Source of the DNA: an uncultured Candidatus Saccharibacteria bacterium
Lineage (GTDB): Bacteria > Patescibacteriota > Dojkabacteria > SC72
DNA length: 64,000 bases
Reading direction: 5' to 3'
Assembly: GCA_964560525.1 (NCBI GenBank)
Contig: CAZLLO010000001.1
Span: forward strand, 6,656 to 70,655
Shown here: positions 1-64,000 of the stretch, piece after piece
Layout of the letters: every line of letters starts with the position of its first letter
Position numbering within the stretch: position 1 is the first letter of the stretch
Program-made: the position numbers and the translations under genes
The notes under the pieces: model-generated
The model's input: the letters and a program-made list of their open reading frames with translations, nothing else
What the model was told of the DNA's origin: nothing
Databases searched by the model: none

Positions 1-1639
1 CAAATCTCTTAAGAAGAAGCATCTTCATAAAGGTAAGCATATTTCTTTGTGAGATCTTCTCTCTTTCTGTTAACTCTCCAGTGTAATAAAGGAGTGGGAC
101 ATACCTACTATATTTAAAGTTCTCAATGAAAGAAATTGTCTTATTAAAGGCTTCATCCTCTTTAGAGTCAAACTGGTAAAAAATAGAATTGGGATCATGC
201 ACCTTTGGAAATTTAAGACCTTGTTTCTTTAAATCTTCACTGTAGTATTTCTCAATCTCTGTTCTAGTTCTCCTAACCATTAAATATTTCAAGATATTGT
301 TTCGAATGTCTTGTGCATTTTCCTTTACAATACTCATGTATTCATCATAGTTGTTTTTTCTGTCCAATTTTCTGATTCTAGAATTCAAACTACTAAAGTA
401 AGCTTCCAGATTCTGGACTCCTGGGATGTTACTTTTCCTACTATTTTGGAATAGTTTTATTTGTGCAAGTAAGTCTTTTGGCTGGTTATTAAATGGTGTA
501 GCACTAACTAAGATTACCTTCTTACTTCTACATATCTCTGATAGTCTTTCAAAAGATATTGTTGCTTCATTTCTAAAGTTGTGAGACTCATCAATAACAA
601 TGTTATCGTACTTATCTATCCCTCTTTCTAATATCCTTTCTAACATACCTACAGACTCACATTCATAACCTCTAACACCAAATTCCATCAACACATTGGC
701 CCATGAACCCGGGTTGTCCTTTGAGATTAGTGCAGGAGAGGCAATAACCAAGGTCTTCCCCCCAAGCGTATTGATTAACCTTGCAGCAATATATGTTTTC
801 CCTAAACCAACAACGTCCGATATAAACACTCCACCATACTCCTCTACAATCTTCTTAGCATTTACTACTGCCTGCTTCTGATACTCAAGCTCTAGATATC
901 CTTCAGGTGTGTAATCTTCTATTTCTGTATCTGCAGTAAGGTCTTCCTTAAAATACTCATACAGGAATTTAAGATATAACTGATATGGTGTAATCTCATT
1001 ATTAAGATGGGTTTTTTCACTTATTGTATCATTCAAATTCTGCGATATATCCATAGCTTCTTTCCAAAGTGCATTAAAATTGCCCAATGCATACTCGTAG
1101 TCCTTACTATTTTTTAACTCAACATTGAATTCCAAGTTGTCTTTAAGTCCTGATCTAGTGAGATTACTGGAGCCAGTGATAACCCTACCTGGATCTATCT
1201 GATTCTTATCAAATGTAAAAATATATAACTTAGCATGGAGGGGAGCCTTATCGTAAATCTTTATCTGTAATTTTCCACTCTTTAACCACTCAACAAATTT
1301 AAACATACCTTCCTCGACATCGGCATCATCTTCTGCTATTGCAACCTCATCAATATACTTCTTGCTAATACTTTCTTTAATCTTTTTGGCTGACTCAAAT
1401 TGTATTTCCAGATTCCCTTGTATAGCATCTACAACTTGTGATTCAGTATTAAGTCCAATTAGAATTCTTACCTTTTCTACTTTTTCTAGACTTTTGTATA
1501 TCTGATAGAAACCACTTATGTAGAAATAGCCAACAAGTATATCTAAATTTTCTGTTCTGGGTACTAATTCATTCAATCGCTCTGAGAGGGTATTACCTTT
1601 CTCATTAGTAATAAACTCAGTAATCTGGTTTCCTGACAT
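1..1639 (-). CDS. PLD-like nuclease domain fused to SNF2/DEAD-like helicase. The N-terminal ~546 aa are in the window; the C-terminus runs off the window edge.
   Basis: Hand translation of the minus strand from the ATG at 1639 (stop codon upstream at 1652-1654) gives MSGNQITEFITNEKG.... It has a PLD HxK-x4-D-x6-GSxN motif (HAKLYIFTFD...VITGSSNLT), a Walker A (GLGKTYIAA) and motif II (DESH) typical of SNF2/SF2 helicases. It is absent from the ORF track because there is no stop codon inside the window. Confidence 0.7.
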   Translation of the reverse strand, partial: MSGNQITEFITNEKGNTLSERLNELVPRTENLDILVGYFYISGFYQIYKSLEKVEKVRILIGLNTESQVVDAIQGNLEIQFESAKKIKESISKKYIDEVAIAEDDADVEEGMFKFVEWLKSGKLQIKIYDKAPLHAKLYIFTFDKNQIDPGRVITGSSNLTRSGLKDNLEFNVELKNSKDYEYALGNFNALWKEAMDISQNLNDTISEKTHLNNEITPYQLYLKFLYEYFKEDLTADTEIEDYTPEGYLELEYQKQAVVNAKKIVEEYGGVFISDVVGLGKTYIAARLINTLGGKTLVIASPALISKDNPGSWANVLMEFGVRGYECESVGMLERILERGIDKYDNIVIDESHNFRNEATISFERLSEICRSKKVILVSATPFNNQPKDLLAQIKLFQNSRKSNIPGVQNLEAYFSSLNSRIRKLDRKNNYDEYMSIVKENAQDIRNNILKYLMVRRTRTEIEKYYSEDLKKQGLKFPKVHDPNSIFYQFDSKEDEAFNKTISFIENFKYSRYVPLLYYTGELTEREKISQRNMLTFMKMLLLKRF

Positions 1640-1746
1640 GAGTATCCTTGTTTAATTTAAATAGTAATGTTGACTACACTCTATAAAAACATCTTTATTC
1701 ATGTCATTTTACCTCCTTCTACTGTTTTTTACCACCCATATTATAT

Positions 1747-3300
1747 TTAGAACACTCTCCGGCTTCCTGGACCAAATACATTCTGCCTTGTCCAATAGTT
1801 AGGTTCGTAACTACTACTCCCATATCTAAAAAGATCCCCGACCTCTTTTGATAAGACTTGCACAGGCCTTCTATCCTCCTTTATGGCTACATGTAGTACG
1901 ATGGTAAATGCATCTACTAGGTCATCATGCTTCTCTACTCCAAAATATACTAACTGCTGTATTAATTTGTCTGCACCTTCTTTTGGAAACAATACTTTAC
2001 CCGATCTAATCATATACGTTACTGAGTCTAACCTAGCCCTCTTATCCTGTCCATTAACAGAAAAACCCTTTGCATCAAAACTACTTGTAACTAATTGCTG
2101 TATAACTGCTCTCTGATATCCAACATCTTCAATATATATCTTACATCTCCTATCAAACAACCCTGATTCTTTTGAAAGACTCTTTATTCGCTCTGTTGCA
2201 GAGGGAAAATCCAATCGTTCATTAACAGGAAACTTTTGAATATATACCTTCAGAGTCTTTTCATATCCAAATACATGCCCTACTACTAAAGCTGTATAGT
2301 CTGCATGATTACTTGAAGATATAGCTAGATCAACCCCTATTACAGAATATCTATACCCATCACTATCTACAGGCAATTCATCATAGTACTGTATCCACTC
2401 CTTGTGTACTATTTGGTCTTCATCAGCAATAATTTTAAGCATATACTCCCTTTGCCATGCTTTATCATCTCCATTCAGCTTTCTTTCAACACTTAAATCA
2501 TCAAGTGTTGGGTATCTACCTTTCCAAAGTATTTCATTCTTATCATTAATAACAGGATATTCCCTGTAAATTGTATTACTCGATTCCTTCTCAATATTCT
2601 TTCTAAGTCTCATTAGTAAAGAATCTTCATGCAAAAGATTTCCCACCATCACAATCTTAGTATTTTTCTCTCCAAGAGGAGCAATCTCCCCTGTGAACCA
2701 AGTATATGTCCTATCTCTTCCTTCTTTCGTCTTTGTAGAAGTTAAATCTTCAACATCATCACAGATAATTAAGTCTGGTCTGTATGCTCCATGCCTTAAA
2801 CCTCTAATACTCTGTTCACTTGAAGCTGCTATTATCTTTGCATTAAAGTTAGGAATTACTAAAGAGAAGGAGCCCCACTCATCTGATGTCTCCTGGAAGG
2901 GGCCTAAGTCTTTTCTAAGAAGCTCATTGTATTCCAACTCTCTCTTTATATTAGCTAGATGTATCTTAGCTTGTTGTTGTGTCTGAGAAAGAATCACTAC
3001 ACATTTCTTCTGTTGTTTTCCTATTATTGACCATATTGGATATGACATTGTCATAATGGTTGATTTAGCAGAACCCCTGAAAGCAACAATAACTGCCATC
3101 TTTAGATTCTCATCCTCTGTAATCCTAAACATTTCTCTTTGAAATGGTGCTGTTTTGTACCTGGTATATTGGCTAAAATATAGATGAAAGAATATATAAT
3201 GGCTTTCTTTAACAATCACTCTTCTTGCGACCTGATCTTCCAAAAGTTTGTTTATATCCTCGATTGTTATTTCAGTATTATTCTGTAATTGGTTGTCCAT
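1747..3300 (-). CDS. terL: Phage terminase large subunit (TerL, Terminase_6-like).
   Basis: 517 aa. P-loop FRGSAKST, Walker B LIICDDVED, C-terminal RNaseH-fold nuclease acidic residues (IGVDLA, IEDVGY, HDDLVDAF). Confidence 0.8.
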   Translation of the reverse strand: MDNQLQNNTEITIEDINKLLEDQVARRVIVKESHYIFFHLYFSQYTRYKTAPFQREMFRITEDENLKMAVIVAFRGSAKSTIMTMSYPIWSIIGKQQKKCVVILSQTQQQAKIHLANIKRELEYNELLRKDLGPFQETSDEWGSFSLVIPNFNAKIIAASSEQSIRGLRHGAYRPDLIICDDVEDLTSTKTKEGRDRTYTWFTGEIAPLGEKNTKIVMVGNLLHEDSLLMRLRKNIEKESSNTIYREYPVINDKNEILWKGRYPTLDDLSVERKLNGDDKAWQREYMLKIIADEDQIVHKEWIQYYDELPVDSDGYRYSVIGVDLAISSSNHADYTALVVGHVFGYEKTLKVYIQKFPVNERLDFPSATERIKSLSKESGLFDRRCKIYIEDVGYQRAVIQQLVTSSFDAKGFSVNGQDKRARLDSVTYMIRSGKVLFPKEGADKLIQQLVYFGVEKHDDLVDAFTIVLHVAIKEDRRPVQVLSKEVGDLFRYGSSSYEPNYWTRQNVFGPGSRRVF

Positions 3301-3685
3301 TTTCTTCCTCCTTTCTCTCTTCTGAGAATGCCATACTAAGAGATTTACGAATTAGTTCCTTTTGCTCATCCGTTAGAGGGAGATCCTTGTTAGTTGTAGT
3401 TACTTCAAGTTTAGGAGAGTAGTTCTTATGGTGATTCTTTAACCAGAATATTATTCCAGTTAAGTTTCCATCCCTTATGGCAGAGATCAATTGACTCTCT
3501 GCCATATCATTAATTAACTGAGCCCCTTCTTGTAGTGCAATCTCAGCATCTTCTGCAAACTTAGGATCTCTTTTCTTCCATCTATAGAATGTTGCTCTTG
3601 ATACTCCCATCTTTTCGCAAGTTACCTGTATGATTGGTGTTTTCTTAAGCTGTTCTACAATTGCTTTCTTATTTATTGTTTTCAT
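3278..3685 (-). CDS. Small HTH protein in the terminase-small-subunit position.
   Basis: 135 aa. HTH signature VSRATFYRWKK. Lies immediately upstream of terL and overlaps it by 23 nt. Confidence 0.5.
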   Translation of the reverse strand: MKTINKKAIVEQLKKTPIIQVTCEKMGVSRATFYRWKKRDPKFAEDAEIALQEGAQLINDMAESQLISAIRDGNLTGIIFWLKNHHKNYSPKLEVTTTNKDLPLTDEQKELIRKSLSMAFSEERKEEENGQPITE

Positions 3686-5010
3686 TGTATTTTCTTTGCA
3701 CTTAATTTAGTTAGGTTTTCCCATCTATTCCTAATTACCTCTGCATAAACAGGAGATTTTTCCATTAAATAGCATCTTCTTTTCATCTTCTCACAAGCAA
3801 TTAATGTAGATCCGCTTCCGCCAAACGGTTCTACTACTAAATCATTTCTTTTTGTAAGGACTTTGACATAAGGAATGAGTATTTCTAACGGTTTTGTCCC
3901 AAAGATTATCCCCTGTCCAGAGCTTTTCTCATCAGAAGCTTTGTATTCTATGAAGTCAGTTGGCTGTATTTTCTTCCCTTTCTCATATCCTTCCCAATGG
4001 GGCTTCCCAGATATGGCATACAAAGCTGTCTGGTACTCATTCTGAAGCAATTCTTCCTCGGGAGGAGTATTCATGACTTCCTCTTTGTATGAGGAACCAA
4101 CCATTGCTATATCGTGTTTAGAAAAGAATTTGTATTTAGCAGAAAATCCTTGGTGTCTATTTGGTATATGCCAAACAATCATGTTTTTTACCTTCCAATA
4201 CTTCTCCATTTCTCCCCATATAGTCCTAATATTTTTCCAATTTTCATATACAATGATGTGGAAATCCTCCTTTGCTACTTCTGAAATATTTTTCATCCAT
4301 AGTTCTGTGAAGTTATCTGGTAATACATCTGTCTCAAGGTACTTTCTGTCTCTTTTGTATCCGAATCCTTCCGTTGGTTTACCGCTCTTTTTCTTCCCAT
4401 GAAGATAGTCCAAAATATACGGAGGGTCCGTATAAACCATATCTGCTTTTTCACCATTCATTAACTTGAGCATGTCTTCTTGTACTGTAGAGTCTCCACA
4501 CATCATCCTATTTTCTCCTAATTGCCATATATCTCCTTTTTGAATTTCAATCTTCTTAATGTCTAGCTTGTTAAGCTCTTTTTTGAGATCAAATACTTCT
4601 GGGCTATTATCTTCCCAATCAAAGATTAGATCCAATTCCTCTGAGTTGAAACCTGTATCTGTTAAGAATTCCTCTGCAAAGCCAGCGAGAAGTTTAAAGT
4701 CGAATTCTCCTTGATTTTTGTTTAATCTAAGGTTTAATTCCTTCTCCTTCTCAATATCTGGAATATTTACATATACAACAGGCATTTCTTTTATACCTAA
4801 GGCTTTCGCTGCCTCTATACGCATATGTCCACCAATGACAATGTTCTGTCTACTAGGAGCATTGTTAACTATTGCTGGATCTACAATACCAAATCTTTGG
4901 ATACTGGTTTTGAGATCATTTAAAGCTTTTTCATCCCATTTCCTTGGGTTGTAGTCAGCTTTGACTAAGGCGTCTATTTGAACATAGACTGTTTGAAGTT
5001 TGTTCTTCAT
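3682..5010 (-). CDS. ParB-like nuclease domain fused to a beta-class DNA methyltransferase (N6-adenine or N4-cytosine).
   Basis: N-terminal ParBc-like block GGHMRIEAAKALG. Motif IV DPPY lies upstream of motif I EPFGGSGST, which is the beta-class order. ATGA start/stop overlap with the upstream gene. Confidence 0.75.
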   Translation of the reverse strand: MKNKLQTVYVQIDALVKADYNPRKWDEKALNDLKTSIQRFGIVDPAIVNNAPSRQNIVIGGHMRIEAAKALGIKEMPVVYVNIPDIEKEKELNLRLNKNQGEFDFKLLAGFAEEFLTDTGFNSEELDLIFDWEDNSPEVFDLKKELNKLDIKKIEIQKGDIWQLGENRMMCGDSTVQEDMLKLMNGEKADMVYTDPPYILDYLHGKKKSGKPTEGFGYKRDRKYLETDVLPDNFTELWMKNISEVAKEDFHIIVYENWKNIRTIWGEMEKYWKVKNMIVWHIPNRHQGFSAKYKFFSKHDIAMVGSSYKEEVMNTPPEEELLQNEYQTALYAISGKPHWEGYEKGKKIQPTDFIEYKASDEKSSGQGIIFGTKPLEILIPYVKVLTKRNDLVVEPFGGSGSTLIACEKMKRRCYLMEKSPVYAEVIRNRWENLTKLSAKKIQ

Positions 5011-5105
5011 AACTTAAATAGTAAAAATTTAGATATATATGCTTAAATAATGGTTATTCAAGCTATATCTAAATGATAAAACAATGATAGTTGTGTAAAG
5101 TTGGG

Positions 5106-5846
5106 TTACTTTCTTAAGAAGGATATATATGCAGGATTAACAGTGAACATTGTGTTGTTAGATATAAAGAAATCCTTGTATCCAATACCTTCTTCAATAG
5201 TATGGTTTAAGGCCCTATATTTCTCATACACTATGTGATACCAATCCTTACTTGCATCCGAGTAGTCTTCACCAATAGCTTTTACTAAATCTTCTAACTC
5301 CCAAGGCATCTTTTTACGACGCTTACCGCCGAACATAAACTTACACAAATCATACCTAGGAGTTCCCTTTTTTAATGCTAACGGGAAGCCATTTATCACT
5401 AAACGTGGTTTTTCTTCTTCAAAAACAACATTATTTGTTTCTAGGAACATGAATTGAGGTTTATTCTTTATTACTACTTTAATTGCTTCTGCAACTTCTT
5501 TTGTCACTTTAAATGATATTGTCTTAAATTTTGTAGCACCTTCCTGTATTGTATAAATCGTGTATATATCTTCTTCTGTAAGTGTACCCTCTTTTAAACC
5601 TTTCCTTATTTCTTTAGGAGAGATAGAAATCCTTAGGTTTAAGAAAAATTCATAGGTATCTGAGCTTAGGTAGATGGTTTTTTCAAAGAATTTTGCTATA
5701 CCCGAGGTAACTTCCAACATCTTATTGATAACCTTCTGTATAGGTTTCATCGTTTTATTAATAATCTCTATCTGTTGTTGGAAACTTCCAGAAGCTATCT
5801 CTATACTTTTCACTATATCTGCGATATCACCCATTTGTAGCAACAC
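5106..5846 (-). CDS. Hypothetical protein.
   Basis: 246-aa ORF in the same orientation and block as the phage-like genes. No motif recognised. Confidence 0.4.
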   Translation of the reverse strand: MLLQMGDIADIVKSIEIASGSFQQQIEIINKTMKPIQKVINKMLEVTSGIAKFFEKTIYLSSDTYEFFLNLRISISPKEIRKGLKEGTLTEEDIYTIYTIQEGATKFKTISFKVTKEVAEAIKVVIKNKPQFMFLETNNVVFEEEKPRLVINGFPLALKKGTPRYDLCKFMFGGKRRKKMPWELEDLVKAIGEDYSDASKDWYHIVYEKYRALNHTIEEGIGYKDFFISNNTMFTVNPAYISFLRK

Positions 5847-5962
5847 CCCCTAAGTTAAACTATCATGTATTATAATATCTTTTACGTATTTATGGTGGGA
5901 AAAAAGAGATAATATACCAGAAGACCATTCTAATATGAAAACAGCGAACATATTAGCAACTC

Positions 5963-7558
5963 CTAGTCTACACCATTTTTCTTATCAAGGACTTTTTTTA
6001 TCTTTTCAATATCTCTGGCCACGATTGGTTCAAATACGTCTAAAATTGCCAATAAACTACTAACATTATTAATATTGCTAACCCGTGCCATCTCTAAATT
6101 CGAAAGTGCTTCTTTATTTTCGGGGTAGTGCTTATTTATAGCGTTGATCCTCAATTTCCTACTAAAGGTATAATTCCCTGGATGATTGGCATCCACTACA
6201 CCATATAAAAAATGAATTATCTTACTAGAGAGATACTGACATCTCTCAGTCAAGTCTTCTGGTCCTTTTTCCACAGTATCATCTTCACACCACTTTCTAA
6301 TCTCTTGCATCTCGGAAACTAAATCTTTATTTAGTAAATAAGTTAATTCTGATCCAGACTGAGGAAATTCCTCGTGTGGAAGCATCTTCCCATACAAAAG
6401 TATTCCATCAAAGGTACATATAAATCTATCCTTCTTATACTCTTCTCCTAAAAAGTCCGATATATTTATAACTTTCACATCATTTTTGATCTCCCGAAGG
6501 AGTTTAGCACTCTCTTTATCAATTTCTTTTGCCCCTTTTTCAAGTATTATATAGATATTAGTGTCTGAAACACCTTCCTCATGCTCCCCTCTAGCAAGAC
6601 TCCCAAGAAGATAGATAGATCGCAAATCATTGCCATAACGGCACTTACAAAGCTCTATCATGTCATTAATCCAATTCTTATGTGTAGCATCAATAGCATC
6701 AAAGTTTGTAAGATTAACTATTTTTAAAGTATTGGAAAATTGCAAATATTCGTTTATAACCTTCTTATCACCCTCCCCAACTAATGGATACCCTAGTTCG
6801 TTAATAAATAAAAGGGCTATGTCGTCAATATTTTTATATATTTCATCAAAGGTCTTTTCCAGTTGCTTTTGTGACACCGTTGAAAAATCTTCCAATGTCT
6901 TATCTCTCTTTTCTTGTAAAAGTTTTTCTCCTTCAGTTGTTAAAACTCCAGACATGCTTAATACAATCCGAAGTCCTTTAATTTCATTAAAATCTTGATT
7001 CTGATGAAGAGTACTCAAAAAATGATGATACCCCGTACGTTTTCTGAGACAAACTTGAATTCCAGACTGTCCAGAATGGTCATCTGCATCCCATTTTGAC
7101 ATTAGATCTTCCAGCTTCTTAGACTTAATAGCACTCAAATATTTCTTTAATTTTTGATCACTTGATCGAACCTTTTTCTTCAGATCCTCAATAGTAAATT
7201 CTTCTGAACTATCAATATCATTCTCCAAAAGATAGCTCATCTTAATCAATTTATCTTTGAGTTGATGTACTAAATCTAAAAAGTACCCTTGATAAAATAT
7301 TATTATATCCTCTTTACTCAAACCCTCAGCTTTTAAAAAAGACTCATCGTACTCATACTTCATAAGAGACCTTACTCTTTTAAGGTCTACCAGGACTCTT
7401 TTCACCTCATTCGCGTAGTCGAATCTTGATTGCAAGTAGCCTGTTGTAGCAGAGTCACAGTTTATAGCCAAACAATGAGGCTCACTAAGCTTCTGCTTAA
7501 AAACATCAATTAGAAGCCTGGTACACAAGTTATTTAGATTTGATTTTTCTATATCCAT
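5963..7558 (-). CDS. Large protein with a Pol-beta-superfamily nucleotidyltransferase (MNT-like) core.
   Basis: 531 aa. GS-x11-D motif LLGSLARGEHEEGVSDTN near residue 318. The second carboxylate is replaced by N, so the domain may be inactive. Rx5-6H patches (RKRTGYHH, RINAINKH) could be HEPN-like. The N-terminal 300 aa are unassigned. Confidence 0.45.
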   Translation of the reverse strand: MDIEKSNLNNLCTRLLIDVFKQKLSEPHCLAINCDSATTGYLQSRFDYANEVKRVLVDLKRVRSLMKYEYDESFLKAEGLSKEDIIIFYQGYFLDLVHQLKDKLIKMSYLLENDIDSSEEFTIEDLKKKVRSSDQKLKKYLSAIKSKKLEDLMSKWDADDHSGQSGIQVCLRKRTGYHHFLSTLHQNQDFNEIKGLRIVLSMSGVLTTEGEKLLQEKRDKTLEDFSTVSQKQLEKTFDEIYKNIDDIALLFINELGYPLVGEGDKKVINEYLQFSNTLKIVNLTNFDAIDATHKNWINDMIELCKCRYGNDLRSIYLLGSLARGEHEEGVSDTNIYIILEKGAKEIDKESAKLLREIKNDVKVINISDFLGEEYKKDRFICTFDGILLYGKMLPHEEFPQSGSELTYLLNKDLVSEMQEIRKWCEDDTVEKGPEDLTERCQYLSSKIIHFLYGVVDANHPGNYTFSRKLRINAINKHYPENKEALSNLEMARVSNINNVSSLLAILDVFEPIVARDIEKIKKVLDKKNGVD

Positions 7559-7604
7559 ATGTATTGATTATACTCTTTTTTAGGGTGTCTCTTTTGTCTC
7601 ATTT

Positions 7605-8012
7605 TTGATATCATCTAGTCGGGGAAATGGGGTCCAGACCCATATGTCCCGTATTATTTCTCTGCTCCATATTCTAAGGCTAAATACCTGGTCAACAGAA
7701 ATCTCAAAAGAAATTCATGTTTTACAGGATGATATCGTGATAACAAAGAACAGAGTAAGTGCTTTTTGTAATACCAATTTAGATTCCATATTAAAATTAA
7801 AAGAAAATGATATTGAAGATATTATGATTGCGGGTATTGCAACCGAGTTAGCAGTTTCAAGTACAGTTCGAGATGCGCATGATTTGGATTATGATGTTAC
7901 TGTAATTGAAGACTGTTGTGCTTCTGCAGATATTTCTAATCATAATGCTACGATGAAGATATTACAGAAGATAGCAAAGATAGAGAATTCTGCTACGGTA
8001 TTTGAAAAATAA
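7605..8012 (+). pseudogene. 5'-truncated isochorismatase/cysteine-hydrolase family gene (C-terminal ~105 aa only).
   Basis: DDIVITKNRVSAF...IMIAGIATELAVSSTVRDAHDLDYDVTVIEDCCAS matches the C-terminal half of the isochorismatase-like fold. The apparent N-terminus of the ORF is translated from repeat R1 (7633-7674), so the true 5' part is missing. Confidence 0.6.
7633..7674 (+). repeat. Repeat family copy R1 (TCCAGACCCATATGTCCCGTATTATTTCTCT...CCATATT).
   Basis: Direct repeat shared with 8036, 9535 and 10323. Contains 3 CCRTAT sub-motifs about 10-22 bp apart. Confidence 0.7.
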
Positions 8013-8035
8013 AGACATATAGATTCCAGACCCAT

Positions 8036-8072
8036 ATGTTCCATATTGCTCCTCATATTAGTTTCGCTACCC
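8036..8072 (+). repeat. Repeat family copy R2.
   Basis: TCCAGACCCATATGTTCCATATTGCTCCTCATATT. Lies immediately after the isochorismatase fragment stop. Confidence 0.7.
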
Positions 8073-8138
8073 TAATTCCTTTTATATACTACCCCATTAG
8101 AGAATGATTGCATTGTATGAAATTAATTACAAAAGATA

Positions 8139-8186
8139 TTCGGATACCATACCATATCCTTCATTTTCAGCTTATCCGTATAAATG
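8139..8186 (+). repeat. Variant repeat copy R3a (TTCGGATACCATACCATATCCTTC...CCGTATAAAT).
   Basis: Shares the CCATAT / CCGTAT phased sub-motifs with R1, R2, R4 and R5, and about 27/30 identity with 8966-9000. Confidence 0.55.
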
Positions 8187-8250
8187 ACAATATTGTAAAT
8201 AAGCAATAGCTATGGAATAATGGAGCTATTAATATAATTGTTATTCATTT

Positions 8251-8805
8251 ATGGATATAAGAAATTCTACATGTAAATGTTGGGTATGTGGCACAGAATA
8301 TAACATACAAGAAGTTCTTTCAACATTTAGTGGTTTAGATTCGGATTTCAAACCAAAGGAAAATATATGTCCTAATTGTGGAGCACCATATCGCCATAGC
8401 GCAACACCAAGTATAGGGATTGTAAGAGATTTGTATACCGCAATCTATTGGGTCCCAAGTAATGGAGAAGTCCCCAAATTGGAACACTTCGTAAATTCAG
8501 AAGAAGGAATTGAAGACTTAAAGAAACTGTTGTTAGCATACAAAGATGTATTAGCAGCTGTAGAAATTTTTGTAGATATGAACAAAACAGATATACAAAA
8601 TTCTTCCAATCCAGCACTTCCAAGTGGACCATACCTTCCTTCCCCCATAGAAGAAGAGGCCAGGTTAAAGACTGAGAAAGCTATGATTACAGAAATGACA
8701 AAAGATGAAGTAGCATTTAAAGAAAAGATTGAGAACTTAGTTTCTAAAACAAAGGAAAAACTTCTTACAGAAAAAGGTAAATATTATAAAGCTGATCTTC
8801 AATAA
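8251..8805 (+). CDS. Zinc-ribbon (CxxC...CxxC) hypothetical protein.
   Basis: 184 aa. CWVCG...CPNCG. Flanked by R3a and R3b. Confidence 0.5.
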   Translation: MDIRNSTCKCWVCGTEYNIQEVLSTFSGLDSDFKPKENICPNCGAPYRHSATPSIGIVRDLYTAIYWVPSNGEVPKLEHFVNSEEGIEDLKKLLLAYKDVLAAVEIFVDMNKTDIQNSSNPALPSGPYLPSPIEEEARLKTEKAMITEMTKDEVAFKEKIENLVSKTKEKLLTEKGKYYKADLQ

Positions 8806-8965
8806 GTTATTCAAAAGTTTAGCTTTTGAGTGTACACATATTTAAGGACATATGTTAATTGGTATGCAGGTTGAAATTGAGATGATGATTGGAGGTTGTA
8901 CTGAAAATGAAACATTTAAGAGTCCATATAGTTATGAAAGATAGGTAGAATACTTGAATATTGAT

Positions 8966-9000
8966 TTCGGATACCATGCCATATCCTCCGTATTTATTCC
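8966..9000 (+). repeat. Variant repeat copy R3b (TTCGGATACCATGCCATATCCTCCGTATTTATTCC).
   Basis: Same family. Ends in CCGTATTTATT, like R1 and R4. Confidence 0.55.
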
Positions 9001-9497
9001 CTAACTAAGATATTTTCCCTTTAGTTTTTCTATTCTTGCTTTGTGTTTTTCAACAAACCAATCATCAAGATATGGCAAATATTTTAACTGTATTTCTAAT
9101 GGTAGTTTAAAAAAATTTCCTTGATATACTTTTCGACAGTTTGAACTTCCACAGTTACATTGAAAAACGCCATCGTTATCTCCATTAACAGAATAATCAT
9201 ATGTTATTTCATCTCCCTCTTTTAAGCATAAACATTCCTAACTCCATTTTTTGTTTTAACATAGACATTTGGATCACAAGAATGATTTATATATACTTCA
9301 GGTTCTTGCATTAAAACGATTTTGTCAGAGAAATAATCACAATGAAATTCATGCTGCTCTTTTGTAAGTTTTGACTCATCTGTAACAACATTAGAATCAT
9401 CTATTTTTAATACAAAATCGCCCTCTCTGAAATCTCTACAGGCAAAAACTCCCTTTCCTTGCTTAGCAGATTTTTTTACTTCTACATCGTTAATCAT
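9001..9497 (-). pseudogene. SET-domain (lysine methyltransferase-like) gene split by a single-nucleotide frameshift in an A4/T4 run at 9220-9224.
   Basis: The 9222-9497 ORF gives GKGVFA...INHSCDPN (SET N and NHSC motifs). The downstream frame 9001-9221 gives EGDEITYDYSVNGD...CNCGSSNCRK (SET GEELTxDY motif plus a post-SET Cys cluster). Adding one A restores VYALKEGDEITYDY. Confidence 0.65.
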
Positions 9498-9534
9498 AGA
9501 ATCAATTATACACTTTCTTTATATCCTTTTCTGT

Positions 9535-9580
9535 TCCAGACCCATATGTTCCGTATTATTTCTCTTTTCCCCCGTATTGT
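9535..9580 (+). repeat. Repeat family copy R4.
   Basis: TCCAGACCCATATGTTCCGTATTATTTCTCTTTTCCCCCGTATTGT. Confidence 0.7.
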
Positions 9581-9645
9581 GTAAGTTCTAATAAATTAGT
9601 TCATATTTATTTTCAAACTGTATATCATGCTATATAATGTAAGCC

Positions 9646-10290
9646 ATGGTTATAAAAGCAAAAGCAGTAATATTTGATAGAGATGGTGTAATTATTGATT
9701 CCGATACACTAGTAGGACAATCAATAATTTACGGACTTAGAGAAATTGGTATCGATGTTCCAGAGGATGATATTCCACCTATGGCAGGAAAAAGCGTAGA
9801 TACACTTAGAGATTCTTTATTATCTAAATGGAACTTCAATTTTGATGAATTTCGTGCCATTCAAAGAAAATATTTTTATGACAATTTAGATAACGCTCCC
9901 TATTACACGGATATGGTTGGGTTTATAAAAGATTTACATGCCCAGAATAAAATTCTTGCGCTAACAACATCCGCTGGTAGAGAAGGAACTACCCTAATTT
10001 TAAAGAAAATTGGGATAAATGATATGTTCAATGTTATCATCGCAAAAGAAGATTGTGCTAAGCTGAAACCTGATCCTGAACCATATCTGAAAACAGCTGA
10101 AATGCTTGGTGTCTCACCAGAGGATTGCATAGTAATCGAAGACTCAGCAATAGGTGTTGAAGCAGCAAAAAAAGCTAATATGAAATGTATTGCAATACCA
10201 AATAAACATACGAATAAGCAAGACTTTTCCATAGCAGATTTAGTAGCCAGCTCGGTGGAAGATATAAAAAACAATATTTTAATCTCTTAG
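9646..10290 (+). CDS. HAD-superfamily hydrolase (beta-phosphoglucomutase-like phosphatase).
   Basis: AVIFDRDGVIIDSD is HAD motif I (DxDGV). 214 aa. Confidence 0.7.
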   Translation: MVIKAKAVIFDRDGVIIDSDTLVGQSIIYGLREIGIDVPEDDIPPMAGKSVDTLRDSLLSKWNFNFDEFRAIQRKYFYDNLDNAPYYTDMVGFIKDLHAQNKILALTTSAGREGTTLILKKIGINDMFNVIIAKEDCAKLKPDPEPYLKTAEMLGVSPEDCIVIEDSAIGVEAAKKANMKCIAIPNKHTNKQDFSIADLVASSVEDIKNNILIS

Positions 10291-10322
10291 GTATTTAGGA
10301 ATATTGGGAGCCCATTATGTGT

Positions 10323-10357
10323 TCCAGACCTGTATGTCCCGTATTCATTATCTCCTC
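10323..10357 (+). repeat. Repeat family copy R5.
   Basis: TCCAGACCTGTATGTCCCGTATTCATTATCTCCTC. Sits between the convergent HAD and ABC-permease genes. Confidence 0.65.
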
Positions 10358-11088
10358 TATTGTTTGCTATCACTCTTCATCTTTCTTTTGAATATAGCCA
10401 TTGTTAATGCGTAAACTCCACAGATATATACAAAAATAATTAGAATTGATAAGAAGAGATTTTCTACATTAGAAGCCAATACACCTCTAGTAAGATCAGC
10501 TGCCCATATAAATGGGAGCCCCTTACAAATATATCCAAATACTTTCCCTGCAAGATCTATAGAGAACCACATACCTGAAGTAAATGCTACTAATTGGATC
10601 ACGATACTACCTAGAGGGCCAGAGGATTTATCAGTAGATATACATCCTACAAGAACTCCCAAACCAATAAATAAGATAGAAATAGGAATTAAAACCAATA
10701 TTGCCCATAAAATGTTAATAGAAAAATGCAAACCTAAGAGAATACCCGTAGCAAAGAAAAATACACTCTGAGTAATAGTTAAAGGAAGTAATGCAAGAGA
10801 ATAACCCAAGATATAATCAATTGGCTTCATAGGACTAGAAAATAACCTTGAAAGAAGTGATGTACTCCTATCTCTAGCAACTAGGTTTGCTGTAAACAAA
10901 GATATGAAAGAGAAACTAAACAAAATAATACTAGGTGTGAAATTTCCAATTGAATACTGTTCAACTGGGATATTAAATTGCTGAAATATAATTAGGAAAA
11001 ACAAAGGTAAGAGAATACAAAATACAAGACTCATAGGATCTCTAAGTAATTCTTTTATATTTCTTTCTGCGAAAGCTATCATTCTCAT
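10357..11088 (-). CDS. ABC-2 type transporter permease.
   Basis: 243 aa, about 6 TM segments. Abuts the ATPase gene (2-nt gap). Confidence 0.6.
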   Translation of the reverse strand: MRMIAFAERNIKELLRDPMSLVFCILLPLFFLIIFQQFNIPVEQYSIGNFTPSIILFSFSFISLFTANLVARDRSTSLLSRLFSSPMKPIDYILGYSLALLPLTITQSVFFFATGILLGLHFSINILWAILVLIPISILFIGLGVLVGCISTDKSSGPLGSIVIQLVAFTSGMWFSIDLAGKVFGYICKGLPFIWAADLTRGVLASNVENLFLSILIIFVYICGVYALTMAIFKRKMKSDSKQ

Positions 11089-11089
11089 A

Positions 11090-11812
11090 TTATTTATTCC
11101 TTGTTGCTATATTAACAAATGCATCTTCAAAATTTTTAGCATTAGATAATTTAATTAACTCCTTACTTGTTCCAACTTCTAAAAGATGCCCTTCTACCAT
11201 TATTCCAACTCTATCTGCCAACATTTCAGCTTCTTCCATGTAATGAGTTGTTAAAACAATTGTTTTTTTACCCTTTAAACTTTCTATCACTTTCCAAAGC
11301 TCTCTCCTAGCCAAAACATCTAAACCTAAAGTCGGTTCATCTAAAAATATAATCTTGGGATCATTCACAAGAGCCATAGCTATAGAAAGCCTTCTCTGCC
11401 AACCACCCGAAAGTGTCTTAGCACTTTGTTTTCGCACCTCTTCCAAGCCAAATTCTCCTATCAACCCTTCTACGATATTCTTTGTATTTCCTATTTCATA
11501 AATACCTGATATGAAATATAGATTCTCTTCAACTGAAAGATTGGGTGCAATTGCAGTTTCTTGTGGGCTTACATTTACAATATTTTTTACACTATTAGAA
11601 TCTTTAACAATACTGCTACCACACAATAAAGCATCCCCACTACTAGGTGTTAACAAACACGTTAGTATCTTAATTAAAGTAGTTTTACCAGCACCATTTA
11701 CACCAAGCAATGCAAATAGCTCACCCTCGTGGATATCTAAATTAACATCATTGACAGCAACTTTCTGTCCGAAATTTTTTACAATATGTTTTATTTCGAT
11801 AGAATTTGTCAT
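11090..11812 (-). CDS. ABC transporter ATP-binding protein.
   Basis: Walker A GVNGAGKTT, signature LSGGWQRR, Walker B IIFLDEPT. Confidence 0.85.
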   Translation of the reverse strand: MTNSIEIKHIVKNFGQKVAVNDVNLDIHEGELFALLGVNGAGKTTLIKILTCLLTPSSGDALLCGSSIVKDSNSVKNIVNVSPQETAIAPNLSVEENLYFISGIYEIGNTKNIVEGLIGEFGLEEVRKQSAKTLSGGWQRRLSIAMALVNDPKIIFLDEPTLGLDVLARRELWKVIESLKGKKTIVLTTHYMEEAEMLADRVGIMVEGHLLEVGTSKELIKLSNAKNFEDAFVNIATRNK

Positions 11813-12030
11813 TATCTTTTTGTCTTACTTTTAATAGTATTTCCTGTTAAGTCTTCAAAATGCTCAGATTTAACAATTGCTATCCCCTTTTTCTTGTCTG
11901 CCAACATCACAATAGAATCGCCAGGATTAATTTCAAACATATCACGAATATCCTTAGGGATTACTATTTGTCCTCTTTCGCCTACTTTGCAAACTCCAAT
12001 ATATTTATCTTTTGGCATATTTATATTCAA
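11812..12030 (-). CDS. AbrB/MazE (SpoVT-AbrB) family DNA-binding protein.
   Basis: GERGQIVIPKDIR swapped-hairpin motif. 72 aa. Its stop overlaps the start of the ABC ATPase gene. Confidence 0.6.
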   Translation of the reverse strand: MNINMPKDKYIGVCKVGERGQIVIPKDIRDMFEINPGDSIVMLADKKKGIAIVKSEHFEDLTGNTIKSKTKR

Positions 12031-12094
12031 GGTAAAATTTCATATTTATCATACTATTCATATTTGAGTCGTGCAAGACAGATTTAATAATTAT

Positions 12095-12115
12095 TCTCAA
12101 TATCGTTTATTGAGA
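12095..12115. promoter_or_regulatory. Perfect 8-bp inverted repeat TCTCAATA-N5-TATTGAGA upstream of the AbrB-ABC operon.
   Basis: Seen directly in the sequence. Lies between the radical SAM gene stop and the abrB-like gene start. A candidate operator or terminator. Confidence 0.3.
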
Positions 12116-12125
12116 TACTATACAA

Positions 12126-13001
12126 TTAGAAATTCCCCATTCTTAATTGCTCACTCTCTCTATTCTTTATTTTGTAATTGTTCTGTATATTATATTTTCT
12201 TTTATACTTGCTTACCCTAATATAAAAGACCTCCCTGTACTCCCTACTAACAAATCCTCCCTTGTACAACTCCAAATATTTTTTAAAATATTCTGGAAAC
12301 TCCCTCTCAATAAAGCCAAGAAAATGACTCTTAGTAACACCCCTTAGATTTAGTATCTGACACAAAACATAATCTATTGGCACAGATGATATATGACTAA
12401 ATAAATCATCAAGATTTTCATCGGTATCAGTTAAGAGAGGTAAAAAAGGCATCGCTAAAACACCTAAGTTAACATTTGTTTTTCTAAACTCTTTTAATAC
12501 CTCCAATCTCTCAGTAGGCTTAGAAGCTCCAGGCTCTGTTTTAGGATATATATTTGAATCAAAGGTTGTAAGAGATACTGCCAAACTTACAGATGCTACA
12601 TTAGAAAGTTCATTCCACAGCTCAATATCTCTTAAAATTAATTTTGATTTCGTAGAGATTGTCACTGGATTCTTGTATTTGATTAATATTTTAAGAATTT
12701 CTGGCATTATTTCTTCCTCTTTTTCGAGTCTCTGATAACTGTCTGTTACACCCCCTAAATTAATAATTTCCCCTTTCCATCTTTTTGAAGATATCTTCTT
12801 TTCGAGTAATTCAGGTATATTATCTTTAACATATATCTCACCAAAGAAATCTCCATCCTCAAGATATCTGTGTGAATATTGTGCATAGCAGTATTGGCAG
12901 TGATGACTACAGCCTCTAAAGATATTTAAATCCCAATTATATGGAAGATATTTCGAGTTGAGTTTATTTAATGCAGATTTGGAATCTATTCTTTTTACCA
13001 T
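12126..13001 (-). CDS. Radical SAM protein, spore-photoproduct-lyase-like DNA repair family.
   Basis: CSHHCQYC is a Cx3Cx2C cluster. A TISTKS motif resembles the SPL ELRTKS motif. 291 aa. Confidence 0.55.
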   Translation of the reverse strand: MVKRIDSKSALNKLNSKYLPYNWDLNIFRGCSHHCQYCYAQYSHRYLEDGDFFGEIYVKDNIPELLEKKISSKRWKGEIINLGGVTDSYQRLEKEEEIMPEILKILIKYKNPVTISTKSKLILRDIELWNELSNVASVSLAVSLTTFDSNIYPKTEPGASKPTERLEVLKEFRKTNVNLGVLAMPFLPLLTDTDENLDDLFSHISSVPIDYVLCQILNLRGVTKSHFLGFIEREFPEYFKKYLELYKGGFVSREYREVFYIRVSKYKRKYNIQNNYKIKNRESEQLRMGNF

Positions 13002-13238
13002 ATTTAATTATATCATCAGTATATTGTTTGAAATGTGAGGGGAACAGATATTTGGTATAATTAAATATGAAAAACAATAAAGAATATTTCTTCATCGACC
13101 TTAATGTCATTGATATGAAAATAGTTAATTGGGGAATATCTAATACAGCAACTCTTACAGGAGAAACAGGAGACAAGGACATTCATAGGATATTTCTAAC
13201 TAAGGGGCAATACAACAAGTTTCTAGCTTACTTAAAGT

Positions 13239-13263
13239 AATCAGAATAGCTTTTATTCTGATT
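13239..13263. promoter_or_regulatory. Perfect 10-bp palindrome AATCAGAATA-N5-TATTCTGATT about 55 bp upstream of the 13318 gene.
   Basis: Seen directly in the sequence. A candidate dimeric transcription-factor operator. Confidence 0.35.
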
Positions 13264-13317
13264 TTGACATAACTATTCCTAATTGATACAGTAGTAAATA
13301 ATCTCATTCATATTAAG

Positions 13318-15165
13318 ATGAAGAAATTAATTCTCCCTCAAATAAAGCTAACTAAGAAGCAAATCCTTTTCATTTGTATTCCCCTTGCCGTTATAATCCT
13401 CCTAGTTATTGGCTTTTTCATACTAAAAGGCATGGGAAAGCTCAACTTTGGAAATAATGTAGAAAATAACCAAACAAAAGAAGGATATGCCAACGACATG
13501 GTAGAAGATCCTGAAGATATATATCAACCGTTTGAGGAATCAAATACAAAAATTAAAATATATGGAGAAATTGGATGGGATAATGAAGGAGGAACAGTAC
13601 CTACATACGTAAATATGAGTAAACAATGCTCAACACAAATTGCATGGGATGAAGTAAACGCATATATAAATGAACATTGGGGCGAAAAAAAGAAAAATGA
13701 ACTAGAATCAGAATATCTAGCATCTAAAGGGCTTTCATATACAAGCTATGATGAATACAGCACAACTTTTACGAATCCTCCACACACCCGTCTTACTGGA
13801 GAAGCAACCGAGGTTGAAAATCACTGTATCATTAGCACATCTTCAGGTTTTGATATATCAAGGACATGGAACGAAGAAGAACACAACTTTACTCAAAATC
13901 CTATGTTAAGTGCATATGTAGAATTACCTGATGGTTCTTTACTCACAATGAATGACTCTTCTACATTTCAGATAAATGTATATGATAATGAAATAAGAGT
14001 TGTACTAGAAGAAGGTTTAGGATATTTTAGAATAGCTGAACAAAAAGATGGAAAGACTTTTGCAGTTCAAGTCGGAGATAAGGTATACAAGACACAAGGA
14101 GGAACAGAGCTTTATGTTTACTCTGTATCATATATTAACCGATCACAAGCATTCAAAACAGAATTCGCTATCTTTGCAGATACAGAGGGATATGATGGAT
14201 TTCAGACATACTTCAACCAAGAGGCAACAGAACGGAGCCAAGCATATCTAGCAGGAATAAAGACAATAGCTGGAGATGGAGAAATATACCAGAGAGGTAC
14301 TAACAATAAGATCGAGAAATCAGAGAATGAATACAGATTCGCCTACTACTACAAATATACATATACAACAGATAGTATAAAGGGCGGGTACACACGCAAT
14401 GCCAACGAAGTACCAACTCTCTCATCATTTGGTACATATGTTAGCAATGATCTTGATACAGGTCTTAATTTGAATATTAATAACTCAAGCAGAGAATACT
14501 ATGACTTCTTTGTACGAGATCAAAAAGCATTGAATAAGATTGGACAAGGCTTTGAGAATATCGTAAAGAACAACAATGGAAATATATCCAAGATGATGAA
14601 AGAGTATGTAGTATATTACACAAATCTTGGAACTAAACAGTTAGCAGAGAGAGCAGCTACCGAGGAAAAAGATACTCGTCCATGTAGCGGTGTATGGTTT
14701 CTGGAAGATTCTCCTACCTGTGGCTGTAAAACAGGCTGGACATACATCAAAGAAGCCAAAGGTTGCTGCCCTAGTGGCTCAACATATTCAACAAGTCAAA
14801 ATAAATGTATAACTACAACAATAATATCTAGATGTCCATCGGGGACATATAGTGTTGGCAATAATAAATGTTGTAAAACAGGGTCTAAATTATCTAGTGA
14901 TGGTACTAAATGTGTATCCAGTACGAATAAATCAGACAAAACACCAACGTATTATCCAGATAGTGGGACAACAAGTTCTGGAACATCTGGTAGTACAGGT
15001 TCCTCTTCCAGTTCAACAGGTGGTAGTTGCCAAGCACAAGATATGGAAGCCTGTTTCGAGATGGGCATTATGAAAGATCAATGCCCGGGTGGTGCAGCAG
15101 GTCCTGGATTCTATGTAAAAAATGGACAATGTTGCCAAACAGTAAAAATGGAATGCGTTGACTAA
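13318..15165 (+). CDS. Secreted or membrane-anchored protein with a Ser/Gly/Thr-rich linker and a Cys-rich C-terminal repeat region.
   Basis: N-terminal TM segment. Repeated CCPSGSTYS...NKC / RCPSGTYS..NKCC motifs. SGTSGSTGSSSSS linker. Confidence 0.5.
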   Translation: MKKLILPQIKLTKKQILFICIPLAVIILLVIGFFILKGMGKLNFGNNVENNQTKEGYANDMVEDPEDIYQPFEESNTKIKIYGEIGWDNEGGTVPTYVNMSKQCSTQIAWDEVNAYINEHWGEKKKNELESEYLASKGLSYTSYDEYSTTFTNPPHTRLTGEATEVENHCIISTSSGFDISRTWNEEEHNFTQNPMLSAYVELPDGSLLTMNDSSTFQINVYDNEIRVVLEEGLGYFRIAEQKDGKTFAVQVGDKVYKTQGGTELYVYSVSYINRSQAFKTEFAIFADTEGYDGFQTYFNQEATERSQAYLAGIKTIAGDGEIYQRGTNNKIEKSENEYRFAYYYKYTYTTDSIKGGYTRNANEVPTLSSFGTYVSNDLDTGLNLNINNSSREYYDFFVRDQKALNKIGQGFENIVKNNNGNISKMMKEYVVYYTNLGTKQLAERAATEEKDTRPCSGVWFLEDSPTCGCKTGWTYIKEAKGCCPSGSTYSTSQNKCITTTIISRCPSGTYSVGNNKCCKTGSKLSSDGTKCVSSTNKSDKTPTYYPDSGTTSSGTSGSTGSSSSSTGGSCQAQDMEACFEMGIMKDQCPGGAAGPGFYVKNGQCCQTVKMECVD

Positions 15166-15191
15166 TTAGATAATTTATTAAAAAAATATAT

Positions 15192-15704
15192 ATGAACAGT
15201 AATCAAATATTATTTCTCCTAATAAATATATTAGGTGGTGTAGCCGTGATTTTAAGCTATATTATTGGCTTCAAATCTGCAAAAGGACCTGAAACACTTT
15301 GGGGAGGAGTTCCAAAAAAATTACGCAATCTCTATACTTTCTCCATCCTAACCAGTGCTGTAGCTTATTTTGTTTTTTCATCATACATATTTAAAATGCT
15401 CGCTGGAAATGTAGACCTCTCTTTCTTCTACTATATATATGCCACCCTTCTAACCGCTTCAGCTCTCTGGCTTCCACTTGTTAATATGATGGCTAAGAAA
15501 AATAGAAAGTGGACATGGATTAGTATTAGAACAGTATTAGTTTTAACTTCGTTTTCATTCTTTCTTCTCTTGGTAATATTACTATGCACAGTACCAACAG
15601 GCATACACTATTACATTTCTGTAATAGGGCTAGTATTTGCGACTCTTCATACAGGAGTATTAGATGCAATACTATGGCCTCACTACTGGAAAACCAGGAA
15701 ATAA
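15192..15704 (+). CDS. Small polytopic membrane protein.
   Basis: 170 aa, 4-5 hydrophobic segments. Confidence 0.45.
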   Translation: MNSNQILFLLINILGGVAVILSYIIGFKSAKGPETLWGGVPKKLRNLYTFSILTSAVAYFVFSSYIFKMLAGNVDLSFFYYIYATLLTASALWLPLVNMMAKKNRKWTWISIRTVLVLTSFSFFLLLVILLCTVPTGIHYYISVIGLVFATLHTGVLDAILWPHYWKTRK

Positions 15705-15765
15705 CGTAGATGTTAAAAAACGGTTTAGAAGTCAACTTCTCTAAGGTATACTTAAGATACCAAAC

Positions 15766-17664
15766 ATGAATATCAAAAATACAAAACACATAATCCTGTG
15801 TGCCATACTCTTTGTAATAATCCTACTCGGCCCTATTCTCGTGTTCTTTCTAATCACACAAAAAGAACTAACTACAAATACAAAAAGTATAAAACCAATC
15901 GATAAGTTTTGCATTCAAGGAACATTCCTCTTTCCAACCCTTTATGAAGTAAAAGCTTCATTTCCTACAGAAGTAGAAATAAGAGATAAAACAACTATTT
16001 TCAATAAGATAGATATTTTCGCCAAAGAAATATGCTTAAAACCCAATACCACACTCTCAGCCAATACTCCATATATTCTTACCCTCTCATACCTTGGAGT
16101 CTTTCAAAAGGAAATAAAAATACTAACGACGGACTATCCACAGATAAAAGAACCTAACCCAAAAACAACAATAGATCCTAATCAAATAATTACATACGAA
16201 TTAGATTATACCTCCGAATCTCTAAACTACACCCTTGTTCTAGACGATACCAAGACCCTCTGTACTAAAGAAAATAATCTCGTACATTGTAATATTGCTT
16301 CCCTTAATCTAAGACCAGATAGTGCACACAAGTTAAACCTGGTATCCTCGAATAAGACAGAGACTGTAAATACGCTAATTTCGACCAATATTACAGTACT
16401 CTCTCCTGTTAACATAGTTTCTACAAGCATACAACAAAATGAGATCATACAGAGTCTTTCAATCCCAGAAATAAAGATAACTTTAAATAAAGAGATAGAT
16501 AAAAATTTCAACACTATACTTGAGGATAACTTGAAGAATAAGGTCACATGCAAAGCTTCTGTTACAGGATCTAAGATTTTCATACAACCTCAAAGCACAT
16601 TTAAACAAAATACAGCATATACTCTAAAGCTTAATCAACTTATTGGTTTAGATGGAAGCCAATTAGAGAAAGAATATACTTTAGAGTTTTCCATAGGTAA
16701 TGGTCCGAAAATTACAAAAACGAATACAAGTAGTGCATTTCCAACAACAGGAAACATAGTAATCACATTTAATCAAAACCTTAAAAACTCACAAGATATT
16801 AAGAAATTCATAACGTTGAATTCCGGAACCGATTACTCATATACCATTAGCAAGAATAAGATAACTATAAACCCAAGCCATAGCTTAACTCTATGCAAGA
16901 AATATAGTTTGAACATAGCAAAGGGACTCAAAGGAAGTACCAACCTGATATCCACCTCTAATTCTTCATATACTTTTAAAACAACGTGTAAAAGAACTGT
17001 TCCAATTGGAACATCCGTACAAGGAAGAAGCATCTACGCGTATTACTTTGGTACTGGTAGTAAAAAGATTGTATTCTTTGGCTCAATACATGGATCTGAA
17101 GCAAATACTAAAACAACTCTTAATAGATGGGTAACAGAGTTAGAGAATAATAACAGTAGAATTCCATCAGACAAAACCATCATCGTTATACCGACAGTTA
17201 ATCCTGATGGAATAGCAAACAAGAGTAGATTTAATGCTAATGGTGTGGACTTGAATAGAAATTTTGATACTACCAATTGGGTAACAGGCACATACCTTCA
17301 AACTCATTTCTATCCTACTGGTGGAGGATCTAATCCATTCTCTGAGCCAGAGAGTCAGGATATTAGAAACCTCATAAACAGAGAAAATCCATATATTACA
17401 CTTACATACCATTCTGCAGCAGGATATGTGATACCTACAAATACAGGCACAGGTGTAGCATTGGGAAAAATATATTCTCAGTTATCTGGATACAGATATG
17501 TTGCCCCTGGCACGACTGGTTCTTTTACATATGATATTACTGGTACTTTCGAAGAATGGGCTGAAGAGCATGGGCACAATGCCTTGGTAATAGAGCTTTC
17601 CAGTGCATACTATGATCAATTTATACAAAATAGCAAAGCTATGTGGAGAATGGTTGAAAACTAA
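15766..17664 (+). CDS. Membrane-anchored protein with Ig-like repeats and a C-terminal M14 zinc-carboxypeptidase domain.
   Basis: HGSEA (HxxE), NPDG, DLNRNF and a downstream His are the M14 signature. N-terminal TM. Confidence 0.65.
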   Translation: MNIKNTKHIILCAILFVIILLGPILVFFLITQKELTTNTKSIKPIDKFCIQGTFLFPTLYEVKASFPTEVEIRDKTTIFNKIDIFAKEICLKPNTTLSANTPYILTLSYLGVFQKEIKILTTDYPQIKEPNPKTTIDPNQIITYELDYTSESLNYTLVLDDTKTLCTKENNLVHCNIASLNLRPDSAHKLNLVSSNKTETVNTLISTNITVLSPVNIVSTSIQQNEIIQSLSIPEIKITLNKEIDKNFNTILEDNLKNKVTCKASVTGSKIFIQPQSTFKQNTAYTLKLNQLIGLDGSQLEKEYTLEFSIGNGPKITKTNTSSAFPTTGNIVITFNQNLKNSQDIKKFITLNSGTDYSYTISKNKITINPSHSLTLCKKYSLNIAKGLKGSTNLISTSNSSYTFKTTCKRTVPIGTSVQGRSIYAYYFGTGSKKIVFFGSIHGSEANTKTTLNRWVTELENNNSRIPSDKTIIVIPTVNPDGIANKSRFNANGVDLNRNFDTTNWVTGTYLQTHFYPTGGGSNPFSEPESQDIRNLINRENPYITLTYHSAAGYVIPTNTGTGVALGKIYSQLSGYRYVAPGTTGSFTYDITGTFEEWAEEHGHNALVIELSSAYYDQFIQNSKAMWRMVEN

Positions 17665-17703
17665 AAGCCACATAAATATCATATACCTGTTAGAATGTAG
17701 CAT

Positions 17704-18078
17704 ATGACAAATACCAAAAAGCAATTTACTACTATCGATGAATATATTTCCTCCTTTCCCAAAGAAGATCAGCTTCTTCTTCAACAATTTAGAGAAGCGA
17801 TTAAGAGTGTTGCTCCTGAAGCCACAGAGATTATTAAGTATCAGATGCCTACATTCATACTTAATGGTGATTTAGTATATTTCGCAGGATATGCACATCA
17901 TATTGGTTTCTATCCTACACCCTCAGGTATCGTTGCATTCAAGAAGAAACTTGTAAAATATGTTACCTCAAAGGGAGCTATTCAATTTCCTATTAGAAAA
18001 CAGATACCATTTAACTTAGTAAAGGAGATTGTAAAATTTAGAGTACAAGAAAACCAGAAAAGAGAACATACCAAATAG
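17704..18078 (+). CDS. DUF1801 (YdhG-like) domain protein.
   Basis: TIDEYI...YQMPTF...YFAGYAHHIGFYP pattern. Confidence 0.5.
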   Translation: MTNTKKQFTTIDEYISSFPKEDQLLLQQFREAIKSVAPEATEIIKYQMPTFILNGDLVYFAGYAHHIGFYPTPSGIVAFKKKLVKYVTSKGAIQFPIRKQIPFNLVKEIVKFRVQENQKREHTK

Positions 18079-18126
18079 CACAATACATGCTACTATATGT
18101 ATGTATTAATTTAGTTCATCATAAAT

Positions 18127-18609
18127 ATGGCATATCCAAATGAGTGTTGTCCAAAATTTGACCCTACTCCATGGCAAAATAAAGAGCATGTCTGGAAAGA
18201 TAAACTCTTTGTAAAAAAAGATGTAAATCAAATCTTCCACTTGCCACTTAACATGGGCAAAGTTATAACCGAAATGTTTGATAAAGTTCAGAAAGCTGGT
18301 GCAGAAACATCTGGAGAAGAATTTCTAATGCTTGCATATGATCCTTCACCATGGAAATCAGAAATGTATATATCAGTAACAAAGGAAGTCCCTAATATCG
18401 AGAATGTAAAACTCTCTGGCAAATATATTAGTAAAGTCTTTGATGGTCCATACAATGCAGTCCCTAGTTGGATTGCAGAATTTGAATTGTATTTAAAAGA
18501 AAAGAATCTGAAAGCTTTAAGATATTACTTCTACTACACTACATGCCCGAAGTGTGCTAAGAAATACGGACATAACTATGTTGTAGCTTTTGCACAAACA
18601 GAGAAATAG
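18127..18609 (+). CDS. Hypothetical protein.
   Basis: 160-aa ORF with a C-terminal CPKC motif. Confidence 0.4.
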   Translation: MAYPNECCPKFDPTPWQNKEHVWKDKLFVKKDVNQIFHLPLNMGKVITEMFDKVQKAGAETSGEEFLMLAYDPSPWKSEMYISVTKEVPNIENVKLSGKYISKVFDGPYNAVPSWIAEFELYLKEKNLKALRYYFYYTTCPKCAKKYGHNYVVAFAQTEK

Positions 18610-18617
18610 ACAAGTAA

Positions 18618-19181
18618 CTACCTTATATACACACAACTAGGAGTAACTAATTCAGATATATATGAGATTTTAATCTCCTTCTTCTCTTTCCCTCCATTAG
18701 GGATATATACTGCACATGCCTTATCTACCCTGTATCTAAAATAGTCATCTAAGCTTTGACTAGTATTAGGAAACATTCCCATTAAAGTACAGTACTGTGA
18801 GAGATCCAAAGACATATCAATTTTCTTTAGATTTTTAGCAGTAATAGCAAAATGAGATTTCTTCTTATTCCCAACTAACAGTACTTCCTCAGGAAGCTTA
18901 GACCAGACATCCTTGTCAGAAGAATATTCTTCAAACCTATCTACTTTGTCTGGTATAAAGCTAGATTTAGTCTCAACGAAAAGAACATAAATAGGTTGAG
19001 TATTTGAATATGACATGAGGCTTTGAATAGTTTTAGGATGACAGAACACTCCGCTATATCCCCAGAAATATTTTCCAATCTTCTTTTCTTCTTTCTGCTT
19101 AATTTCAATTATCTCATCCAACGAATGGTTACAATACGGACCCACTTTCATAAGGATGATATTTTGAAATTGGCTTTCCAT
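18618..19181 (-). CDS. Hypothetical protein, translationally coupled partner of the 19182-20030 gene.
   Basis: 187 aa. Its start abuts the stop of the upstream gene. Confidence 0.4.
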   Translation of the reverse strand: MESQFQNIILMKVGPYCNHSLDEIIEIKQKEEKKIGKYFWGYSGVFCHPKTIQSLMSYSNTQPIYVLFVETKSSFIPDKVDRFEEYSSDKDVWSKLPEEVLLVGNKKKSHFAITAKNLKKIDMSLDLSQYCTLMGMFPNTSQSLDDYFRYRVDKACAVYIPNGGKEKKEIKISYISELVTPSCVYIR

Positions 19182-20030
19182 TTACTCTGGGAATAAATCA
19201 TCCTTTAATCTCTTACTAAACCTGCCCGCGTTTAAAGCTCTTTCCTTTAGTTCAACTTTAGCAGATTCCGATATCTTCATAAAATGTCTAAACATTTCTA
19301 AAGTATGTTGGTATGTTTCTTCTGTCCCATGGAATTTGGCCAAAACAGCAAATTGCATGATTACAGAAGTAGGAATCCAAAAATTCGTAGGTATTTTCTC
19401 CTCTGAAGTATAGTCACCATAATAGGCTGGTATTGATGTTTTTCCTTCGAGGATTGCTAAGAGTGATCGTCTATTTCCATCTTGGACAATATAGCTATCA
19501 ACACCATCCTTTGGTAACACAAATACAATAATTGGAGATTTATCTTTGTCAAAACTCTCTTCTCTTGACTGTTGAAATTCTTTCCTCCATCTATCTGCTA
19601 TCTCTTGATTCTCAGGTGCGTTAAAGAATTCTCTTACCTCTTCCATATTGGAATTTTTACCTTCAAAGTATGGAGATATGAAGGACAAATCTGTACCAAC
19701 TAAAAGATTTCCATCTAAAGGAAAGTCATCTCTTAATTTCCAAGTAATATTTTCTGCTGTTAGTACTTCCAAGAAATGTTCCTTTAGTTTGAATCCCATG
19801 GCCATTCCATGAAATCCATTCCAAAATTGTCTTAATGGCATAATATTATCTTTTTCTGAATACCATTTCTCCACGCTTGAATCTATTTGACTCCATGCTT
19901 CAGGTTCTTTAACATCTGGAAGATATTTCTTAAACTCTCTTCTGAGGTATGTTGTAGCAATGTCTATCCTTATGCGGTCGTAGATATGTTTTGGATAGTT
20001 ACCGTCTTTCTCGTATGGTATTTTACTCAT
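19182..20030 (-). CDS. Protein with a ParB/sulfiredoxin-like motif.
   Basis: IVQDGNRRSLLAILEG resembles the DGxxR..A ParB/Srx/DUF262-type motif. 282 aa. Confidence 0.4.
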   Translation of the reverse strand: MSKIPYEKDGNYPKHIYDRIRIDIATTYLRREFKKYLPDVKEPEAWSQIDSSVEKWYSEKDNIMPLRQFWNGFHGMAMGFKLKEHFLEVLTAENITWKLRDDFPLDGNLLVGTDLSFISPYFEGKNSNMEEVREFFNAPENQEIADRWRKEFQQSREESFDKDKSPIIVFVLPKDGVDSYIVQDGNRRSLLAILEGKTSIPAYYGDYTSEEKIPTNFWIPTSVIMQFAVLAKFHGTEETYQHTLEMFRHFMKISESAKVELKERALNAGRFSKRLKDDLFPE

Positions 20031-20112
20031 AAATATATTCCACTATATTATTATTTTAATTTTATCACATCTAGTATTTCTCTAATTCTTTTTTCATGAT
20101 AATATACAGACT

Positions 20113-20766
20113 ATGTTAGCCACACTAATAGACTTCATAATACATATAGATGTACACCTTACAGAGCTAGTAGCTCAAACAGGCCCATTGGTATATATCA
20201 TTCTCTTTGGAGTACTCTTTGTAGAAACTGGCGTTGTCGTATTTCCATTTTTACCAGGCGATTCCCTCCTATTTGCAGCAGGTGCGTTGTCTGCCATTGG
20301 AGCTATGAATATATATGTATTGCTCATTTCTTGTATTGTTGCAGCATTCCTTGGGGATACTGTTAATTATTGGATTGGAAGATATATTGGTCCTAAGGCT
20401 TTTAGTGTAGATAGATGGTTCTTGAAAAAGGCATATTTAGAAAAGGCTAAAGCTTTTTTTGACAAGCATGGTGTTAAATCAATTGTATTAGCAAGATTTG
20501 TCCCAATAGTTAGGACTTTTGCTCCATTCATAGCAGGTATAAGTGAGATGAAATATTCTACTTTCATTCTCTACAACCTTATTGGTGGTGCTTCATGGGT
20601 TATTCTTTTTCTCTTGGGTGGTTTCTTTTTTGGTAATATACCCATAATTCAAAAGAACTTTGAAATTGTTGTATTCGCTATTATTGGTATTTCTGTAATA
20701 CCTATGATTTTTGAATTTGTAAAAGAAAGTAAATTTGGGAAGAAGCTTTTCAAAAAGAAAGATTAA
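20113..20766 (+). CDS. DedA/SNARE-associated family membrane protein.
   Basis: FPFLPGDSLLFAAG motif. 217 aa. Confidence 0.7.
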   Translation: MLATLIDFIIHIDVHLTELVAQTGPLVYIILFGVLFVETGVVVFPFLPGDSLLFAAGALSAIGAMNIYVLLISCIVAAFLGDTVNYWIGRYIGPKAFSVDRWFLKKAYLEKAKAFFDKHGVKSIVLARFVPIVRTFAPFIAGISEMKYSTFILYNLIGGASWVILFLLGGFFFGNIPIIQKNFEIVVFAIIGISVIPMIFEFVKESKFGKKLFKKKD

Positions 20767-20838
20767 ATATTTGATTTCCCAAAATCAAAATAATATAATT
20801 AGCTATCACGATGACCGAGTTAAGTGGCCTAAGGTTTC

Positions 20839-20870
20839 GACCGAACGCTGATCTCGGTCCTTTTGTTTCT
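20839..20870 (+). terminator. Rho-independent terminator candidate after dedA.
   Basis: GACCGA-acgctgatc-TCGGTC stem-loop followed by CTTTTGTTTCT. Confidence 0.45.
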
Positions 20871-20913
20871 CTCAAAGATATCTCCATTCATATTATTCTG
20901 GTATTATTACTCT

Positions 20914-21345
20914 ATGAATATAAAGATAAAGAGGTTTGATAAATCACTCCCTATACCTGAATACAAGACTCAAGGTGCTGCTGCGTTTGATCTCTATTCT
21001 AGAGAGGATGTAACTGTTAATCCTGGTGAGGTTGTATTGATTCCGTTGAATATAGCTATGGAGATTCCTAAGGGATATTTTGTATTACTTGTTAACAGGA
21101 GTTCTACATTTAAATTAGGTATTACGTGTGCTAATGGTTTAGGTATTGGGGATAGTGATTATTGTGGAGATAATGATGAGTATAAGTTCCCTGCGTTAAA
21201 CTATACCAAGGATATTGTTACTATTGAGAAGGGTACTAGGTGTTGTCAGATGTTAATACTACCTGTAGAACAGGTTAATATACATGAAGTAGAACATTTA
21301 GAGAATACTGATAGAGGGGGATTCGGAAGTACAGGGAATAAGTAA
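20914..21345 (+). CDS. dut: dUTP diphosphatase.
   Basis: AAAFDLYS motif. About 143 aa from the internal Met (MNIKIKR). The track start at 20863 overlaps the terminator. Confidence 0.75.
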   Translation: MNIKIKRFDKSLPIPEYKTQGAAAFDLYSREDVTVNPGEVVLIPLNIAMEIPKGYFVLLVNRSSTFKLGITCANGLGIGDSDYCGDNDEYKFPALNYTKDIVTIEKGTRCCQMLILPVEQVNIHEVEHLENTDRGGFGSTGNK

Positions 21346-22290
21346 TTAACTTTTTAAATAATCTTCCTCGAAACCCATTATAGGCGGCACAATGCTATCT
21401 CCATTCCCCATATTGGCCCAATTAATTTGTGGTGGAATATATTCTGGTATTCTGTAATTTGTTAACTCATTACAATCCTCCTCGGTCATTTCGAAATGCA
21501 TTGCTTCCCAATTTTCTCGAATATGATTTTCTGATGTAGAAAAAACTTCAGGTTTAAATCCCAAACTCTTCATCCAATTTAATACTATTTGGTTTTGTGT
21601 TTTTCCATATTTTTTACTTAATCTAACCAACGGTTCCCAATCATGAGTAATTGTCATTCCCTGTCTTAGAGGTCTCCATATTATGGTTTGAATATCTAAA
21701 TCATTGCATAAGTCAAAAATCCCTTCATCCTGGCACAATCTTATTTCGAAACTAATATGTGTCTCATGAGCAAACAAATTATCTTTAAATTCTTCTTTAA
21801 ATTTCTTAATTAATTCTTTATTCGCATTTGACAAGCTAATATACCTAGTTCTATTAGCTCGTATAAGTTCCCACAATTTCTCTACAACAACATCATATCC
21901 AAATTTAACAACTAAAGATTGTGTTACAAGTGTTGAATCAAAATAGTTAGTATCAAATAGCTGATACATATCCTCGATATCTTTTTCTAATGCAGAAAAA
22001 TCATCTAAATCTCTTGGGTATAACGAATTAGTGATAAATATATCCTCTCTATTAATATCGGATTCTCTAATAGCTCTTGCTAATAATTCAGCAGATTTGC
22101 CATGCCCATAACCCAAAGAAATTTCTGTAAAGTTGTATCCCATTTTTAAGCTTGTGATCAAAGCATTTACACATACTTCATCTCCCTTTATATCCTTCAA
22201 ATCAATATCTCTATGCCCACGCCCTCCAACGCCATAAGTTCCAATACCAATAGGAGAAAGATCTTTCCCTGAAATAGTAGTTACTTTCAT
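21346..22290 (-). CDS. Aldo/keto reductase family oxidoreductase.
   Basis: LSPIGIGTYG, FTEISLGYGHGKSAELL (DTA..YG-like) and ISLSN motifs. Confidence 0.55.
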   Translation of the reverse strand: MKVTTISGKDLSPIGIGTYGVGGRGHRDIDLKDIKGDEVCVNALITSLKMGYNFTEISLGYGHGKSAELLARAIRESDINREDIFITNSLYPRDLDDFSALEKDIEDMYQLFDTNYFDSTLVTQSLVVKFGYDVVVEKLWELIRANRTRYISLSNANKELIKKFKEEFKDNLFAHETHISFEIRLCQDEGIFDLCNDLDIQTIIWRPLRQGMTITHDWEPLVRLSKKYGKTQNQIVLNWMKSLGFKPEVFSTSENHIRENWEAMHFEMTEEDCNELTNYRIPEYIPPQINWANMGNGDSIVPPIMGFEEDYLKS

Positions 22291-22295
22291 AATTG

Positions 22296-22730
22296 TTAGA
22301 ACATAAATTTAGGTTTCTTAAATGGCCATACACTCATTATCCATTCTTTAACCTTCTCCATTACTTCTTTCTCCATATTAGAATATTTATTTCTAATCCA
22401 CATATCTATTTCTACATCATATTCCATATCATCACATGGATACATATACAAACATCCTAAACATTCATCTCTACTGTTATTCAATATTGTATATGTAAAT
22501 GATGCTCGTTTTTGAAATTCTTTTTGATGATATCCCAAATCAACATTATTCTGATACAAGGTATGGTTTGGATATAGAGGATAACCATTCTCATCTAACA
22601 TATCCATAACTGCGGCATAGTCCATCTCAGAAATATCTATGGTTAATGGCAGGAGGATACAATTTGTAAGGACTAATTCCTGTGGTATTTCAAAGGTATC
22701 TGGTATTATTGGTTTTCTATACATTGCCAT
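22296..22730 (-). CDS. Hypothetical protein.
   Basis: 144-aa ORF. Its ATG lies 2 nt after the stop of the orphan 3'-end fragment encoded in repeat A. Confidence 0.4.
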   Translation of the reverse strand: MAMYRKPIIPDTFEIPQELVLTNCILLPLTIDISEMDYAAVMDMLDENGYPLYPNHTLYQNNVDLGYHQKEFQKRASFTYTILNNSRDECLGCLYMYPCDDMEYDVEIDMWIRNKYSNMEKEVMEKVKEWIMSVWPFKKPKFMF

Positions 22731-22766
22731 GGCTATATATTACAACAATCTAATATCTTTCGTATA

Positions 22767-22864
22767 TCCTCCTCCACACTTTCCTTACACAAATGAAAAA
22801 ATCCAAACCTGGTATCTAATTGGTTAGATATAATCTCATTCATAATTAAATACAAGCACCTATT
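22767..22864. repeat. 98-bp direct repeat copy A. It encodes an orphan duplicated 3' end (MNEIISNQLDTRFGFFHLCKESVEED...) of the gene at 26593-27096.
   Basis: About 85% identical over 98 bp to 26621-26718. Minus-strand translation matches the C-terminus of the 26593-27096 product. Confidence 0.75.
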
Positions 22865-24521
22865 TTACTATTTTTTTGCCAACTTTATTATTCCTCTCTG
22901 TTAACAAAACCAAACATATTGGTATAGTAATAACCATATTGAAATTAAATAATCTATAATCATTCCCAGATAACAAAAGCATAGTTCCAAGATCATACAC
23001 TAACGCAGGAACGACAAGCATCAGAACTCTAAAACCATGCTTGTAAAGTGCAAATAGACAAACGAGCATTAAGGCTAGAATTTGAGCACCAATTGATTTA
23101 AATACAAAATTCAAAACAGGAAGATTTGAAGCTGTATTCATGACTAAAACAAAAGCATCCCCTATCTTTGTATATATTGTATCTACATGTTTGTATCCAA
23201 TACTCTTTTTGGGAGTGATACCAACGTTTACATGTGCATTTGGACTCCCCTTTGTAGACCAAACAATACTTGTAAGACTCCTAACTGCAATCAAAGAATC
23301 TTTAGGGTCTGATTTTATAGTATTAAAAACCATACTACCAAATTTAGACAAAGGTACACTTTCAACAACCTTGTTAGTTGGTGCATGGGACTTTATTGAA
23401 TTGTAATTACCAAGGGAGTAAGTGCTTTGCCAAAGTTCATCAGAAGCTATTTCATTCATAAAAGCTTTGGTCTCAGACGTTAATGCTGAAGGATTTTTCT
23501 TCATCACATCGCTGAGTATAGTCATTGGTAGACCTACAGACTCACCATATGTATTATGCGGATATTCTACCTTTAAGAAAGAATACAGCGGACCCTTGAT
23601 AAGAACAAATACTGAGGCTGTAATAAATAATAATATTATGATTTTCTTAACCTGTTTGAAATATAGTATACATACCAGGATAAGTAATGGAATTGTATAA
23701 AAAAGCGCATTATGTCGGATGATTGTTGTTAATGCTACACATACACCAAACCATATAACATTAGAAGATTTCCTCAACCATTCCCCATGGCTTAGGTATA
23801 TATCAATACTTCCGACAAGAAGAATCAACACGAAAATAGTTAGTGCCGTATCTTTCCAGGCATACATCATAATATTCCTCGTGAATGGATTTAGAATTAT
23901 TAGAAATTCGACTATTACTAATAATACTTTTGAGAAACCCCAAGATCTTAGAGTAGATATCAAATATCCTACCCCGAGACTGAATATTACAATCTGTAAG
24001 AATATTACAAAAGTATAATTATTATATATTCGTGTTGCTAGATATATTAAAAAGGTATGTAATACTGGGTGCCAATCATTAAATGTAAAGCTTTGAACCT
24101 GTAACCATTGGTTCGCATTGTCGGGTGAGATTCCACCAGGATAATATGCCAATAACGTAATTGCTAAGATGATAAAACATATTAAAAAAGATACGAAGAA
24201 GAATCTCATATCTAACTTCTCCTGCAAACTATTTATCTTAATATGTTTGTCCTTAAGCTTAGAGCACAAAAATATTAAGACATTAAAAGCAAGTATCATG
24301 TACAAAAAGGAAAGCCCCCCCATTACCAAGACTTCTACAATTGAGAAAGAACCTTCAAAATATACTGTAAACCTTGTAAACACAATATATCCCGACAAAA
24401 GGATTCCTAGAACAATAAAAACTATCTTCCTCCACTTAGAAAGTCCTTCTACGGAAAGCTTTAAGAAGTTTTTGTATCTCAACCAAAGATTTTTAATATT
24501 AAGAAGATTTTCTTTCTTCAT
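22860..24521 (-). CDS. Polytopic membrane protein, possibly a GT-C-type glycosyltransferase.
   Basis: 553 aa, more than 10 TM segments. Sits in a cassette with a GtrA-like gene and a Glf-like flavoenzyme. No motif verified. Confidence 0.35.
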
Positions 24522-26073
24522 GGTATTCTTCCTCAGTATTAACGTTCCAAATAACAGATTTATCCTTTAAATTATTTTTTATTACTTTAACTGTTTCAAT
24601 TGCCGTTAGCATAGAATGATCGGTATTATTATACCTATGCTGCCCATTTCTTCCAATACAATACAGGTTATCGATAGTATTTAAGTAATCCTTAACCTTA
24701 TCAAATTCTTCATACGTACCAAAGTATGCAGGATATACTTTCTTCATTCTGATATATGTTGAATCAAGCACATCCTGTTCTTCTATAACATCAATTTTGA
24801 CTAATTCGCGAATAGCAAACCTAATAAATTCTTTTTCTGGTGTGTTCCACATTTCATCTCCTTCATCACAAAAATATTCTAAACCAACCCAGACAGTATT
24901 TTCATTATCTTGGACCATATATGGAGACCAATTATTAAAAATCTGTAATCTCCCAATTTTCACATCTCTTTCTTGTATATATATCCACGTATCTGGGACA
25001 ATGTTCCCTACTGTTTTAATATTTGTTTCATTCTTTATTTTTAGCTTTTTCAAAAGTAGTCCGACAGTAATAAAGCTTCTATATGGTAAATTAGTAGCTA
25101 TCTTTTTTACATCCTTAGGGATATCGTCACCCATCGCATCAACCAAATCTTTAATTGGCATGCTTGAAAAGAAGAAATCTCCATTTGTACTAGTGATATT
25201 TCCTTTAACATTTCTTGATTCTACACCTGAAATTTTATTACCTACACAGTTTATTTTCGTAACACTGGAATCAAGGTGTATTTCCCCTCCCATTTTCCTT
25301 ATCTCCTCAGCCATAGTTTCCCACAACTGTCCTGGACCTTTCTTAGGATAGAAGAATTGCTCAATAAGGGATGTTTCCTTACTCTGATAATCTTTTTTAA
25401 ATATTTTTAACAATACTTCTTTTACCGCTTGCATTAACGATAGTCCTTTTATACGTTGCGCCCCCCAACTTGGAGAAATATTTCTAGGATGTACTCCCCA
25501 AAGCTTCTCTGTATAATCTTCAAAGAACATAGCATATAATGGTTTTCCAAAGCGATTAATAAAAAAATCCTCCAATGAATTTTCTTTTCTTTTATTAATA
25601 ACAGAAAGTATGTATCCAAAACCTGCTTTCATTGTTCTAATCAAACCCATATTTTTAAATGTTTGTAACTTCATAGATATTGGATAATCAAAGAACTTTC
25701 TTAAAAAGAATATTCTAGATATACGATTTCTTATGAGCATTACCCTATCTACTTTCTCTGGATCTGGTCCATCTTTCACCAAAGGTTTCTTAATACCAAG
25801 TTTTTTATCGTCTTTTGAGGATTTCCCCTGTAATGGCATTATTTCATTCCATAGATCTGTAACTTCCTTACTCTTGGAAAAGAATCTGTGGCCACCAATA
25901 TCAATCCTATTCCCTTTGTATATCGCCGTACGAGAGATACCACCGATATAGTTGGTTTCTTCTAATATGATTGGTTTGATATCTGTTTCTTTTAGCAATT
26001 GATATGCTGCTGTTAATCCCGCAGGTCCTGCACCTATGATTATTGCTTTCCTTTGATGTTTTTTCTCTTTCAT
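24499..26073 (-). CDS. FAD-dependent oxidoreductase (amine-oxidase / UDP-galactopyranose-mutase-like Rossmann fold).
   Basis: [16 protein letters not shown] dinucleotide-binding motif. IGGISRT...IDIGGHRF. Confidence 0.5.
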
Positions 26074-26091
26074 TATTAAGATATAAAAATA

Positions 26092-26529
26092 TTATTTGAA
26101 TATGAAGATTTTGCGACCAATATAATTCCAAAGTAATACTACTCCTGCAATAAAGATTTTAACGACAATATAGAATTCAGTACCAAAAATTTTAATACCA
26201 AAATACATACCTAATTCAGTCATCAATAATCCGATAACACCGATAATAGAAAATATTACAAATGATTTGAATTGCTTCCCATTTACTTTGTCATTTCCTT
26301 TTTTAAATACAAAGATTAGAGATAAGATGTAGTTGAAAGTTAACCCTGCTACAAAGCCTAATGCTGTAGATATTAGTATCCCAGTTTTTCCAAGGTCATG
26401 AAAGATAAATTCCCTTGCCAAAACCAATACCCCCGTATCAATAAGGAACGCAGAACCACCTACTAATAAATATCTGGCAAATTCTTTTGCTAGTTCTATA
26501 TATTTTGTCTTTTTAATTTCATCTATCAT
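26092..26529 (-). CDS. GtrA-like membrane protein (polysaccharide-synthesis flippase family).
   Basis: 145 aa, 4 TM segments. LLVGGSAFLIDTGVL GtrA signature. Confidence 0.55.
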   Translation of the reverse strand: MIDEIKKTKYIELAKEFARYLLVGGSAFLIDTGVLVLAREFIFHDLGKTGILISTALGFVAGLTFNYILSLIFVFKKGNDKVNGKQFKSFVIFSIIGVIGLLMTELGMYFGIKIFGTEFYIVVKIFIAGVVLLWNYIGRKIFIFK

Positions 26530-26592
26530 TAGAATTTTTCAATTTTCCATGATACCTCCCTGTACCAACGAAATCAAATAAGGCAAGAAACG

Positions 26593-27096
26593 TCATAGAC
26601 TAAATATTAAACAACCAAGATCCTCCTCCACTCTTTCCTTACACAAATGAAAGAAACCAAACCTAGTATCTAATTGATTATTAATAATCTCATTCATAAT
26701 TAAATATGCAGACCTATTACAAGGCCCATTAGTTGTACTTGTATATCTGTAAAATGTATTAGGTAATACAATATCTAGATTAGAAGCATATTCCTCTGTA
26801 CCATCATTAATAATAATTCTTCTTCCATACCTATTAACATACTTAGGATCATATCTAGATCTTTTGGCATTCCTATTATTATCTGCTATCCCTATAACAT
26901 ACCTATACTTTGGTATCTGTTCTAACAGTTTCTTTGTTGAAAATGTACCTGGTACGAATAGTTTATCTATACCGTACTTCTCAGCATCCAATTCATACAA
27001 TACTTTTGAGCTTCTACGTGTGTAGTTGAAAAATGTATAGAGGAGAATGCTATTCATTCCCCACCTCCACCCATATGGGACAATGATCAGATCCAT
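26593..27096 (-). CDS. Hypothetical protein whose 3' end is duplicated in repeat A.
   Basis: 167 aa. The C-terminal ~40 codons lie within repeat B. Confidence 0.4.
   Translation of the reverse strand: MDLIIVPYGWRWGMNSILLYTFFNYTRRSSKVLYELDAEKYGIDKLFVPGTFSTKKLLEQIPKYRYVIGIADNNRNAKRSRYDPKYVNRYGRRIIINDGTEEYASNLDIVLPNTFYRYTSTTNGPCNRSAYLIMNEIINNQLDTRFGFFHLCKERVEEDLGCLIFSL
26621..26718. repeat. 98-bp direct repeat copy B.
   Basis: Pairs with 22767-22864. Confidence 0.75.
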
Positions 27097-27814
27097 ATAC
27101 CTCCTTTAATATTCCAGCCCCCTTTATATCCTTTTCTATGTTCTTAGATACTAGGAAGTAATCAAACCTCCATCCATTGTTCTTCTCTCTCTTAGGATCC
27201 CTCATATGCCACCAAGAATAATACCCACTACCCTTCTGAAACATTCTAAAAGAATCTACCATACCAATATCCAACATATCATCAAACCATCTTCTTTCCT
27301 CTGGTAAAAATCCAGACATCTTACAATCCTTAAGATACATATCATCATGAGTATGGCCTACATTTAAATCACCTCCTACTATTACCTTCTCGCCATTCTC
27401 AATCATGGGTTTAACTAATTTAAGAATCTCATCATAGTATTGGAGTTTAAATTTCAACCTTGATTCAGATGAATTACCATTGGGAGTATAGAAATTGAAT
27501 ATGGTTATATCCCTTACTTTGATTTTAATAACCCGACCCTCGGTTTCTAGTATTTCATTTCCTACCTTGTTGGTTATTTCTTTTACATCTAATGTATTTT
27601 TGTAATACATTGCAGTTCCTGCATACCCTGGTCTACCCGAATCATTGAATAGTGTTGAATACCCATCTACAAATTTGAGAAAAAATGATAACTGGTCTTC
27701 AGTTGCCCTTAGTTCTTGTATCCCCACAATATCTGGTTGATAGTCTTTAAGAAATTGGAGATATTTATCTTCATATGACCTTAGGCTATTTACATTCCAA
27801 GAATATATTTTCAT
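27050..27814 (-). CDS. xth: Exodeoxyribonuclease III (AP endonuclease).
   Basis: MKIYSWNVNSLR..., GDLNVGH, SDHCP motifs. Confidence 0.8.
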   Translation of the reverse strand: MKIYSWNVNSLRSYEDKYLQFLKDYQPDIVGIQELRATEDQLSFFLKFVDGYSTLFNDSGRPGYAGTAMYYKNTLDVKEITNKVGNEILETEGRVIKIKVRDITIFNFYTPNGNSSESRLKFKLQYYDEILKLVKPMIENGEKVIVGGDLNVGHTHDDMYLKDCKMSGFLPEERRWFDDMLDIGMVDSFRMFQKGSGYYSWWHMRDPKREKNNGWRFDYFLVSKNIEKDIKGAGILKEVYGSDHCPIWVEVGNE

Positions 27815-27879
27815 TCCTAATTATATCAGTTTCTTTTCTTCTCTTTTACTTGTCATTAAGGTAAGAGATATAATGGAGG

Positions 27880-28986
27880 ATGTTTCAATCAGAAATCTTT
27901 AAAGACAGACCTACATACGCAGAGATATCACTACCAAACCTTGAACATAATATATCCGTAATTAAGAATATCATTGGTAATACCAAGATCATGGGCATAG
28001 TTAAAGCCAATGCATATGGACATGGATTAGTAGAAATATCAAAGAAATTACAAAACCTAAATATTGATTACTTGGGTGTAGCCTTCATAGAAGAAGCAGT
28101 ATATCTTAGAGAAAATGGTATTACTACACCTATCCTTGTACTTGGTGCTGTAGACAATTCTCAGATTAAGCTATTTTTGAAACATGATATCGATATTACA
28201 GGAGCGTCTATTGAAAAATTAGAACAGATATCTCAGATAGCAGGAGAATTAAAACTTAAGGGTAAAGTACATCTCAAGATAGATACTGGTATGGGAAGGA
28301 TCGGAGTACAGTGGGATAGGAATAAAGAATTCATAGACAAGGCATTTACACTTCCCAATATTGATATTGTTGGGATATTTTCTCATTTTGCTAATTCTAA
28401 AGAAGATGTTGAATATACCCAAGAACAACTTAAACGATTTAATGCTGTGCTTGATTATATAGAGGAGAAATATTACTTGCCTCCTTTAATACATTTGGCT
28501 AATTCTGGAGCCATATCAAACAATTTAAAAGATTCTTTCTTTGACATGGTTAGACCTGGTCTTCTGATGTATGGGTATTCGTACAATCCTGAGATACAGA
28601 AGCTTCTTAAACCTGTTATGTCTTTTAAAACAGAGGTGTCATATTTTAAGGTGTTAGATGCTAATGAGAGTATTGGATATGATAGAACATATATTACGAA
28701 AGAAAGGACTCGTATTGTTACTATACCTGTGGGATATGCTGATGGATATCCTAAGAATAATGGAGAGGTATATATCAATGGTAAGAGATATCCTGTGGTT
28801 GGGAGGGTGTGTATGGATCAGGCTATGGTAGATATTGGTAATGAAGGAGAGGCGTATGTTGGGGATATGGTGGAACTTTGGGGAGAGAATATATCACTTT
28901 TTGATGTATCTGTATCTACAGGGAGATCTCTTCATGAGTTAATGTCTGGTATTGGAGAGAGGGTTCCTAGGAGATATCTTGATTAA
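27880..28986 (+). CDS. alr: Alanine racemase.
   Basis: VKANAYGHG PLP-lysine motif. 368 aa. Confidence 0.85.
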   Translation: MFQSEIFKDRPTYAEISLPNLEHNISVIKNIIGNTKIMGIVKANAYGHGLVEISKKLQNLNIDYLGVAFIEEAVYLRENGITTPILVLGAVDNSQIKLFLKHDIDITGASIEKLEQISQIAGELKLKGKVHLKIDTGMGRIGVQWDRNKEFIDKAFTLPNIDIVGIFSHFANSKEDVEYTQEQLKRFNAVLDYIEEKYYLPPLIHLANSGAISNNLKDSFFDMVRPGLLMYGYSYNPEIQKLLKPVMSFKTEVSYFKVLDANESIGYDRTYITKERTRIVTIPVGYADGYPKNNGEVYINGKRYPVVGRVCMDQAMVDIGNEGEAYVGDMVELWGENISLFDVSVSTGRSLHELMSGIGERVPRRYLD

Positions 28987-29488
28987 TTTCCACTTGGGGT
29001 ATGTTGCTTCTCTGTTCAACTTCTCTCATTATACTAAGAACTCTTTGAGTGACATCTTCTGGGTATAGTGGGTCTTCTCCAAATTGTTGACCATCATGTG
29101 CATTAGCAGCTGCACATAGGAGGTCATACAAAAAAGAAAAGCTTTCTTCCTGAGAAACACCACCTTCTTTCATCATCAATGAGGTATTCCTAATTACATC
29201 ATCTTCTGGTAATTGATTACTTGGATATCGTATATCTCCTATGCTTTCTTGTGGATATGCAGAGAGGTTAAAGAAACCATACACTACTTCTAGTCTTCCA
29301 GTTCTCCATAGTTCATGTATATATTGAGTTTTTTTGTCTGGACAATCATAGAACAATGCACAAAGACATTGTGGTTCAAATTCGGCTATTGCTTTTCTTT
29401 TTATGGGGTTTTTGAAAAAGGTGAATCCACTTACATATGCCTCTGGGGAGTGAGAGTTATTTAACTCTTGTACCACTTTGTTAGACAT
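28967..29488 (-). CDS. Hypothetical protein downstream of the Type III res gene.
   Basis: 173-aa ORF, same strand as mod/res. Its 3' end overlaps the alr stop convergently. Confidence 0.4.
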   Translation of the reverse strand: MSNKVVQELNNSHSPEAYVSGFTFFKNPIKRKAIAEFEPQCLCALFYDCPDKKTQYIHELWRTGRLEVVYGFFNLSAYPQESIGDIRYPSNQLPEDDVIRNTSLMMKEGGVSQEESFSFLYDLLCAAANAHDGQQFGEDPLYPEDVTQRVLSIMREVEQRSNIPQVEINQDIS

Positions 29489-29575
29489 ATAGATATTATA
29501 CTAGAATCCAAGAAACATTTAAATACCAAGGTTATTTCTTTTAAATTTTGTTGCTTTGATCAGAGGTGAGAGTCT

Positions 29576-32107
29576 CTAAGATTCCAAATTTAATTTCTCT
29601 AACAATTCTTTCTGTTTCTGTTGTAATCTTGCATTAAAAATAATGTGGTAATCAAAGTTAGGGTTTTGTTTTTGGAAATCTCTGAATCCTAATTCTTTCG
29701 CAAATACCTCATTTGTGATTCTTCTATCTCCTTTTTCGTAATCTTCTTTGTTTCTTGAGTAGTCAATCTTTTTATCATCTTCTTTAACTTCAATAACAAT
29801 AAATCTTCCTTTACTCGTCTCTATTAAGAAATCTGGGAAATACCTACTGATCTTTTCTTTCGAGGGATTCCAATATTCGAAGAAAAAATCTGTATGGACA
29901 GAGTCTGTTACGTTTCCTGTAAAATATAAATCTATAACTACCTCATCAGGACTTAATATTTCTCTTAGATACAAAAATAATTCTTTTTCGTCTGTTGTGT
30001 CAAAAGAATATGGGTTTATATGAAATCCTAATCTCCCATTCTCTAAATCTTCCTGATAAACTACAAGGCTTTCTCTATTTTTATCTCGACTTAATTTAAA
30101 TGGGAAATTCTTTGTTAATTCAAGTTCCTCCTCTACAATCGTCCTCTCCTCTTCATATTTATATAACTGGCTCGTAATATCATTCGCAATACTGTTTGTA
30201 ACATATGTAGAATTTCTATTTGTTAAACAATCGCAATTATCAATATTGTTAGCTTTAAATATCTCTTCAACATCTAAGCAAGGTACATGGGTTTTCAAAG
30301 ATAAATTTGCTACAAAGTGTATATATGATTGTTGAGATTCTTCCCACTTAATATCAACTTCTTTTCGTTTATTTATAAAAGCTGTATGAGAGTCTTCATT
30401 CAATTTAATACCACCTTCCTTTTTAATTCCTTCCACAGAAGATTTTATGTACTCGCCCAAAGGTTTTAGCTTTATATCCTCTAGCTTCTTGTTTTCTATG
30501 TTTTTTATTTCGGTTAAGATTTTCTTTACCTTTATCTTTCTTGTTTTTAATACATTCAATGCTAAATCCAACTTTTCAACATTCTGTTGTTCTAAATCTG
30601 CCCTTGTTACAGAGAAATTCCTTTGCAATTCTTTATCTAATATCAAAGCATTTTCATCTGATAAGAATATAGTTGCAAAAGTAGAATTATCTCCAATAGA
30701 TCGCATACATCTTGTAGATGCCTGAAGAACAAAAATAGCGCTTGTAGGCTTCCTGTAAAGGGCGGTAGCCACCAAGGAACGAACATTCCATCCTTCAGTA
30801 CCTTTTCCTACTAAAAGTATAAATTGCTTTTTACTTTCATCCGTGTCCAGTTTCAAAAATTCATCCCTACTTTCTTCTTTCTCTGTATGGTATTCTAATA
30901 TACTTTCTAAAGGGATACCTTTTTTAGAAAGTATTTTTTCCAACAAAGGTCTCAGATTCTGCTGCAGATCTTCAATGCTACTAGAATAAAAAGCTATCTT
31001 GGGAAGTTTTCCTTCTAATTTTAGTCCTTGGTAACGATTTGTAAAGACATTTACAACCTCTGAAACGAAATCATCTGATTTAACATTCTCATATTCAACA
31101 AAATTAACTCGTTTCAAGATACCCTCCTCAATACCTTGTTTTAAACCAAAATAATATACAACATCACTAATAAGTTTGTTATTCACATATGGAGTACCCG
31201 TAAAATTCACCACATTTACCAAAGGAGTCTGGGCTTCTTCATTTAAGAATTTTATCGTTTGTCTTGTCTTCTTAAGTGTATTATCAAGATTAGTTCCATA
31301 AGAATGGTGCGCTTCATCAACAAAGATGGCTAAATTAGAAAGTCCTTTTATAGCATCCCTTCTATAATTAGCATGGAATTGCTTCTCTCTATCCGCTTCA
31401 TTTAAAAGAATCTGCCCAGACTTCAAAGTATTATTTTTTTTCTTTAATATAATTTTTTGAGAGTTTGAAACAATAACATTATAGTTTCCAATAAAATTAA
31501 CAGGTGTTTCTGTGCTCTCTAAATAGTGATATTTGATATTCAAGACAATGTTTTCATATTCTTTTGGAACAACAGTTCTATAATCAAAGGATTTTATTTC
31601 CTTTAAACTCTCAATTATTGTTGTATCAGGAGCAAAAACAAGAATGTTTTTAGCAAATCTTGAATCGGGATATCGAGAAGACAGTATAAACTCATACATT
31701 ATCATTGTACCCATTAACAGAGTCTTGCCAGAACCCATTGTAAGAGCATATACCTGATTAGGATAGGCGAATTGTCCATATTCTTTCTCTACCAACTTCT
31801 TGATCTTGGTTTCTTTTTCAGGATCATAGGCTAAATTTAGAACCTCTTCGTTTGATAACGAGAAACTAGAAATTAAATCTCTTTCAGACTCATAAAGATT
31901 AGGAATTATTTCTGCAGTTGTTTTATTTCCCAATATCTCTTTGAGATATACATAAGTTTCAAAGGCTTCTTTTTGCGGAGTATAAAGATAGTTGATTTTG
32001 TATATATGCTTTAATATGTTTCTTGTTTCTTTTGTAACACCAGGATAATCAGCTAATTTCCAAGATTCTACTTTTATTTTTAATTTTTCGAAGAGGAGAC
32101 TATTCAT
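29576..32107 (-). CDS. res: Type III restriction enzyme Res subunit (SF2 helicase plus C-terminal PD-(D/E)xK endonuclease).
   Basis: Walker A MGSGKTLLMG, motif II FVDEAHHS, C-terminal PDFLIET...IVIEVK. Overlaps mod by 8 nt. Confidence 0.8.
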   Translation of the reverse strand: MNSLLFEKLKIKVESWKLADYPGVTKETRNILKHIYKINYLYTPQKEAFETYVYLKEILGNKTTAEIIPNLYESERDLISSFSLSNEEVLNLAYDPEKETKIKKLVEKEYGQFAYPNQVYALTMGSGKTLLMGTMIMYEFILSSRYPDSRFAKNILVFAPDTTIIESLKEIKSFDYRTVVPKEYENIVLNIKYHYLESTETPVNFIGNYNVIVSNSQKIILKKKNNTLKSGQILLNEADREKQFHANYRRDAIKGLSNLAIFVDEAHHSYGTNLDNTLKKTRQTIKFLNEEAQTPLVNVVNFTGTPYVNNKLISDVVYYFGLKQGIEEGILKRVNFVEYENVKSDDFVSEVVNVFTNRYQGLKLEGKLPKIAFYSSSIEDLQQNLRPLLEKILSKKGIPLESILEYHTEKEESRDEFLKLDTDESKKQFILLVGKGTEGWNVRSLVATALYRKPTSAIFVLQASTRCMRSIGDNSTFATIFLSDENALILDKELQRNFSVTRADLEQQNVEKLDLALNVLKTRKIKVKKILTEIKNIENKKLEDIKLKPLGEYIKSSVEGIKKEGGIKLNEDSHTAFINKRKEVDIKWEESQQSYIHFVANLSLKTHVPCLDVEEIFKANNIDNCDCLTNRNSTYVTNSIANDITSQLYKYEEERTIVEEELELTKNFPFKLSRDKNRESLVVYQEDLENGRLGFHINPYSFDTTDEKELFLYLREILSPDEVVIDLYFTGNVTDSVHTDFFFEYWNPSKEKISRYFPDFLIETSKGRFIVIEVKEDDKKIDYSRNKEDYEKGDRRITNEVFAKELGFRDFQKQNPNFDYHIIFNARLQQKQKELLEKLNLES

Positions 32108-33923
32108 TTTTCTTAAGGTTTATTTCAAATGTTTCAAAATACTCTTCTCCTAAGACATCAATTATCTTCACCGCAACTATATTCTTCTCATTACTCTTAT
32201 TTTCATATTCATATTTAGCAGATATCAAATTCTTTCTATCTGGTAAATCCATAATTTCAGCATTGAACAATTTCCCATTGTAATTAGTATCAATACATAC
32301 ACTGTCAATGATTTGTTTAAAATCTTCCACATACACATTTTCCTTGGAATCAAGCTGCTTTTCATTCTCAAGTTCCAACTTCTTTATGAGAATAGGAGAA
32401 TGAAAATCTCTGATTTCAATAAGAACCTTTTTATCACTAGCTTTTACTTCTACCTTTGCTTCTGGTAGTTGTTTAAATATGAGATTTTTATTATCAGCCT
32501 GGATATCTTTAACTTCAACTTTTACACCTGTTTTGTTTTCTTTCCTCAGATACTCTAAAGCATCTAGTTCTACTCCAGAGGCAATAATTATGACTTCTTG
32601 TTCATAAATTTCCTCCTCCTGAGAAGATGTCGTTTTTCCAGTAAACTGATCTATACCCTTTTCTATTTCTCTTATAACATTCTCGATATCTAACTTGTTA
32701 AGCACTCTATTTAGGGGCATTACCTTTACAAGGTTATCATCGAGTACTCCATCAAAATAACTTTGTTTAATTGGTTCTACACCATATATATCCATTATTA
32801 TTTCTTTTGACTCAATTTCATTCTTAAAAATATCATAGTCATTTACATTGTAAACTTTAAAAGATCTTAAGCCTTTGTATTCTTCTACTAGTTTCTGTTG
32901 TTTTTGATCCTCGATTATTTGATTTAATCTTTTCGTTGTAGTTTGTATAGCTCCAAGATTAATATCACATCCTATCCACCTTCTTCCCAATTCCTGTGCT
33001 ACTGCTAGAGTCGTACCACTTCCACAGAAACAATCCAAAACTAAATCACCAGGGTTAGAGGAAGCTTTAACAATTCTTTCAAGTAAAGTCACAGGCTTTT
33101 GTGTTGGATAAGAAGTTCTTTCCGTTTCATCTCTTTGTGAAATAATTCCCATATCCCAAACATCATCAGCATTTTTCAAATCATCTACATAATATGTATA
33201 TACCTTACCATTCGCTCTTACCTCTTGATATCTTTTCCCTTCTTTATCTGTTTTAAAATAACCACTAAAGCTACCCTCATCCGTATTTCTTTTTACACCC
33301 GCTTCGTGTCCATTATAATTCCACTCCTCACCTTTCCTGTACCATAAAATAGTATCATGTTTCCTATTAAACCAAGTATTACTTCGCCCTCCACCATTTT
33401 TGTAATACCATATAATTTCATTCAAAATATTCTTCTCTCCAAATATTTCATCTAACACTAATCTTAATTGAGCAACTTTCCTATAATCCAAATGTACAAA
33501 AATTGTGCCATTTTCTGCAAGAAGTTCTTTCAGTATGATTAATCTTTCATACATAAATTGTAAGTATTCATCATTTGCCCATATATCGGAATATTGCTTT
33601 TCCTCTAGCAAACTTCCTTGAGTACCTTCAACATTCAAACCTCTTAATTTAACTTTTTTTATGTAATCTGCGCTGCTATCAAAAGGGGGATCTATATATA
33701 TCAGGTCTATTTTCCCCCGATACATCTTAAGTAAATGAGATAACACCTGCAAATTGTCTCCCCAAAATAACTTGTTAAACTCTTTTGTATTAAAATCACC
33801 ATAAACTTCTTTCTCTTGTGCAGGAAAATATTCAACAGATTCTAAAGGTTTTTTGCCAATCCAATGAAGCATAGGCCTTCCCTTAATAGGAGATATCGTT
33901 TGAATATCATTCTGTTTGGACAT
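32100..33923 (-). CDS. mod: Type III Mod DNA methyltransferase (beta-class N6-adenine methyltransferase).
   Basis: Motif IV IYIDPPFDS lies before motif I DCFCGSGTT. 607 aa. Confidence 0.8.
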   Translation of the reverse strand: MSKQNDIQTISPIKGRPMLHWIGKKPLESVEYFPAQEKEVYGDFNTKEFNKLFWGDNLQVLSHLLKMYRGKIDLIYIDPPFDSSADYIKKVKLRGLNVEGTQGSLLEEKQYSDIWANDEYLQFMYERLIILKELLAENGTIFVHLDYRKVAQLRLVLDEIFGEKNILNEIIWYYKNGGGRSNTWFNRKHDTILWYRKGEEWNYNGHEAGVKRNTDEGSFSGYFKTDKEGKRYQEVRANGKVYTYYVDDLKNADDVWDMGIISQRDETERTSYPTQKPVTLLERIVKASSNPGDLVLDCFCGSGTTLAVAQELGRRWIGCDINLGAIQTTTKRLNQIIEDQKQQKLVEEYKGLRSFKVYNVNDYDIFKNEIESKEIIMDIYGVEPIKQSYFDGVLDDNLVKVMPLNRVLNKLDIENVIREIEKGIDQFTGKTTSSQEEEIYEQEVIIIASGVELDALEYLRKENKTGVKVEVKDIQADNKNLIFKQLPEAKVEVKASDKKVLIEIRDFHSPILIKKLELENEKQLDSKENVYVEDFKQIIDSVCIDTNYNGKLFNAEIMDLPDRKNLISAKYEYENKSNEKNIVAVKIIDVLGEEYFETFEINLKKNE

Positions 33924-34052
33924 TGTGATTAGTAATTAGTTTAAATAAATCGGTAATAGTTATTTCCAATTCTTAAAGAATCTAATGACAAATAAAAAGA
34001 AGCCTCCGCTTATAACTCTAATATACACTACAGGTGTTTGAAAAGAAATATA

Positions 34053-34598
34053 TTAACTCTTATTTTGATTAGGTTTTACCTCGTTTGTTTTTTTCTTCCT
34101 TACATACCCCAATACCTTCTTTAAAGAATATAGATCTAATATATACTTAGAATATCCTTGTAATAATGTACTAAACCTCTTGTTAGCAGCAATAATCTTT
34201 TCTAATTTGTTATTCTTCTCTAAATATTCTATTAAACATAGGAAATCCCCATCCCCTGTACATATAATGGCAGAATCATAATTAGGATATTCAATCATAC
34301 AATGTAAAACCATCTCAGCATCCACATTACCCTTGTAAGTAGTAACCTCATCCTTAGTAACAGCCAATACCTTCTTGTATATAACTATGAACCCTTCCTT
34401 CTCCAATCTCTTGTATAGATCCTCATTAGTATCAATATACCCAATGAATAGGTATGCCTTCTCTACACCGAATGTATTCCTTAGATATTCCCTAAACTTA
34501 CCCCAATCCATATTCCATCGTTTAGCAGATACACCCATATTAATATTCTGACTATCTATAAATGCATATATTTTCTTTTTGTTTTCCATATATTTCAT
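34053..34598 (-). CDS. NYN/LabA-like (PIN-fold) nuclease domain protein.
   Basis: AFIDSQNI...TGDGDF acidic motifs. 181 aa. Confidence 0.55.
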   Translation of the reverse strand: MKYMENKKKIYAFIDSQNINMGVSAKRWNMDWGKFREYLRNTFGVEKAYLFIGYIDTNEDLYKRLEKEGFIVIYKKVLAVTKDEVTTYKGNVDAEMVLHCMIEYPNYDSAIICTGDGDFLCLIEYLEKNNKLEKIIAANKRFSTLLQGYSKYILDLYSLKKVLGYVRKKKTNEVKPNQNKS

Positions 34599-34700
34599 TA
34601 TATACCCATTATTGGATTAAACCTAAATATGGATATATTTGCAAAATTTCAATCTAACATTTACAATCACGTTTCTGTTTAATTTTAAAATACAAGACTA

Positions 34701-35006
34701 ATGCCAGGATTTGTAACACTCGATAATGGAAAAACTATATACAGAGAACATACCCCCTCTGCAACTCCTAACTCAAGTCGTGACTCTGAACAAGTATATT
34801 ATGGAAATATTGCAAGGATAGGGAGAATGAAAGAAATGAGGAAGGAGAACCCTAATTCATATACAGAGCAAGAAATTAGCAAAGAAATAGCACTTGCAGC
34901 TGAGAAATATGATATGGATCCTGTAGATTATACTGCTGAAATTGATCTCTATATTGAATCACAAAAGTCAGAAAGTTCTATAGAGACAAACGAACCTCAA
35001 ATGTAG
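34701..35006 (+). CDS. Hypothetical small protein.
   Basis: 101-aa ORF. Overlaps the histidine-kinase 3' end convergently. Confidence 0.3.
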   Translation: MPGFVTLDNGKTIYREHTPSATPNSSRDSEQVYYGNIARIGRMKEMRKENPNSYTEQEISKEIALAAEKYDMDPVDYTAEIDLYIESQKSESSIETNEPQM

Positions 35007-36111
35007 CTCCCTTGCCATCTACATATTGTATAGTTCCATTATGCTTCTCAATAATCTCCTTAGTTATAGCTAACCCTAAACCACTACCCCCAGTCTTTCT
35101 AGATCTAGACTTATCAACTCTATAGAACCTATCAAATATTCTTCCCTGTTTATCCTTAGGAACACCCACTCCATCATCCTTAAACGTAATTAATATGTCT
35201 TTTTTGTTCTTCTTTAAATCAATATTCAAATTCTTCCCTTGAGAATACTTAATACTATTCTCTATCAAATTTTGAAAAGCTCTCTTTAGTAAAACATCAT
35301 TACCTAAAACCTCAATATCATGTCCATCATTAAAAGAGATATTAAATTCTTTTCCATCAACTAATCTTCTAGCGTCAGTAACTGCCTCATCTAAAAGATT
35401 TCTTAGATTTAATTCCTTCTTCTCAAACTCTACATCTACTAATGAAAGAAGTAGTAAATCCTCTGTTAATTTGTTCATAAATATAATTGATTTTTTAGAA
35501 TCATCTAACATATTGAACAAATCCTTTTGTGGTATTTTAGAATCTGCAAGAATGCTATCTACGTTAGCTTGAATAACTGCCAATGGTGTCTTCAACTCAT
35601 GAGAAGCATTTTCAACAAATTCCTTTTGAGCTTCAAAAGATCTACCTAACTGCTCGGACATATCATTAAAACTTTGTATAACCTCAGAAATCTCATCTCC
35701 CTTATCATCAAACTCTATCTTCTCTCCTAGATTCTTCGTAGACTTCTTCTTCATTTCTTCTTTTAACTTCTCCAAAGGTTTTAAACTATTATCTGCAATT
35801 AAATAACCTCCACCAAAACTCAATATGACAAATGGAATCATCGCATAGATAGAAATTAAACGAATATTTGCTAAATCATTCTGTCTAGACTCTTTTAATA
35901 ATTCTCGCTTTTCCTCATTTAGATTCTCAAAGAAGCCTACATCATTAAAGCCAACTAATCTTGGAGATCCTATATCTTTTTGCATATAGTCAACTACAAA
36001 GATATTCATGACCAGGAAGAATCCTACACAAAGAACCAGTAGGATTCCTGAATACAGTAAGGACATTTTAAATTTTAAAGATTTAAAAAACTTTTTCATA
36101 TCATTATTCAT
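34978..36111 (-). CDS. Two-component sensor histidine kinase.
   Basis: 2 N-terminal TM segments. H-box HELKTPL. HATPase G-boxes DDGVGV and GGSGLGLAI. Confidence 0.8.
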   Translation of the reverse strand: MNNDMKKFFKSLKFKMSLLYSGILLVLCVGFFLVMNIFVVDYMQKDIGSPRLVGFNDVGFFENLNEEKRELLKESRQNDLANIRLISIYAMIPFVILSFGGGYLIADNSLKPLEKLKEEMKKKSTKNLGEKIEFDDKGDEISEVIQSFNDMSEQLGRSFEAQKEFVENASHELKTPLAVIQANVDSILADSKIPQKDLFNMLDDSKKSIIFMNKLTEDLLLLSLVDVEFEKKELNLRNLLDEAVTDARRLVDGKEFNISFNDGHDIEVLGNDVLLKRAFQNLIENSIKYSQGKNLNIDLKKNKKDILITFKDDGVGVPKDKQGRIFDRFYRVDKSRSRKTGGSGLGLAITKEIIEKHNGTIQYVDGKGATFEVRLSL

Positions 36112-37972
36112 TTTTTATAGCTTCCACAGGACTCACCTTAGAAGCAGACAAAGAAGTTATTATCGATATTATACTTGATATTCCAATTAATAGCGCAGTA
36201 TATATACCAATAGAGACCCAATTAATACCTGAGAACAAACTTGCATCTACACCATTAACAACATTAAAGGTTTTTGCAACGGTCTCTGTTAGGAATGTCC
36301 CAAACCAATTTGATACAAAATGGCCTGCTAAGAAATTGAACCCTATACCTAGTACAACACCCCCTACATACCCAATCAATACATACAAAAGAGATTGAGA
36401 TATGAACATAGAGAGAATTGCACTCTTTCTCATACCGATAGCTCTAAAGATACCAATTTCTCGTATACTCTCAGATATGAATTTACTCATGGTTAAAGCT
36501 ACAATTGCAGTAACTAAGACTATGAAGCTAATCATAAAGACCTTAGATACCGTGTTTAACGTATCTTCTAACTCATCAAATACTGCAACATCATCTGTTC
36601 CTCTAACCGCGTATCCTGCAGTATTTAAAGCTTCTATGACACTATCTCTATTGGCTACATTGTCTATAATGACATTCATAGTATCTGCTTTTTTCGTTGA
36701 ACTCGTATATATAGTTGAATCATCCACAGTACCTACCACAGCATTATCATCATCAACCTCGATTACTAATCCAGGTATTAAATATCCCGAAGCATCAAAT
36801 GATCCAATACCCATACCCTCAGGAGGAGCACCTTCAGGTCTAGTCTGAGTTGTACCTGAAGAAGATGAAGAACTCATATCTCTCATTCTATTCATCATTT
36901 GCCCCATCATTCCATTTGTACTGGTTGTTAGTTCAACACCATCGTATGTGATACCTGTGAAAGAAGAATTCAACACATCAGTACTAATCTCAGTACCATT
37001 TCTAGCATTAATCTCATGTGCGATATAGTCGGTCATCAATGTATCAGCAAAATTCTCAGGAATATATGCAGTGCTATTAGTAACACTTGCATCATCTATG
37101 ACTCCTACGACTACAAATGTATACATTATTGGAGTAGAAATTTTTTCATAATCCCAATATTCAGAGATTGCAGTTTCTCTCTCGGAAACTTTAGTAGCCA
37201 ATTCTTCATCTGTTAATTTAGTTATAACCTCAGTTCCAGAACTTCTACTTGTAGTATAGTCTTGAATATCACTTAAGTTCCCGATCTGTAATGTAAAGGT
37301 AGTCCCAACGAGAGTATCTTTATCATAATCAATAGCTTCAGATTTCAAGAATGATAGCCTTTGTGTAGGAGCACCTGAAGTAGAATCTCTCTTCATACTG
37401 GACATATCCATTGTTATACTTGTGCTATCACCCCAATCCTCATACGAATATGTTAGGGAACTAGAATTTAAGATAATTGGAATAGCCTCTCCCTCTGTAT
37501 ATGTAAAATCTTCAGTTGTATATAATTCTGAGGTATTTGTATCTAATGTAGAAAGTGAATTCAACTCAACTGTTTTATCTGCAAAAAGATCTGTTGTTTT
37601 AATATTACTAACAGGAAGAGTAGATTGAAGACTTACATTTTCAACATTTTTTAAAGCTGCAACAACCTGTTCATCTAGACTAGAGAAGCTATCACTTTCA
37701 GCACTATTGGTACTATTAAACATCTGAGAGGGATCAAAGCCTCCACTAGTAGAACTAGGACTGGATTGAGTACTCACCTGGATAAGCTTATACGATTCAG
37801 CTATAGTTCCAAACACACTGTTTGCAGCTGCAGCTTGTATATTTTGAACTTGGCTTGAGAGAATTACACTGAGTGTAATAAGAACAAATATTGGAATTAT
37901 TAAAAACAAAGCTTTCTTAGTCTTTGTCTTGAGTTTCTTAATATTAATTAAGAGGATGTCTTTCAGTTTCAT
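36104..37972 (-). CDS. FtsX/MacB-like ABC transporter permease with a large extracytoplasmic domain.
   Basis: 622 aa. N-terminal TM, Ser/Thr-rich periplasmic domain, C-terminal 3-TM FtsX domain. Confidence 0.65.
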   Translation of the reverse strand: MKLKDILLINIKKLKTKTKKALFLIIPIFVLITLSVILSSQVQNIQAAAANSVFGTIAESYKLIQVSTQSSPSSTSGGFDPSQMFNSTNSAESDSFSSLDEQVVAALKNVENVSLQSTLPVSNIKTTDLFADKTVELNSLSTLDTNTSELYTTEDFTYTEGEAIPIILNSSSLTYSYEDWGDSTSITMDMSSMKRDSTSGAPTQRLSFLKSEAIDYDKDTLVGTTFTLQIGNLSDIQDYTTSRSSGTEVITKLTDEELATKVSERETAISEYWDYEKISTPIMYTFVVVGVIDDASVTNSTAYIPENFADTLMTDYIAHEINARNGTEISTDVLNSSFTGITYDGVELTTSTNGMMGQMMNRMRDMSSSSSSGTTQTRPEGAPPEGMGIGSFDASGYLIPGLVIEVDDDNAVVGTVDDSTIYTSSTKKADTMNVIIDNVANRDSVIEALNTAGYAVRGTDDVAVFDELEDTLNTVSKVFMISFIVLVTAIVALTMSKFISESIREIGIFRAIGMRKSAILSMFISQSLLYVLIGYVGGVVLGIGFNFLAGHFVSNWFGTFLTETVAKTFNVVNGVDASLFSGINWVSIGIYTALLIGISSIISIITSLSASKVSPVEAIKNE

Positions 37973-37992
37973 TTTAAAAAATTAGTAATATA

Positions 37993-38670
37993 TTAATTAT
38001 TTTTTACTGAACCACTCTCAAGCTTTATAACTCGAGAAAATCTTTTTGCAATATTCTCATCATGAGTAATCATGATTACACTCATACCATTATCCTTAGA
38101 AAGGCTCTCCAGAATATCTATCACCATCTTTGAATTCGCTTTATCTAATTTCCCCGTAGGCTCATCAGCAAAAATAATTTTTGGATCATTGGCTAAAGCC
38201 CTTGCCACAGCAACCCTCTGTTGCTCTCCTCCAGACAGCTGTCTGGGCAAGTGATTAGCTCTATGAGAAAGACCCACTTTCTCTAGAAGTTTCAAGGCTT
38301 TAGCTTCAGCATCAATTCTTTCCATTCCAGCTACCAGCATCGGCAACATAACATTTTCCTTAGCCGTAAAAAAATCATGTAGATTTATCATCTGAAAAAT
38401 GAATCCCATTGTTTTATTTCTAAAATCAGAAATTTCACTATCTGACATATTTTTAATACTCTGACCAGATATGATGACATCTCCGGATGTCATAGTATCT
38501 AATCCCCCAGCCAATTGAAGTAATGTGGTCTTACCTGAACCAGATGGTCCAAGAATTGCCAGATCAAAACCATCAGGGAGCGAGAAACTAACATTGTTTA
38601 ATGCAGTTACTTCTATATCCCCATCTGCATATTTCTTTGTTAATTTCTTAACCTCTAAAATATTACCCAT
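37993..38670 (-). CDS. ABC transporter ATP-binding protein (MacB/LolD type).
   Basis: GPSGSGKTT, LSGGEQQRVAVARAL, IIFADEPT. Confidence 0.85.
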   Translation of the reverse strand: MGNILEVKKLTKKYADGDIEVTALNNVSFSLPDGFDLAILGPSGSGKTTLLQLAGGLDTMTSGDVIISGQSIKNMSDSEISDFRNKTMGFIFQMINLHDFFTAKENVMLPMLVAGMERIDAEAKALKLLEKVGLSHRANHLPRQLSGGEQQRVAVARALANDPKIIFADEPTGKLDKANSKMVIDILESLSKDNGMSVIMITHDENIAKRFSRVIKLESGSVKNN

Positions 38671-38742
38671 GTTATGAGATAAAAACTATAATTTATATAG
38701 GAAGCAATTTACGCAAAATGCAGTGAAACGAATGTGAAGTGG

Positions 38743-39411
38743 TTAACAGTTGATACAATACCCTTTTCCCCTAATAGTCTTGATATACCTTTTCTTTGGA
38801 TCAACTTTTTTTCTTAATGTCTTGATATGTGTTTTTACCGTTTCAGAAAACATATCTATTTCTCTATCCCATACATGTTCTAGAAGAGATTCTGAAGAGA
38901 TAATGTCACCTTTACTTCGAAGAAGGTACTGTAATACACCCATTTCCTTATTACTAAGTGATATTTCTTTCCCCTTTTTATTATCTATCACAAGATTCCT
39001 GTCTGGATATACAACGTAATCTCCAAATGTAAGATTCTCTTCCTTGTTAAGGCTACTCCTTTTAATAACTGCATTAATTCTTGCAACTAATTCCTTCAAA
39101 TCAAATGGCTTAGTTACATAATCATCTGCTCCCTGGGTAAAACCCTTAAGTTTGTCATATACCTGAGATCTTGCAGTAACCATAATTATGGGAACAAGAT
39201 TCTCATCTTCTCGGATTTTCTTAGCCACCTCTATACCATCGACTCCAGGAATATTTAAATCTAACAAAATACAATCATATTCATTCATACCCACCATATC
39301 CAATGCTTCTTGTCCATCACCTGCCTCATCTACTGTGAAGTTATTTTTTTCTAAAAAATATTTCACAGGTCTTCTTAAACTCTCTTCATCTTCTACTAAT
39401 AGTAATTTCAT
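38743..39411 (-). CDS. OmpR-family response regulator.
   Basis: Receiver domain LLVEDE...D...LDL. Winged-helix C-terminal domain. Confidence 0.8.
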   Translation of the reverse strand: MKLLLVEDEESLRRPVKYFLEKNNFTVDEAGDGQEALDMVGMNEYDCILLDLNIPGVDGIEVAKKIREDENLVPIIMVTARSQVYDKLKGFTQGADDYVTKPFDLKELVARINAVIKRSSLNKEENLTFGDYVVYPDRNLVIDNKKGKEISLSNKEMGVLQYLLRSKGDIISSESLLEHVWDREIDMFSETVKTHIKTLRKKVDPKKRYIKTIRGKGYCINC

Positions 39412-39444
39412 AATATATCAATTATATAACTTAAATATACAAAA

Positions 39445-39463
39445 GGGGGACCATTGGTCCCCC
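39445..39463. other. Perfect GC-rich hairpin GGGGGACC-att-GGTCCCCC.
   Basis: 8-bp stem, 3-nt loop. On the minus strand it is followed by TTTTGTATATTT, giving an intrinsic-terminator shape. Confidence 0.5.
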
Positions 39464-39782
39464 CTCAGACTTACCAATCTGCTCTCTGCCATCAACCTGG
39501 TCCCTTGCTATCTTCAATGAGCCATATTAAATACCCCAAATTTTTGTTTTTCATAATAGCTTGTCTTTAGAACTTAGCTTTGTACCTTTTTTTGAATAGA
39601 AATAGCTTGTTTTATGCAGTAATATTTAAAATATTGTTTGTGCTGCTTGTATACAAAGGCTTACATTTCTTTTTAGAGATTTTTTCTCATCATTTAAAAG
39701 TACATGTTCATGATATGCTCCGTTAGGTGAAGTCCCGGGAAAGTCCAGAAACACTGGTATAGCGTGGTTTAATTACAAACAT

Positions 39783-39811
39783 TTGACGAAAACCTAAGAT
39801 ATCTCTACAAT
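39783..39811 (+). promoter_or_regulatory. Sigma70-like promoter TTGACG-17nt-TACAAT.
   Basis: Consensus-like -35 and -10 boxes with a 17-nt spacer, about 40 nt upstream of the ATG at 39852. Confidence 0.45.
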
Positions 39812-39851
39812 GTAATTCCAAGTATATATACCTAATTTTTACCAGAAATAT

Positions 39852-40772
39852 ATGAATATTACTTGGAACACTCTAGCCTCAGGATCAGTAAAAACCCCTT
39901 ACAAAAATACCATTTCCAAGTACAAACTTTACCAAACCAAAATACTTCGAGATTCAGTATCTATTAATGTATTACAATCTCCTGAAACTAAATCTCTTCT
40001 CATTGAACATGCTGGAAAACCCGCAAGATTACATCTCGGAATGGCAAGATCTGTAGATCTATGCGCAGCAACGTACGCAATTGCTTCAACTGATGAATTT
40101 AAGAAAGCTATAAATCATAAATACAATCCTAGTAAAGAAGCCCTAAGTGCAATGCTGATCCGAGAACCAATCACGCAATCTCCATTTGTAAATACATATA
40201 TGGGAAGCGGTTTTGAATCCAGACTCTATCTCATAATGGATGTACATCATGTTAAGGATGAAGAGAACGGAGTAAAAGGTATTGCTGGAAAAGTATGTAA
40301 TTACAAAATAGATTTACCCAAAGGACAAGAAGCAGAAATTCTAAAAGATATTAAGCTAGCAATTATGTATGATTCCATAGCAGCAGGAAGAAATCTAATT
40401 GCAGGTATAACTGATTTAAAAAAGAAGTGCCCCAATTTAGAAAAGGTTGTAACTGTTTCAGTATATGCCACGTATACTGGATGTAAAAGACTAGCCAAAG
40501 CTTGCCATGCACTAGGCCTAGAAGTCGTTATGTTTTGTATGCATGAACTCTTAGATGCAAGTGTGATTAACGAATATGATTCTTTCTACCCCAAATGGAA
40601 TATTTCAAAATCAGATGAGAAACTTATGCAAAAATTCTACGGTAAAAACTATCACAAAATATGCGTTGGCGGAGATTGGTCTGCCAATACGCTCGGAAGT
40701 GAACAGGCTTTAGATGTATTCAAACAACAATTAAAAGATATTAAAGTAGATAGCAAGAAGTTTGGACTCTAA
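39852..40772 (+). CDS. Hypothetical protein.
   Basis: 306-aa ORF. No motif recognised. Confidence 0.45.
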   Translation: MNITWNTLASGSVKTPYKNTISKYKLYQTKILRDSVSINVLQSPETKSLLIEHAGKPARLHLGMARSVDLCAATYAIASTDEFKKAINHKYNPSKEALSAMLIREPITQSPFVNTYMGSGFESRLYLIMDVHHVKDEENGVKGIAGKVCNYKIDLPKGQEAEILKDIKLAIMYDSIAAGRNLIAGITDLKKKCPNLEKVVTVSVYATYTGCKRLAKACHALGLEVVMFCMHELLDASVINEYDSFYPKWNISKSDEKLMQKFYGKNYHKICVGGDWSANTLGSEQALDVFKQQLKDIKVDSKKFGL

Positions 40773-40787
40773 TGATATAATCAGCAT

Positions 40788-42014
40788 ATGCCAAATCAAT
40801 ATGACAAAATAATCATTGGTGCTGGACCAGCAGGTCTTTTTACTGCAATATTTGCAAAAAAGAAAGACCAAAATATCCTCCTCATTGAGAAAAACAATAG
40901 TCTAGGAAAGAAATTAGCCATAACTGGAAAAGGAAGATGTAATATCACGAACAATACGACCGACATCAAGCAATTGGTATCCAGCTACAAGAAAAATGGG
41001 AAATTCCTTTATCATGCATTTTCAGAATTTGGAGTAGAAGATACTCTCCAGTTTTTTAATCATGAACTTGGTATAGAAACAAAAACAGAGAGAGGAAATA
41101 GAGTATTTCCTGAAAGTGATGATGCCTACGAAATTATTGAAAAGCTATACGCATTAGTAAAGGAAGATACCCTCTTTAATTGCGATGTTCAGGAGATATT
41201 AACAAACGAAAACCATATCACGGGGATAAAAACAAACAAAGGAATATTCACAGCAGACAAATATGTCATAGCTACAGGAGGAAAATCATATCCACTTACA
41301 GGATCAAATGGTGATGGGTATGAACTTGCAAAAGCTCTTGGACATACAATAGTAGAACCAAAACCTGCATTAGTACCAATTACAACAAAAGAGACATGGG
41401 TTAAAGAGCTTGCAGGCTTAGGATTAAAAAATATTAGGATGGACATATATCAAAGTGGTAAAAAGATATTTTCTAAATTTGGAGAGCTTCTCTTCACACA
41501 CGTAGGTATTAGCGGACCAATAGTAATAGATTGTGCAAGAGAAATAGGAGATTTGCTTGAGATAGCTCCAGTTAATGTACTAATTGATCTTAAGCCAGCA
41601 CTCTCCTACCCTGTACTCAAGGAAAGAATAGCCAAAGATTTAGCAGAAGCAGGAAATAAAGCCATTAAGAATTCTCTTAGCGGATTGTTACCCTCATCAC
41701 TAATACCAGTAATCATAAAACTAACAGGGATAAACCCAGAAGAAAAATCCTCTCAACTTTCCAAAGAATCAAAAAATGCATTACTACATATACTTAAAGA
41801 ATTACCACTAAATATAACTGAAATAGGAGATTGGAATAGTGCAATTGTTACTGACGGTGGAATCAATATTAAAGAGATAGATCCAAATACTATGAAATCT
41901 AAGATTGTTGATAATCTTTACTTCGCAGGAGAAATAATAGATGTCTATGGACCAACAGGAGGATATAATCTACAACTTTGTTGGAGTACAGGATTTTTAG
42001 CTGGGATATCGTAA
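40788..42014 (+). CDS. HI0933-like NAD(P)/FAD-dependent flavoprotein (aminoacetone-oxidase family).
   Basis: [16 protein letters not shown] dinucleotide motif. 408 aa. Confidence 0.65.
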   Translation: MPNQYDKIIIGAGPAGLFTAIFAKKKDQNILLIEKNNSLGKKLAITGKGRCNITNNTTDIKQLVSSYKKNGKFLYHAFSEFGVEDTLQFFNHELGIETKTERGNRVFPESDDAYEIIEKLYALVKEDTLFNCDVQEILTNENHITGIKTNKGIFTADKYVIATGGKSYPLTGSNGDGYELAKALGHTIVEPKPALVPITTKETWVKELAGLGLKNIRMDIYQSGKKIFSKFGELLFTHVGISGPIVIDCAREIGDLLEIAPVNVLIDLKPALSYPVLKERIAKDLAEAGNKAIKNSLSGLLPSSLIPVIIKLTGINPEEKSSQLSKESKNALLHILKELPLNITEIGDWNSAIVTDGGINIKEIDPNTMKSKIVDNLYFAGEIIDVYGPTGGYNLQLCWSTGFLAGIS

Positions 42015-42042
42015 ATACAATAAAAAAGAGATACACTTTAGT

Positions 42043-43887
42043 ATGAAAACGCCTAAGCCACATACGAAACTGTTTAAGCTAACCCTATTGATTCTCAGTA
42101 TTCTTTTTGGATTGGTTACTCTGATATTCATTGCTTTCAACATATACTTCACAACAAAAGAATCTCTTGAAACAAAAAACTCTAAAAACATTACAATCAG
42201 CTATTCAGATATTAAATCCGAAGAAGTTACACTAAAAGAACCTACCAATTCATCAGAGCTCTCAATTCTCCCAGAATACTATACACAACTAACAAAAGTA
42301 TTTGGAAACTTCTCTTCTCATGAATTAACCACATACCTAAGATATGGAGAGGTTCTCAAATCCTCTTCACAAACTAGTATTTCGGAGGGATATCGCTACC
42401 TTCAAGGACAAGACTTAAATATTCTCATCCCCCAGACATACATAGATCAATACTACATTGCTAAAATAGCAGGAATCTCGGATAAACTAGCAGAAATTCT
42501 TAAAAATCAGACAACTAATAAATCTTCTGTAAATATCAACAAGGATTCTTACATATATGAAGAATTAGAGAAATGCATTGCTCAAAATGTTACCAAATTC
42601 CTAAACCAAGAAGATTGTAAAACTCAGATACAAAATATAGAGAAACAAGATACGATTCCTACTTTAAACTTCTTAATAAACTCCCTTGTAACTACACCAC
42701 CTACACAAACTAATACCTACGATATATATGTACAGAACCAGCAGTATCTTTACCAGCTTACAAAGAAAATCACCGTACCAGAAACCGAAAATATTGGGGA
42801 TCCTTTTCAGGGTAATATATATATAGATTTAAATCCAGTACATATACAGAAGATAAACTCCATCTTAAACTTCTTAGACCTTTTCTATTCCCAAACAGGC
42901 ATAACAGACCCAGAGATAAAAGGTCGTACAAAAGCTTTGGAGAATTCTCTCCATTCCTTGGAACAATATACATTTGGTGCACCGATACCCAGTGATTTAG
43001 CTACCATATTTAACACCTCATTCTTAGATACAAGCTCAGGAAATAAGATCAATGTGCAATTGAATCAAAACATCTCTTACTTAGTAAAAAGCATCAATCT
43101 TACAGATGGGATAAAGACATTCGTTGCGCCCGTATATACATTCTCAGACATCACATTCAATATTAATGATAATAATTTTAACGAAGACTACGATGTTCCT
43201 CCTACAACACAAAGTAAAGGAACTGTAAGAGTTCCCATCTTTATGTACCACCAAATAGCTCCAGTACCCGAGGGACAAAGTCGTTTTAGATCTGGTTTGT
43301 ATGTAGATCCATACGATTTTGAAGTAGAGATGGCATATCTTGTTAAAAAGAATTACAAAAGTGTTACTACAGAAGAATATTACAAACTTCTAAAGACAGG
43401 AAAGAATCCTACGCAGAAAACTGTGATGATTACTTTTGATGATGGTATAGAGAATCAATATTTAAATGCATACCCAATACTTAAGAAATACAATCTTAAA
43501 GGAGTATTTTTTGTAGTAGCACATAAATCATCCATAACCCTTTTACAAAGAAAAGAGATGGCGCAAAATGGTATGTCCATAGATTCCCATTCTTCTAAAC
43601 ACCAAGATCTAACAAAAGTGTCAGATCCTACAGAGTTGAGCTATGAGATTGCATCTAGTAAATCTGCCCTGCAAGCTACGACAGGAAAACAGGTGTATTC
43701 GTTTGCATATCCTGGATGTGGATGGAACAAAGAGACCATTTCATATGTTTCTGGTGCTGGATATCTTCTAGGAATGAGTTGTGGAAATACGATAGATAAC
43801 AGGCCATCAAATAAATTAGTGCTTTCAAGAGTACATGCATTTGGAGATTTAAAAAGCTTTAAGAAATTACTCTCTGGGGTACATTAG
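42043..43887 (+). CDS. Membrane-anchored polysaccharide deacetylase (NodB-homology domain).
   Basis: N-terminal TM. ITFDDG and HSSKH motifs in the C-terminal domain. Confidence 0.7.
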   Translation: MKTPKPHTKLFKLTLLILSILFGLVTLIFIAFNIYFTTKESLETKNSKNITISYSDIKSEEVTLKEPTNSSELSILPEYYTQLTKVFGNFSSHELTTYLRYGEVLKSSSQTSISEGYRYLQGQDLNILIPQTYIDQYYIAKIAGISDKLAEILKNQTTNKSSVNINKDSYIYEELEKCIAQNVTKFLNQEDCKTQIQNIEKQDTIPTLNFLINSLVTTPPTQTNTYDIYVQNQQYLYQLTKKITVPETENIGDPFQGNIYIDLNPVHIQKINSILNFLDLFYSQTGITDPEIKGRTKALENSLHSLEQYTFGAPIPSDLATIFNTSFLDTSSGNKINVQLNQNISYLVKSINLTDGIKTFVAPVYTFSDITFNINDNNFNEDYDVPPTTQSKGTVRVPIFMYHQIAPVPEGQSRFRSGLYVDPYDFEVEMAYLVKKNYKSVTTEEYYKLLKTGKNPTQKTVMITFDDGIENQYLNAYPILKKYNLKGVFFVVAHKSSITLLQRKEMAQNGMSIDSHSSKHQDLTKVSDPTELSYEIASSKSALQATTGKQVYSFAYPGCGWNKETISYVSGAGYLLGMSCGNTIDNRPSNKLVLSRVHAFGDLKSFKKLLSGVH

Positions 43888-43901
43888 TATATAATGGAGA
43901 G

Positions 43902-44549
43902 ATGAAACTAGACTTCAATACACTCAAAGAACTCCACGAATACTATGCAGTAAATAATAGATGCGGATTAAGAAAGATTGCCACCCAACCAGTATATGAA
44001 ATAACTCCACCTACTTCAGGTATTGTATTCATAGGAGAAGCACCTGGTAAAAATGAGGACCTACAAGGTAAACCATTTGTTGGAGCAGCTGGTAAATTCT
44101 TAAATGAGTTACTACAAAGTATTGGATTCTCAAGAGAAGAGGTATATGTTTCTAATACTGTTAAATACAGACCTCCTGAAAACAGAGAACCAACCGATGA
44201 AGAAAAAGATAGCTGTAGAGTATGGTTAAATGCAGAATTACTATTTATTAAGCCCAAAATATTAATACCTCTAGGAAGACATGCATTTGAAAAATTTGTA
44301 CCTGGTGCAAAGATTTCTGCCTCTCATGGACAACCATTTTCACATCCAAGTGGTATTCCTGTTTTTGCTATGTATCATCCTGCTGTTGCTTTGTACAATC
44401 CTAATCTGAGAGATGTTTTGAAAGAGGATTTCCTCAAACTTAAAGACTATTTAGACAATGGTGGCAAACTAATGGAAAATGAAATTCCAGATACTTCTCC
44501 TTTTTCAAAAACTACGAAGAAAGATATTGATGATATCTTAAGTATGTAA
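43902..44549 (+). CDS. Uracil-DNA glycosylase, family 4-like.
   Basis: GEAPGKNED...GKPFVGAAG motif A. YHPA motif B. Confidence 0.7.
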   Translation: MKLDFNTLKELHEYYAVNNRCGLRKIATQPVYEITPPTSGIVFIGEAPGKNEDLQGKPFVGAAGKFLNELLQSIGFSREEVYVSNTVKYRPPENREPTDEEKDSCRVWLNAELLFIKPKILIPLGRHAFEKFVPGAKISASHGQPFSHPSGIPVFAMYHPAVALYNPNLRDVLKEDFLKLKDYLDNGGKLMENEIPDTSPFSKTTKKDIDDILSM

Positions 44550-45158
44550 TTCCATTTTGTCCCAAGTAGAATCATAGAAGAATTTCTCCATGACAGTTTC
44601 GTAGTTATCACATATCTCTTCCTTTCCAAACCATACCCCTATCTCCCTATTTGCATTCTCAACAGAATCAGAAGCATGTAACATCGTTCTTGTAGAGCGA
44701 GATATCATATCTGCCAAATCATATGAGTCTATGGAATAATCTGCACGAATGGTGCCAACATCACTAGCAGAAGGATTTGAGCTCCCCAATAACTTCCTCA
44801 CTCCAGATATTACTCCAGGTCCAGCAAGCACAATTACAACTATTGGCCCACAAGTTAGATATGCAATATTCTTTTTTCTAATAAGTTTACCCCTTTCTAA
44901 AGAATTCCACTTACTCATATCATCACCCCTGGCTATTGCTTCATTCTTCGCTTTCTCCTGTGTACCAATTAAATATTCCTCATCATCAATATAGTGTTCC
45001 CCTGCTTGCTCTTTTGTAGCATTTAACATCTTCATTGCAACAATTTTGTAACCTTTCCTCTCAAATCTAGATAATATCTCTCCCGCTATCTGTCTCTGAA
45101 GCACATCTGGCTTCATAATAATTAGGGTTCTCTCTTCTGCAAGTTTAGGTCTATTCAT
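44538..45158 (-). CDS. ndk: Nucleoside diphosphate kinase with an internal insertion.
   Basis: RTLIIMKPD N-terminal motif. LHASDS region (NxxHxSD). 206 aa against the usual ~145. Confidence 0.6.
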   Translation of the reverse strand: MNRPKLAEERTLIIMKPDVLQRQIAGEILSRFERKGYKIVAMKMLNATKEQAGEHYIDDEEYLIGTQEKAKNEAIARGDDMSKWNSLERGKLIRKKNIAYLTCGPIVVIVLAGPGVISGVRKLLGSSNPSASDVGTIRADYSIDSYDLADMISRSTRTMLHASDSVENANREIGVWFGKEEICDNYETVMEKFFYDSTWDKMELHT

Positions 45159-45205
45159 GTAGCTAGATTAGTTAAAATATTAGATAATACAAGGATATCA
45201 GAATA

Positions 45206-46834
45206 ATGAAGAACTTTAAACCCGAAAATTACAAAATTGAATTAAAAGAAATATTTTCCTTAATCAAGGCTTCAACCAATTGGAGAACAGATACATTACA
45301 AACCATATTAAAGAAATATCCAAAGGATGGGAACAAACTCTTTAGACATGATGAATTAGTAAATGGATACGAATATCTTGGATCAAAGGACAAGACAGTG
45401 GAAGAAAGAATTAGATTAAAACCTACCAGAACTAACTCAGGTGTAGCTACAGTTACAGTACTCTCTAAACCCTACCCTTGCCCTGGTAGATGTATATTCT
45501 GTCCTAATGACCCAAATATGCCCAAGAGCTATATATCCTCCGAACCGGGGGCACAGAGAGCTCTAAGCAATTGCTTTGATCCATATGCTCAGGTATACAA
45601 CAGATTAATTGCTTTAAAGAATATTGGACATAATATTGAGAAAGTAGAATTACTTGTATTAGGGGGTTCTTGGTCTGCATATCAAGAGGAATACAAGGTA
45701 TCATTTGTTAAAGCTTGTTTTGATGCTATGAATGATATACAGAAAGATACTCAAGGATATATACAACCTAGAACCGAATTACCATTGGCCACTGTGAATG
45801 AATTGTTTGAAGCGCAACATATCAATGAGAGTGCATATTGTAGGAATGTTGGGTTGGTGTTTGAAACTAGGCCAGATTTAATCACCGAGGAAGAAGTTGT
45901 TAATCTTCGAAAGCTTGGTGCTACTAAGATACAGATTGGTATTCAATCTTTAGATGACAAGATTATTGATGCTAACCATATTGGTAGACCTACGAAAGAT
46001 GTTAAGAACGCAATTAAATTACTTAGACTTGGTGGTTTCAAGATTCATGGGCATTGGATGCCTAATTTGTATATGTCTAATGTTAAGAGGGATATTAATG
46101 ATTACAAGAAGCTTTGGAAGAAGGATTTCTGTCCTGATGAATTAAAGATATATCCTACTTCCATTGTTCCTAATACTTTGCTTTTTAAATTGTATGAGGA
46201 GGGTAAGTTCAAGCCATATACCGAGGATGAGTTGTTAATGGTTTTGTCTGAGACTATGCCTACTACTCCTAGGTATTGTAGATTATCCAGAATTATTAGG
46301 GATATTCCTTCTGAAGAGATTGTAGCTGGGAACAAGAAAACCAATCTTAGACAGATTGCTGAGGAGTTGATTGAGAAGAAGGGGAAAAGGATGAATGACA
46401 TTAGGAGTAGAGAGATAAAGAATGAGAGGGTTAGTTGGGAAGATTTGGTATTGGAGATTATTAGGTATGATACTTCTACTGGGAAGGAGTTTTTTCTTTC
46501 TTACAAGACTAAGGATACGGATAGGATTTGTGGATTTTTGAGGTTGTCTATACCAGAGAAAAAATACAGAAAAGAAAATTTCATTGAGGAGTTACGTGAT
46601 TCTTCTATAATTAGAGAGGTTCATGTGTATGGTAGGGTTATGAGTTTGGATATTGATAGTTCTGGAGAATCTCAACATTTGGGATTGGGCAAAAAGCTTA
46701 TTGAGATGGCTGAGGAGATTACTAAAAAGGAGGGGATACATAGGATAGTGGTTATTTCTGCTATTGGGACTAGAGAATATTACAAGAAGAGAGGATTTGA
46801 AATGGGGAGATTGTATATGGAGAAGGAGATATGA
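45206..46834 (+). CDS. elp3: Elp3-family radical SAM / GNAT acetyltransferase (tRNA wobble-uridine modification).
   Basis: PCPGRCIFCPND radical-SAM cluster. C-terminal GNAT region. 542 aa. Confidence 0.75.
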   Translation: MKNFKPENYKIELKEIFSLIKASTNWRTDTLQTILKKYPKDGNKLFRHDELVNGYEYLGSKDKTVEERIRLKPTRTNSGVATVTVLSKPYPCPGRCIFCPNDPNMPKSYISSEPGAQRALSNCFDPYAQVYNRLIALKNIGHNIEKVELLVLGGSWSAYQEEYKVSFVKACFDAMNDIQKDTQGYIQPRTELPLATVNELFEAQHINESAYCRNVGLVFETRPDLITEEEVVNLRKLGATKIQIGIQSLDDKIIDANHIGRPTKDVKNAIKLLRLGGFKIHGHWMPNLYMSNVKRDINDYKKLWKKDFCPDELKIYPTSIVPNTLLFKLYEEGKFKPYTEDELLMVLSETMPTTPRYCRLSRIIRDIPSEEIVAGNKKTNLRQIAEELIEKKGKRMNDIRSREIKNERVSWEDLVLEIIRYDTSTGKEFFLSYKTKDTDRICGFLRLSIPEKKYRKENFIEELRDSSIIREVHVYGRVMSLDIDSSGESQHLGLGKKLIEMAEEITKKEGIHRIVVISAIGTREYYKKRGFEMGRLYMEKEI

Positions 46835-47352
46835 GTATGGTAGACAGAAATCTAGACAAGTTCGAAGAAAGAACAAGGGTGTATTTTGAAGAAAAAGGTA
46901 TATATCTAAAAAGAATCGGTTGTGATTCAAAAAAGACTCCAGATTTTGAAAATTCTTATTGTCTTGTAGAAACTAAACATTATGATGGTAAAGAAAAGAT
47001 TTCTGATACTATCGAATTTGACCCCACTTTTAATGCGATTCTAGGGCATTGTGAAAAGGCTGCAAAACAATTCGAGGCATACGATCCATCACATAAGAAA
47101 ATCCATCTACTAACACTCTTTTCTTCTGAATTGGAAAAAGAAGATATTTTATCTGTCTTTTCAGGATGTTTAATTCCAGGCATACAAAACATAAGTTGGA
47201 AAAAATTGGAACCGCGGCTTTCTTTAAGATACTCTGAACAAATTGATGCAATTTTATTATTTCGTACAATTGATTCTTCGAAACCAATTATTTATTCAAA
47301 AGATAGAGGGCACAAATTTGTACAAGAGCATTTGCATATACTCAGTTCTTAA
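46831..47352 (+). CDS. Hjc-like PD-(D/E)xK nuclease-fold protein (candidate Holliday-junction-resolvase-like).
   Basis: FEERTRVYFEEKGIYLKRIGCDSKKTPDFE..YCLVETK parallels the archaeal Hjc block [37 protein letters not shown]. ATGA overlap with the elp3 stop. Confidence 0.4.
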   Translation: MSMVDRNLDKFEERTRVYFEEKGIYLKRIGCDSKKTPDFENSYCLVETKHYDGKEKISDTIEFDPTFNAILGHCEKAAKQFEAYDPSHKKIHLLTLFSSELEKEDILSVFSGCLIPGIQNISWKKLEPRLSLRYSEQIDAILLFRTIDSSKPIIYSKDRGHKFVQEHLHILSS

Positions 47353-47371
47353 CTATATACTATTAACATCT

Positions 47372-47785
47372 ATGCAAAATAGGGACACCAACAAAACAGA
47401 AGAAACTAGTAAAATAACAAAGCTGAAATATGTTGAATGTCCAAATTGCAAATCATTATTCGACAATAAAGAAAAATATGCCGATTGGAAAACTTTCATA
47501 GGTATAAATAAATTTCTTTGTAAGAATTGCAAGATGGAATTTAAATATCCCTCTCATCGAAGGTATGGGCTTGATTTAATAATTGGAATTATTCTTTGGA
47601 TTTGCTCTGCAAGTATCCCCACTACCTCGGGCGACATCCTAGCCATTGCGGCTCTGTCTTGCTTGGGAATAGCAGGTTTTTTATTAACACTTCAAGGAAT
47701 ACTGGGCTTGATAGAAAATTCCTCTTTGAAATCTAAGAATCCCGAATGGGAAAATAGATTTCACAATACAAGATATTCAAAATAA
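47372..47785 (+). CDS. Zinc-ribbon plus 2-TM small membrane protein.
   Basis: CPNC...CKNC, then hydrophobic helices. Start taken at the internal Met after the upstream gene stop. Confidence 0.4.
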   Translation: MQNRDTNKTEETSKITKLKYVECPNCKSLFDNKEKYADWKTFIGINKFLCKNCKMEFKYPSHRRYGLDLIIGIILWICSASIPTTSGDILAIAALSCLGIAGFLLTLQGILGLIENSSLKSKNPEWENRFHNTRYSK

Positions 47786-47804
47786 AGAAGCACCCCTTCA
47801 ATCC

Positions 47805-48689
47805 CTATAAAGAAACAATCTTCTTATCTGATAACCATCTTCCATTTATAGCTTTCCATTCTCTATCCATCCCTTGTATAGACTTCATACTTGGGTCCCA
47901 AAAATGCGATATTAATCTAAAATCCGTTTTACTTAAATCCGAAAATGCCATATATAAATCCATATCTCCCCTGGTTAACAAGCTTTCTGAAATAGAGTCA
48001 TTAAAATCAAAGTATATTGGCTCTACCCAACCCTTGCTTATTTGATATGCGAAGTTAGCATATATAGAGCCAACTGATTCTGAGCTTAAGAAAAGATATT
48101 GATACTTCAAATTTTCATTCGCATATAAAATAATTCCTACTTGTAATTTGCAGTTTTTAGGATTTATGAAATTATCATAATCTTCACATATTATATCTGA
48201 GCGTACATATTCATTTATCACATAGTCATTAATCTGCAATGTACACAAAGGACAGTAAGGTGGATTTTGAAGTTTTTCTTTATCTATCTCTTCACACTTT
48301 ATTGTATATTGATCACCCCCAATATCCCATGTGTCTGAAACAACACTTCCAATAGTAATATCATATTGGGGGATATCAATAGCTTTCGGTATTTCTATAT
48401 ATCCGTTCGGTTTCCATTCCCCATTTATGAAAACATCTGCGTCTTTGTAGTATGGTTCATCTTCCTTATCAAGATTAGAAATATCTGCAGTACCTAACAC
48501 AAGAGGTTGTATGTTCTCTTTAATTTGAGATTCAGAATAATGGTTTCTTAATGAATTATCTACCAATTCATAGCAGAACATTCCTATTACATAAAGCATC
48601 AAGGGAAATGGAATTATTAAAAACAAGACAACTCCAACTCTTTTTAACTTTTCATTTACCTTTGTAGAAAAGAATGGTGTCTTATTCAT
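47805..48689 (-). CDS. Membrane-anchored hypothetical protein.
   Basis: 294 aa with an N-terminal TM segment. Confidence 0.45.
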   Translation of the reverse strand: MNKTPFFSTKVNEKLKRVGVVLFLIIPFPLMLYVIGMFCYELVDNSLRNHYSESQIKENIQPLVLGTADISNLDKEDEPYYKDADVFINGEWKPNGYIEIPKAIDIPQYDITIGSVVSDTWDIGGDQYTIKCEEIDKEKLQNPPYCPLCTLQINDYVINEYVRSDIICEDYDNFINPKNCKLQVGIILYANENLKYQYLFLSSESVGSIYANFAYQISKGWVEPIYFDFNDSISESLLTRGDMDLYMAFSDLSKTDFRLISHFWDPSMKSIQGMDREWKAINGRWLSDKKIVSL

Positions 48690-48753
48690 TGATATAATAT
48701 ATACCAGGAATAGGATCTGGGCAAGAATCGTTGAATATGAAGAATATATAATC

Positions 48754-48826
48754 TGAGCACGCGGGGACTCGAACCCCGAACCAAGCGATTAAGAGTCGCT
48801 TGCTCTACCAATTGAGCTACGTGCCC
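48754..48826 (-). tRNA. tRNA-Lys (anticodon CTT).
   Basis: Hand-folded cloverleaf of GGGCACGTAGCTCAATTGGTAGAGCAAGCGACTCTTAATCGCTTGGTTCGGGGTTCGAGTCCCCGCGTGCTCA. 7-bp acceptor stem, GTTCGAGT T-loop, anticodon loop CT-CTT-AA. Confidence 0.85.
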
Positions 48827-48863
48827 ACAAACAATGAGTATAATATCACTTTTAATACCATTT

Positions 48864-51017
48864 TTACAACTCTTCCAAAGGTTCTAACACCTCTTCTACC
48901 TTAACTTTCTTAACCTTTTTCTCTTGTACTACTTTCTTCAAAACAATACCCTTTATCAATATATCCTCTTTCTTAACAATTATATTTGCTACACTTTTCT
49001 CATCAACCAATACCCAATCAGAATTCAATACTGCAATCTCATACACACCTTTTGCAACAAAGAAACGATACCTACCATTCTCATCAGTAACCCTTTTCGA
49101 AACTAACTTTCCAAATTCCATTTCTTTCAATCCAATAGTTATACCTGCTAAACGTCTACCCGAGATATCTTTTACTACACCAAATTTCTCTCTCCTGTTA
49201 AATAGTGAGAAGAAAAGTATAACAAGAGAGGGAATGTATAGAATAATAACAAGATAGTTGTACCAGATATTGTTAACTGACAAAGCATAGATACTAAATA
49301 CTAAACCAACAAGAAAAAGAAGAATGTGTAATGACTTCCATAATACCTTTGAACCAAAAGCCAATTGACTAAATATTCTTTTAAATTCACCCATCTTCTT
49401 TAAATCCATAGGAATTGAGAAATTGGGAATAACACCCTTAGAAGTATAGAACTCTTGACCCTGATATACATTCTCTAATGGAAAATCTGTCTTTCCAAAG
49501 ACTATCTTAGATGGAAAATCATAATCCTTTGAGGCAGTCTTAATTACATATTCGCCTGGTACAACCTTATTGGTTCTAAAATACCCATCCCTGTCTGTAA
49601 CATCTGTCCATATCAATACACTATTCTCATTAAAGATTCTTACAACACATTGAGATATTGGTTCCTTAGTAACAGAATCATATACATATCCAGTAGGATG
49701 ACCTTTTTTTCTGAAACCCAAAAGGCTTGAGATAGCTAAAAATATTTGAAGAATGATATATGGCAAAGTACCCAAGCCACCCAAAAGAATTCCCATCCCT
49801 AGTAATATATTTCCAAGAGTAATGGTAATTGTTAGTTGTTGTAGAGAAGTATTATTGATTTTCCCAATAGTGTTTTGCATAAACTCATTGGTACTCTCAA
49901 CAATATTATTCACAACATCCTTTATCTGCTCAATAATTGGAACAACTGGTTTCTCTGGTGTACCAGTAGCAGGGATATTTAAATATATGTTACATATTCT
50001 TGTAATGTTACCTACGCTATCAGAAGCCTCAGCACAAAAAGAATACTTAGCAAAAAGATCGTAATCAGAATTATGTTCTAGTTCCCCAAGCTTTACCTTT
50101 ACAGTCCAGATATCACCACTTACACTTTGAGTATCAATACACTCGTCAGTACTACCATCTTGTAATACACACCAAAAGCTTTTTTGGCTAACTACAATAT
50201 TATCCTTTACCCTTAATTTGAAAATTATTGTATCCTGGGCTTCCCAATCTTTCGTAGTATTATCTCCAAGTCCTGAGATACTCAAAAGCTTAACCTCGGG
50301 GCTTGAGTTATCTTGTACTGAATATACACTATTGGACCAGCTACTTTCTCCACCCCAGTTATTTTTTGCCTTTACATGATAGAAATATATCTGGCTATTT
50401 GCTAGTCCTGTAAATTCATATGATTCAGCCCCTATCCATCCACTGTCCTTAAAAACAGGAGCAAATGTTGAGGAGACACTAGATTGTATGAAGTATGTAT
50501 AGTTTCCACTAGTAATAGCCCATGACAAGGTATTTGAAAGCCCTTTTGTATATGCTGGTTCTGGAAGCAGTGTTGGAACAGCAACAGGTACAACATATAT
50601 GGTCTCACAATCCAAAATGTAAATATTGAAGCCCTCGGTAGTATCTCTTGCACATACTTCATAGGTTCCTGGGATAGAAGATTTAAATGTACCTGTAGCT
50701 CTACCATCACTATCTGATACCGCTGGTTGGGTTATAGTTACACCTAGACTACTTCCATTTACATACAAAACAATACTTCTTCCAGGTTTAGGATCTCCAT
50801 TAACATTCAACATTTGAATATTGACCGTGGCTGGCTCCAATATCTCTACATTAGTTGGAGTGATATCTAACTGTGAATACAAATCCTCAGTTATATTTGC
50901 ATTGATATCTACACCACCACCACCAGCTTCAAAGGATGTCTGTGCATAGGTATGACTCCCTAAAAGACAAAAAGCACATACAACCAATATTGTAATCAGG
51001 ACAGTTTTTAATTTCAT
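48864..51017 (-). CDS. Large surface protein with an N-terminal signal/TM, Ig/FN3-like region, multi-TM segment and two carboxypeptidase-regulatory-like domains.
   Basis: 717 aa. The CarbopepD_reg-like block GYVYDSVTKEPISQCVVRIF...DRDGYF appears twice. Confidence 0.45.
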   Translation of the reverse strand: MKLKTVLITILVVCAFCLLGSHTYAQTSFEAGGGGVDINANITEDLYSQLDITPTNVEILEPATVNIQMLNVNGDPKPGRSIVLYVNGSSLGVTITQPAVSDSDGRATGTFKSSIPGTYEVCARDTTEGFNIYILDCETIYVVPVAVPTLLPEPAYTKGLSNTLSWAITSGNYTYFIQSSVSSTFAPVFKDSGWIGAESYEFTGLANSQIYFYHVKAKNNWGGESSWSNSVYSVQDNSSPEVKLLSISGLGDNTTKDWEAQDTIIFKLRVKDNIVVSQKSFWCVLQDGSTDECIDTQSVSGDIWTVKVKLGELEHNSDYDLFAKYSFCAEASDSVGNITRICNIYLNIPATGTPEKPVVPIIEQIKDVVNNIVESTNEFMQNTIGKINNTSLQQLTITITLGNILLGMGILLGGLGTLPYIILQIFLAISSLLGFRKKGHPTGYVYDSVTKEPISQCVVRIFNENSVLIWTDVTDRDGYFRTNKVVPGEYVIKTASKDYDFPSKIVFGKTDFPLENVYQGQEFYTSKGVIPNFSIPMDLKKMGEFKRIFSQLAFGSKVLWKSLHILLFLVGLVFSIYALSVNNIWYNYLVIILYIPSLVILFFSLFNRREKFGVVKDISGRRLAGITIGLKEMEFGKLVSKRVTDENGRYRFFVAKGVYEIAVLNSDWVLVDEKSVANIIVKKEDILIKGIVLKKVVQEKKVKKVKVEEVLEPLEEL

Positions 51018-51021
51018 TCAA

Positions 51022-51630
51022 CTATATTTCTTCTACAACTTTCTTAACATATCTATCTAACGATTGGGTTAGAACCAACGATGAATACGGTTTGTCACCC
51101 AATGGCTTAACACCGCTTCTACTGTAGCAATTTTTGCATACAAGAGCAAAACTTGTAGTATCAAGATAGTTTAAGTCTTTTGTATTACCACAGTACTTAC
51201 ATTGAGAGAAATCTTCCAAGAAACCCATCTCCATCAGAAATTTAATCCTAAGCTTATTTGTAACTTCTAGTTCTAAATTACTTTTTAATGCCACCTGAAG
51301 CGCATCAAAAAGTTTTGGATATGGGTCGTAGTCCTGAAGAAATTTATTAAGTAAAAAGAGAATTCTTTGGATATTGGGGACTTCAAGCTTATCAAAATTA
51401 AGACTGGAAACAGGTGCAGATTCAGTTAGAATTGGAAGACCTTTTCCTTCGTAGAAAGCAATTTGGCTAGTACACAATGTCTGCATATTTCCCCTATTCT
51501 TACTGTTTAGTTTCCTAATACCTTTTGCAAAGAGTGTAAACTTGCCATACTCTCTTCCAAACACAGTAAGTACTTTATCTGCTTCAGAATAGTTAACCGA
51601 TTTTATTACAGTAATCGTATCTTTATTCAT
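51022..51630 (-). CDS. recO: DNA repair protein RecO.
   Basis: N-terminal OB region. C-terminal CKYCGN...CKNCY zinc motif. 202 aa. Confidence 0.6.
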   Translation of the reverse strand: MNKDTITVIKSVNYSEADKVLTVFGREYGKFTLFAKGIRKLNSKNRGNMQTLCTSQIAFYEGKGLPILTESAPVSSLNFDKLEVPNIQRILFLLNKFLQDYDPYPKLFDALQVALKSNLELEVTNKLRIKFLMEMGFLEDFSQCKYCGNTKDLNYLDTTSFALVCKNCYSRSGVKPLGDKPYSSLVLTQSLDRYVKKVVEEI

Positions 51631-52258
51631 ATACTCCTTTTCTTGTTAAGACAACAAATGGTGTCTTGAGAAATATCTTTGTATCTTCAAAGAAACTGAT
51701 ATGTGAAGCATATTTTGCTTCCAATACTATCCTATCCTTAAATTTAATATCATTTCTTCCTGAGACTTGCCAGATTCCTGTAATTCCTGGTTTTACCTTA
51801 AATATTCGTTTCAAATATCTTTTCCCCTCTGAGTATCTTCCTAAATATCTATTTATCTCCTCTTGATACATTGGACGTGGACCAACCAAAGACATATCTC
51901 CAATTAGTACATTAAGAAGTTGTGGAAGCTCATCAATATCGGTTTTTCTAATAATTTTCCCAATCCATGTGATTCTTGGATCTTCACTTATTTTTAATTT
52001 TCCATCATTTTTAAGCCATTTTTCATACTGCTGACTATCTTGTATCAATTTATGTGCCTGTGGAACCATAGATCTAAATTTGTACATACGGAAGTTCTTA
52101 CCCTTGTACCCAAGTCTTACAGGTTCTTTAACAAAAATGTTATTCATATCTGTAATCCAAATACAGAAAGAGACCACCAAGAGTAACGGGGAAAACAAAA
52201 CTAAAAGGAGAAAGGCGATTACAATATCTAATATTCTTTTAATCTTTTTGTAAGACAT
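51623..52258 (-). CDS. Polyprenyl-phosphate sugar phosphotransferase (bacterial sugar transferase family).
   Basis: N-terminal TM. KFRSM...DELPQL...GDMSLVGPRP motifs. Confidence 0.75.
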   Translation of the reverse strand: MSYKKIKRILDIVIAFLLLVLFSPLLLVVSFCIWITDMNNIFVKEPVRLGYKGKNFRMYKFRSMVPQAHKLIQDSQQYEKWLKNDGKLKISEDPRITWIGKIIRKTDIDELPQLLNVLIGDMSLVGPRPMYQEEINRYLGRYSEGKRYLKRIFKVKPGITGIWQVSGRNDIKFKDRIVLEAKYASHISFFEDTKIFLKTPFVVLTRKGVYE

Positions 52259-53423
52259 CTTTTACATAATTTTGCAGTTTATATACAAAAATCTCAGATG
52301 CAAAATTACTTGCCTGTTTTCTACAGTTATCAGGATCAAAATCAGTTGATTTGAAATTCTTTATAACCTTGTACAAAGCTTCAACATTATATTTATCAAA
52401 GAATACCCCTGTTCTTGGATTTTCTTCGGAAATACTTTCTAATGGTCCACCCTCTCTAAAAGCTATCACTGGAGTACCTGAGGCATTTGCTTCTACTGGT
52501 GTGATTCCAAAGTCTTCATGACGAACAGGGAAAAGCAACGCTTTCGCACGTGACATTAAATCGAATTTTTCTTCATCAGATACATAGCCTAAGAATTTTA
52601 CTAATCCTTTTGCATTTAAATTTTTTACTAAATTCTGTAATGCATCAAGATCATCACCTTTTCCAGCAATCTTAAGAGGAACCCCAGCCTTAACACATGC
52701 CTTTATAGCCAAACCAACACCTTTATACGTTTCCACTCTTCCTGAATACAGAAACCAATTCTCTTTCCTGTTGATCTTTTCTGACTTTTGCAGAATTTTG
52801 GTATCTACAGGAGGATATATGACGTCAGCATCCACATCGTAGTATTTCTTTATCCTTTCTTTAACAACATTGGATATAGCTATCATCTTGGTACATCTAC
52901 GTGCTGCATTTCTATCCCATCGCTGCCATATTCTTTCTAAGATGGTATTCATAAAAAAGGAATAAAAAGAAAACATAAAGCGATTAAAGCCTGTAAATTT
53001 GTTCTTGTCTTTAAGTGTTCTGCCCTCTTTTTCCCAGAAAAACTTTGGCGGAGACATACAAATATCTACATGGGGAATATTCTTTGGTCTTACAAACTTC
53101 CCAAAGGATATTGATATTGAAATAACAGCATCAAAACCTTTAAATTTGAATGATTGATATGCCCATGGATGAAGAAGTAAAGATACATATTTCAATACTG
53201 ATAGCTTCCCTGGAATGTACTGCATAAAAGAATGATGTACTTTTACATGTGGATAGTACTCTGCCGTAAACTTGGGATCATAGTATGCAGTGAAAAGTTC
53301 TGCTTTAGGAAATGCCTGTAAAATACCCCTGACATGATCTTCTGCTCCTCCTCGTTTGTATAATGGATCAGTTACTACTGCGATTTTTAAATCTGCACCC
53401 CTATTTCTTAGTTTCCTTTTCAT
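52239..53423 (-). CDS. GT1-family glycosyltransferase.
   Basis: EDFGITPVEANASGTPVIA E-x7-E motif. Confidence 0.75.
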   Translation of the reverse strand: MKRKLRNRGADLKIAVVTDPLYKRGGAEDHVRGILQAFPKAELFTAYYDPKFTAEYYPHVKVHHSFMQYIPGKLSVLKYVSLLLHPWAYQSFKFKGFDAVISISISFGKFVRPKNIPHVDICMSPPKFFWEKEGRTLKDKNKFTGFNRFMFSFYSFFMNTILERIWQRWDRNAARRCTKMIAISNVVKERIKKYYDVDADVIYPPVDTKILQKSEKINRKENWFLYSGRVETYKGVGLAIKACVKAGVPLKIAGKGDDLDALQNLVKNLNAKGLVKFLGYVSDEEKFDLMSRAKALLFPVRHEDFGITPVEANASGTPVIAFREGGPLESISEENPRTGVFFDKYNVEALYKVIKNFKSTDFDPDNCRKQASNFASEIFVYKLQNYVKDVLQKD

Positions 53424-54558
53424 GTACTTGTAATATATATTTCTCTAAATTATGTAGGAACTTTTCTTCTGAGAATTTCATGGCCTGTTTTACTATTTCT
53501 TCCCTATTATATCTTCTTTTATCAAAATCCTTAAGCAGATTAAATAATTCTTCTTCTGTTTTAAAGAATTCTCCTGTGACATGCTCGTTTACTGTCTCGA
53601 GTAGGCCACCCTCTTTTAGTGCAAATACTGGAGTACCAGCAGCCATTGCTTCTACTGGAACAATTCCAAAATCTTCTAATCCACAGAAGAGAAGTAGAGA
53701 TGCTAAAAGGAAAAGAGAAATGGCCTCATCATCACTTACGAAACCAAGGAATGTAACATTTGGATTATTATTTGCTATTTTCCTAAGATATTTTATATCT
53801 GGTCCTTCTCCCACAATTATGAGTTTTTTATTGGCTTTGATACATGTTCTAATCGCCCAATCAATTCTTTTGTAATCGTATAGCCGAGAAAGCACAAGTA
53901 CGAAGTCTTTCGGTAAATTGTACTTCTGTCTTACTTTCTCTATTTGTTCACCACTTCTTTTTTCAAAATATCTTGGCTCTATGCCTGGATATATGACAGT
54001 AGCATCTTTGCCATATGTACGCTTTATTTTTGATTGAATATATTTTGAATTTGCAGTCCAATATTTTATCCTTTTGGATATTGAAACGTCCCACATACGC
54101 ATAAAGACATCTATTATTGAAGAGATAAATAGGTATGTCTTTCGAAGTTTCAATGCTCTGAAATTATGCTCCTTATCCCACAAGCTCCTTGGAGGTGTCA
54201 TAGTCATTGCAATATGGATTTGATCAACACCTGTTATGATGCCTTTTGCAGGGCCAGCAGAAATACTTAAAACCAAATCATAGCCTTCAAGATTAAAGCT
54301 TTCATATGCCCATGGTGTGAATATTTTTAAATGCCTACTGAATGATTTCGGAAGAAAAGCAAATAGCTTTTGTACAAAGCTTGTATATACATGATTTTTT
54401 AATTCTGGATATTTTCGTTTATCAAAAAAGACGGTAAAGATATCTGCATTGGGGAATAGTTTTAACATTGAGAACATTTCGCGGTCTGCGCCACCAAACC
54501 CTGTCATCTGGTCGGCCACAATAGCTACTCTTGGAAATACTTTTTCTAATGTTGTCAT
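53401..54558 (-). CDS. GT1-family glycosyltransferase.
   Basis: EDFGIVPVEAMAAGTPVFA motif. Confidence 0.75.
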   Translation of the reverse strand: MTTLEKVFPRVAIVADQMTGFGGADREMFSMLKLFPNADIFTVFFDKRKYPELKNHVYTSFVQKLFAFLPKSFSRHLKIFTPWAYESFNLEGYDLVLSISAGPAKGIITGVDQIHIAMTMTPPRSLWDKEHNFRALKLRKTYLFISSIIDVFMRMWDVSISKRIKYWTANSKYIQSKIKRTYGKDATVIYPGIEPRYFEKRSGEQIEKVRQKYNLPKDFVLVLSRLYDYKRIDWAIRTCIKANKKLIIVGEGPDIKYLRKIANNNPNVTFLGFVSDDEAISLFLLASLLLFCGLEDFGIVPVEAMAAGTPVFALKEGGLLETVNEHVTGEFFKTEEELFNLLKDFDKRRYNREEIVKQAMKFSEEKFLHNLEKYILQVHEKETKK

Positions 54559-54564
54559 CTGAGA

Positions 54565-55080
54565 TTATAACTCAGGAACCTCCCCACCACCAAATTCTTC
54601 AAAATCATCTGTTGTTGTATCGTCTTCTTCGTCTAATTGCTCAAGTGCTTTTGAAAGCTCATCATCATCTAATGCTTCAACCTTTGGAGGATTCTCCTCC
54701 CCATCATCATCACTTGGGAATATAACGTCTAAACCAGTATCATCATCATTCGTAGGATCTATGCCACCATCATTAAGATTTACATCATCTCCACCCATCA
54801 AGATAATGTTTGGTTGTTCTTCCTCTTCTTCTTCAGGCGTTCCTTCTTGTGCAGAAACATTTACTTCTGTTAATTTCTTCTTTGCAAGTAATATCTGTTC
54901 CTCGGCTTCTTCTCCAAATTTCTCAACAACATTTATAACCCGCATTGGTTTACCACAATCAGGGCAAAGTACTACTTGATTTACCTCTTCACCACAATCA
55001 GGACATGAAAGCACAACCATATGCACACTCTTATGTGTGGGGACTAACTGGTCTTTTGGTTTTTTCTTGATATCTGACAT
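54565..55080 (-). CDS. Zinc-ribbon protein with an extremely acidic C-terminal tail.
   Basis: CPDCG...CPDCG, then about 100 residues rich in D and E. Confidence 0.45.
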   Translation of the reverse strand: MSDIKKKPKDQLVPTHKSVHMVVLSCPDCGEEVNQVVLCPDCGKPMRVINVVEKFGEEAEEQILLAKKKLTEVNVSAQEGTPEEEEEEQPNIILMGGDDVNLNDGGIDPTNDDDTGLDVIFPSDDDGEENPPKVEALDDDELSKALEQLDEEDDTTTDDFEEFGGGEVPEL

Positions 55081-55163
55081 TAGAGTAGTTAATGAATCTT
55101 GTTATCTAATGAATAGTATAAGTGTTGTGCGGAAACTGTCAAGAAACCCATAGCAACAGTATT

Positions 55164-58082
55164 TTAGCCATACTTAGGATAGCAACATTTTTTGTATTTT
55201 TTCCCACTACCACAAGGACAAGGGTCATTTCGACCAACTTTTTTGTTCTTCTGTATAGTTTTTTGCTTAGCAATTTTACCTGGTCTTTTGTCTTCTTCTT
55301 GGTTCGTATTCATAGCTGCTTGCTCTATTCTTGGAGCTAATCTGACTCTAAAGAATCTAGTAACTACAGATTCGTCTATCTTTTTTAACATATCATCAAA
55401 CATTTGGAATCCCTCATTTTTGTACTCTACTAAAGGATCTCTTTGAGCTAGATTTCTTAAAGAAATACCCTCTCGAAGATCTGTCATCGTATCTAGGTGC
55501 TCCATCCAGAATCTGTCATATGCTTCAAGAATGAGCATTCTAGCAAGTGCTTTCATTGGCTCCACCCCGATTGCATACATATGAATAATCATAGAAAGAA
55601 GAATCAACTGTTTTACCTCTTTCAATTTCTCAACATTACTCATACCTTCTAACTTTCTGAAGAACTCTGCTTCATTCTTGTGTCCCAATTCTTTGACAGC
55701 CATTCCGAAGAGCTCTTCTGTTAGTAAGTTCTTTATCTGAATATATAGCTTTCTCTCTTCAACATTGTCTATCTCCTTGTCATCTTGTAATTCAGATGCA
55801 AAAAGGAAATCCACATATTCTAATTCTTTCTTAAGTATCCACTTCTCAAGAGGAGAATATATATATTTGAAATCTTCTAACTCAGAAATATTCCAGCTTT
55901 CTTCTTTAGTAAAGGAGAAACCATCCAAACTATCTTGCAGATTATCAATATCTGTTGCCTTAGCTTTTTCGATATCATTCTTTAGAGAAGTTTTAGAGAT
56001 TTCAAACTTCGGAGTTGTATCAGCTTGAAGAAGTTTTCGTCTGAGAGTATATATTATTTCCCTTTGTTGATTTAATACATCATCATATTCAACAAGGTTT
56101 TTACGAATATCATAGTTGTATGCTTCTACTTTTTTCTGAGCATTTTCTATGGTCTTCCCTAATATCCCAATTTCAATAGGTGTTTCATCATCTAGTCCTA
56201 CCTGAGTCATTAGCATTTGCATTCTATCTCCTCCAAAGAGTCGCATTAGTTCGTCCTCAAAAGAAACATAGAATCTAGATTCTCCTGGGTCTCCTTGTCT
56301 TCCAGATCTTCCTCTTAACTGGTTGTCAATTCTTCTTGATTCATGTCTTTCAGAACCAATGACATACAAACCACCTAAGTCAGTTACTCCTTCTCCTAGT
56401 GCAATATCTGTACCTCTACCTGCCATATTAGTAGCGATAGTTACAGCACCTTTTTGTCCTGCTTCAGATATAACATGAGCTTCTCTTTCATGTTGTTTAG
56501 CGTTCAATACGTTGTGTTTGATTCCATCTTTCAGAAGCATATCTGATATTCTTTCGGATTTCTCCACTGAAGTAGTACCAACCAATACTGGTTGACCATT
56601 TTCATGGTGTGTTTTGATATCTTCCACTATGGCCCTGAACTTGCCATCCTCGCTCCTGTAGACTAGATCTACATGATCTTTCCTAACTACTTGCCTATTT
56701 GTAGGTACAACGATGGTATCAAGCTTGTAAATTGATGAGAACTCTTCTGCTTCTGTTAAAGCTGTAGCTGTCATTCCAGAGAGATACTTGTAAAGCCTAA
56801 AGAAGTTTTGCAAAGTAATTGTAGCCATTGTCTTAGATTCTCGTTTAACTTCGACACCTTCTTTTGCTTCTATTGCTTGATGTAGTCCCTCACTATATCT
56901 CCTTCCCTCCATTGCTCTTCCTGTAAATTCATCAACGATGAGGATTTCACCATTCCTAATCATGTATTCGTCATCAAGTTTGTACAACTCTTTTGCCTTC
57001 AATGCATTATCCAAATGATATGCTAACTGTGCATTTTCATAGACATTTTTTACACCCAAGAGCTTTTCGGTATAGTCAATTCCTTCATCTGTTAAAGAAA
57101 CAGAATGGGACTTTTCATCTACAACATAGTGTTTTTCGTTTTGTAGCTGGTTAGCTACTGTAGCAAACTGTTTGTACAAAGTATTGGCGGTTTGAGCGTT
57201 GGTAGAAATAATCAAAGGAGTACGAGCTTCATCAATTAAAATTGAGTCAGCCTCATCTACGATTACAAAATATTTAGGACCTTGAACTCTCTCTTCAAGG
57301 GTTCTCGCCATATTGTCTCTAAGGTAATCAAATCCAAATTCATTGTTAGTACCATATACCACATCACATGCATAAACTTCCTGTTTGCTACATTCAATCA
57401 TATTAACTCCAGACATATGATCATACTTTAGTCGTCCATTTGCTTTAGCTTTTTCATCTCTTTCTTTAAGAAGTGCTTTCCCTTCATCTCCTTTTAACTT
57501 AAGTACTTCGTCATCTGTTATGAATTTGTACTGTTTACCTGAGTTAATGGCTCCAACTGTGATACCAAGAGCATTTAAGATATGGCCATTCCATTCTGCA
57601 TCTCTTCTTGCAAGATAGTCATTTACAGTTACTAAGTGTGCACCTCTCCCTGTTAAACCATACAAATAAAGTGGAAGATTAGCTGCTAATGTTTTTCCTT
57701 CTCCTGTAAAGAGTTCTGCAATCTTGTTATCAAACAAAACATATCCAGCCATCATTTGAACATCAAAATGTCTGTGGTTTGCAACTCTTTTTGAAGCTTC
57801 CCTTACAACGGCAAATGCCTCTGGAAGGATGTCATACAACTTCTTCTTCTCTTCTTCGAGTTTAACTCTTAATTCTTCTGTTTTTAGTGTTTCAAATTCC
57901 TTTCTAGCTGTTTCTAAGTCTACATTTAGTATCTTTCTAAATGATGCTGTTTTCTTTCTTAATTCTTCATCTGAAAGTTTTCCAAAGTCCTCTTCAAAGG
58001 AGTTTATTTTCTCTATTATGGGTTGGATTTTGTTTAATTGTTTTTCGTTAGAATCGAAAAGGTTTGCAAAAAATTTCAACAT
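55164..58082 (-). CDS. secA: Preprotein translocase ATPase SecA.
   Basis: 972 aa. DEAD-like motor motifs. C-terminal zinc finger CPCGSGKKYKKCC. Confidence 0.9.
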   Translation of the reverse strand: MLKFFANLFDSNEKQLNKIQPIIEKINSFEEDFGKLSDEELRKKTASFRKILNVDLETARKEFETLKTEELRVKLEEEKKKLYDILPEAFAVVREASKRVANHRHFDVQMMAGYVLFDNKIAELFTGEGKTLAANLPLYLYGLTGRGAHLVTVNDYLARRDAEWNGHILNALGITVGAINSGKQYKFITDDEVLKLKGDEGKALLKERDEKAKANGRLKYDHMSGVNMIECSKQEVYACDVVYGTNNEFGFDYLRDNMARTLEERVQGPKYFVIVDEADSILIDEARTPLIISTNAQTANTLYKQFATVANQLQNEKHYVVDEKSHSVSLTDEGIDYTEKLLGVKNVYENAQLAYHLDNALKAKELYKLDDEYMIRNGEILIVDEFTGRAMEGRRYSEGLHQAIEAKEGVEVKRESKTMATITLQNFFRLYKYLSGMTATALTEAEEFSSIYKLDTIVVPTNRQVVRKDHVDLVYRSEDGKFRAIVEDIKTHHENGQPVLVGTTSVEKSERISDMLLKDGIKHNVLNAKQHEREAHVISEAGQKGAVTIATNMAGRGTDIALGEGVTDLGGLYVIGSERHESRRIDNQLRGRSGRQGDPGESRFYVSFEDELMRLFGGDRMQMLMTQVGLDDETPIEIGILGKTIENAQKKVEAYNYDIRKNLVEYDDVLNQQREIIYTLRRKLLQADTTPKFEISKTSLKNDIEKAKATDIDNLQDSLDGFSFTKEESWNISELEDFKYIYSPLEKWILKKELEYVDFLFASELQDDKEIDNVEERKLYIQIKNLLTEELFGMAVKELGHKNEAEFFRKLEGMSNVEKLKEVKQLILLSMIIHMYAIGVEPMKALARMLILEAYDRFWMEHLDTMTDLREGISLRNLAQRDPLVEYKNEGFQMFDDMLKKIDESVVTRFFRVRLAPRIEQAAMNTNQEEDKRPGKIAKQKTIQKNKKVGRNDPCPCGSGKKYKKCCYPKYG

Positions 58083-58150
58083 ATTCCGATTATATCACTT
58101 AAATTACGTATTTTCAGAAATATTTAATTTCTATTTCGTATCCTTTATAT

Positions 58151-59161
58151 ATGCAAAAACTCCTCTCAAAATTCTTAAGTACCATGTTTTTTACCTTGGT
58201 TTTTGCATCTCCCTGTTTTGCAGATGTTATTCTAACATATCCTACAGACAATACTACTGTTAATACTGATTCTGTAACATTTAAATGGGAAAATACTGAT
58301 ACAACAGATAGCTACTGCTATGCTGTTGAGGTTGGTCCATATGTAGAAGACGACAATTATTGGAGTCCTAGAATCGGCCTAGAAACAGTCAACACCACTA
58401 CATATACATATGTCCTGTCTGACAGCTATATTGGCAAGCTAAAGTGGTGGCTAAGGTATGGCATCTATGACGGAACTAAGTGTGAGAAAAGATATTCCTC
58501 TACCATTAGCGCTTTCGCTTTTAAACCAACAGAACAAGTTACACAGATAATTGAAAAAGAGCCTCTTCCTTTGGTAAAGGGAGAATCTACAATTAAGAAA
58601 CCTGAGGTGGTTGTAAAAAAAGAAGAGATTGTTAAGCCTAAGGTTTCCACAAAAGATACAATCAAGAAGAAACCCTTTGTTTTCCCGCTTTCTACCATCA
58701 CGGGAGTTACCCAATGGCATGGAAATACCACATATCAAAAACCACATAAAGGTATAGATTTTGGGGCTACAAAACAAACTGTTGTTGCAGTAGCAAAAGG
58801 TACTGTTGTAGGGAAAGGTTGGGATAGTACAAAAGGAGATTGTTTCTCTGGTGGTAATTATGTCCTCATACAACAAAACAATGGTATGTATACTGCATAC
58901 TTTCATTTAAAATCCATTAGCGTAGATGTTGGACAGAAAGTAAAAGCTAGTCAGACAATTGGAGTGTCTGGAAATACTGGGACTTGGAATTGTCAGCCAT
59001 TAGCCTACCACCTTCATTTTGAAACAAGAAAAGAAAGAGCCCAAAGTTCTCATGTAAATCCTGTTGAATACATATCTGTTGATTGGAACATAGTTACGAC
59101 TTTAAATTCAAAAACCAACCCTGGAAGATTAAGTGGGGATAATCCACACCCAGGTACTTAA
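58151..59161 (+). CDS. M23-family metallopeptidase with signal peptide.
   Basis: HKGIDFGA (HxxxD) and HLHFE (HxH) motifs. Confidence 0.75.
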   Translation: MQKLLSKFLSTMFFTLVFASPCFADVILTYPTDNTTVNTDSVTFKWENTDTTDSYCYAVEVGPYVEDDNYWSPRIGLETVNTTTYTYVLSDSYIGKLKWWLRYGIYDGTKCEKRYSSTISAFAFKPTEQVTQIIEKEPLPLVKGESTIKKPEVVVKKEEIVKPKVSTKDTIKKKPFVFPLSTITGVTQWHGNTTYQKPHKGIDFGATKQTVVAVAKGTVVGKGWDSTKGDCFSGGNYVLIQQNNGMYTAYFHLKSISVDVGQKVKASQTIGVSGNTGTWNCQPLAYHLHFETRKERAQSSHVNPVEYISVDWNIVTTLNSKTNPGRLSGDNPHPGT

Positions 59162-59177
59162 ATTGAGCCATATTTGT

Positions 59178-59741
59178 ATGACAAAGTTACTTACAGTAAT
59201 AGCGATTGTATGGCAATTAATAACAGGAGAAACAGAGAGATACCAAGTAGTGGGTATTACAAGTCCTCAGCAGATGGTATGGGTTAATCCATATACTGTC
59301 GTTTTTGCTGTTGACGGGAATATTACTAAAGTTAATGTATTTACAAAATCAACAGAATATATTGGAAATATAGAGCCAAATGTTTTTATAGGGGTAAGTA
59401 ATAATAAAGAATTGCAATATTGTACAATTAAACATTATCTCATTACCTCAAGAGATCAATTTTCAACCATATTTGAAATTGATGGAAAAGAGTTAAAGTT
59501 TTTTGAGACTATTCGACCCATTCATTGGCAAGGAAATATTATGATTGCACAGACGGCTCTAGATTTCCTAGAGCAACATTACTACGAAATAGACACGGAC
59601 AACGGGGACATGAAAGAAATTCCACATCCTCCCATGCTTAGAAATAAAGCAGCATACATTGAAGAAGATATACCAGGAGATATTTATGTGAATTACAATG
59701 CAAGAGAATATTTTAAATTCTTCTTCTTACATTTTGACTAA
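59178..59741 (+). CDS. Secreted hypothetical protein.
   Basis: ORF with a signal-like N-terminus from the internal Met (MTKLLTVIAIV). Confidence 0.35.
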   Translation: MTKLLTVIAIVWQLITGETERYQVVGITSPQQMVWVNPYTVVFAVDGNITKVNVFTKSTEYIGNIEPNVFIGVSNNKELQYCTIKHYLITSRDQFSTIFEIDGKELKFFETIRPIHWQGNIMIAQTALDFLEQHYYEIDTDNGDMKEIPHPPMLRNKAAYIEEDIPGDIYVNYNAREYFKFFFLHFD

Positions 59742-60666
59742 TCTTAGTTAGAAATCCTTTTAGGAAAGTATCCAGGTAGTATATTCTCCATTCTTTTGAA
59801 GGATCTATCTCTATCAATTGTCTTGCATATTTCCTTGCTTTCACAAATTCTTTCTCATAGAAATATCTTTTCATCTTCAGCTCTATTCGGAGTCTCTTAG
59901 GAGCATATTTTGATAGATGATTAGAATCTATCTCTTTGTACACATCTTTGTAATTATCTTTCTTTTGATGATACCAATATCTAATAGCTTCTTCTGTAGA
60001 TTTTTGATTCAAATATTTTTCGCTATATATATCCTTTTCCTCCCTTATATGTGTTGCTAATATCTCAGGGTAAATATTGATCTTTTTGGATTTAAAAACC
60101 ATTTGTAGAAGCAAGTCATAATTCCCTGCATAACACATATTCTTTCTGAATTTGTATTCCTTCTTGTTCCTGAATATTAAAGGTGAATATTCTAAAATAT
60201 TTTCTGTTTCCAATTCCATAGAGATATCTTTTTCTATGCTTGCAGATCGTGATTCTTCAATCTTATTCCCATTTGTTTGGGTAACTAAAACTCTTGTGCC
60301 CAATGCATAACAATTAGGATGTGTATCCAGAAATACCACAACCTTTGCCAACATAGATGAAAATATATAGATATTCGGATCTAAGATTACAACGTATTCC
60401 CCTTGAGCAGCCATTATTCCACGATTCTTAAGATAGCAGATGTTTTGCTTCCTCTTGCTAACTATGATCTGAATACGGGAGTCTAGCTCTTGATATTGTG
60501 AAAGTGGAAGACTACTGCCATTGTCTATTAATATTAATTCCCAATCTTGAAGTGTTTGTGCTTGTGTACTTCTAACAATCTTTTCTACATCAGTATCACT
60601 ATTTTCTACAACAACAATAATGGAAATGATTTTTCTTTTGGTAGCAATGTTATCTGGTACATTCAT
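59713..60666 (-). CDS. GT2-family glycosyltransferase.
   Basis: N-terminal IISIIVVVEN...LILIDNGS. GT2 DxD-type architecture. Confidence 0.6.
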   Translation of the reverse strand: MNVPDNIATKRKIISIIVVVENSDTDVEKIVRSTQAQTLQDWELILIDNGSSLPLSQYQELDSRIQIIVSKRKQNICYLKNRGIMAAQGEYVVILDPNIYIFSSMLAKVVVFLDTHPNCYALGTRVLVTQTNGNKIEESRSASIEKDISMELETENILEYSPLIFRNKKEYKFRKNMCYAGNYDLLLQMVFKSKKINIYPEILATHIREEKDIYSEKYLNQKSTEEAIRYWYHQKKDNYKDVYKEIDSNHLSKYAPKRLRIELKMKRYFYEKEFVKARKYARQLIEIDPSKEWRIYYLDTFLKGFLTKISQNVRRRI

Positions 60667-60690
60667 TACAAATAGATAATACCATATATC

Positions 60691-63165
60691 CTACTCATAT
60701 CTTAATACATCCACAGGTCTTGTATTTAAATACTTAATCGCAACAGACCAAATAAGCACAAATATTACTGCGCCAAAGCCAAGCATTAAATACAAAACAT
60801 CTGAGCCCGCAAACAAAATAGTATATTTGTAACCAAATATTTGCTCACTGTATTTACTTAATATGGTTACTCCACCCCATACCGTTAGGTAGGATATTGC
60901 AAACGTAATTACGAATATCAATCCATATTCTAAGAACAACATAGCTTTGACTTGTTTGTTCATAAAGCCAACAACCTTGAGCAGTCCAAATGATCGTTTT
61001 CTAGATATAATTTCTAAAGAGGTAGAATTTAGTAAAAGGATACCACCTGCGAGTAATGCTAATCCTGCAACAGAGAAAACCATCTTAGTTATCATATCGA
61101 ACATAGAATTCATATACGCTTCAGCTGCTTTAGTACTTAATACTACATTCCCATTTACTTCATTCAACACGTTAACTGCCTTGTCTTCGCTATTTGAATC
61201 AGCTACAACTAACGCAACTTCCTTTATATTCCCTTTAAAATATTGCATAAAGGTCGTCTTTGTAACAATTACAGCTGGCATATCAGGAATTATGGAATAG
61301 CTCATTCCCCCACTAGTATCTGATTGTTGAGTATTGGAAGCATAGTAGCCACTAATTTCAAAATCTCCTACTTCAGGAAGTGATACCATTTGTCCAACAG
61401 CATAACCATCTTCAGTTTTGAAGATATCAGGTATAACTACATATTTTCCTTCCTTCAAACTTCCCTCAGTAATATTTATATCTAAATATTTATCCTTAAT
61501 ATCTCTTCCAGATGCATTGTAGAAATATGTTATCCCATTTGTATCTAGAACTTTTACATATTCAATATCGTAATTGAAGCTATTACTCTTTAACACATCC
61601 ACTAGTTGAGTATTAGCGTCATAATCGCGTACAGAGACTATATTTACAGTGCTCTTTAAATCAACTGTCTGAGAAGACATCTCTTCTTTGCTTGTTTTGA
61701 TTAAACAAATGATGAATCCAATTGCCGTTATACCAATGAAGATAGCCATCACAGCTAATATATTTTTCTTGTAGCTATTCCTTAGATTAATCCAAGCCAT
61801 TTCAAATGTATTACCTGTATTAAGTGGTAATCGAAGAATTAACCAGAATATGAATTGGAATATTAAACTAAATATCAAGGTTCCAGCTCCTGCAACACCA
61901 ACAGCTATTAATCCATATTTCAAATCTCCCGTTATTAAGATGCTAATACCAGCAAACAATATAGCTATGACAGCTATTAGTAAAATATTTTTCCATTTAC
62001 CCTTTCCTTTTCCATTAGAATTCTCTCTTAATGCATCAACAATACTGAAAGATGCAAATTTGGAGATTGAATAGAAACCAAATATTAAGGCAGAGCCGAG
62101 TGATGCTAAGAATGTAATACCTGCAACTTTCCAATTTAATGCGGTTTCAAATGCGATATTAATGCCAACAGTAGTAAACAGATTTAATATATACCTGGAA
62201 AGAAAATATCCTCCAAAAATACCAAGAAGAATACCTGGTAGTGCTAGAACTAAAAGCTCTAAGAGGTAAAGGAAAGTTATATTCTTCTCTGTATATCCTA
62301 TCGCTTTCATTATTCCAATCTCTCGTTTCCTCCTCGATATTATTACTTGCATCGAAGATGCTATACCCATACTTCCTATGAATATACCCAGAATGCTTAG
62401 ACCTCTAAATACTAATGTATACGCTAAAGTACTTTTTTTCTGACTATCAACATATCCAGTAAGACTCTGATACATGCCAGAGATATCCTCAGCTGCGAAG
62501 AAGCTATCTAGTTTCTCTCCTATAGCTTTCTCATCTCCCTTTATCAACAAACTTTTACTCGAATATCCAAACATATCTAAAGTTTCCATATTAACGTATG
62601 CCTGCCCTGCTCCAATATTTGTATCCTCAATTATGCTTGTTACCTTTAACGATTTTGATTCAAAGATATTTGAAGGCAAAATCTGTATGGTATCACCTAC
62701 ATTAACTTCAAGTTTCTTAGATAAATCATTAGATATTGATATTGTATTTGGTTCTTTAACACTGTTGTACAATCCTCCCTCAACGTTTACATAACCATAT
62801 AATGGGTATGCACTATCATTTATTCCCACCAAATTCATCATCATCAATTCCTTAACTTTGCTGCTTTGAACAGAGATTCCATATACCCGACCTCTTTGGG
62901 TCATTTGTGTAATTTTTCCAGAATCCTTAAGCTCTTGTAATTCTAATCCTAATTCTTTAATGGTAGCTTTGTCCGCATCTACTACTACATCTCCTCCGAA
63001 ACTTATCTCAGGGTCTTTAACCGTAACACCTAAGAATTGATCTGACATTGTAAGCAATGCCATTGATGAAAATGCAGAAAAAAATACCGCAAGAGATATT
63101 ATTACTGCTGTTATTCCCAAAGATTTAAGGGAAGATATAATTTTGTGGAATGCAAAATCTAACAT
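60691..63165 (-). CDS. Large FtsX-family ABC transporter permease (two FtsX repeats).
   Basis: 824 aa, about 10 TM segments. Coupled to the downstream ATPase by a 7-nt overlap. Confidence 0.65.
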   Translation of the reverse strand: MLDFAFHKIISSLKSLGITAVIISLAVFFSAFSSMALLTMSDQFLGVTVKDPEISFGGDVVVDADKATIKELGLELQELKDSGKITQMTQRGRVYGISVQSSKVKELMMMNLVGINDSAYPLYGYVNVEGGLYNSVKEPNTISISNDLSKKLEVNVGDTIQILPSNIFESKSLKVTSIIEDTNIGAGQAYVNMETLDMFGYSSKSLLIKGDEKAIGEKLDSFFAAEDISGMYQSLTGYVDSQKKSTLAYTLVFRGLSILGIFIGSMGIASSMQVIISRRKREIGIMKAIGYTEKNITFLYLLELLVLALPGILLGIFGGYFLSRYILNLFTTVGINIAFETALNWKVAGITFLASLGSALIFGFYSISKFASFSIVDALRENSNGKGKGKWKNILLIAVIAILFAGISILITGDLKYGLIAVGVAGAGTLIFSLIFQFIFWLILRLPLNTGNTFEMAWINLRNSYKKNILAVMAIFIGITAIGFIICLIKTSKEEMSSQTVDLKSTVNIVSVRDYDANTQLVDVLKSNSFNYDIEYVKVLDTNGITYFYNASGRDIKDKYLDINITEGSLKEGKYVVIPDIFKTEDGYAVGQMVSLPEVGDFEISGYYASNTQQSDTSGGMSYSIIPDMPAVIVTKTTFMQYFKGNIKEVALVVADSNSEDKAVNVLNEVNGNVVLSTKAAEAYMNSMFDMITKMVFSVAGLALLAGGILLLNSTSLEIISRKRSFGLLKVVGFMNKQVKAMLFLEYGLIFVITFAISYLTVWGGVTILSKYSEQIFGYKYTILFAGSDVLYLMLGFGAVIFVLIWSVAIKYLNTRPVDVLRYE

Positions 63166-63830
63166 ACTACTTTTCCGTCAACGATATTAATTGTTCTGTC
63201 TGCTTTTGAAGCAATACTTTTATCATGTGTAGCTATTATCAAGGTTATACCTAATTCCTTATGTAGCTTGATGAAGAGATCCAAAACTTTTTCACCCGTA
63301 GTTGAATCAAGATTTCCTGTTGGTTCATCTGCAATTAATAGTCTTGGGTTAGTAATCAATGATCTAGCTATGGCTACTCGTTGCTGTTGACCACCAGACA
63401 TTTCTTCTGGTCTATGCTTTGCTCGATCAGAGAGTCCAACCTTTTCTAACATTTCTAATGCTCTTTCTCTGATTTCTTTTCTTGAGATTTTTACTGAAGA
63501 TGCAAAGAGAGGTGCTTCTACATTTTGCAATGCATTAAGACTTGGGATGAGGTTAAAGGCTTGGAATACCACTCCTATTTCTCTGTTTCTAATATCTGCA
63601 AGATTATTTTCACTAACTCCTGCTATATCTCTATTATCTAACATGAATTCACCTGATGTTGGTGTATCTATACATGAGAGTATTGCTAAAAGGGTTGATT
63701 TTCCTGATCCTGAAGGACCCATAAGGGCAACAAATTCACCATCTTGGATTTCTAAATCTATGTCTCTTAATACTGGTATTTCGGTCTTGCCGAGGAAGTA
63801 ACTCTTTTTTATGTTATGAAGTTTTATCAT
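63159..63830 (-). CDS. ABC transporter ATP-binding protein (LolD/MacB type).
   Basis: GPSGSGKST, MSGGQQQRVAIARSL, LIADEPT. Confidence 0.85.
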   Translation of the reverse strand: MIKLHNIKKSYFLGKTEIPVLRDIDLEIQDGEFVALMGPSGSGKSTLLAILSCIDTPTSGEFMLDNRDIAGVSENNLADIRNREIGVVFQAFNLIPSLNALQNVEAPLFASSVKISRKEIRERALEMLEKVGLSDRAKHRPEEMSGGQQQRVAIARSLITNPRLLIADEPTGNLDSTTGEKVLDLFIKLHKELGITLIIATHDKSIASKADRTINIVDGKVVC

Positions 63831-64000
63831 ATTTATGGGATTTCAAATTACAATGTTCCTAATCTATCACAATGTAAGAAGAAGTTCAAAATGATTAAAT
63901 AATCCTTGTTATAGTGAATATTATTATGCCTACACTTAGTCCTAGTTTTAATACCATACTTACAAGGATCCCGATAAATGTTCCCCAGCCTGCTTTTAGG

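What the first reader, a model, noticed from the sequence alone, without database searches (positions are those of the whole stretch)
1..1639. PLD-nuclease / SNF2-helicase fusion encoded directly downstream of terminase genes
A single polypeptide with a PLD HKD nuclease N-terminal domain and a SNF2/SF2 ATPase. This architecture is typical of defence or anti-defence nucleases such as DISARM DrmC/DrmD-like components and Type III-like helicase-nucleases. It occupies the position where a portal gene is expected after terL. The gene continues beyond the window.
Basis: partly seen in the sequence, partly recalled or inferred. Interest (0 to 1): 0.6.

Follow-up and report, generated by a model that had tools for sequence, protein, structure and literature searches.

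The report
Restriction-type motor nuclease beside terminase genes
The gene encodes a nuclease fused to a DNA motor that, with the DNA methylase gene that follows it, looks like a two-gene restriction-modification defence unit carried as swappable cargo in a small terminase-bearing mobile element common in ultra-small (Patescibacteria) bacteria, so it is not a stand-in for a phage portal.

Summary
A minus-strand ORF starts at window 1639 and runs off the left end. It has an N-terminal single-HKD PLD nuclease and a Snf2-type ATPase N-lobe. A 100 % identical public contig (L003) completes it at 1053 aa, with an intact Helicase_C lobe.

Two nucleotides after its stop begins an 1143-aa Type IIG-like N6-adenine methyltransferase (Eco57I + TaqI_C) with a variable specificity region. 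This pairing was found in every one of 31 related loci, in bacteria, archaea and viral contigs.

The upstream ParB-methylase, terS and terL genes are real and under purifying selection, but they are not part of an intact prophage. In more than 40 related Patescibacteria loci, terL is followed by a large serine recombinase. It follows either directly or after 0.9-9.2 kb of variable cargo, such as this cassette, Type I RM, Thoeris TIR or Sie-like genes. No portal or capsid family recurs.

The gene is therefore best read as the restriction subunit of an uncharacterised two-gene ATP-dependent RM-like system. It resembles SauUSI and MANTIS MtsD in architecture and is not DISARM. It sits in the cargo slot of a satellite-like element.

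Function is inferred, not shown. Interest is moderate.

The parts
1..1639 (-). First 546 codons of a 1053-codon gene for a PLD(HKD)-Snf2 helicase-nuclease. It is the proposed restriction subunit of a two-gene RM-like cassette.
   Evidence: Translation. Pfam on the fragment. Full length from the identical contig L003.
1064..1552 (-). PLD/HKD nuclease domain, residues 30-192. It has one HxK motif (1223-1240) and one GSSN motif (1163-1174) per chain, so an active site would need a dimer.
   Evidence: Pfam PLDc_2 and RE_NgoFVII. H135, K137 and G156-N159 are invariant in 56 homologues. Coordinates. Dimeric single-site PLD nucleases (BfiI, SauUSI, MtsD) are described in 10.64898/2026.09.23.753747.
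236..889 (-). Snf2-type ATPase N-lobe, with Walker A GLGKT (794-808), motif II DESH (581-592) and motif III SATP (494-505).
   Evidence: Pfam ResIII and SNF2-rel_dom. Invariant columns. Fold search top hits are Snf2 ATPases, plus SauUSI.
1640..1746 (-). terL-helicase intergenic region. It contains a conserved 30-nt block, GTGGTAAAAAACAGTAGAAGGAGGTAAAAT, at 1706-1735, which marks the left edge of the cargo slot. Nucleotide similarity to terL-less copies of the cassette starts here.
   Evidence: Similarity to L001 starts at L003 3160 = window 1735. The block occurs once per cargo-bearing sister locus whatever the cargo. It is unique in the window, with 0.02 expected by chance. A promoter role is only a guess; the sigma-70 scan was not above chance.
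1747..3300 (-). Large terminase subunit (517 aa), intact. It has Walker A GSAKST, Walker B LIICDD and conserved nuclease aspartates.
   Evidence: Pfam Terminase_6C. PHROG 38, E 1.8e-81. dN/dS 0.05-0.10 against orthologues. Invariant columns.
3278..3685 (-). Small terminase-like HTH protein (135 aa).
   Evidence: PHROG 309 and 4044, terminase small subunit. Conserved upstream of terL in about 75 loci. dN/dS 0.04-0.08.
3682..5010 (-). ParB_N + N6/N4 DNA methyltransferase fusion (442 aa), a conserved core gene of the element.
   Evidence: Pfam. PHROG 498. Present in nearly all related loci. dN/dS 0.05.
5106..5846 (-). Conserved 246-aa core gene of unknown function. Its C-terminal half may be a winged-helix DNA binder.
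   Evidence: No Pfam, PHROG or NCBIfam hit. Orthologues in L004, L012, L028, L031, L032 and L036. The model has pLDDT 63, and OmpR/PhoB DNA-binding-domain hits are weak, E 3e-3 to 0.1.
5963..7558 (-). 531-aa protein with a weak nucleotidyltransferase domain. It is not found in sister elements and is probably variable cargo at the upstream edge.
   Evidence: Pfam NTP_transf_2, E 2.6e-4. PADLOC candidate PDC-S09, E 6.6e-7. No tblastn match in any other locus.

Best explanation
The ORF at window 1-1639 (minus strand) is the first half of a 1053-aa motor nuclease. It has an N-terminal single-HKD PLD nuclease, a complete Snf2-family dsDNA-translocase core, and a ~250-aa C-terminal region of unknown role.

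It is the first gene of a tightly coupled two-gene cassette. The second gene starts 2 nt after its stop. It encodes an 1143-aa Type IIG/PglX-like gamma-class N6-adenine methyltransferase with a TaqI_C specificity domain, and no conserved nuclease triad of its own was found.

Proposed mechanism (inferred, not shown):
- The methyltransferase reads a short, probably asymmetric, sequence, methylates host DNA and marks unmethylated sites on incoming DNA.
- The PLD-Snf2 protein dimerises through its PLD domains to form one active site.
- It is recruited or licensed at unmodified sites, translocates on dsDNA using ATP, and cuts.
This would make the pair an ATP-dependent RM system comparable to Type III, Type ISP, SauUSI and MANTIS.

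The cassette is not functionally tied to the terminase. It is cargo in a defined slot between terL and a large serine recombinase. The slot belongs to a small, capsid-less element (246-aa gene / ParB-methylase / terS / terL / slot / recombinase) that is widespread in Patescibacteria. In sister elements the slot is empty or holds other defence genes.
For: Architecture and motifs:
- Pfam domains and invariant motifs.
- The model of a 92 %-identical homologue (pLDDT 74) matches Snf2 ATPases (CSB, SMARCAD1, Chd1, RapA, ZorD) at E ~1e-15 to 1e-13. SauUSI (7clg) is among the hits whose alignment spans most of the chain (833 of 847 columns), and it is the one that shares the PLD-plus-motor architecture.

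Family:
- 614 clusters at 50 % identity match at E<=1e-30. Typical length is 1040-1130 aa, aligned from residue ~7.

Methylase coupling:
- 27 of 31 loci with a near-full helicase have the Eco57I/TaqI_C methylase starting within 100 nt downstream.
- The other four have it upstream (L022), 868 nt away (L006), or separated by an IS insertion (L115/L116).

Methylase features:
- Eco57I E 8.5e-44 and TaqI_C E 2.9e-16.
- PADLOC REase_MTase_IIG, 724 bits.
- DPACGSG and NPP motifs are conserved, but no D...ExK triad is conserved in the N-terminal domain across 19 orthologues.
- Between L003 and L001, nucleotide similarity (87 % across the rest of the cassette) drops out over the specificity region, L003 8553-9717.

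Cargo status:
- The same element occurs without the cassette, with terL followed by the recombinase after 42-118 nt (L012, L032).
- The same slot holds HsdR/M/S + an ABC-type ATPase + DUF2779 in L031.
- It holds a PLD-Snf2/methylase pair only 33 % identical to this one in L028-30.
- 41 loci have the recombinase downstream of terL. 17 have gaps under 400 nt and 24 have 0.9-9.2 kb of cargo.
- ORFs within 5 kb downstream of terL (slot cargo and genes beyond the recombinase) include Methylase_S, ThsB_TIR, RVT_1, Vsr, NucS and Sie-like genes. No portal or capsid family is hit by two or more of 148 ORFs.

Timing of acquisition:
- Helicase dS is 0.60 between the window and L004, while dS is above 2 for terL, terS and ParB-MTase.

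The recombinase follows the methylase in this genome too:
- L003 ends with the conserved 33-nt motif and the first 9 recombinase codons.

Defence-island context elsewhere:
- GmrSD in L002 and AbiE in L115.
Against: - No experiment supports any step. I found no paper characterising this two-gene system. The pairing is mentioned only in passing, in PMC9881135.
- How the two proteins communicate is unknown.
- For the closest studied analogue, MtsD, nuclease activity has not been reconstituted in vitro and an AAA+ loader is needed. A loader-free version may work differently.
- PADLOC's best model for the methylase is labelled as a complete Type IIG restriction-methylase. The methylase might therefore cut on its own, with the helicase as an accessory.
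- The ~250-aa C-terminal region is unassigned and could hold a modified-base reader, which would make the enzyme Type IV-like.
- The helicase is split or IS-disrupted in several other genomes (L001, L002, L114, L115).
- The mobility of the host element is inferred from comparative gene order only. No att sites or empty sites were found.
Confidence: 0.7

Rival explanations
1. The downstream 1143-aa protein is a self-sufficient Type IIG restriction-methylase. The PLD-Snf2 protein is only an accessory, for example a translocase that boosts or redirects cleavage, or a second back-up nuclease.
For: - PADLOC model REase_MTase_IIG PDLC03596 matches the methylase at 724 bits, including its N-terminal 430 residues.
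- Homologues of Cj0031-type enzymes exist without a helicase neighbour (PMC9881135).
- L007 has the methylase but no helicase within 10 kb upstream.
Against: - No D...(D/E)xK triad is conserved in the N-terminal domain across 19 orthologues.
- The helicase keeps all nuclease and ATPase motifs under strong purifying selection, with dN/dS 0.034.
- The two genes are almost always adjacent, with 0-30 nt spacing or an overlap.
Confidence: 0.12
2. It is a SauUSI-like Type IV enzyme: a modification-dependent, ATP-driven nuclease that acts on its own. The neighbouring methylase would be an unrelated or antagonistic partner.
For: - SauUSI (7clg) is among the solved structures aligned over most of the modelled chain, and the one that shares the PLD-plus-motor architecture.
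- There is a weak PADLOC mREase_IV hit.
- The ~250-aa C-terminal region is unassigned.
Against: - No SRA or DUF3427 reader domain is detected.
- The gene is adjacent to an N6A methylase across phyla. A Type IV enzyme would not need that.
- The methylase specificity region diversifies while the helicase stays 92-96 % identical. This is the pattern expected if the methylase supplies specificity.
Confidence: 0.07
3. It is a component of a DISARM (DrmD/DrmC-like) system.
For: - Partial matches to DrmD and DrmC profiles.
- The methylase has weak DrmMI hits.
Against: - No DrmA or DrmB/DUF1998 gene occurs in any of the loci examined.
- NCBIfam DrmD scores 125 and 63 bits against cut-offs of 610 and 950.
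- The cassette is consistently two genes.
Confidence: 0.02
4. It is a phage or satellite life-cycle gene linked to the terminase, acting in DNA packaging, replication, host-DNA degradation or anti-defence, rather than a defence gene.
For: - It lies 108 nt downstream of terL on the same strand, with no predicted terminator between them.
- PHROG 26785 (unknown function) matches at 795 bits, so some viral genomes encode the family.
- IMG/VR contigs carry the pair.
Against: - Sister elements lack it entirely, or carry Type I RM in its place.
- The cassette also occurs where no terL is nearby: L002, L008, L009, L011, L114 and L115.
- It is always paired with a methylase.
- The best match in cultured phages is 27 % identical and partial.
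Confidence: 0.05

Closest known systems
MANTIS (Gao_RL, 'Type-2 BR system') effector MtsD
   Same: - N-terminal HKD/PLD nuclease fused to an SF2/Snf2-like ATPase.
- Partner of an N6-adenine methyltransferase that supplies specificity.
- A dimer forms one PLD active site and the fold is SauUSI-like (10.64898/2026.09.23.753747; PMC12839542).
   Different: - No MtsA (DUF499 AAA+) or MtsB (DUF3780) is present.
- The methylase belongs to a different family (Eco57I/TaqI_C Type IIG-like, not DUF1156).
- Sequence similarity is low: NF042964 scores 137 bits against a cut-off of 1100, and PADLOC PLD_Helicase scores 75 bits over the C-lobe only.
SauUSI, Type IV ATP-dependent restriction endonuclease (PDB 7CLG)
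   Same: - Domain order is PLD nuclease then SF2 motor.
- It aligns over most of the modelled chain, E 4.9e-14.
   Different: - SauUSI has a C-terminal SRA-type reader, targets 5mC/5hmC DNA and has no methylase partner.
- Here no reader domain is detected and a methylase is always adjacent.
- Sequence identity is 13 %.
Type III (EcoP15I) and Type ISP (LlaGI/LlaBIII) restriction-modification enzymes
   Same: The logic is the same: a methylase with a specificity domain plus an SF2 motor plus a nuclease, with ATP-dependent communication along DNA.
   Different: - The nuclease here is PLD/HKD at the N-terminus, not PD-(D/E)xK or Mrr.
- The motor is Snf2-type.
- The methylase is a ~1150-aa gamma-class Type IIG/PglX-like protein, not a beta-class Mod.
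- There are two polypeptides, not the single chain of Type ISP.
Type IIG/IIL enzymes (MmeI, Cj0031 family) and BREX PglX/BrxX (for the partner gene)
   Same: - Eco57I-type catalytic domain, TaqI_C specificity domain and a large N-terminal domain.
- PADLOC REase_MTase_IIG, 724 bits.
- PglX/BrxX structures match the catalytic core.
- PMC9881135 records Cj0031-like genes next to PLD+SNF genes.
   Different: - No conserved nuclease triad.
- No BrxA/B/C/L or PglZ genes.
- Scores are below the NCBIfam PglX cut-offs: 125 against 400 and 110 against 500.
Phage satellites with defence cargo (PICI/cf-PICI, P4-like, PLE) (for the host element)
   Same: - A small integrated element with an integrase (PLE also uses a large serine recombinase).
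- It has its own packaging gene(s), no virion structural genes, and variable anti-phage cargo at fixed hotspots.
   Different: - It carries both terS and terL plus a ParB-methylase, but no capsid, portal, primase or replication gene was recognised.
- It is restricted, as far as sampled, to Patescibacteria.
- Induction, excision and packaging are untested.
- I found no description of it.

Membership tests
PLD/HKD nuclease superfamily | An HxK(x)4D...GSxN motif in a PLD fold. One copy per chain implies a dimeric active site. | tested here: met
   - PLDc_2 E 1e-12 and RE_NgoFVII E 2.5e-8.
- H135, K137 and G156-S-S-N159 are invariant in 56 sequences.
- Only one motif is present per chain.
Snf2-family SF2 ATPase | Both RecA lobes with motifs I, II (DExH), III and VI, and a Snf2-type fold. 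| tested here: met
   - GLGKT, DESH and SATP lie in the window.
- Helicase_C E 4.8e-21, and the QRVGRINR motif is in the full-length sequence.
- Foldseek top hits are CSB, SMARCAD1, Chd1, RapA and ZorD.
DISARM | A DrmA (DUF1998-associated helicase) and DrmB core, with DrmD as an equivalog. | tested here: not met
   - No such genes occur in L001-L004, L028-L032 or L114-L116.
- NF038317 scores 125 bits against 610, and NF038318 scores 63 against 950.
MANTIS / Gao_RL | A four-gene set: MtsA (DUF499 AAA+), MtsB (DUF3780), MtsC (DUF1156 methylase) and MtsD. | tested here: not met
   - The cassette is two genes flanked by terL and the recombinase.
- The methylase is Eco57I/TaqI_C type.
- NF042964 scores 137 bits against 1100.
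SauUSI-type Type IV restriction enzyme | A C-terminal modified-cytosine reader (SRA/DUF3427) and autonomous action without a methylase. | tested here: not met
   - Pfam shows no reader domain.
- A methylase is adjacent in 27/31 loci and nearby in the rest.
- The C-terminal ~250 aa remain unassigned, so a novel reader is not excluded.
Type IIG restriction-methylase (partner gene) | An N-terminal PD-(D/E)xK endonuclease in the same chain as the methylase and specificity domain. | tested here: inconclusive
   - There is a strong profile match to a REBASE-derived Type IIG model.
- No conserved acidic/lysine triad is present in residues 1-150 across 19 orthologues.
- No structure was predicted for this protein.
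Restriction-modification system (generic) | The methylase protects self DNA, and the nuclease cuts unmodified DNA at or near the same specificity. | not testable with these tools
   This needs methylome and restriction assays. Only gene linkage and motif integrity are shown.
Intact (pro)phage | Portal, major capsid and tail genes contiguous with the terminase. | tested here: not met
   - None is present within 10 kb in L004, L012, L028, L031, L032 or L033.
- Among 148 ORFs within 5 kb downstream of terL, none of the listed families (all those matched by two or more ORFs, plus the first of the single-member ones; 25 of about 140) is a portal or capsid family. Most single-member families were not listed, so isolated cases are not excluded.
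- The window right of 7600 is ordinary chromosome.
Phage satellite | An integrase, helper-dependent packaging functions and no structural genes; helper-induced excision and packaging. | tested here: inconclusive
   - The gene content fits: a large serine recombinase, terS and terL, and no recurrent structural genes.
- Excision, att sites and packaging were not testable.

The most novel reading that the evidence does not exclude
The conserved block of a 246-aa gene, ParB-methylase, terS, terL and a large serine recombinase may be an undescribed family of capsid-less, terminase-encoding integrative elements, widespread in Patescibacteria and satellite-like in character.

These elements would have a defined, integron-like cargo slot. 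The slot is bounded on the left by a 30-nt block after terL. On the right it is bounded by a 33-nt motif (CCTAGACTTCC-N12-GGTACCTTCC) abutting the recombinase start codon. Through this slot, defence cassettes would be exchanged among ultra-small bacteria.

The PLD-Snf2 + Type IIG-like methylase pair is one such cassette. It would be a minimal, loader-free relative of MANTIS.
Probability: 0.3. Interest if true: 0.7.

Novelty: new variant of a known kind. Interest (0 to 1): 0.5.

Why it matters
**The two-gene system.**
- It is large and widely transferred. There are 614 clusters at 50 % identity, and members more than 50 % identical occur in MAGs labelled Dehalococcoidia, Nitrospirota, Omnitrophota, Patescibacteria and Euryarchaeota.
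- It has the same effector architecture as the newly characterised MANTIS, but lacks the AAA+ loader and co-regulator.
- If it restricts DNA with only a methylase and a PLD-Snf2 motor, it would be the simplest system for asking how a methylase licenses a translocating PLD nuclease.
- Defence scanners would flag only the methylase as 'Type IIG', so it is a likely source of mis-annotation.

**The host element.**
- It suggests how Patescibacteria, which mostly lack CRISPR, acquire and shuffle defence genes.
- The vehicle would be a small terminase-bearing element with a fixed cargo slot.
- This can be tested directly with virome and long-read data.

Tried and rejected
**Searches that gave little.**
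- Nucleotide search of window 1-8000 against 50,697 phage records found no match.
- Protein search of the helicase against cultured phages gave at most 27 % identity and partial coverage.
- The source genome is not among the GTDB representatives. The best match is a Dojkabacteria MAG with 67 % methylase and 96 % helicase identity.
- Look-ups by exact terL and terS sequence returned only the 9.9-kb Logan contig, not the 148-kb NCBI contig. The DNA beyond the first 9 recombinase codons of this genome was therefore not seen.

**Ideas tested and dropped.**
- Shufflon or programmed inversion at the methylase specificity region. Only chance-level short repeats occur in L004 5000-18000.
- A second copy of the 33-nt recombinase-proximal motif that could mark an att partner. 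There is none in the window and only one per locus.
- A sigma-70 promoter or intrinsic terminator between terL and the helicase. The scans are at or below chance.
- DISARM, MANTIS, Dpd, Zorya and BREX membership. All equivalog scores are far below cut-off.

**Other limits.**
- The 246-aa core gene was modelled with low confidence and gave only weak winged-helix matches.
- Literature searches for this two-gene system, or for a Patescibacteria terminase/serine-recombinase element, found nothing specific.
Full report
**1. Observation**

The window's first 1639 bases carry, on the minus strand, an ORF whose ATG is at 1639. It reads 546 codons without a stop off the left end.

Pfam places three domains on this fragment, all above their curated cut-offs:
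- a PLD-like domain at residues 30-192 (PLDc_2, E 1e-12; RE_NgoFVII PLD, E 2.5e-8);
- ResIII and SNF2-rel_dom at residues 338-468.

The sequence shows one HKD signature (LHAKLY...GSSN). It also shows the Snf2-type motifs I (GLGKT), II (DESH) and III (SATP). These residues are invariant in 56 homologues.

Upstream on the same strand lie three genes:
- a 517-aa large terminase at 1747-3300 (Terminase_6C; PHROG 38, E 1.8e-81);
- a 135-aa small-terminase-like HTH protein at 3278-3685;
- a ParB_N+N6/N4 methyltransferase at 3682-5010.

The description is therefore correct at the stated coordinates.

**2. Completing the gene**

An exact look-up of the terL protein returned a 9913-bp public contig, L003. 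L003 is 100 % identical to the window over 4894 nt and extends it 5 kb to the left. L003 position x corresponds to window position 4895-x.

On L003 the helicase is 1053 aa. It has Helicase_C at 660-762 (E 4.8e-21) and an intact motif VI. That exact 1053-aa protein, the downstream methylase, terL and the window's alanine racemase are all on record on one 148,263-bp NCBI contig. Cluster mates at 90 % identity or more are named Candidatus Dojkabacteria.

**3. The partner gene**

Two nucleotides after the helicase stop, an 1143-aa gene begins.
- Pfam finds Eco57I (E 8.5e-44), N6_Mtase and TaqI_C (E 2.9e-16).
- PADLOC's REBASE-derived model REase_MTase_IIG matches it at 724 bits.
- By sequence, the closest solved structures are CamA, BseCI, PglX/BrxX and TaqI.
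- Across 19 orthologues the AdoMet motif (DPACGSG) and the NPP catalytic motif are conserved. No D...(D/E)xK triad is conserved in the first 150 residues.

The cassette's evident nuclease is therefore the PLD domain of the helicase protein. This is an inference.

**4. Linkage of the two genes**

I held 31 loci with a near-full-length helicase homologue. They were retrieved with the helicase, the methylase or terL as query, and they come from bacterial and archaeal MAGs and from IMG/VR contigs.
- In 27, the Eco57I/TaqI_C methylase starts within 100 nt downstream, usually at 0-30 nt or overlapping.
- In L022 it is immediately upstream.
- In L006 it is 868 nt away.
- In L115/L116 an IS91-type insertion separates the two genes.

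Between L003 and L001 the cassette is 87 % identical in DNA. The exception is L003 8553-9717, the specificity region, where similarity is lost.

Against L004 the helicase is 96 % identical (dN/dS 0.034). The methylase is only about 70 % identical (dN/dS 0.20).

A conserved motor-nuclease beside a methylase with a diversifying specificity domain is the classic signature of an RM system in which the methylase supplies specificity.

**5. Fold and family**

I modelled P0003, a homologue 92 % identical to the window protein (847 aa, 56-sequence alignment, pLDDT 74).

It matches Snf2 ATPases (CSB, SMARCAD1, Chd1, RapA, ZorD) at E 1e-15 to 1e-13. The Type IV enzyme SauUSI (7clg) ranks sixth. Its alignment runs over 833 of the 847 columns, and it is the hit that shares the PLD-plus-motor architecture.

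A full HMMER scan of 1.84 billion cluster representatives found 614 at E<=1e-30. Most are 1040-1130 aa and align from residue ~7. This is a coherent, widely transferred family with a fixed architecture.

**6. What it is not**

Scores against curated equivalog models are all far below threshold:

| NCBIfam model | Score (bits) | Cut-off (bits) |
|---|---|---|
| phospholipD_antiphage (Gao_RL/MANTIS helicase) | 137 | 1100 |
| DrmD | 125 | 610 |
| DpdE | 85 | 500 |
| ZorD | 29 | 1500 |

In PADLOC the best helicase match is a generic 'HKD+Snf2' model, C3a139, at 163 bits.

No DrmA/DrmB genes, DUF499/DUF3780/DUF1156 genes, or BrxA/B/C/L/PglZ genes neighbour the pair in any locus.

It is therefore not DISARM, MANTIS or BREX by membership. 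By architecture it works most like the following:
- MtsD of MANTIS, a dimeric PLD-SF2 effector downstream of a methyltransferase complex. MtsD nuclease activity has not yet been reconstituted in vitro (10.64898/2026.09.23.753747).
- The 'Type-2 BR' HKD-Swi2/Snf2 effector (PMC12839542).
- SauUSI.

The only literature mention of this exact pairing that I found is a table entry in PMC9881135. It lists Cj0031-like Type II RM genes with an adjacent PLD (cd09178) + SNF helicase gene.

**7. The terminase context**

The rest of the window is ordinary chromosome: alanine racemase, ABC transporters, a histidine kinase and a Type III RM.

No related locus has portal, capsid or tail genes. In relatives of this terL (54-81 % identical, many on Patescibacteria contigs of up to 1.19 Mb) the recurrent neighbourhood is as follows:
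- a ~240-aa gene, in the closer relatives;
- ParB-methylase;
- terS;
- terL;
- a large serine recombinase.

| Locus | Arrangement around terL |
|---|---|
| L012, L032 | The recombinase follows terL after 42-118 nt. Defence genes lie upstream of the core: Type I RM + OLD in L012, and a PLD-Snf2/methylase pair in L032. |
| L031 | The terL-recombinase interval holds HsdR/M/S, a 901-aa ABC-type ATPase and DUF2779. |
| L028-30 | The interval holds a PLD-Snf2/methylase pair only 33 % identical to the window's. |
| L004, L037, L038 | The interval holds the window's own type of cassette (96 % identity). |

A metagenome scan with a terL profile gave 490 confirmed stretches, of which 80 were fetched.
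- 41 loci have the recombinase downstream of terL on the same strand.
- In 17 of these the gap is under 400 nt. In 24 it is 0.9-9.2 kb.

I scanned 148 ORFs lying within 5 kb downstream of terL. Some lie in the terL-recombinase interval and some beyond the recombinase.
- The families hit by two or more ORFs include Methylase_S, ThsB_TIR, RVT_1, Vsr, NucS, HNH, Mutator transposase and Sie-like superinfection-exclusion proteins.
- No portal or capsid family is hit by two or more ORFs.
- Most single-member families were not listed, so isolated cases cannot be excluded.

The core genes are intact and under strong purifying selection, with saturated dS:

| Gene | dN/dS |
|---|---|
| terL | 0.05-0.10 |
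| terS | 0.04-0.08 |
| ParB-methylase | 0.05 |
| 246-aa gene | 0.09-0.17 |

The helicase has dS of only 0.60 between the window and L004. The cassette was therefore shared far more recently than the core.

In the window's own genome, L003 ends with the conserved recombinase-proximal motif and the first 9 codons of the recombinase (MKDTNELKY). The order here is therefore terL, helicase, methylase, recombinase.

**8. Slot boundaries**

In the close relatives the cargo is bracketed by two conserved blocks.
- **Left block.** The 30-nt sequence GTGGTRRAAA-N14-TAAAAT lies just after terL. It sits at window 1706-1735 on the minus strand and is unique in the window (0.02 expected). It occurs once in each of 10 cargo-bearing loci whatever the cargo.
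- **Right block.** The 33-nt sequence CCTAGACTTCC-N12-GGTACCTTCC directly abuts the recombinase ATG and occurs once per locus.

In the calls I checked, the stop codon of the last cargo gene is the TAG inside the right motif in 6 of 8 distinct loci. This holds even though the last gene differs, being the methylase in some loci and DUF2779 in another.

Cassette copies L001, L002 and L005 also carry the recombinase start after the methylase. L001 has no recognisable terL in its 97 nt upstream.

I cannot say whether these blocks are recombination sites, regulatory sites, or simply conserved flanks that allow homologous exchange.

**9. Mechanism**

The shown and inferred steps are kept apart.

Shown:
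- the domain content;
- intact catalytic motifs;
- tight, phylogenetically broad linkage to a Type IIG-like N6A methylase with a variable specificity region;
- residence in a slot that otherwise holds Type I RM and other defence genes;
- purifying selection.

Inferred:
- The methylase methylates host sites and recognises unmodified sites.
- The PLD-Snf2 protein dimerises to build one HKD active site, as in BfiI, SauUSI and MtsD.
- It is licensed at unmodified sites, translocates with ATP and cleaves.

I put about 0.7 on 'restriction subunit of a two-gene ATP-dependent RM-like defence system'. The rivals are:
- a self-sufficient Type IIG enzyme with an accessory motor (0.12);
- a SauUSI-like Type IV enzyme (0.07);
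- a life-cycle function of the element (0.05);
- DISARM (0.02).

**10. Novelty and interest**

The domain fusion is catalogued (CDD cd09178, PADLOC C3a139). Its pairing with Cj0031-like genes has been noticed. I found no functional study and no named system, so I rate it a new variant of a known kind: ATP-dependent RM.

The more novel lead is the host element. It is a capsid-less unit carrying terS, terL and a serine recombinase, it has a fixed defence-cargo slot, and it is common in Patescibacteria. I could not find a description of it, and its mobility is untested.

Overall interest is 0.5.

Noticed in passing
L003 9847-9879; also L001 6861-6893, L002 7238-7270, L004 13428-13460, L005 3202-3234, L012 11471-11503, L028 18121-18153, L031 20650-20682: A 33-nt motif, CCTAGACTTCC-N12-GGTACCTTCC, occurs exactly once per locus and directly abuts the ATG of the large serine recombinase. 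It runs into an imperfect palindrome spanning the start codon. There is no Shine-Dalgarno-like sequence upstream of the recombinase. In 6 of 8 distinct loci the stop codon of the last cargo gene is the TAG inside the motif. It could be a recombination or operator site.
   Followed up: partly
window 1706-1735 (minus strand): A conserved 30-nt block, GTGGTRRAAA-N14-TAAAAT, lies just after terL. It is present once in each cargo-bearing sister locus whatever the cargo (either PLD-Snf2 type, Type I RM or another methylase) and is absent from the empty-slot loci L012 and L032.
   Followed up: partly
window 5963-7558 (minus strand): A 531-aa ORF has a weak nucleotidyltransferase domain and a hit to the PADLOC candidate defence family PDC-S09. 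It has no counterpart in any sister element. It may be further variable cargo at the upstream edge of the element.
   Followed up: partly
window 7605-8012 (plus strand): An isochorismatase-family ORF matches only profile positions 69-166 of 175 and has stops upstream in frame. It is a 5'-truncated gene right at the apparent edge of the element, and may be a disrupted integration target.
   Followed up: partly
window 29576-33923 (minus strand): A separate RM locus that looks like Type III: an 843-aa ResIII helicase-type protein preceded by a 607-aa N6_N4 methyltransferase.
   Followed up: no
L001 183-3344; L002 632-3796; L114 8001-11128; L115 4637-7273: In other genomes the PLD-Snf2 gene is repeatedly broken at different points: 798+231 aa, 650+378 aa, 552+480 aa, and an IS91-type insertion after residue 878. 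The methylase persists in each case. This looks like recurrent inactivation of a costly restriction subunit.
   Followed up: partly
window 1-1639 and L003 3256-6417 compared with L004 6834-9998: The helicase is 96 % identical (dS 0.60) between two genomes whose flanking terL, terS and ParB-methylase genes are 69-85 % identical (dS above 2). This indicates recent lateral replacement of the cassette within an older element.
   Followed up: yes
window 5106-5846 (minus strand): The 246-aa core gene has no family assignment. A low-confidence model suggests an OmpR/PhoB-like winged-helix C-terminal half, so it may be a regulator of the packaging operon.
   Followed up: partly
L013, L014, L020, L021, L024 (IMG/VR contigs): A PLD-Snf2/methylase pair about 51 % identical to this one lies roughly 4-6 kb from a distantly related terL (27 % identical) on the opposite strand. 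The cassette therefore also travels on other phage-like contigs near packaging genes.
   Followed up: no

Follow-up and report, generated by a model that had tools for sequence, protein, structure and literature searches.

A terminase-bearing mobile element beside an array of small cassettes in an uncultured Candidatus Saccharibacteria bacterium

Genes of the element

The window, meaning the whole stretch of 64,000 nucleotides analysed here (GCA_964560525.1 CAZLLO010000001.1:6656-70655), begins with a block of six genes that an earlier note had placed at 1-7674 and described as phage-like. The gene content and coordinates of this block were upheld by Pfam, PHROG and PADLOC profile scans, and all six genes lie on the minus strand. 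The overlapping start and stop codons also claimed for it are present at two of the five junctions (TerS/TerL, 23 nt; ParB-MTase/TerS, 4 nt), but the other three are gaps of 95-116 nt. The features of the block and of the DNA to its right are listed below.

1/2-1639, minus: PLD(HKD)-SNF2 helicase-nuclease, N-terminal 546 aa of 1,053; the gene is cut by the window's left edge
1747-3300, minus: TerL, terminase large subunit, 517 aa, intact; phrog_38 1.8e-81, Terminase_6C 2.4e-7
3278-3685, minus: TerS-like HTH protein, 135 aa, its stop overlapping the start of TerL; phrog_309 'terminase small subunit' 2.8e-12, phrog_4044 4.7e-8
3682-5010, minus: fusion of a ParB_N nuclease-like domain and an N6/N4 DNA methyltransferase (ParB-MTase), 442 aa; ParB_N, N6_N4_Mtase, phrog_498
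5106-5846, minus: U246 (ORF246), 246 aa, or 242 aa by gene callers from the ATG at 5834; heads the conserved operon
5963-7558, minus: ORF531, 531 aa, variable cargo of the outer region; weak NTP_transf_2 2.6e-4, PADLOC PDC-S09 6.6e-7
7577-7605, plus: arm of the element-end motif, TTTTTAGGGTGTCTCTTTTGTCTCATTTT; arm+core profile matches in relatives
7631-7651, plus: R1 core, GGTCCAGAC CCA TATGTCCCG; identity with other contexts breaks after ...CCG
7605-8012 (called gene 7629-8012), plus: isochorismatase-family ORF, 127 aa called, 5'-truncated; Pfam 8.3e-28
7652-8990, plus: portable cassette with the truncated isochorismatase and ORF184 (8251-8805); 99.8% identity in other contigs
9533-9553, plus: R3 core, bounding a SET-domain unit (9222-9497, minus) and a HAD unit
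10321-10341, plus: R4 core, end of the HAD-hydrolase unit (9646-10290) and last site before ABC-transporter genes

By sequence profiles and motifs, TerL combines an ASCE ATPase at its N terminus with an RNase H-like nuclease domain at its C terminus. A profile alignment matches the ATPase domain to T7 gp19 (PDB 4bij), NCBIfam termin_lrg_T7 matches at 4.2e-19, which is under the family cut-off, and the phrog_38 match spans residues 22-480. The nuclease domain is matched by Pfam Terminase_6C at residues 321-466 (31.3 bits; cut-off 22.6). Among 15 homologues there is no variation in Walker A (AFRGSAKST, K79-S80-T81), Walker B (PDLIICDDVED, D181-D182-E184) or the acidic residues D324, D419 and D459/D460/D463. 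TerL, TerS and ParB-MTase are intact and under strongly purifying selection, with dN/dS values of 0.05-0.09 for TerL and 0.04-0.09 across the three genes. TerL would be expected to act on a portal-containing procapsid, the portal of which is not encoded by the element.

The ParB-MTase is supported by Pfam ParB_N (5.8e-12), N6_N4_Mtase (7e-21) and phrog_498 (1.9e-81). U246 had no family match in Pfam, PHROG, PADLOC or NCBIfam scans and its structure model was uninformative; homologues stand at the equivalent position in related loci (L002, L005, L006, L008 and others), and public data hold 248 representative clusters of it. DNA similarity with related elements ends within this gene, and ORF531, which sits inside the arm+core boundary, had no homologue among 166 related loci. 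As the earlier note had stated, structural genes are lacking in the window: capsid, portal and tail genes were absent among the 37 window ORFs scanned. The PLD-SNF2 gene, which matches PLDc_2 (1.1e-12), SNF2-rel (2.9e-8) and ResIII in Pfam, phrog_26785 (2e-138) and the PADLOC model 'HKD+Snf2' (1.9e-48), is classed from these profiles as defence cargo, partnered to the left of the window by a 1,143-aa type IIG restriction-modification-like methyltransferase.

That partner is seen in L001, a contig that is 100% identical to window positions 1-4894 and overlaps the left edge. After TerL, it carries the complete 1,053-aa PLD-SNF2 gene, the 1,143-aa Eco57I/MmeI-type methyltransferase (PADLOC REase_MTase_IIG, 7e-218) and the first 12 codons (ATGAAAGATACCAATGAATTAAAATATGT) of a serine recombinase gene, which match the start of the recombinase in the related locus L008. 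The suggestion that the element might continue to the left is thereby confirmed. In the direction of transcription, the gene order is arm+core site, ORF531, U246, ParB-MTase, TerS, TerL, PLD-SNF2, IIG methyltransferase and large serine recombinase. Window positions 1-7651 belong to an integrated mobile element, as had been proposed, and form its right-hand part; its packaging genes are phage-derived. The comparison with a phage packaging module holds for these genes but not for a portal downstream, since defence genes and the recombinase stand in that place; likewise, of the portal, capsid and integrase genes sought upstream, L001 supplied the serine recombinase gene start but neither portal nor capsid.

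The right boundary and the flanking cassettes

The block ends at R1, 68 nt from the start of ORF531, in agreement with the earlier note. R1 is a real 44-nt repeat (7627-7670), present in four plus-strand copies at 7632, 8024, 9534 and 10322, where chance predicts zero, and nowhere else in the window. Its core has a central triplet that varies by context (CCA in the window, GTG elsewhere), and identity to other contexts switches exactly past ...CCG, so that the observed breakpoint is 7651|7652. The element has its right boundary at this position, and R1 is a real boundary.

When related loci were scanned with an arm+core profile, 30 of them gave 33 sites, each of which lies to the side of ParB-MTase and points the same way with respect to TerL. 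Independent Logan contigs break at the arm motif. In two loci a preceding recombinase gene lies upstream of the motif, with its stop 27 nt away in one (L019) and with a 141-aa ORF in between, 24 nt from the motif, in the other (L058). The arm/core half-site repeats around the breakpoint are direct, not inverted, unlike the textbook att sites of large serine recombinases, and for this reason arm/core is regarded only as a candidate recombinase site. A conserved fold of the site is unsupported, because RNAalifold on 18 aligned copies gave just six pairs (-3.7 kcal/mol), none of them covarying. In the window copy, a 24-25-nt insertion (7606-7630) separates arm and core and the S24 repressor of many relatives is absent, and for these two reasons this copy may be immobile.

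Beyond the boundary, the element adjoins an array of small cassettes parted by the shared core site. Sites begin at 7631, 8023, 8974, 9533 and 10321 in the window, and occur several to a contig, all in direct orientation. Within the first cassette, degenerate sites are present at 8023-8043 and 8147-8163, and a further site marks its end at 8974-8990. A window segment of 1,360 bp (7631-8990) recurs complete and 99.8% identical in eight other contigs (L170-L175, L178, L179) with different flanks on both sides, and two more (L176, L177) share 963 and 944 bp of it at 99.7% identity, up to the points where these contigs end. The breakpoints of the cassette coincide exactly with R-type core sites.

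The isochorismatase gene at the start of this cassette was read in the earlier note as a host gene disrupted by the insertion. It is truncated at its 5' end, exactly at R1, because only positions 69-166 of the 175-position Pfam profile are matched and full-length homologues have 184-193 aa against 127 aa here; the full domain (~175 positions, including the N-terminal catalytic Asp region) is not present. That the element split the gene, leaving the 5' half at its own far end, would agree with the position of the truncation and with the frequent use of coding sequences as targets by large serine recombinases, as in SPbeta and the skin element. This is nevertheless very improbable: the identical (100%) 127-aa gene, with an R-type site at its 5' end, recurs across many samples, on 24 contigs or more, the 1,360-bp block travels as a unit, and in nine of the ten contigs examined the left neighbour is not the element but a 126-aa gene and an epimerase gene, the tenth contig beginning just before the cassette with its upstream genes out of view. 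The truncation stands, but the gene was not broken by this element.

A family across CPR bacteria

More than 3,900 TerL homologues were found, the best 120 at 54-81% identity, and many of them lie on chromosomal contigs of up to 1.19 Mb. The TerL family occupies at least 557 loci in species-representative genomes of Dojka-, Sacchari-, Morani-, Peri-, Berkel-, Woese-, Levy- and Paceibacteria, Gracili- and Peregrinibacteria and WWE3, and a further search of IMG/VR gave 346 loci. The element family is thus very large and, as far as sampled, confined to CPR/Patescibacteria. The earlier view that prophages with a terminase are uncommon in such bacteria does not agree with these counts, although the loci are islands, not prophages.

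A common order is seen in 146 element-type loci from every major CPR lineage: ParB-MTase, TerS, TerL, 0-12 cargo genes and a CcrB-like large serine recombinase. The recombinase was found downstream of TerL in 100 of the 146, within the DNA fetched, and immediately beside it in 41, with a median gap of 923 bp. Of 167 loci, 134 have a TerS homologue immediately upstream of TerL and 148 have ParB-MTase. None of the 146 loci has structural genes (capsid, portal, tail). Minimal members hold little beyond ParB-MTase, TerS, TerL and recombinase, in about 5-6 kb, and one member is decayed, with a 77-aa TerL remnant (L216).

The slot between TerL and recombinase is variable and filled mainly by restriction-modification and other defence genes, the cargo including type I, III and IIG restriction-modification, HKD-SNF2, reverse transcriptase and RecD-like helicase. 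PLD-SNF2 and the IIG methyltransferase recur together as a pair in 12 or more loci. Upstream, 25 loci have a divergent S24/LexA-like (LexA/CI-type) repressor and 16 have a 73-aa HTH_3 protein. The recombinase has Resolvase and Recombinase domains, with CcrB, XisF and CcrA as the nearest curated families; the L008 orthologue has CcrB as its best NCBIfam match (2.8e-30), but its score of 105 bits, where the cut-off is 900, indicates a shared superfamily, not an equivalog. One relative, 78% identical, has its TerL unit bracketed by two arm+core sites 18.9 kb apart. This complete relative has no structural genes apart from a weak MuF-like 'head morphogenesis' domain, in a gene beside the recombinase (phrog_1657, 4e-9). 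No terminal repeats were seen in any fully covered contig, and no primase or replicase families in the genes scanned; a replication module is not recognisable in the element.

Tailed phages related through TerL are organised differently. In 20 phage-type loci, portal, protease, major head protein, adaptors and tail genes come straight after TerL, with scores such as 1.5e-111 for the portal (phrog_2662) and 5.7e-90 for the major head protein (phrog_10). Median TerL identity is 0.49 within the elements and 0.37 between elements and phages (maximum 0.50), and the closest TerLs beside phage morphogenesis genes are 28-50% identical. An integrated tailed phage is rejected for this locus, given the helicase, methyltransferase and recombinase past TerL in the window and L001 and the 146 loci without structural genes.

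Interpretation and comparison with known systems

The element is probably, though with no great margin of confidence, a satellite-like island that has a terminase of its own and sits within an SCC-like cassette array; its packaging and the part of the recombination enzyme are inferred. Of the three options raised earlier (remnant, satellite, continuation to the left), satellite fits best, and remnant is contradicted by intact TerL, TerS and ParB-MTase under purifying selection and by one conserved architecture in 146 loci. In the proposed mechanism, the serine recombinase would excise and integrate the element at arm/core sites and could act in trans on cassettes that lack a recombinase, giving SCC-like tandem accretion. 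After excision, TerS would recognise the element's own DNA, and TerL would cut it and pump it into helper-phage procapsids, the helper portal being compatible with this TerL lineage. Such an element would be a phage satellite supplying a complete terminase in place of a capsid. The ParB-methyltransferase may pre-methylate or mark the DNA, and the restriction cargo would protect the host cell, thereby paying for the upkeep of the element.

Another possibility, which we consider rather unlikely, is an integrative defence island whose terminase was co-opted as an anti-phage nuclease or decoy by which the packaging of phages is sabotaged, or as a processor of island replication or excision, with spread by transformation or otherwise. 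Defence genes do dominate the cargo, CPR bacteria are believed to import DNA with ease, and a helper phage, a capsid-interaction gene and a replication module were not identified. Yet TerS, TerL and ParB-MTase stay together as in phage packaging operons with the ATPase and nuclease motifs intact, neither TerL nor TerS matches any PADLOC model, the presence of S24-repressor and HTH switch genes hints at a life cycle that can be induced, and the closest complete relative carries the MuF-like gene beside its recombinase.

It is highly doubtful that the element is an autonomous virus-like entity with capsid genes diverged beyond recognition (U246, d321 or end-proximal genes). Several conserved genes are without detectable family, and the literature mentions a complete Saccharibacteria phage without identifiable capsid protein (PMC6509639), but the size of the minimal members is far short of a tailed virion, related phages show readily recognised HK97-type capsid, portal and tail genes, and the structure model of U246 lends no help. 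A decaying prophage, a temperate phage that lost its structural genes and kept its packaging genes by chance, is least credible and largely refuted: the order ParB-MTase, TerS, TerL is phage-like, phage-type relatives have ParB-MTase upstream of TerL and L216 is clearly decayed, but the capsid-less architecture with adjacent recombinase in 146 loci of all CPR classes, a dN/dS of about 0.05 with invariant catalytic residues, and the separation of element TerLs from phage TerLs all speak against it.

Extended to the whole family, the satellite reading becomes a tentative proposal. It would describe a CPR-wide class, previously unrecognised in open-access text, that has shed all virion genes save a complete terminase (TerS, TerL, with ParB-MTase), commandeers CPR-phage procapsids, integrates by a Ccr-like recombinase into arrays of exchangeable cassettes at a conserved site of ~100 nt, and serves as a main vehicle of restriction-modification and defence genes in these reduced genomes. 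Although CPR/Patescibacteria make up a large share of bacterial diversity, very little is known of the phages that infect them, of their defence systems and of the ways in which they exchange genes. If the proposal is true, many 'viral' calls in CPR genomes and IMG/VR would be explained as non-prophages, and the satellite strategy would be to "bring the motor, steal the shell", which to our knowledge is absent from described satellite families. The arm/core site and recombinase would then make horizontal transfer and the turnover of defence genes in CPR bacteria open to concrete tests, and might give a new compact recombinase/site pair as a genetic tool for these hard-to-manipulate organisms.

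Among known systems, the packaging module of temperate tailed phages (ParB-like MTase, TerS, TerL, portal) resembles the element in gene order and families as far as TerL, after which portal, protease, capsid and tail genes give way to defence cargo and recombinase. The cargo recalls DISARM and type IIG systems, as PLD-SNF2 matches the PADLOC 'HKD+Snf2' and DrmD models and its 1,143-aa partner the type IIG REase-MTase models; DISARM itself was rejected, with only partial DrmD-like and DrmMI-like matches and DrmA/DrmB (DUF1998) absent from L001 and L002. Integron arrays share short promoter-poor cassettes, a recurrent recombination site between them and identical cassettes in different arrays, but here no IntI-type tyrosine recombinase was seen and the site is conserved in sequence, without attC-like R''/R' boxes.

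SCC/SCCmec elements carry no terminase. The element also differs from them in a recombinase at 105 bits against the Ccr cut-off of 900, in a site unrelated to the rlmH/orfX ISS and in a recombinase-site pairing that is putative. It resembles them in a recombinase nearest to CcrB, CcrA and XisF, in units that are bounded by directly repeated sites and accrete in tandem, and in cassettes without recombinase that adjoin a recombinase-bearing unit.

Classical PICIs encode TerS alone or a redirecting protein and rely on the TerL of the helper, and cf-PICIs encode TerS and TerL plus their own capsid, portal and connector genes. The element has TerS and TerL without capsid, protease, portal or connector genes, its helper dependence is putative, its integrase is a serine and not a tyrosine enzyme, and AlpA and a primase-replicase module were not detected in it. 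The TerS-like gene provides a packaging-specificity gene of its own, as in PICIs. With SaPI/PICI and cf-PICI the element further shares a small integrated island of roughly 5-20 kb, an integrase and a repressor-type switch, frequent defence cargo and, as predicted from its genes, phage-derived packaging functions that redirect encapsidation.

Gene content of the block and its leftward continuation

As the earlier note had described, six same-strand genes lie at the left end of the window, where minus-strand ORFs occupy 1-7558 and were identified through family scans:

2-1639, minus strand, PLD(HKD)-SNF2 helicase, N-terminal 546 aa, running off the left edge
1747-3300, minus strand, terminase large subunit (TerL; phrog_38, 1.8e-81; Terminase_6C)
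3278-3685, minus strand, 135-aa HTH protein, TerS-like (phage small-terminase families as top matches; phrog_309, 2.8e-12)
3682-5010, minus strand, fusion of ParB_N and N6/N4 methyltransferase (ParB-MTase; Pfam, phrog_498)
5106-5846, minus strand, 246-aa protein (ORF246) without family
5963-7558, minus strand, 531-aa protein (ORF531) with a weak nucleotidyltransferase domain

The overlap of start and stop codons reported for this block holds for the ParB-MTase/TerS and TerS/TerL pairs only, the other genes being separated by gaps of 95-116 nt. R1, a repeat at 7627-7670, lies 68 nt past the last gene; it recurs three times on the plus strand, at 8019, 9529 and 10317, against none expected by chance. 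Virion proteins were found in 0 of the 37 window ORFs scanned, in line with the reported lack of structural genes. Taken together, the gene content, the copies of R1 and the virion-free scan confirm the initial observation. The GC content is even along the window (31-38%), and the other 56 kb encode ordinary cellular and accessory functions.

A continuation beyond the left edge had been envisaged, and it was found in L001, a 9.9-kb Logan contig retrieved by exact-protein look-up of TerL and 100% identical to window 1-4894. After TerL, this contig carries the full PLD-SNF2 protein (1,053 aa; PADLOC 'HKD+Snf2', 1.9e-48), an Eco57I/MmeI-type methyltransferase (1,143 aa; PADLOC type IIG REase-MTase, 7e-218) and, in its last 38 nt, a gene start (MKDTNELKYV...) that can be aligned with the beginning of the large serine recombinase in L008, the nearest relative. 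The portal gene expected after TerL in a packaging module is thus replaced by helicase, methyltransferase and recombinase start.

The idea, taken from a sequence pattern, that ORF246 encodes an OmpR/PhoB-type winged-helix regulator was rejected, as hhalign against E. coli OmpR gave a probability of 0.2%; an AlphaFold model built from 8 sequences had a mean pLDDT of 48.7, insufficient for a fold search. Outside the element, an 843-aa ResIII-type helicase adjoins a 607-aa N6/N4 methyltransferase at 29576-33923 (minus strand), making up a second restriction-modification system, type III-like. A 99-nt direct repeat, 87% identical between its copies at 22766-22864 and 26620-26718, flanks two genes, one for an unknown protein of 553 aa and one for a flavin amine-oxidase-like protein of 524 aa. 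The 972-aa protein at 55164-58082 (minus strand) matches phrog_32805, of unknown function, at 1e-228, and probably belongs to a housekeeping enzyme family that is present in large phages too.

The arm/core site and the cassette array

The DNA similarity that links the window to its relatives ends within ORF246, and no homologue of ORF531, the outer variable cargo gene, was found in any locus, so that gene content alone leaves the boundary ambiguous. A composite motif, formed by an arm (...CTTTTTATACTGTCTTATTTGTCTCATTTTAG) and then a core (GTTCCAGAC NNN TATGTYCCG), was found outside the variable genes in the relatives L002, L006 and L008, and other CPR classes have a diverged version there. A profile of this motif recovered 33 sites in 30 loci. 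Without exception they lie on the ParB-MTase side, on the opposite strand from TerL, and most are 20-90 nt past the stop codon of the outermost gene. In the window its two parts are split by a 24-25-nt insertion:

7577-7605, plus strand, arm of the composite motif
7631-7651, plus strand, core of the composite motif

Independent Logan contigs break inside the arm. In L019 the recombinase gene of the preceding unit ends 27 nt from the motif; L058, too, has a preceding recombinase gene just upstream, together with a 141-aa ORF that stops 24 nt short of the motif. The contig of a 78%-identical relative holds a TerL unit between two arm/core sites 18.9 kb apart. Beyond the recombinase, no core-like site was present in the DNA fetched for L002, L008 and L087; one was found only via a separate locus on the same contig, L224. 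Judging from these comparisons, the arm and core motif marks R1 as the true boundary of the element, where the block had been said to end.

The 18.9-kb unit also encodes a glycosyltransferase, a sortase, a DUF4238 protein and a small protein with a MuF-like 'head morphogenesis' match (phrog_1657, 4e-9). This 236-aa protein, encoded two genes downstream of the recombinase (L224 3479-4186 = L002 20433-21143) and bearing a MuF-like P.H..C.C motif, gives the one hint of a capsid-interacting protein seen in any member of the family; in BLASTP against the portal-MuF fusion, its alignment was confined to this motif (E = 0.2). Beside the TerL element of L006, an arm/core-bounded unit (1-4300) carries genes for an FtsK/SpoIIIE-type DNA translocase and for small unknown proteins; another kind of mobile unit may use the same site.

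An exact 24-mer over the arm/core junction occurs in 49 metagenome contigs, with at most 3 copies per 13 kb; the copies are always in direct orientation, and a conserved extension of ~50 nt accompanies most of them. Several identities were considered for the site. A tRNA 3'-end ('...CCCGCCA') was discarded after manual stem pairing failed, a dif/Xer site for want of an inner palindrome, and an integron attC site for want of R''/R' boxes. Rfam gave no match in window 5700-10600 or in three loci with complete sites, and RNAalifold on 18 aligned copies returned six pairs at -3.7 kcal/mol with zero covariation, which lends no support to a conserved RNA fold; on visual inspection, a short hairpin that the alignment missed, just 3' of the aligned core, seems to preserve its stem despite sequence change. 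The site looks like a protein-bound DNA site. The nearest curated families of the recombinase are CcrB and CcrA, the SCC cassette recombinases, and XisF, all far below cut-offs. The internal repeats of the site are direct, not inverted, about the breakpoint, which is unusual for large serine recombinases, and for this reason the site is assigned to the recombinase only putatively.

To the right of R1, the ORF that starts within the repeat (7605-8012) matches the isochorismatase profile at positions 69-166 of 175 only. At least 24 contigs, drawn from many samples, encode its called product of 127 aa with 100% identity, and full-length homologues measure 184-193 aa. The block 7631-8990 recurs with differing flanks in the ten contigs examined (L170-L179), eight of which span it whole with a 99.8% match over 1,360 bp, while L176 and L177 match at 99.7% up to the contig end; the truncated isochorismatase gene and ORF184 (8251-8805) thus form a portable cassette. 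Since the identical truncated gene sits in this cassette with other neighbours on other contigs, the proposal that the element disrupted an isochorismatase gene is contradicted. In nine of the ten contigs the left flank comprises a 126-aa gene together with an epimerase gene and closes with a diverged arm and a GTG-centred core; L170 begins 34 nt before the cassette, with only the diverged arm and GTG core visible. The central triplet of the core is CCA in the window and GTG in the ten contigs. After ...CCATATCCTCCG, the window continues with TATT...; the other contigs have there either the CCA-type extension that complete sites typically bear or another sequence. The cassette breakpoints are located precisely behind the CCG of core-type sites. 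R1 joins an arm and core of element type to an extension (TATT) of cassette type, a hybrid such as the recombination of two unlike sites is expected to leave.

Small cassettes between directly repeated core sites fill 7631-10341, encoding the isochorismatase, the zinc-ribbon-like ORF184 product, a 91-aa SET-domain protein and a HAD hydrolase; the order is element, arm-core, isochorismatase/ORF184 cassette, SET unit, HAD unit and ABC-transporter genes. A 68-aa MazE-antitoxin-like gene (~11812-12018; L169 4229-4435) lies directly upstream of the ABC-transporter pair.

The element family and its packaging genes

Homologues of TerL number more than 3,900; the best 120 are 54-81% identical, come chiefly from Patescibacteria and Dojkabacteria assemblies and in many cases lie on chromosomal contigs of up to 1.19 Mb. 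Pattern scans found at least 557 loci in species-representative genomes other than the source genome, covering essentially all CPR classes, and 346 loci in IMG/VR, where TerL islands are listed as viral contigs. After ORF calling, labelling via BLAST to seeds and clustering, 146 of 166 fetched loci shared one architecture: a variable 200-300-aa protein, ParB-MTase (1-2 ORFs), TerS, TerL, 0-12 variable genes and a large serine recombinase. The recombinase was found downstream in 100 of the 146, directly adjoining TerL in 41 (median gap 923 bp), and no portal or capsid gene was found in any. Recurrent accessories include a divergently transcribed LexA/CI-like S24 repressor (25 loci), a 73-aa HTH_3 protein and, after the recombinase, an OB-fold (tRNA_anti-like) protein; the variable slots carry type I, III and IIG restriction-modification, HKD-SNF2, reverse transcriptase and RecD-like helicase genes.

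No conserved motif immediately past the recombinase stop was common to the loci examined, no locus was on a circular or terminally redundant contig, and nothing convincing in the way of direct repeats surrounds the Saccharibacteria copy in a complete genome (L005). In L024, L028 and L030, a conserved GC-rich segment of ~170 nt, ~20-200 nt past the recombinase stop and before the OB-fold gene, looks structured, perhaps an RNA element that has escaped annotation. Single IMG/VR contigs of 25-55 kb hold two separate TerL elements (L118/L119, L094/L124, L102/L127), so genomes can hold multiple copies. Many 'binchicken' assemblies with a CPR-type element are titled Gammaproteobacteria, Bdellovibrionales and so on (L014, L019, L020, L025, L028, L030, L031 and others); the taxonomy of these records looks unreliable, or the bins mixed.

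Twenty IMG/VR loci are of phage type, with TerL followed directly by a portal-MuF fusion (phrog_2662, 1.5e-111) and then by a protease, an HK97-type major head protein (phrog_10, 5.7e-90), adaptors, a tail terminator and tail proteins; several of them also have ParB-MTase upstream. TerL identity between phage-type and element-type loci is 0.28-0.50 (median 0.37), against a median of 0.49 among element-type loci, and the window TerL is about 27% identical to that of the best cultured phages, which are Mu-like. Gene context and identity together indicate that the packaging genes derive from a CPR phage lineage and now form a group of their own.

The suggestion that the element is a remnant does not hold for these genes, which are maintained: 15 diverse TerLs show no variation in the Walker A, Walker B and acidic nuclease residues, the ATPase domain aligns with T7 gp19, and comparison with relatives of 73-88% amino-acid identity gives a dN/dS of 0.05-0.09 for TerL, 0.04-0.08 for TerS and about 0.05 for ParB-MTase, ratios that are rough because dS is saturated and clear in direction. 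One genuinely decayed member, found in L216 (4368-4598), illustrates how decay appears: TerL is reduced to a remnant of 77 aa next to PLD-SNF2 and a type IIG methyltransferase, and an arm/core site lies at a distance of 1.5 kb. This copy suggests that cassettes can form through erosion of full elements.

Proposed mechanism and comparison with known systems

The element is integrated, bounded and conserved, encodes TerS, TerL, ParB-MTase, a serine recombinase and defence cargo, and has no virion genes. In the proposed mechanism, the recombinase would excise and integrate it at arm/core sites, and its own terminase would package the excised DNA into the procapsids that a helper phage from the related TerL/portal lineage provides; such a satellite would bring the motor, not the shell, and its restriction cargo would benefit the host. 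The main rival explanation is that the terminase serves in a non-packaging role, either defence or processing of the element. Neither an excision product, nor a helper phage, nor particle association was observed.

No description of such elements in CPR bacteria was found in the open-access full-text literature. A 'complete Saccharibacteria phage' without identifiable capsid has been mentioned (PMC6509639), which may or may not be related. The element is classed as a phage-satellite-like integrative island. It resembles PICI-type satellites, but without their defining integrase, AlpA and primase features; the capsid genes required of cf-PICI are absent, as is what is required of a prophage. 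The array beside it, a cassette array in a CPR genome with one cassette 99.8% identical among genomes with different neighbours, is integron-like or SCC-like, and the element parallels SCC composite islands in their tandem accretion of recombinase-bearing and recombinase-less units.

Follow-up and report, generated by a model that had tools for sequence, protein, structure and literature searches.

A predicted single-chain protein of Candidatus Saccharibacteria joins a helical domain with an invariant Arg/His motif to a nucleotidyltransferase with a family-wide altered metal site

What does a protein do that appears to carry a toxin-like motif and a nucleotidyltransferase (NTase) in a single chain, on an apparent genomic island of an uncultured Candidatus Saccharibacteria bacterium? 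The question was raised by an earlier note on the 64,000-nucleotide stretch of DNA analyzed here (the window), which described a 531-aa product of positions 5963 to 7558. The reading frame is real and 531 codons long; it is located, however, on the minus strand, and translation of the plus strand was rejected because it is interrupted by dozens of stops. A protein identical to the ORF is present in the public collection, and an 81%-identical homologue (P0002) is encoded at another locus, L003. The codon-level comparison of the two genes gave a dN/dS of 0.077 with synonymous sites near saturation, which indicates that the ORF is a functional coding gene and, as judged from its codons, under purifying selection. 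The protein is predicted to join a helical domain with an invariant Arg/His motif to an NTase whose metal site is altered throughout the family (Table 1). Our preferred reading, a tentative one with a probability of about 0.35, is that the gene encodes a single-chain conflict module of the toxin or abortive-infection type, in which a HEPN-like effector would be regulated by the catalytically altered NTase.

Table 1 Features of the 531-aa protein and its neighborhood in the window
Feature	Residues	Position in window	Strand	Remark
Complete ORF, 531 aa plus stop codon (5963-5965)	1-531	5963-7558	minus	exact public copy P0001; dN/dS
N-terminal all-helical domain	1-282	6713-7558	minus	
VHQLKDK helix motif, in helix 82-112	97-103	7250-7270	minus	conservation in 57 relatives
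Variable low-confidence insert, between long conserved helix and Rx4H helix	113-165	7064-7222	minus	
RKRTGYHH patch	172-179	7022-7045	minus	
R174-T-x-[H/Y]-H-H179 (Rx4H), candidate catalytic site	174-179	7022-7039	minus	invariant Arg/His
Pol-beta-type NTase domain	283-400	6359-6712	minus	
GS-x11-D-x-N metal/nucleotide motif, GSLARGEHEEGVSDTN	319-334	6557-6604	minus	G319 S320...S331 D332 T333 N334
Family-specific block KKDRFICTFDGILLYG	375-390	6389-6436	minus	conservation in 57
C-terminal helical domain, about 130 residues, no catalytic motif	401-531	5966-6358	minus	
RINAINKH patch, no functional motif	470-477	6128-6151	minus	conservation counts
246-aa ORF, next after the 531-aa gene along the minus strand		5106-5846	minus	
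ParB-N6/N4 methyltransferase		3682-5010	minus	
TerS-like HTH protein		3278-3685	minus	
TerL-like protein		1747-3300	minus	
PLD-nuclease (PLDc_2/NgoFVII-like) fused to SNF2/ResIII helicase		2-1651	minus	runs past left window edge
Isochorismatase-family fragment, 135 aa, TTG start		7605-8012	plus	Pfam profile positions 69-166/175

The central domain has the fold expected of the Pol-beta superfamily, with an alpha-beta-alpha-beta-alpha-beta core in which an hG[GS] loop leads from the first helix to the second strand. By sequence, it is matched only weakly, by the Pfam family NTP_transf_2 over residues 309 to 364 (21.8 bits against a threshold of 21) and by the PADLOC candidate MNT model PDC-S09 (6.6e-7), and it scores 14.8 bits with the NCBIfam MntA equivalog, for which the cutoff is 60. 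The GS-x11-D motif that had been placed near residue 318 is well supported by its conservation, both in the 57 full-length relatives and in 37 stand-alone NTases of ~265 aa related to this half of the protein. Gly319 is kept in 56/57 of the former and 36/37 of the latter, Ser320 in 54/57 and 34/37, Arg323 in 54/57 and 24/37, Ser331 in 55/57 and 36/37, and Asp332 in 52/57 and 35/37. The two groups part at position 334, which is Asn in 51 and Asp in 2 of the 57 full-length proteins, whereas 35 of the 37 stand-alone relatives have Asp. The second catalytic carboxylate of the SDTN site is thus Asn, as the earlier note had read it, but the word "degenerate" attached to the core does not fit: the Asn is a hallmark of the family, and because the DxN site is a selected family character the domain is not a decayed MNT.

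Neither the two-carboxylate pattern of the superfamily, hG[GS]x9-13Dh[DE]h, nor the GSX10DXD motif of MntA is present in the 531-aa protein, the motif reading GSx11DxN, with its Asn in 51 of the 57 full-length relatives. For the third catalytic carboxylate, no conserved Asp or Glu was found among these relatives in strand 359-365, where position 360 is Asp in 17, Asn in 12, and Ser in 10. Asp384, at the start of the fourth strand, is kept in 54/57 as part of the family-specific block, together with Arg378 (52/57), Phe379 (51/57), Cys381 (49/57), Gly385 (55/57), and Gly390 (57/57); the stand-alone DxD relatives show no conservation of Cys381, Asp384, and Gly385. It was previously reported that the GSX10DXD motif of MntA is required for AMPylation and that changing DxD to ExE already abolishes AMP transfer (PMC7641770). 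Judged from the alignments, the fused family retains the nucleotide-binding GS loop and the first Asp, and we infer from the DxN site and the MntA precedent that canonical two-metal transfer would be lost or substantially changed.

The same positions bear on the possibility that the protein is still an active NTase. The DxN site would then catalyze with its Asn binding one Mg2+, the N-terminal domain would serve in substrate binding or targeting, its Arg and His would bind a phosphate-bearing substrate (RNA, nucleotide, or protein), and a cellular or invader target would be modified, as by MenT/AbiEii-type NTase toxins or AMPylators. The near-complete division between Asn in the fused proteins and Asp in the stand-alone ones, the missing acidic residue in the third strand, and the loss of transfer in MntA upon an Asp-to-Glu exchange all weigh against such an activity, as does the finding that constraint is strongest in the N-terminal domain and not in the NTase. 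We consider an active enzyme unlikely.

Residues ~283 to 531 together form an NTase of the AadA/KNTase type with its usual C-terminal helical domain, and the two-domain fold of ANT(3'')(9)/AadA, NTase plus helical domain, is recognizable in the protein. The resemblance does not extend to sequence or catalytic site. Identity to the structures of ANT(3'')(9)/AadA, AAD(9), and KNTase/ANT(4') is 9 to 10%, and the NCBIfam ANT models give 12 to 16 bits, far below cutoffs of 350 to 500 (ANT(4')-Ib, 15.7 against 500; ANT(4')-I, 12.2 against 350). Moreover, AadA-type enzymes carry a catalytic DxD/E, whereas the 531-aa protein has DxN and an additional N-terminal domain of 280 aa. Nothing suggests a resistance function for it. 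The RINAINKH patch, once taken to be reminiscent of HEPN, falls within this noncatalytic helical domain; its Arg is found in 19/57 relatives, its His in 1/57, and both together in 1/57. As 1.4 Rx4-6H patterns are expected by chance in a shuffled sequence of the same composition, the patch is noise.

The N-terminal domain stands outside the known families. Residues 1 to 300 have no match in Pfam, PADLOC, NCBIfam, or PHROGs, libraries that see the NTase core only, and PDB sequence searches with the whole protein and with a profile of the N-terminal domain returned only noise (ferritin, FEN-1, and EgtD). It is here that the strongest constraint is found, residues 1 to 112 being 95% identical to the L003 homologue with a dN/dS of 0.033. 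The model of the isolated domain is an all-helical bundle (pTM 0.75). Arg174 and His179 are present in all 57 full-length relatives at only ~25 to 30% identity, so that the RKRTGYHH patch singled out earlier proves to be strictly kept at these two positions; Thr175 and His178 are each found in 48/57. In both AF2 models, Arg174 closes the helix 166-175/176 and His178 and His179 open the next loop, with a pLDDT below 50 in the motif loop. The long helix that precedes the ~50-residue insert bears the HQxKDK residues, including His98 (55/57), Gln99 (54/57), Lys101 (56/57), Asp102 (51/57, with Glu in 4 more), and Lys103 (55/57), and the insert in turn precedes the Rx4H helix. This insert is the least conserved part (70% identity to the L003 homologue, dN/dS 0.125), and its predicted structure has a pLDDT below 50 at residues 116 to 136. 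Further conserved residues of the domain are Asp/Glu51 (56/57), Arg54 (54/57), and Glu58 (51/57), which make up one face, and Trp156 (56/57). By these comparisons, it is a previously undescribed helical domain that would be worth a Pfam entry.

Several features of the domain may recall HEPN proteins. In these, the motif spans the junction between the end of core helix 3 and the loop that starts toward helix 4, inserts are frequent between helices 2 and 3, and helix 2 carries a conserved acidic residue (PMC3710099). The candidate site has the Rx4-6H spacing of the superfamily, and in the models, with the low confidence of the loop noted above, Arg174 at a helix end and His178/His179 in the next loop would occupy the position given for HEPN. 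Asp102 lies in helix 82-112, and the insert 113-165 comes before the Rx4H helix. The residue after Arg174 is Thr, which is polar, whereas HEPN proteins typically have Asn, Asp, or His there. At the level of profiles, hhalign comparison of the N- and C-terminal domains with a DUF86/HepT profile gave a probability of 0.6%, against 0.8% for a reversed-column control; the profile stands for one HEPN family (120 PF01934 proteins collected by means of a DUF86-like bait written by hand, in an alignment of low diversity with Neff 3.7). In the Pfam scan, HEPN_Cthe2314 was grazed by 2 of the 57 members, with a best E of 0.056. The acceptor Tyr of HepT, at H+2 in RX4HXY, is absent, residue 181 being Val, Arg, Lys, Leu, or Ile, and the H+1 residue is Phe, Tyr, or Arg and not conserved.

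Descent from HepT/DUF86 is not supported by the hhalign comparison. The earlier idea of a HEPN-MNT-like fusion keeps its true NTase fold and its conserved N-terminal Rx4H motif; kinship with HepT/DUF86 was not detectable. Because HEPN membership of the N-terminal domain is unproven, we use "HEPN-MNT fusion" as a working analogy and not as a classification; no better analogy than HEPN is available for the way in which the domain may work. The N-terminal domain is probably the functional core of the protein, an Arg/His nuclease of the HEPN kind.

A word-indexed search of 5.8 billion proteins returned 10 full-length relatives, and searching 1.84 billion cluster representatives with a profile returned ~57, of 505 to 555 aa. 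The profile search also yielded a separate class of ~250- to 300-aa proteins that match residues ~275 to 520 only. These stand-alone NTases (for example, P0099 and P0104-P0158), themselves uncharacterized, are the closest sequence relatives of that region (E of 1e-16 to 1e-33). They share Tyr316, the GS pair, Ser331-Asp332, Gly390, Lys445, Tyr463-Thr464, and Pro479 with the fused family, but they have no N-terminal domain and lack the fused-family signature of Cys381, Asp384-Gly385, Asn410, and Asn458. The surroundings of one canonical DxD relative, P0099, were checked: no gene is called downstream of it on the same strand, and its upstream neighbor is on the opposite strand. The fused family is rare and mostly found in CPR/Patescibacteria, which account for 17 of 23 loci in a genome scan run with a 10-sequence alignment of the family; the rest come from Bdellovibrionales, Gamma- and Deltaproteobacteria, and one planctomycete.

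No partner gene is conserved across 24 loci, beyond the local synteny of close Saccharibacteria relatives, and no HepT/MntA pair occurs in the retrieved loci. The immediate neighbors include an HsdM/S fusion, N6/N4 methyltransferases (one of them fused to LexA/S24), NERD nucleases, large serine recombinases, and a TraG/TrwB coupling protein. The N-terminal domain is also found as a gene of its own with the Rx4H motif intact, at L030 10004-10843 (279 aa) and at L032/L033 4761-5699 (P0056, 312 aa); no NTase gene stands beside these, and hence no split two-gene version was seen there. Decayed copies occur as well: one at L028 9971-11543 is divided by a frameshift into parts of 387 and 151 aa, and at L031 9959-10354 a remnant of 131 aa is left. 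The evidence favors a solitary, horizontally mobile conflict gene. A toxin-antitoxin-type or abortive-infection factor, as had been proposed, is in keeping with this accessory behavior (solitary, patchy, beside restriction-modification or mobile genes, and sometimes fragmented).

The distribution also helps to judge whether the protein might be a nontoxic regulator or sensor, its pseudo-NTase binding nucleotide and its helical domain binding a partner protein or nucleic acid with no cleavage, comparable to inactive HEPN regulators (MtlR) and pseudo-NTases (NF45/NF90 and MiD51). The stand-alone N-terminal-domain genes with no evident antitoxin would agree with such a role, as would the altered NTase site and an N-terminal fold that is indistinguishable from generic protein-binding bundles (alpha-catenin, vinculin tail, FAT, and Rsd). 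However, catalytic or phosphate-binding sites typically show what is seen here, an Arg/His pair that never varies and, on a neighboring helix, conserved His, Gln, Lys, Asp, and Lys; no conserved partner gene is at hand to be regulated, and a patchy, island-associated distribution suits conflict systems better than housekeeping regulation. A purely regulatory protein thus seems to us improbable.

Among known systems, type VII toxin-antitoxin pairs are likely to share the logic of the preferred conflict module. HepT/MntA, a HEPN RNase toxin with an MNT adenylyltransferase as antitoxin, likewise combines an Rx4H helical domain with a minimal Pol-beta NTase with GS...SDx and resides on mobile elements, and in both the NTase module likely controls a helical effector. 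However, the 531-aa protein is one chain with the helical domain first, whereas two-gene HepT/MntA pairs almost always have the MNT first; its helical domain is ~280 aa long with a 50-aa insert, whereas that of HepT is ~115 to 135 aa; and its NTase is of the larger, AadA-like two-domain type, unlike MntA. Where HepT/MntA has GSX10DXD and the AMP-accepting Tyr of RX4HXY, the 531-aa protein has GSX11DXN and no Tyr at H+2.

FhepTA, by analogy the closest documented precedent of the fused family, is a fused MNT-HEPN protein of the Shewanella prophage CP4So, in which the MNT part intrinsically inhibits HEPN by blocking dimerization (PMC13000451). It is 276 aa long, with MNT N-terminal and HEPN C-terminal, has kept the acceptor Tyr as well as an NTase motif that is active, oligoAMPylates itself, and is >90% similar to split HepT/MntA pairs (PMC13000451). 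Both unite an NTase with an Rx4H domain in a single chain and are carried by a mobile element, and a dimerization block is the mechanism proposed for the fused family; the latter differs in its reversed domain order, approximately twofold size (517 to 555 aa), DxN site, and missing acceptor Tyr. HepS and RAZR are experimentally validated single-protein HEPN defense nucleases, and the combination of a sensor with HEPN is common (PMC13434031). They are alike in concept, as a prophage or island protein joins a sensor or regulator to a HEPN RNase that stays inactive until infection activates it. Their HEPN domains, however, are recognizable by sequence (DUF4145-type in RAZR), and the partner domain, where there is one, is a zinc finger and not an NTase. 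The protein is a variant of the HEPN/MNT theme with an unassigned N-terminal domain and not a categorically new system.

A possible mechanism for the conflict module follows this theme. The gene would be carried on mobile or defense islands as a self-contained, single-polypeptide module, and its N-terminal domain would be the effector, most likely a HEPN-like, metal-independent endoribonuclease whose active site is completed by dimerization, as in other HEPN enzymes. The NTase module would no longer AMPylate the toxin as MntA does, because the acceptor Tyr of HepT is also absent. It might serve instead as a built-in regulator, either by sterically blocking productive dimerization or by binding a nucleotide, so that the effector would be released when the ligand changes in infection or stress. 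If this is true, the very common HEPN/MNT partnership would have a third regulatory solution, an enzyme retired into a fused pseudo-enzyme regulator, next to covalent AMPylation (HepT/MntA) and AMPylation with a dimerization block (FhepTA). A new helical effector domain that is recognized by no current profile library would also be defined, and CPR/Patescibacteria, whose defense repertoire is poorly known, would have a candidate one-gene system. The Asp-to-Asn switch between stand-alone and fused relatives provides a clean, testable contrast at the level of the family, and should the model fail, a still unannotated and conserved two-module protein remains.

A further-reaching version, which is speculative and which we think doubtful, holds that the family is an unrecognized single-protein immune or addiction system that is concentrated in CPR/Patescibacteria with their reduced genomes. 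In that case, a new and highly divergent HEPN-type or a convergent Arg/His nuclease would be gated by a pseudo-NTase that was once an AMPylating antitoxin and is now a nucleotide sensor, and the cell's own NTP pool or a phage-made nucleotide would trigger RNA cleavage.

The setting of the gene speaks to the suggestion that it belongs to a phage block. Immediately after the TerL-like gene, one would expect a portal gene; the PLD-SNF2 gene is found there instead, and its product weakly resembles ZacB, ZacC, DpdE, and DrmC in the PADLOC models. On the other side, the isochorismatase match covers only part of the Pfam profile, so the gene appears to be 5'-truncated, at the edge of an island that ends with the 531-aa gene; the fragment may mark an insertion boundary, and host-like genes follow to its right. 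From the PLD-SNF2 gene at the portal position and the truncated fragment with host-like genes beyond it, the 531-aa gene appears to be the last one of an island that was inserted here rather than part of a structural prophage module. The L003 homologue is found in a rearranged version of this island, in which the TerL-like, PLD-helicase, and ParB-methyltransferase genes are shared at 71 to 87% nucleotide identity with different cargo between them. The L003 contig was also inspected for circularity, and its ends showed no overlap. The 246-aa ORF has no match in Pfam, PHROGs, or PADLOC, nor by blastp among the neighbors of any homologue of the 531-aa protein, and its exact sequence (GTG start) is absent from the protein collection.

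A phage-encoded anti-defense or superinfection-exclusion factor of a prophage in the window would account for the adjoining TerL-like, TerS-like, and ParB-methyltransferase genes and for the 81% homologue in a related island. The block, however, has no portal, capsid, or tail genes and leads into the PLD-SNF2 gene, and most homologues are found in CPR chromosomes in nonphage contexts. Furthermore, tblastn found no match to the family in 50,697 phage records and 72,556 plasmids, no relatives are encoded in 2.9 million IMG/VR contigs, and the viral structure library BFVD gave matches to the NTase domain only and no structure with the full architecture. A phage-borne family is not supported by these collections, and the absence from phage collections makes an anti-defense phage factor very unlikely.

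Least credible of all is a Hailong-like guard, in which an oligonucleotide made by the NTase would keep the fused effector off until a phage nuclease removed it: HalB is an active poly-dA synthase that needs its NTase site and works in a two-gene operon with a separate transmembrane channel, HalA, whereas the site here is DxN, no HalA-like membrane protein or conserved neighbor accompanies the gene, the N-terminal helices form a soluble bundle, and ANT-type enzymes outscore HalB.

Several observations concern other parts of the window and of the related loci. A terminase-like gene followed by a PLD/ResIII gene is also present in L003 (2748-5183), suggesting that the TerL-like and PLD-helicase genes may be a module of their own. 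The homologue P0004 (L004-L007, for example, L004 7219-9910) divergently adjoins a 480-aa fusion of a LexA DNA-binding domain, an S24 peptidase, and an N6_N4 methyltransferase, an SOS-linked methyltransferase architecture that is unusual; an HTH gene lies nearby, as does a 342-aa ORF that matches no family. The four contigs listed for P0004 come from different samples, and all of them show this neighborhood. Farther along the window, a restriction-modification pair at 29576-33923 (minus strand) consists of an 843-aa ResIII-type helicase/endonuclease, with a weak match to the BPTD_3080 restriction endonuclease family, and an overlapping 607-aa N6/N4 DNA methyltransferase. The host part of the window encodes an Elp3-type radical-SAM/GNAT tRNA-modification enzyme at 45206-46834 (plus strand; TIGR01211, 484 bits), and SecA at 55164-58082 confirms a bacterial host, which is of low GC content.

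Just right of the 531-aa gene, the 18-nt motif TCCAGACCCATATGTYCC is repeated four times in the same (plus) orientation, at 7633-7650, 8025-8042, 9535-9552, and 10323-10340, against 0.02 copies expected by chance. The motif forms the core of a longer element (~35 nt) that is partly palindromic, and it falls in intergenic gaps between single genes, the first copy being 75 nt upstream of the start codon of the 531-aa gene. In L003, it is found at ~6614-6637 and ~1089-1126, and one of these copies precedes the homologue there. The element could be REP-like, a terminator, an operator, or a cassette boundary.

Follow-up and report, generated by a model that had tools for sequence, protein, structure and literature searches.

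Repeats resembling the 3' end of tRNA-Asp in a Dojkabacteria contig: probable attachment sites at an integration hotspot

How Patescibacteria (Candidate Phyla Radiation), with their very small genomes, acquire genes or defence systems is poorly understood. In a 64-kb stretch of DNA from a member of this group, referred to here as the window, a short repeat is present in six copies (R1 to R6), all on the plus strand and all confined to positions 7633-10357, where they alternate with small genes. What are these repeats? The original prediction, made from the sequence alone, considered recombination sites of a cassette-capture system, operator arrays for one regulator and a lineage-specific intergenic repeat. 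Our analysis favours, with a probability of about 0.8, the reading that the six repeats are site-specific recombination junctions, or leftover attachment sites, at a tRNA-Asp integration hotspot. Such a tRNA-Asp array is a known kind of hotspot, encountered here in a little-studied lineage of Patescibacteria with tiny genomes; the principle of repeats of tRNA ends, tandem accretion and remnants is already well established.

Six copies of two types and the units between them

The copies belong to two sub-families that align in a single register. The A-type copies R1, R2, R5 and R6 (TCCAGACCCATATGTCCCG/TATT, the slash marking the junction discussed below) start at 7633, 8025, 9535 and 10323, and the B-type copies R3 and R4 (TTCGGATACCATRCCATATCCTCCG/TATT) at 8139 and 8966. 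With up to three mismatches the pattern TCCAGACCCATATGTCCCGTATT matches at exactly the four A-type positions, and the pattern TTCGGATACCATRCCATATCCT matches at the two B-type positions; 0 matches are expected in shuffles in either case, and neither pattern has any further match on either strand of the 64 kb. As plus-strand features, the copies extend over 7629-7655 (R1, GGGGTCCAGACCCATATGTCCCG/TATT, junction between 7651 and 7652), 8022-8047 (R2, GATTCCAGACCCATATGTTCCA/TATT, junction between 8043 and 8044), 8139-8167 (R3, TTCGGATACCATACCATATCCTTCATTTT, junction degenerate), 8966-8994 (R4, TTCGGATACCATGCCATATCCTCCG/TATT, with a sharp synteny breakpoint between 8990 and 8991), 9532-9557 (R5, TGTTCCAGACCCATATGTTCCG/TATT, junction between 9553 and 9554) and 10320-10345 (R6, the last copy, TGTTCCAGACCTGTATGTCCCG/TATT, junction between 10341 and 10342). 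A 7-nt core, CCGTATT, is common to the junctions. The prediction of six same-strand copies was right, their number being far above chance, as were five of the coordinates; the second copy begins at 8025 and not at 8036. The copies do fill every intergenic gap in 7559-10357, and a single gene lies between neighbours in four of the five intervals, the fifth (R2-R3, about 120 nt) being gene-free.

Unit 1 carries an isochorismatase gene truncated at its 5' end (7674-8012, plus strand; Pfam PF00857, profile positions 69-166 of 175), whose homology begins about 20 nt past R1. The gene-free second unit is followed by a gene for a zinc-ribbon protein of 184 aa (unit 3; 8251-8805, plus strand), the exact sequence of which occurs in 82 indexed blocks of the collection, in at least three neighbourhoods, and is widespread in metagenomes. 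Unit 4 contains a frameshifted SET-domain gene (9001-9497, minus strand), with Pfam PF00856 on the 91-aa N-terminal ORF and the C-terminal part, including a CxC...C post-SET motif, in another frame (stop at 9001-9003). An intact gene for a HAD-family hydrolase of 214 aa (9646-10290, plus strand; Pfam PF13419 and PF00702) makes up unit 5. Pfam thus agrees with the earlier calls of an isochorismatase fragment, a frameshifted SET gene and a HAD hydrolase. Scans for promoters and terminators gave counts no higher than in shuffles.

The predicted phased CCATAT and CCGTAT hexamers are real: paired CCRTAT hexamers (CCRTATNNNCCRTAT) have five matches against 0 expected, four of them inside repeats. 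Direct hexamers spaced by about 10 nt are what operators or iterons of one regulator might look like, and in two other contigs (L001, L002) members of one gene family have a copy 12-13 nt upstream of their -35 box, the copy pointing either way. The hexamers, however, coincide with the tRNA-like sequence and the CCG/TATT junction described below, synteny breaks exactly at the copies, and in one pair of contigs (L035/L036) a copy replaces the 3' end of a tRNA. Moreover, R4 and R6 are both sited where two genes converge, a place hardly suited to a promoter-proximal operator, and the six copies per 64 kb are gathered in one 2.7-kb stretch, related genomes having single copies. A role as operators or iterons, or as a lineage-specific intergenic repeat uninvolved in recombination, is therefore scarcely credible. 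Nor are they a generic dispersed repeat, as the strict 23-mer occurs in only 2 of 185,579 species genomes, once in each.

Likeness to tRNA-Asp and breakpoints at the copies

Judged by sequence, each repeat is a mimic, about 23 nt long, of the 3' end of tRNA-Asp(GTC), that is of its T-arm plus acceptor strand, and ends in CCG/TATT. Comparison of the repeat cores with tRNA-Asp 3' ends gives best z values of 2.5-3.9 per copy against shuffles, several of the individual comparisons being at chance level. A tRNA-like sequence is thus found at the expected distal place and in the expected orientation, but, being about 65% identical to real tRNA-Asp 3' ends, the repeats differ from the plainly displaced tRNA fragments of classical islands. 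Some copies end with an encoded CCA (..GTCCCACCA in L006, ..GTCCCGCCA in L064). Neither this mimicry nor the possibility that the copies are halves of attachment sites had been part of the three readings first proposed. Two related candidates were rejected: ARAGORN finds no tRNA at R1, and a search for known RNA families with Rfam gives nothing beyond chance in 7400-10500 and only a tRNA-Lys in the whole window.

The likeness is accompanied by positional equivalence. Next to R1 lies the L-box (GTCTCTTTTGTCTCATTTTTGATATCATCTAG; 7587-7618, plus strand), a conserved island-end sequence that is single-copy in the window, is situated just inside the presumed attR junction and precedes A-type copies in L002, L012/L036, L006, L014 (twice) and L026. 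In contig L035, a 230-aa gene is preceded by a complete tRNA-Asp(GTC) ending in ..GGGTTCGAGCCCCTTCCATTCCG/TATTTATGAAAC; in L036, the same gene with identical upstream DNA is preceded by the L-box and GGGGTCCAGACCCGTATGTCCCG/TATTTATGAAAC. The A-type copy takes the exact position of the tRNA-Asp 3' end, and the DNA downstream is identical, so that the two contigs represent one site with the tRNA and with an island end, respectively. Further, in L041 a DUF2177 gene is preceded by a tRNA 3' end, a homologue of 231 aa and a copy of the B type; in L006 and L014 this DUF2177 gene comes directly after the L-box and an A-type copy.

Alternative flanks are found at R1 and R4 as well. These two copies bound an integrase-less module (7631-8990, plus strand) composed of the R1 core, the isochorismatase fragment, R2, R3, the zinc-ribbon gene and the R4 core. 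Nine contigs from other metagenome samples (L063-L071) are 99.6-99.8% identical to it over 1360 nt and match the window solely there, with other DNA on both sides; core genes flanking the module in L063 and L065 are 67-77% identical to those of the window. At least this one module is therefore near-identical in genomes that are 23-33% divergent, which points to recent interspecies exchange. In all nine contigs the match stops at the CCG of R4 (8990), and three alternative sequences follow: TATTTATTCCC in the window, and the island left ends CCATATTCCTTTGGTTGCTACAAGACCCGTCC or CCATTCTTTCAAAGTTGCGATAAGAG in other contigs. Two of the three are the left-end sequences that stand directly after tRNA-Asp in L001, L046 and L060. 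A 535-aa gene located after R4 in the variant strains is unrelated to the 531-aa gene of the window. The flank on the left of R1 is replaced in L009 and L063-L071, a different gene and another A-type allele standing there in the variants, and the DNA to the right is 99.6-99.8% identical. The isochorismatase truncation is identical in all variant contigs, and its sharpness at R1 is not explained in detail by the tRNA-island model. In L002, an R1-type element is joined directly to the promoter of a homologue of the window gene at 13318; the segment corresponding to 7660-13260 is thus absent there. Content on either side of the copies varies between populations and species, as the original prediction had proposed to check, and the first of its three readings, recombination sites bounding cassette-like units, was essentially right.

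Variation of this kind might also come from an active integron-like platform, in which the small units are mobile cassettes with one tRNA-mimic site each, not decayed islands, and the serine recombinase of the island (see below) would capture and excise them in trans. The units are indeed single genes of 0.4-0.8 kb, probably with promoters of their own in the case of the HAD and zinc-ribbon genes; the 230/231-aa gene and a B-type site stand beside tRNA-Asp in two lineages with differing downstream genes; the 1.36-kb module is 99.8% identical across the divergent backgrounds; and L033 contains an independent single-gene array bounded by tRNA 3'-end repeats. But decay is suggested by two pseudogenes and one empty unit among the five, and the segment from isochorismatase to zinc ribbon always occurs as one block across R2 and R3, never unit by unit. 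A two-gene unit in L006 retains recognisable island left-end and right-end sequences, pointing to a decayed island, and no circular cassette form was seen. The array also differs from integrons in its tRNA-mimic sites, in one inverted gene and in probable promoters of the units' own; shared with them are short repeats in the same orientation, mostly single genes between them, and small accessory enzymes as cargo. IntI is missing, no tyrosine recombinase being encoded in the window or in related islands. As the original prediction held, the sites are not attC-like: single-strand folds of the six copies on both strands have z values from -1.3 to +1.2 without a shared hairpin, and a T-arm-like stem is kept only by the long form of R1. 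On balance we consider an integron-like platform unlikely, and the junctions are better read as leftover attachment sites of islands.

The island left of R1 and its serine recombinase

The "phage-like block" that was predicted to end at R1 does end there, and it is the right arm of a family of islands with TerL, ParB-methylase and defence cargo. As delimited by ORFs, Pfam and synteny with relatives, it occupies 1-7586 on the minus strand and would be the most recent integration. It encodes the C-terminus of an SNF2/PLD protein (1 to about 1640), a TerL terminase (1747-3300; about 27% identical to phage terminases), an HTH/TerS-like protein (3278-3685), a ParB-N and DNA methylase protein (3682-5010), a 246-aa protein without assigned function (5106-5846) and an NTP_transf_2 protein of 531 aa (5963-7558). 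The last of these, divergent to R1, was considered as an intI-like recombinase and rejected on account of its domain; the neighbour in this place differs in every relative. A complete prophage was also rejected, as the window, L034 and L060 show no structural genes, only TerL, the TerS-like HTH protein and the ParB-methylase. Around the L-box, the Logan contigs L022 and L023/L024 are broken, overlapping by 30 nt (7584-7613).

The original prediction noted that the window contains no integrase, and there is indeed no recombinase gene within the 64 kb; it suggested a search within about 20 kb to the left, and a large serine recombinase starts there at about 5 kb. The evidence is contig L034, from the same strain as judged by its exact match to the window over their shared part: its last 29 nt are the start of this gene, placed about 4,990 nt to the left of window base 1 and inside the island. 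Over 8.5 kb, L034 has 83% identity with a Dojkabacteria island in which a large serine recombinase follows and tRNA-Asp marks the end. The recombinase, with Resolvase, Recombinase and Zn_ribbon_recom domains, is present in relatives of the ParB-methylase/TerL block, full-length genes being found in L046, L049, L060 and L062; its homologues number at least 8,000 at E <= 1e-40. In L049, it is located 140 nt from tRNA-Asp (tRNA at 7304-7381). Window 1-5031 is 78.7% identical to L060, whose island has the gene order of the window plus L034 and reaches from beyond the ParB-methylase to a tRNA-Asp(GTC) at 15959-16035; the latter stands beside GGDEF, thioredoxin and TsaE genes, which form the left flank of tRNA-Asp in L035. 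The IMG/VR contig L046/L026 has the same module order as the window island, and L046 a partial tRNA copy at the island end. From synteny with L060 we infer that the window's own island, too, ends at a tRNA-Asp with attL, to the left of the window like its recombinase gene.

The island-encoded large serine recombinase is most probably the acting enzyme, and we infer its action on the repeats from this linkage. A tyrosine recombinase system, either a phage-type integrase or Xer with dif/pdif modules, would leave the serine recombinase unrelated to the sites. The 7-nt core CCGTATT at every junction does resemble the overlap region of tyrosine recombinases, and most tRNA-targeting islands use tyrosine integrases (PMC4383910). 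This alternative is nevertheless very improbable: neither the window nor any examined island relative contains a tyrosine recombinase, and the serine recombinase is the sole conserved recombinase of the island family and stands beside tRNA-Asp in L049. Xer/dif (pdif) modules have 28-bp sites with inverted XerC and XerD arms and alternate in orientation. All six copies here have one orientation and lack inverted, dif-like arms, and GC skew indicates no terminus in the window, which also disposes of a terminus or dif site as such.

In the favoured model, that of islands inserted by the serine recombinase, strand exchange would take place at CCG/TATT of each copy, and the repeats appear to be element-borne half-sites at the far (attR) end of tRNA-Asp-inserting islands. 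R1 would be attR of the newest island, and R2 to R6 older junctions between the remains of previous insertions or between small att-flanked modules lacking an integrase, namely those with the truncated isochorismatase gene, no gene, the zinc-ribbon gene, the frameshifted SET gene and the HAD gene. Successive insertions at a single oriented target would give copies that all point the same way, as observed. The sites of serine recombinases are as a rule imperfect inverted repeats of about 40-50 bp around a central dinucleotide, and the size of the conserved half-site (about 23 nt) suits an att site of a large serine recombinase. The attP reconstructed from L026 and L046 has weak dyad symmetry (GGGTT..23 nt..TA..23 nt..GACCC), as has L026 with CCGTA-T-TACGG; the island left ends bear a second pseudo-tRNA end, direct and not inverted. 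Canonical large serine recombinases are not known to use attL as an integration target, so that tandem build-up would need relaxed specificity, as in staphylococcal Ccr, secondary sites or deletions.

Related arrays, significance and occurrence

Two known systems come closest to this array, the ssrA islands of Dehalococcoides and the composite SCC arrays. SCC and SCCmec are inserted by the large serine recombinases CcrAB and CcrC at the 3' end of orfX (rlmH) in staphylococci; successive insertions are separated by direct-repeat integration site sequences, and recombinase-less pseudo-SCC units persist. By analogy, the present array would share with them a serine recombinase, one conserved target 3' end, repeat-separated units and units devoid of recombinase, whereas their target is protein-coding and their repeats are near-identical (15-18 bp).

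[quoted passage not shown] 2011, PMC3146451). The tandem array, repeats like the target end, an extra motif, a serine recombinase, ParB and module-less units appear to have counterparts here. The target, however, is tRNA-Asp and not tmRNA, the mimics are diverged (about 65%) and not near-exact 20-bp copies, a single recombinase is present with no small DsiA partner seen, and the islands carry TerL, ParB-methylase and defence genes, several units being single genes or pseudogenes.

Other tRNA/tmRNA islands, including Prochlorococcus tycheposons, integrate at tRNA 3' ends and have their ends marked by partial tRNA copies; newcomers push older elements outward, and degenerate remnants form variable islands in streamlined genomes (PMC4383910; bioRxiv 10.1101/2020.12.28.424599). 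Integration at a tRNA 3' end, tRNA-like copies marking ends, outward displacement and remnants would be common to both. Yet tyrosine integrases predominate there (910 of 937 tycheposons), and the copies left behind are true partial tRNAs (PMC4383910; bioRxiv 10.1101/2020.12.28.424599); the present islands have a large serine recombinase, and their repeats are mimics carried by the element and conserved between species. The R1-R6 units consist of small cargo genes or pseudogenes only, recombinase and transfer genes being absent. Cis-mobilisable elements (CIMEs) and site-specific accretion are known from ICESt1 and ICESt3 of Streptococcus thermophilus, in which, as here, att-flanked modules devoid of recombination and transfer genes neighbour an element that carries an integrase and uses the same target; the present units are much smaller, and their mobilisation in cis is hypothetical. 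The 99.8% identity of module 7631-8990 in backgrounds only 67-77% identical elsewhere may be an indirect hint of co-mobilisation.

The locus represents a concrete route of gene gain: restriction-modification and other defence genes arrive with a widespread tRNA-Asp island family, and an array of att scars holding small accessory genes stays behind. A bolder idea, which we regard as speculative and rather doubtful, is a serine-recombinase equivalent of the integron in Patescibacteria, with tRNA-Asp-mimic modules shuffled between species in trans by the defence-island recombinase; if true, the tRNA-Asp locus would be a dedicated gene-capture platform in minimal genomes. Defined half-sites and abundant natural variants could help the mining of large serine recombinases for genome engineering.

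As to occurrence elsewhere, a metagenome scan with a 21-mer (17 fixed bases and two purine positions) returned 19 loci. Flanks in common with the window are limited to L006, L009, L012 and L014, and the high-GC matches look like chance. In the marine contigs L003, L010, L017 and L018 the motif lies inside a conserved, probably coding stretch. Viral scans gave the A-type motif in one contig only and no match to the B-type motif. Homologues of the gene at 13318 (L028-L033) are not associated with motif copies. An island left-end sequence occurs at the very start of L028, and L033 has an analogous array in which repeats of another tRNA's 3' end delimit single-gene units.

Two types of repeats in the intergenic gaps

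Six repeats (R1-R6) lie on one strand of the window within 7559-10357. Four of them, the A-type repeats, start at 7633, 8025, 9535 and 10323 (R1, R2, R5 and R6; + strand) and share the core TCCAGACCCATATGTCCCGTATT with 0-2 mismatches, 0 matches being expected by chance; the two B-type repeats, at 8139 and 8966 (R3 and R4; + strand), read TTCGGATACCATRCCATATCCT. Both types align in a single register with the common end ..CC(G/A)|TATT, where the bar marks the proposed exchange point. No further copy of either type was found on either strand in the rest of the 64-kb window. The original prediction had put the second copy at 8036, and its start is actually at 8025. The repeats do fill every intergenic gap in 7559-10357 as predicted, and they bracket single genes, with the exception of the R2-R3 interval, which encloses no gene. 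The isochorismatase gene is indeed truncated, beginning about 20 nt past R1 and missing its first ~68 profile positions; the frameshift in the SET gene was borne out, and the HAD gene is present and intact.

The G+C content of the window is about 33%, and protein matches name the lineage as Candidatus Dojkabacteria/Patescibacteria. The repeat is no dispersed high-copy element: across the species genomes of the GTDB set, a strict degenerate 23-mer has only two matches, each in a different genome, and both MAGs concerned carry the label Saccharibacteria. A looser pattern retrieved only four related metagenome contigs. An Rfam search gave no match for the repeats. Folding of all copies on both strands never beat shuffled sequence (z -1.3 to +1.2), and the copies are therefore not attC-like. 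Membership of the integron or Xer/pdif classes fails on the defining features tested. R4 and R6 cannot be promoters or promoter-proximal operators, since both lie between convergent gene ends.

Repeats mimic the tRNA-Asp 3' end and lie at junctions of DNA exchange

Comparison with other contigs, largely metagenomic (L-numbers), shows that the repeats are mimics of the tRNA-Asp 3' end. In L012/L036, a 230-aa gene is flanked by one A-type and one B-type copy, and the identical protein is encoded in a second contig, L035. The DNA of L035 and L036 is identical downstream of CCG|TATTTATGAAAC and different upstream: L035 carries there a complete tRNA-Asp(GTC) with the end ..GGGTTCGAGCCCCTTCCATTCCG (ARAGORN), whereas L036 carries defence-like genes, the conserved L-box (GTCTCTTTTGTCTCAT..) and then GGGGTCCAGACCCGTATGTCCCG. 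The A-type repeat therefore holds the exact place of the tRNA 3' end. An empty site would read tRNA-Asp|TATTATTTCTC. Several short contigs from other samples start inside the L035/L036 junction, as a branch of an assembly graph would give. In L041, a tRNA 3' end (..CCCTCTCCG|TATTAC) is followed by a 231-aa homologue, a B-type copy and a DUF2177 gene; in L006/L014 this DUF2177 gene comes directly after the L-box and an A-type copy.

The A-type repeat is identical to the tRNA 3' end at 15 of 23 positions. Alignments to several tRNA-Asp ends score above shuffles, with a best z per copy of 2.5-3.9, several single comparisons, mostly to the L041 fragment, being at chance. Some copies even keep the encoded CCA (..GTCCCACCA in L006, ..GTCCCGCCA in L064). 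Because the A-type core is more conserved across species than the real tRNA-Asp ends of those species, the sequences argue for a core that moves with the elements rather than a decayed local copy of the tRNA.

The repeats also lie at junctions of exchanged flanking DNA, inside one population as well as from species to species. In the collection, 82 blocks index the zinc-ribbon protein (8251-8805) in its exact sequence, and nine contigs in which it has other neighbourhoods were retrieved and compared with the window. Homology is confined to 7631-8990 (1360 nt, 99.6-99.8%) in all nine, and its right stop is the G of ..CCTCCG in R4. In the window, R4 is followed by TATTTATTCCC and the SET pseudogene. 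Seven of the nine contigs continue with CCATATTCCTTTGGTTGCTACAAGACCCGTCCAC..., the sequence present 3' of tRNA-Asp in L001 and 3' of a partial tRNA copy in L046; a 535-aa gene follows in all four contigs of sufficient length, and L064 then has a further A-type copy. The other two continue with CCATTCTTTCAAAGTTGCGATAAGAG, of the type found 3' of tRNA-Asp in L060, and a 277-aa gene. On the left side of R1, L009 and those variant contigs that extend there contain a 126-aa membrane-protein gene and another A-type allele (GACGTGTATG for GACCCATATG), with the same DNA as in the window to the right. In L002, a more distant relative, an R1-type element is joined straight to the promoter of a homologue of the gene at 13318 in the window, so that L002 lacks window 7660-13260. 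From all these comparisons, the exchange point falls within CCG|TATT or adjoins it. Core-gene neighbours in the variant contigs L063/L065 (dUTPase, M14 peptidase, 57-aa ORF) are only 67-77% identical to those of the window, against 99.8% for the 1.36-kb module, and the arrangement is present in two independent assemblies; these identities indicate that the integrase-less module was transferred recently between species.

Large secreted proteins with a Cys-rich C-terminus, without a match in Pfam, recur beside att copies (window 13318-15165, L001, L002, L064 3208-4815). The homologue of the 13318 gene is inverted in L001, between tRNA-Asp and an A-type copy, and L002 and the window share its conserved TTGACA-N17 promoter.

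The island left of R1 and its serine recombinase

The phage-like block to the left of R1 encodes TerL, a TerS-like HTH protein, ParB-N plus methylase and two unknowns, and is a member of an island family. One IMG/VR contig (L026/L043/L046) has the L-box with an A-type copy and the same module order, together with type I restriction-modification genes, an OLD nuclease, a large helicase and a large serine recombinase (domains Resolvase, Recombinase and Zn_ribbon_recom); it ends in a 25-nt partial tRNA-Asp copy followed by left-end sequence. In L049, tRNA-Asp(GTC) lies 140 nt from the recombinase gene. The 724-kb Dojkabacteria contig L060 carries ParB-methylase, HTH, TerL, SNF2/PLD, a type IIG restriction-modification enzyme and the serine recombinase, and past it four genes, a conserved non-coding stretch and tRNA-Asp; beyond the tRNA stand GGDEF, thioredoxin, TsaE and TsaD genes, the flank of tRNA-Asp in L035. 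L034, an exact match to the window over their common part (same strain), reaches 5 kb further left with SNF2/PLD and type IIG genes as in L060 (83% identical). Its last bases, ATGAAAGATACCAATGAATTAAAATATGT, are the opening 29 nt of the recombinase gene; this minus-strand gene therefore begins ~4,990 nt to the left of window base 1. R1, the newest junction, is the distal (attR) junction of an island whose relatives bear a large serine recombinase and are observed to abut tRNA-Asp. The recombinase family is very large: a cut-off of E <= 1e-40 yields at least 8,000 proteins, the best 120 being 62-96% identical.

The L-box (window 7587-7618) is conserved at the right ends of islands. In more distant relatives (L047, L050) the L-box supplies the 3' arm and the tail of a hairpin (AAGACAC..GTGTCTTATTTGTCTCATTT), and GACC..GGGGTCAG comes next; the L-box may serve as an insulating terminator or as a site for an accessory factor. 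Left ends carry a conserved non-coding block of ~150 nt directly past tRNA-Asp (L001 about 2170-1990, minus strand; L046 17650-17480; L060 15950-15780; L006 125-205). It holds a second pseudo-tRNA end in direct orientation (GGTTGC.ACAAGACCCGTCCAC), further on ..TTGTTCCATTTTCGAAATAATAGCC..GGTTCGAAGGTAGAATCC, and may act as a regulatory region or encode a small RNA of the islands.

TerL, the TerS-like HTH protein and a ParB-N/methylase fusion are found in the islands of window 1-7586 with L034, L060 and L046, where no capsid or portal gene is recognisable; one island of the family is listed as a virus in IMG/VR. The islands may be satellite-like or defective elements using packaging functions. 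The defence load near the locus is heavy: a type III-like res/mod pair in the window (29576-33923), a type IIG enzyme and SNF2/PLD protein in the island (L034/L060), and type I restriction-modification genes, OLD nuclease and a 1518-aa helicase in the related island (L046). A MazE/AbrB-type small protein (PF04014, Logan gene table; 11812-12030, minus strand), with no obvious toxin partner, heads an ABC-2 transporter operon (10357-11812).

A probable tRNA-Asp integration hotspot and its analogues

The window locus is most probably a tRNA-Asp integration hotspot, and by synteny with L060 its own tRNA-Asp would lie left of the window; the recombination sites that had been among the proposed options were right in kind, and the integron-like and iteron systems were not. 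The recombinase would bind the tRNA 3' end as chromosomal half-site and the island-borne mimic, which at ~23 nt is of fitting length for a half-site. Strand exchange would take place at CCG|TATT, the far end of each insertion would keep 'mimic + TATT', and the array R1-R6 would be what remained after further deletions or after insertions of small modules bearing att sites. A two-gene unit in L006, retaining both an island left end and the L-box with an A-type right end, shows decay as a probable origin of such units. Points that weigh against this mechanism are the weak dyad symmetry of the sites, the second pseudo-tRNA end in direct orientation at the left ends of islands, and the relaxed choice of sites that the recombinase would need for arrays to accumulate.

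Among described systems, the ssrA islands of Dehalococcoides come closest: they are tandem, bounded by repeats of the tmRNA gene 3' end, and have an additional motif beside the repeat that does not match the target; next to attL are genes for a CcrB-like serine recombinase and for a protein with a ParB domain, and recombinase-less units were interpreted as cis-mobilisable elements (PMC3146451). Composite SCC arrays of staphylococci, tycheposons and tRNA islands in general (PMC4383910) have logic in common with the window locus. For Patescibacteria, a full-text literature search of incomplete coverage turned up no account of this island family. The locus would gain in interest should the small units turn out to be cassettes under active capture.

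Four marine/TARA contigs (L003, L010, L017, L018) share GTTCCAGACCCGTATGTTCCATAT inside a longer conserved, coding-looking stretch, which is probably unrelated to the att family. At the 13318-homologue locus of one Dojkabacteria population, a short-chain dehydrogenase is intact in L031 (182 aa) and fragmented in L030, gene calls differ also between 2.8 and 4.7 kb, and tRNA-Ser(TGA) is located at L030 3954-4042; the locus is possibly a further tRNA-linked spot of variation. An independent analogous array occupies L033 1-3500 (Logan SRR8925806, another Dojkabacteria-like species): beyond its tRNA 3' end (GGTTCAAATCCTGTTTTCCCGACCA), ..AAATCCCGACCATTTATGAAT recurs three times, at 430, 1121 and 3454, two of the three with a conserved terminator hairpin, and the bracketed units consist of one or two genes.
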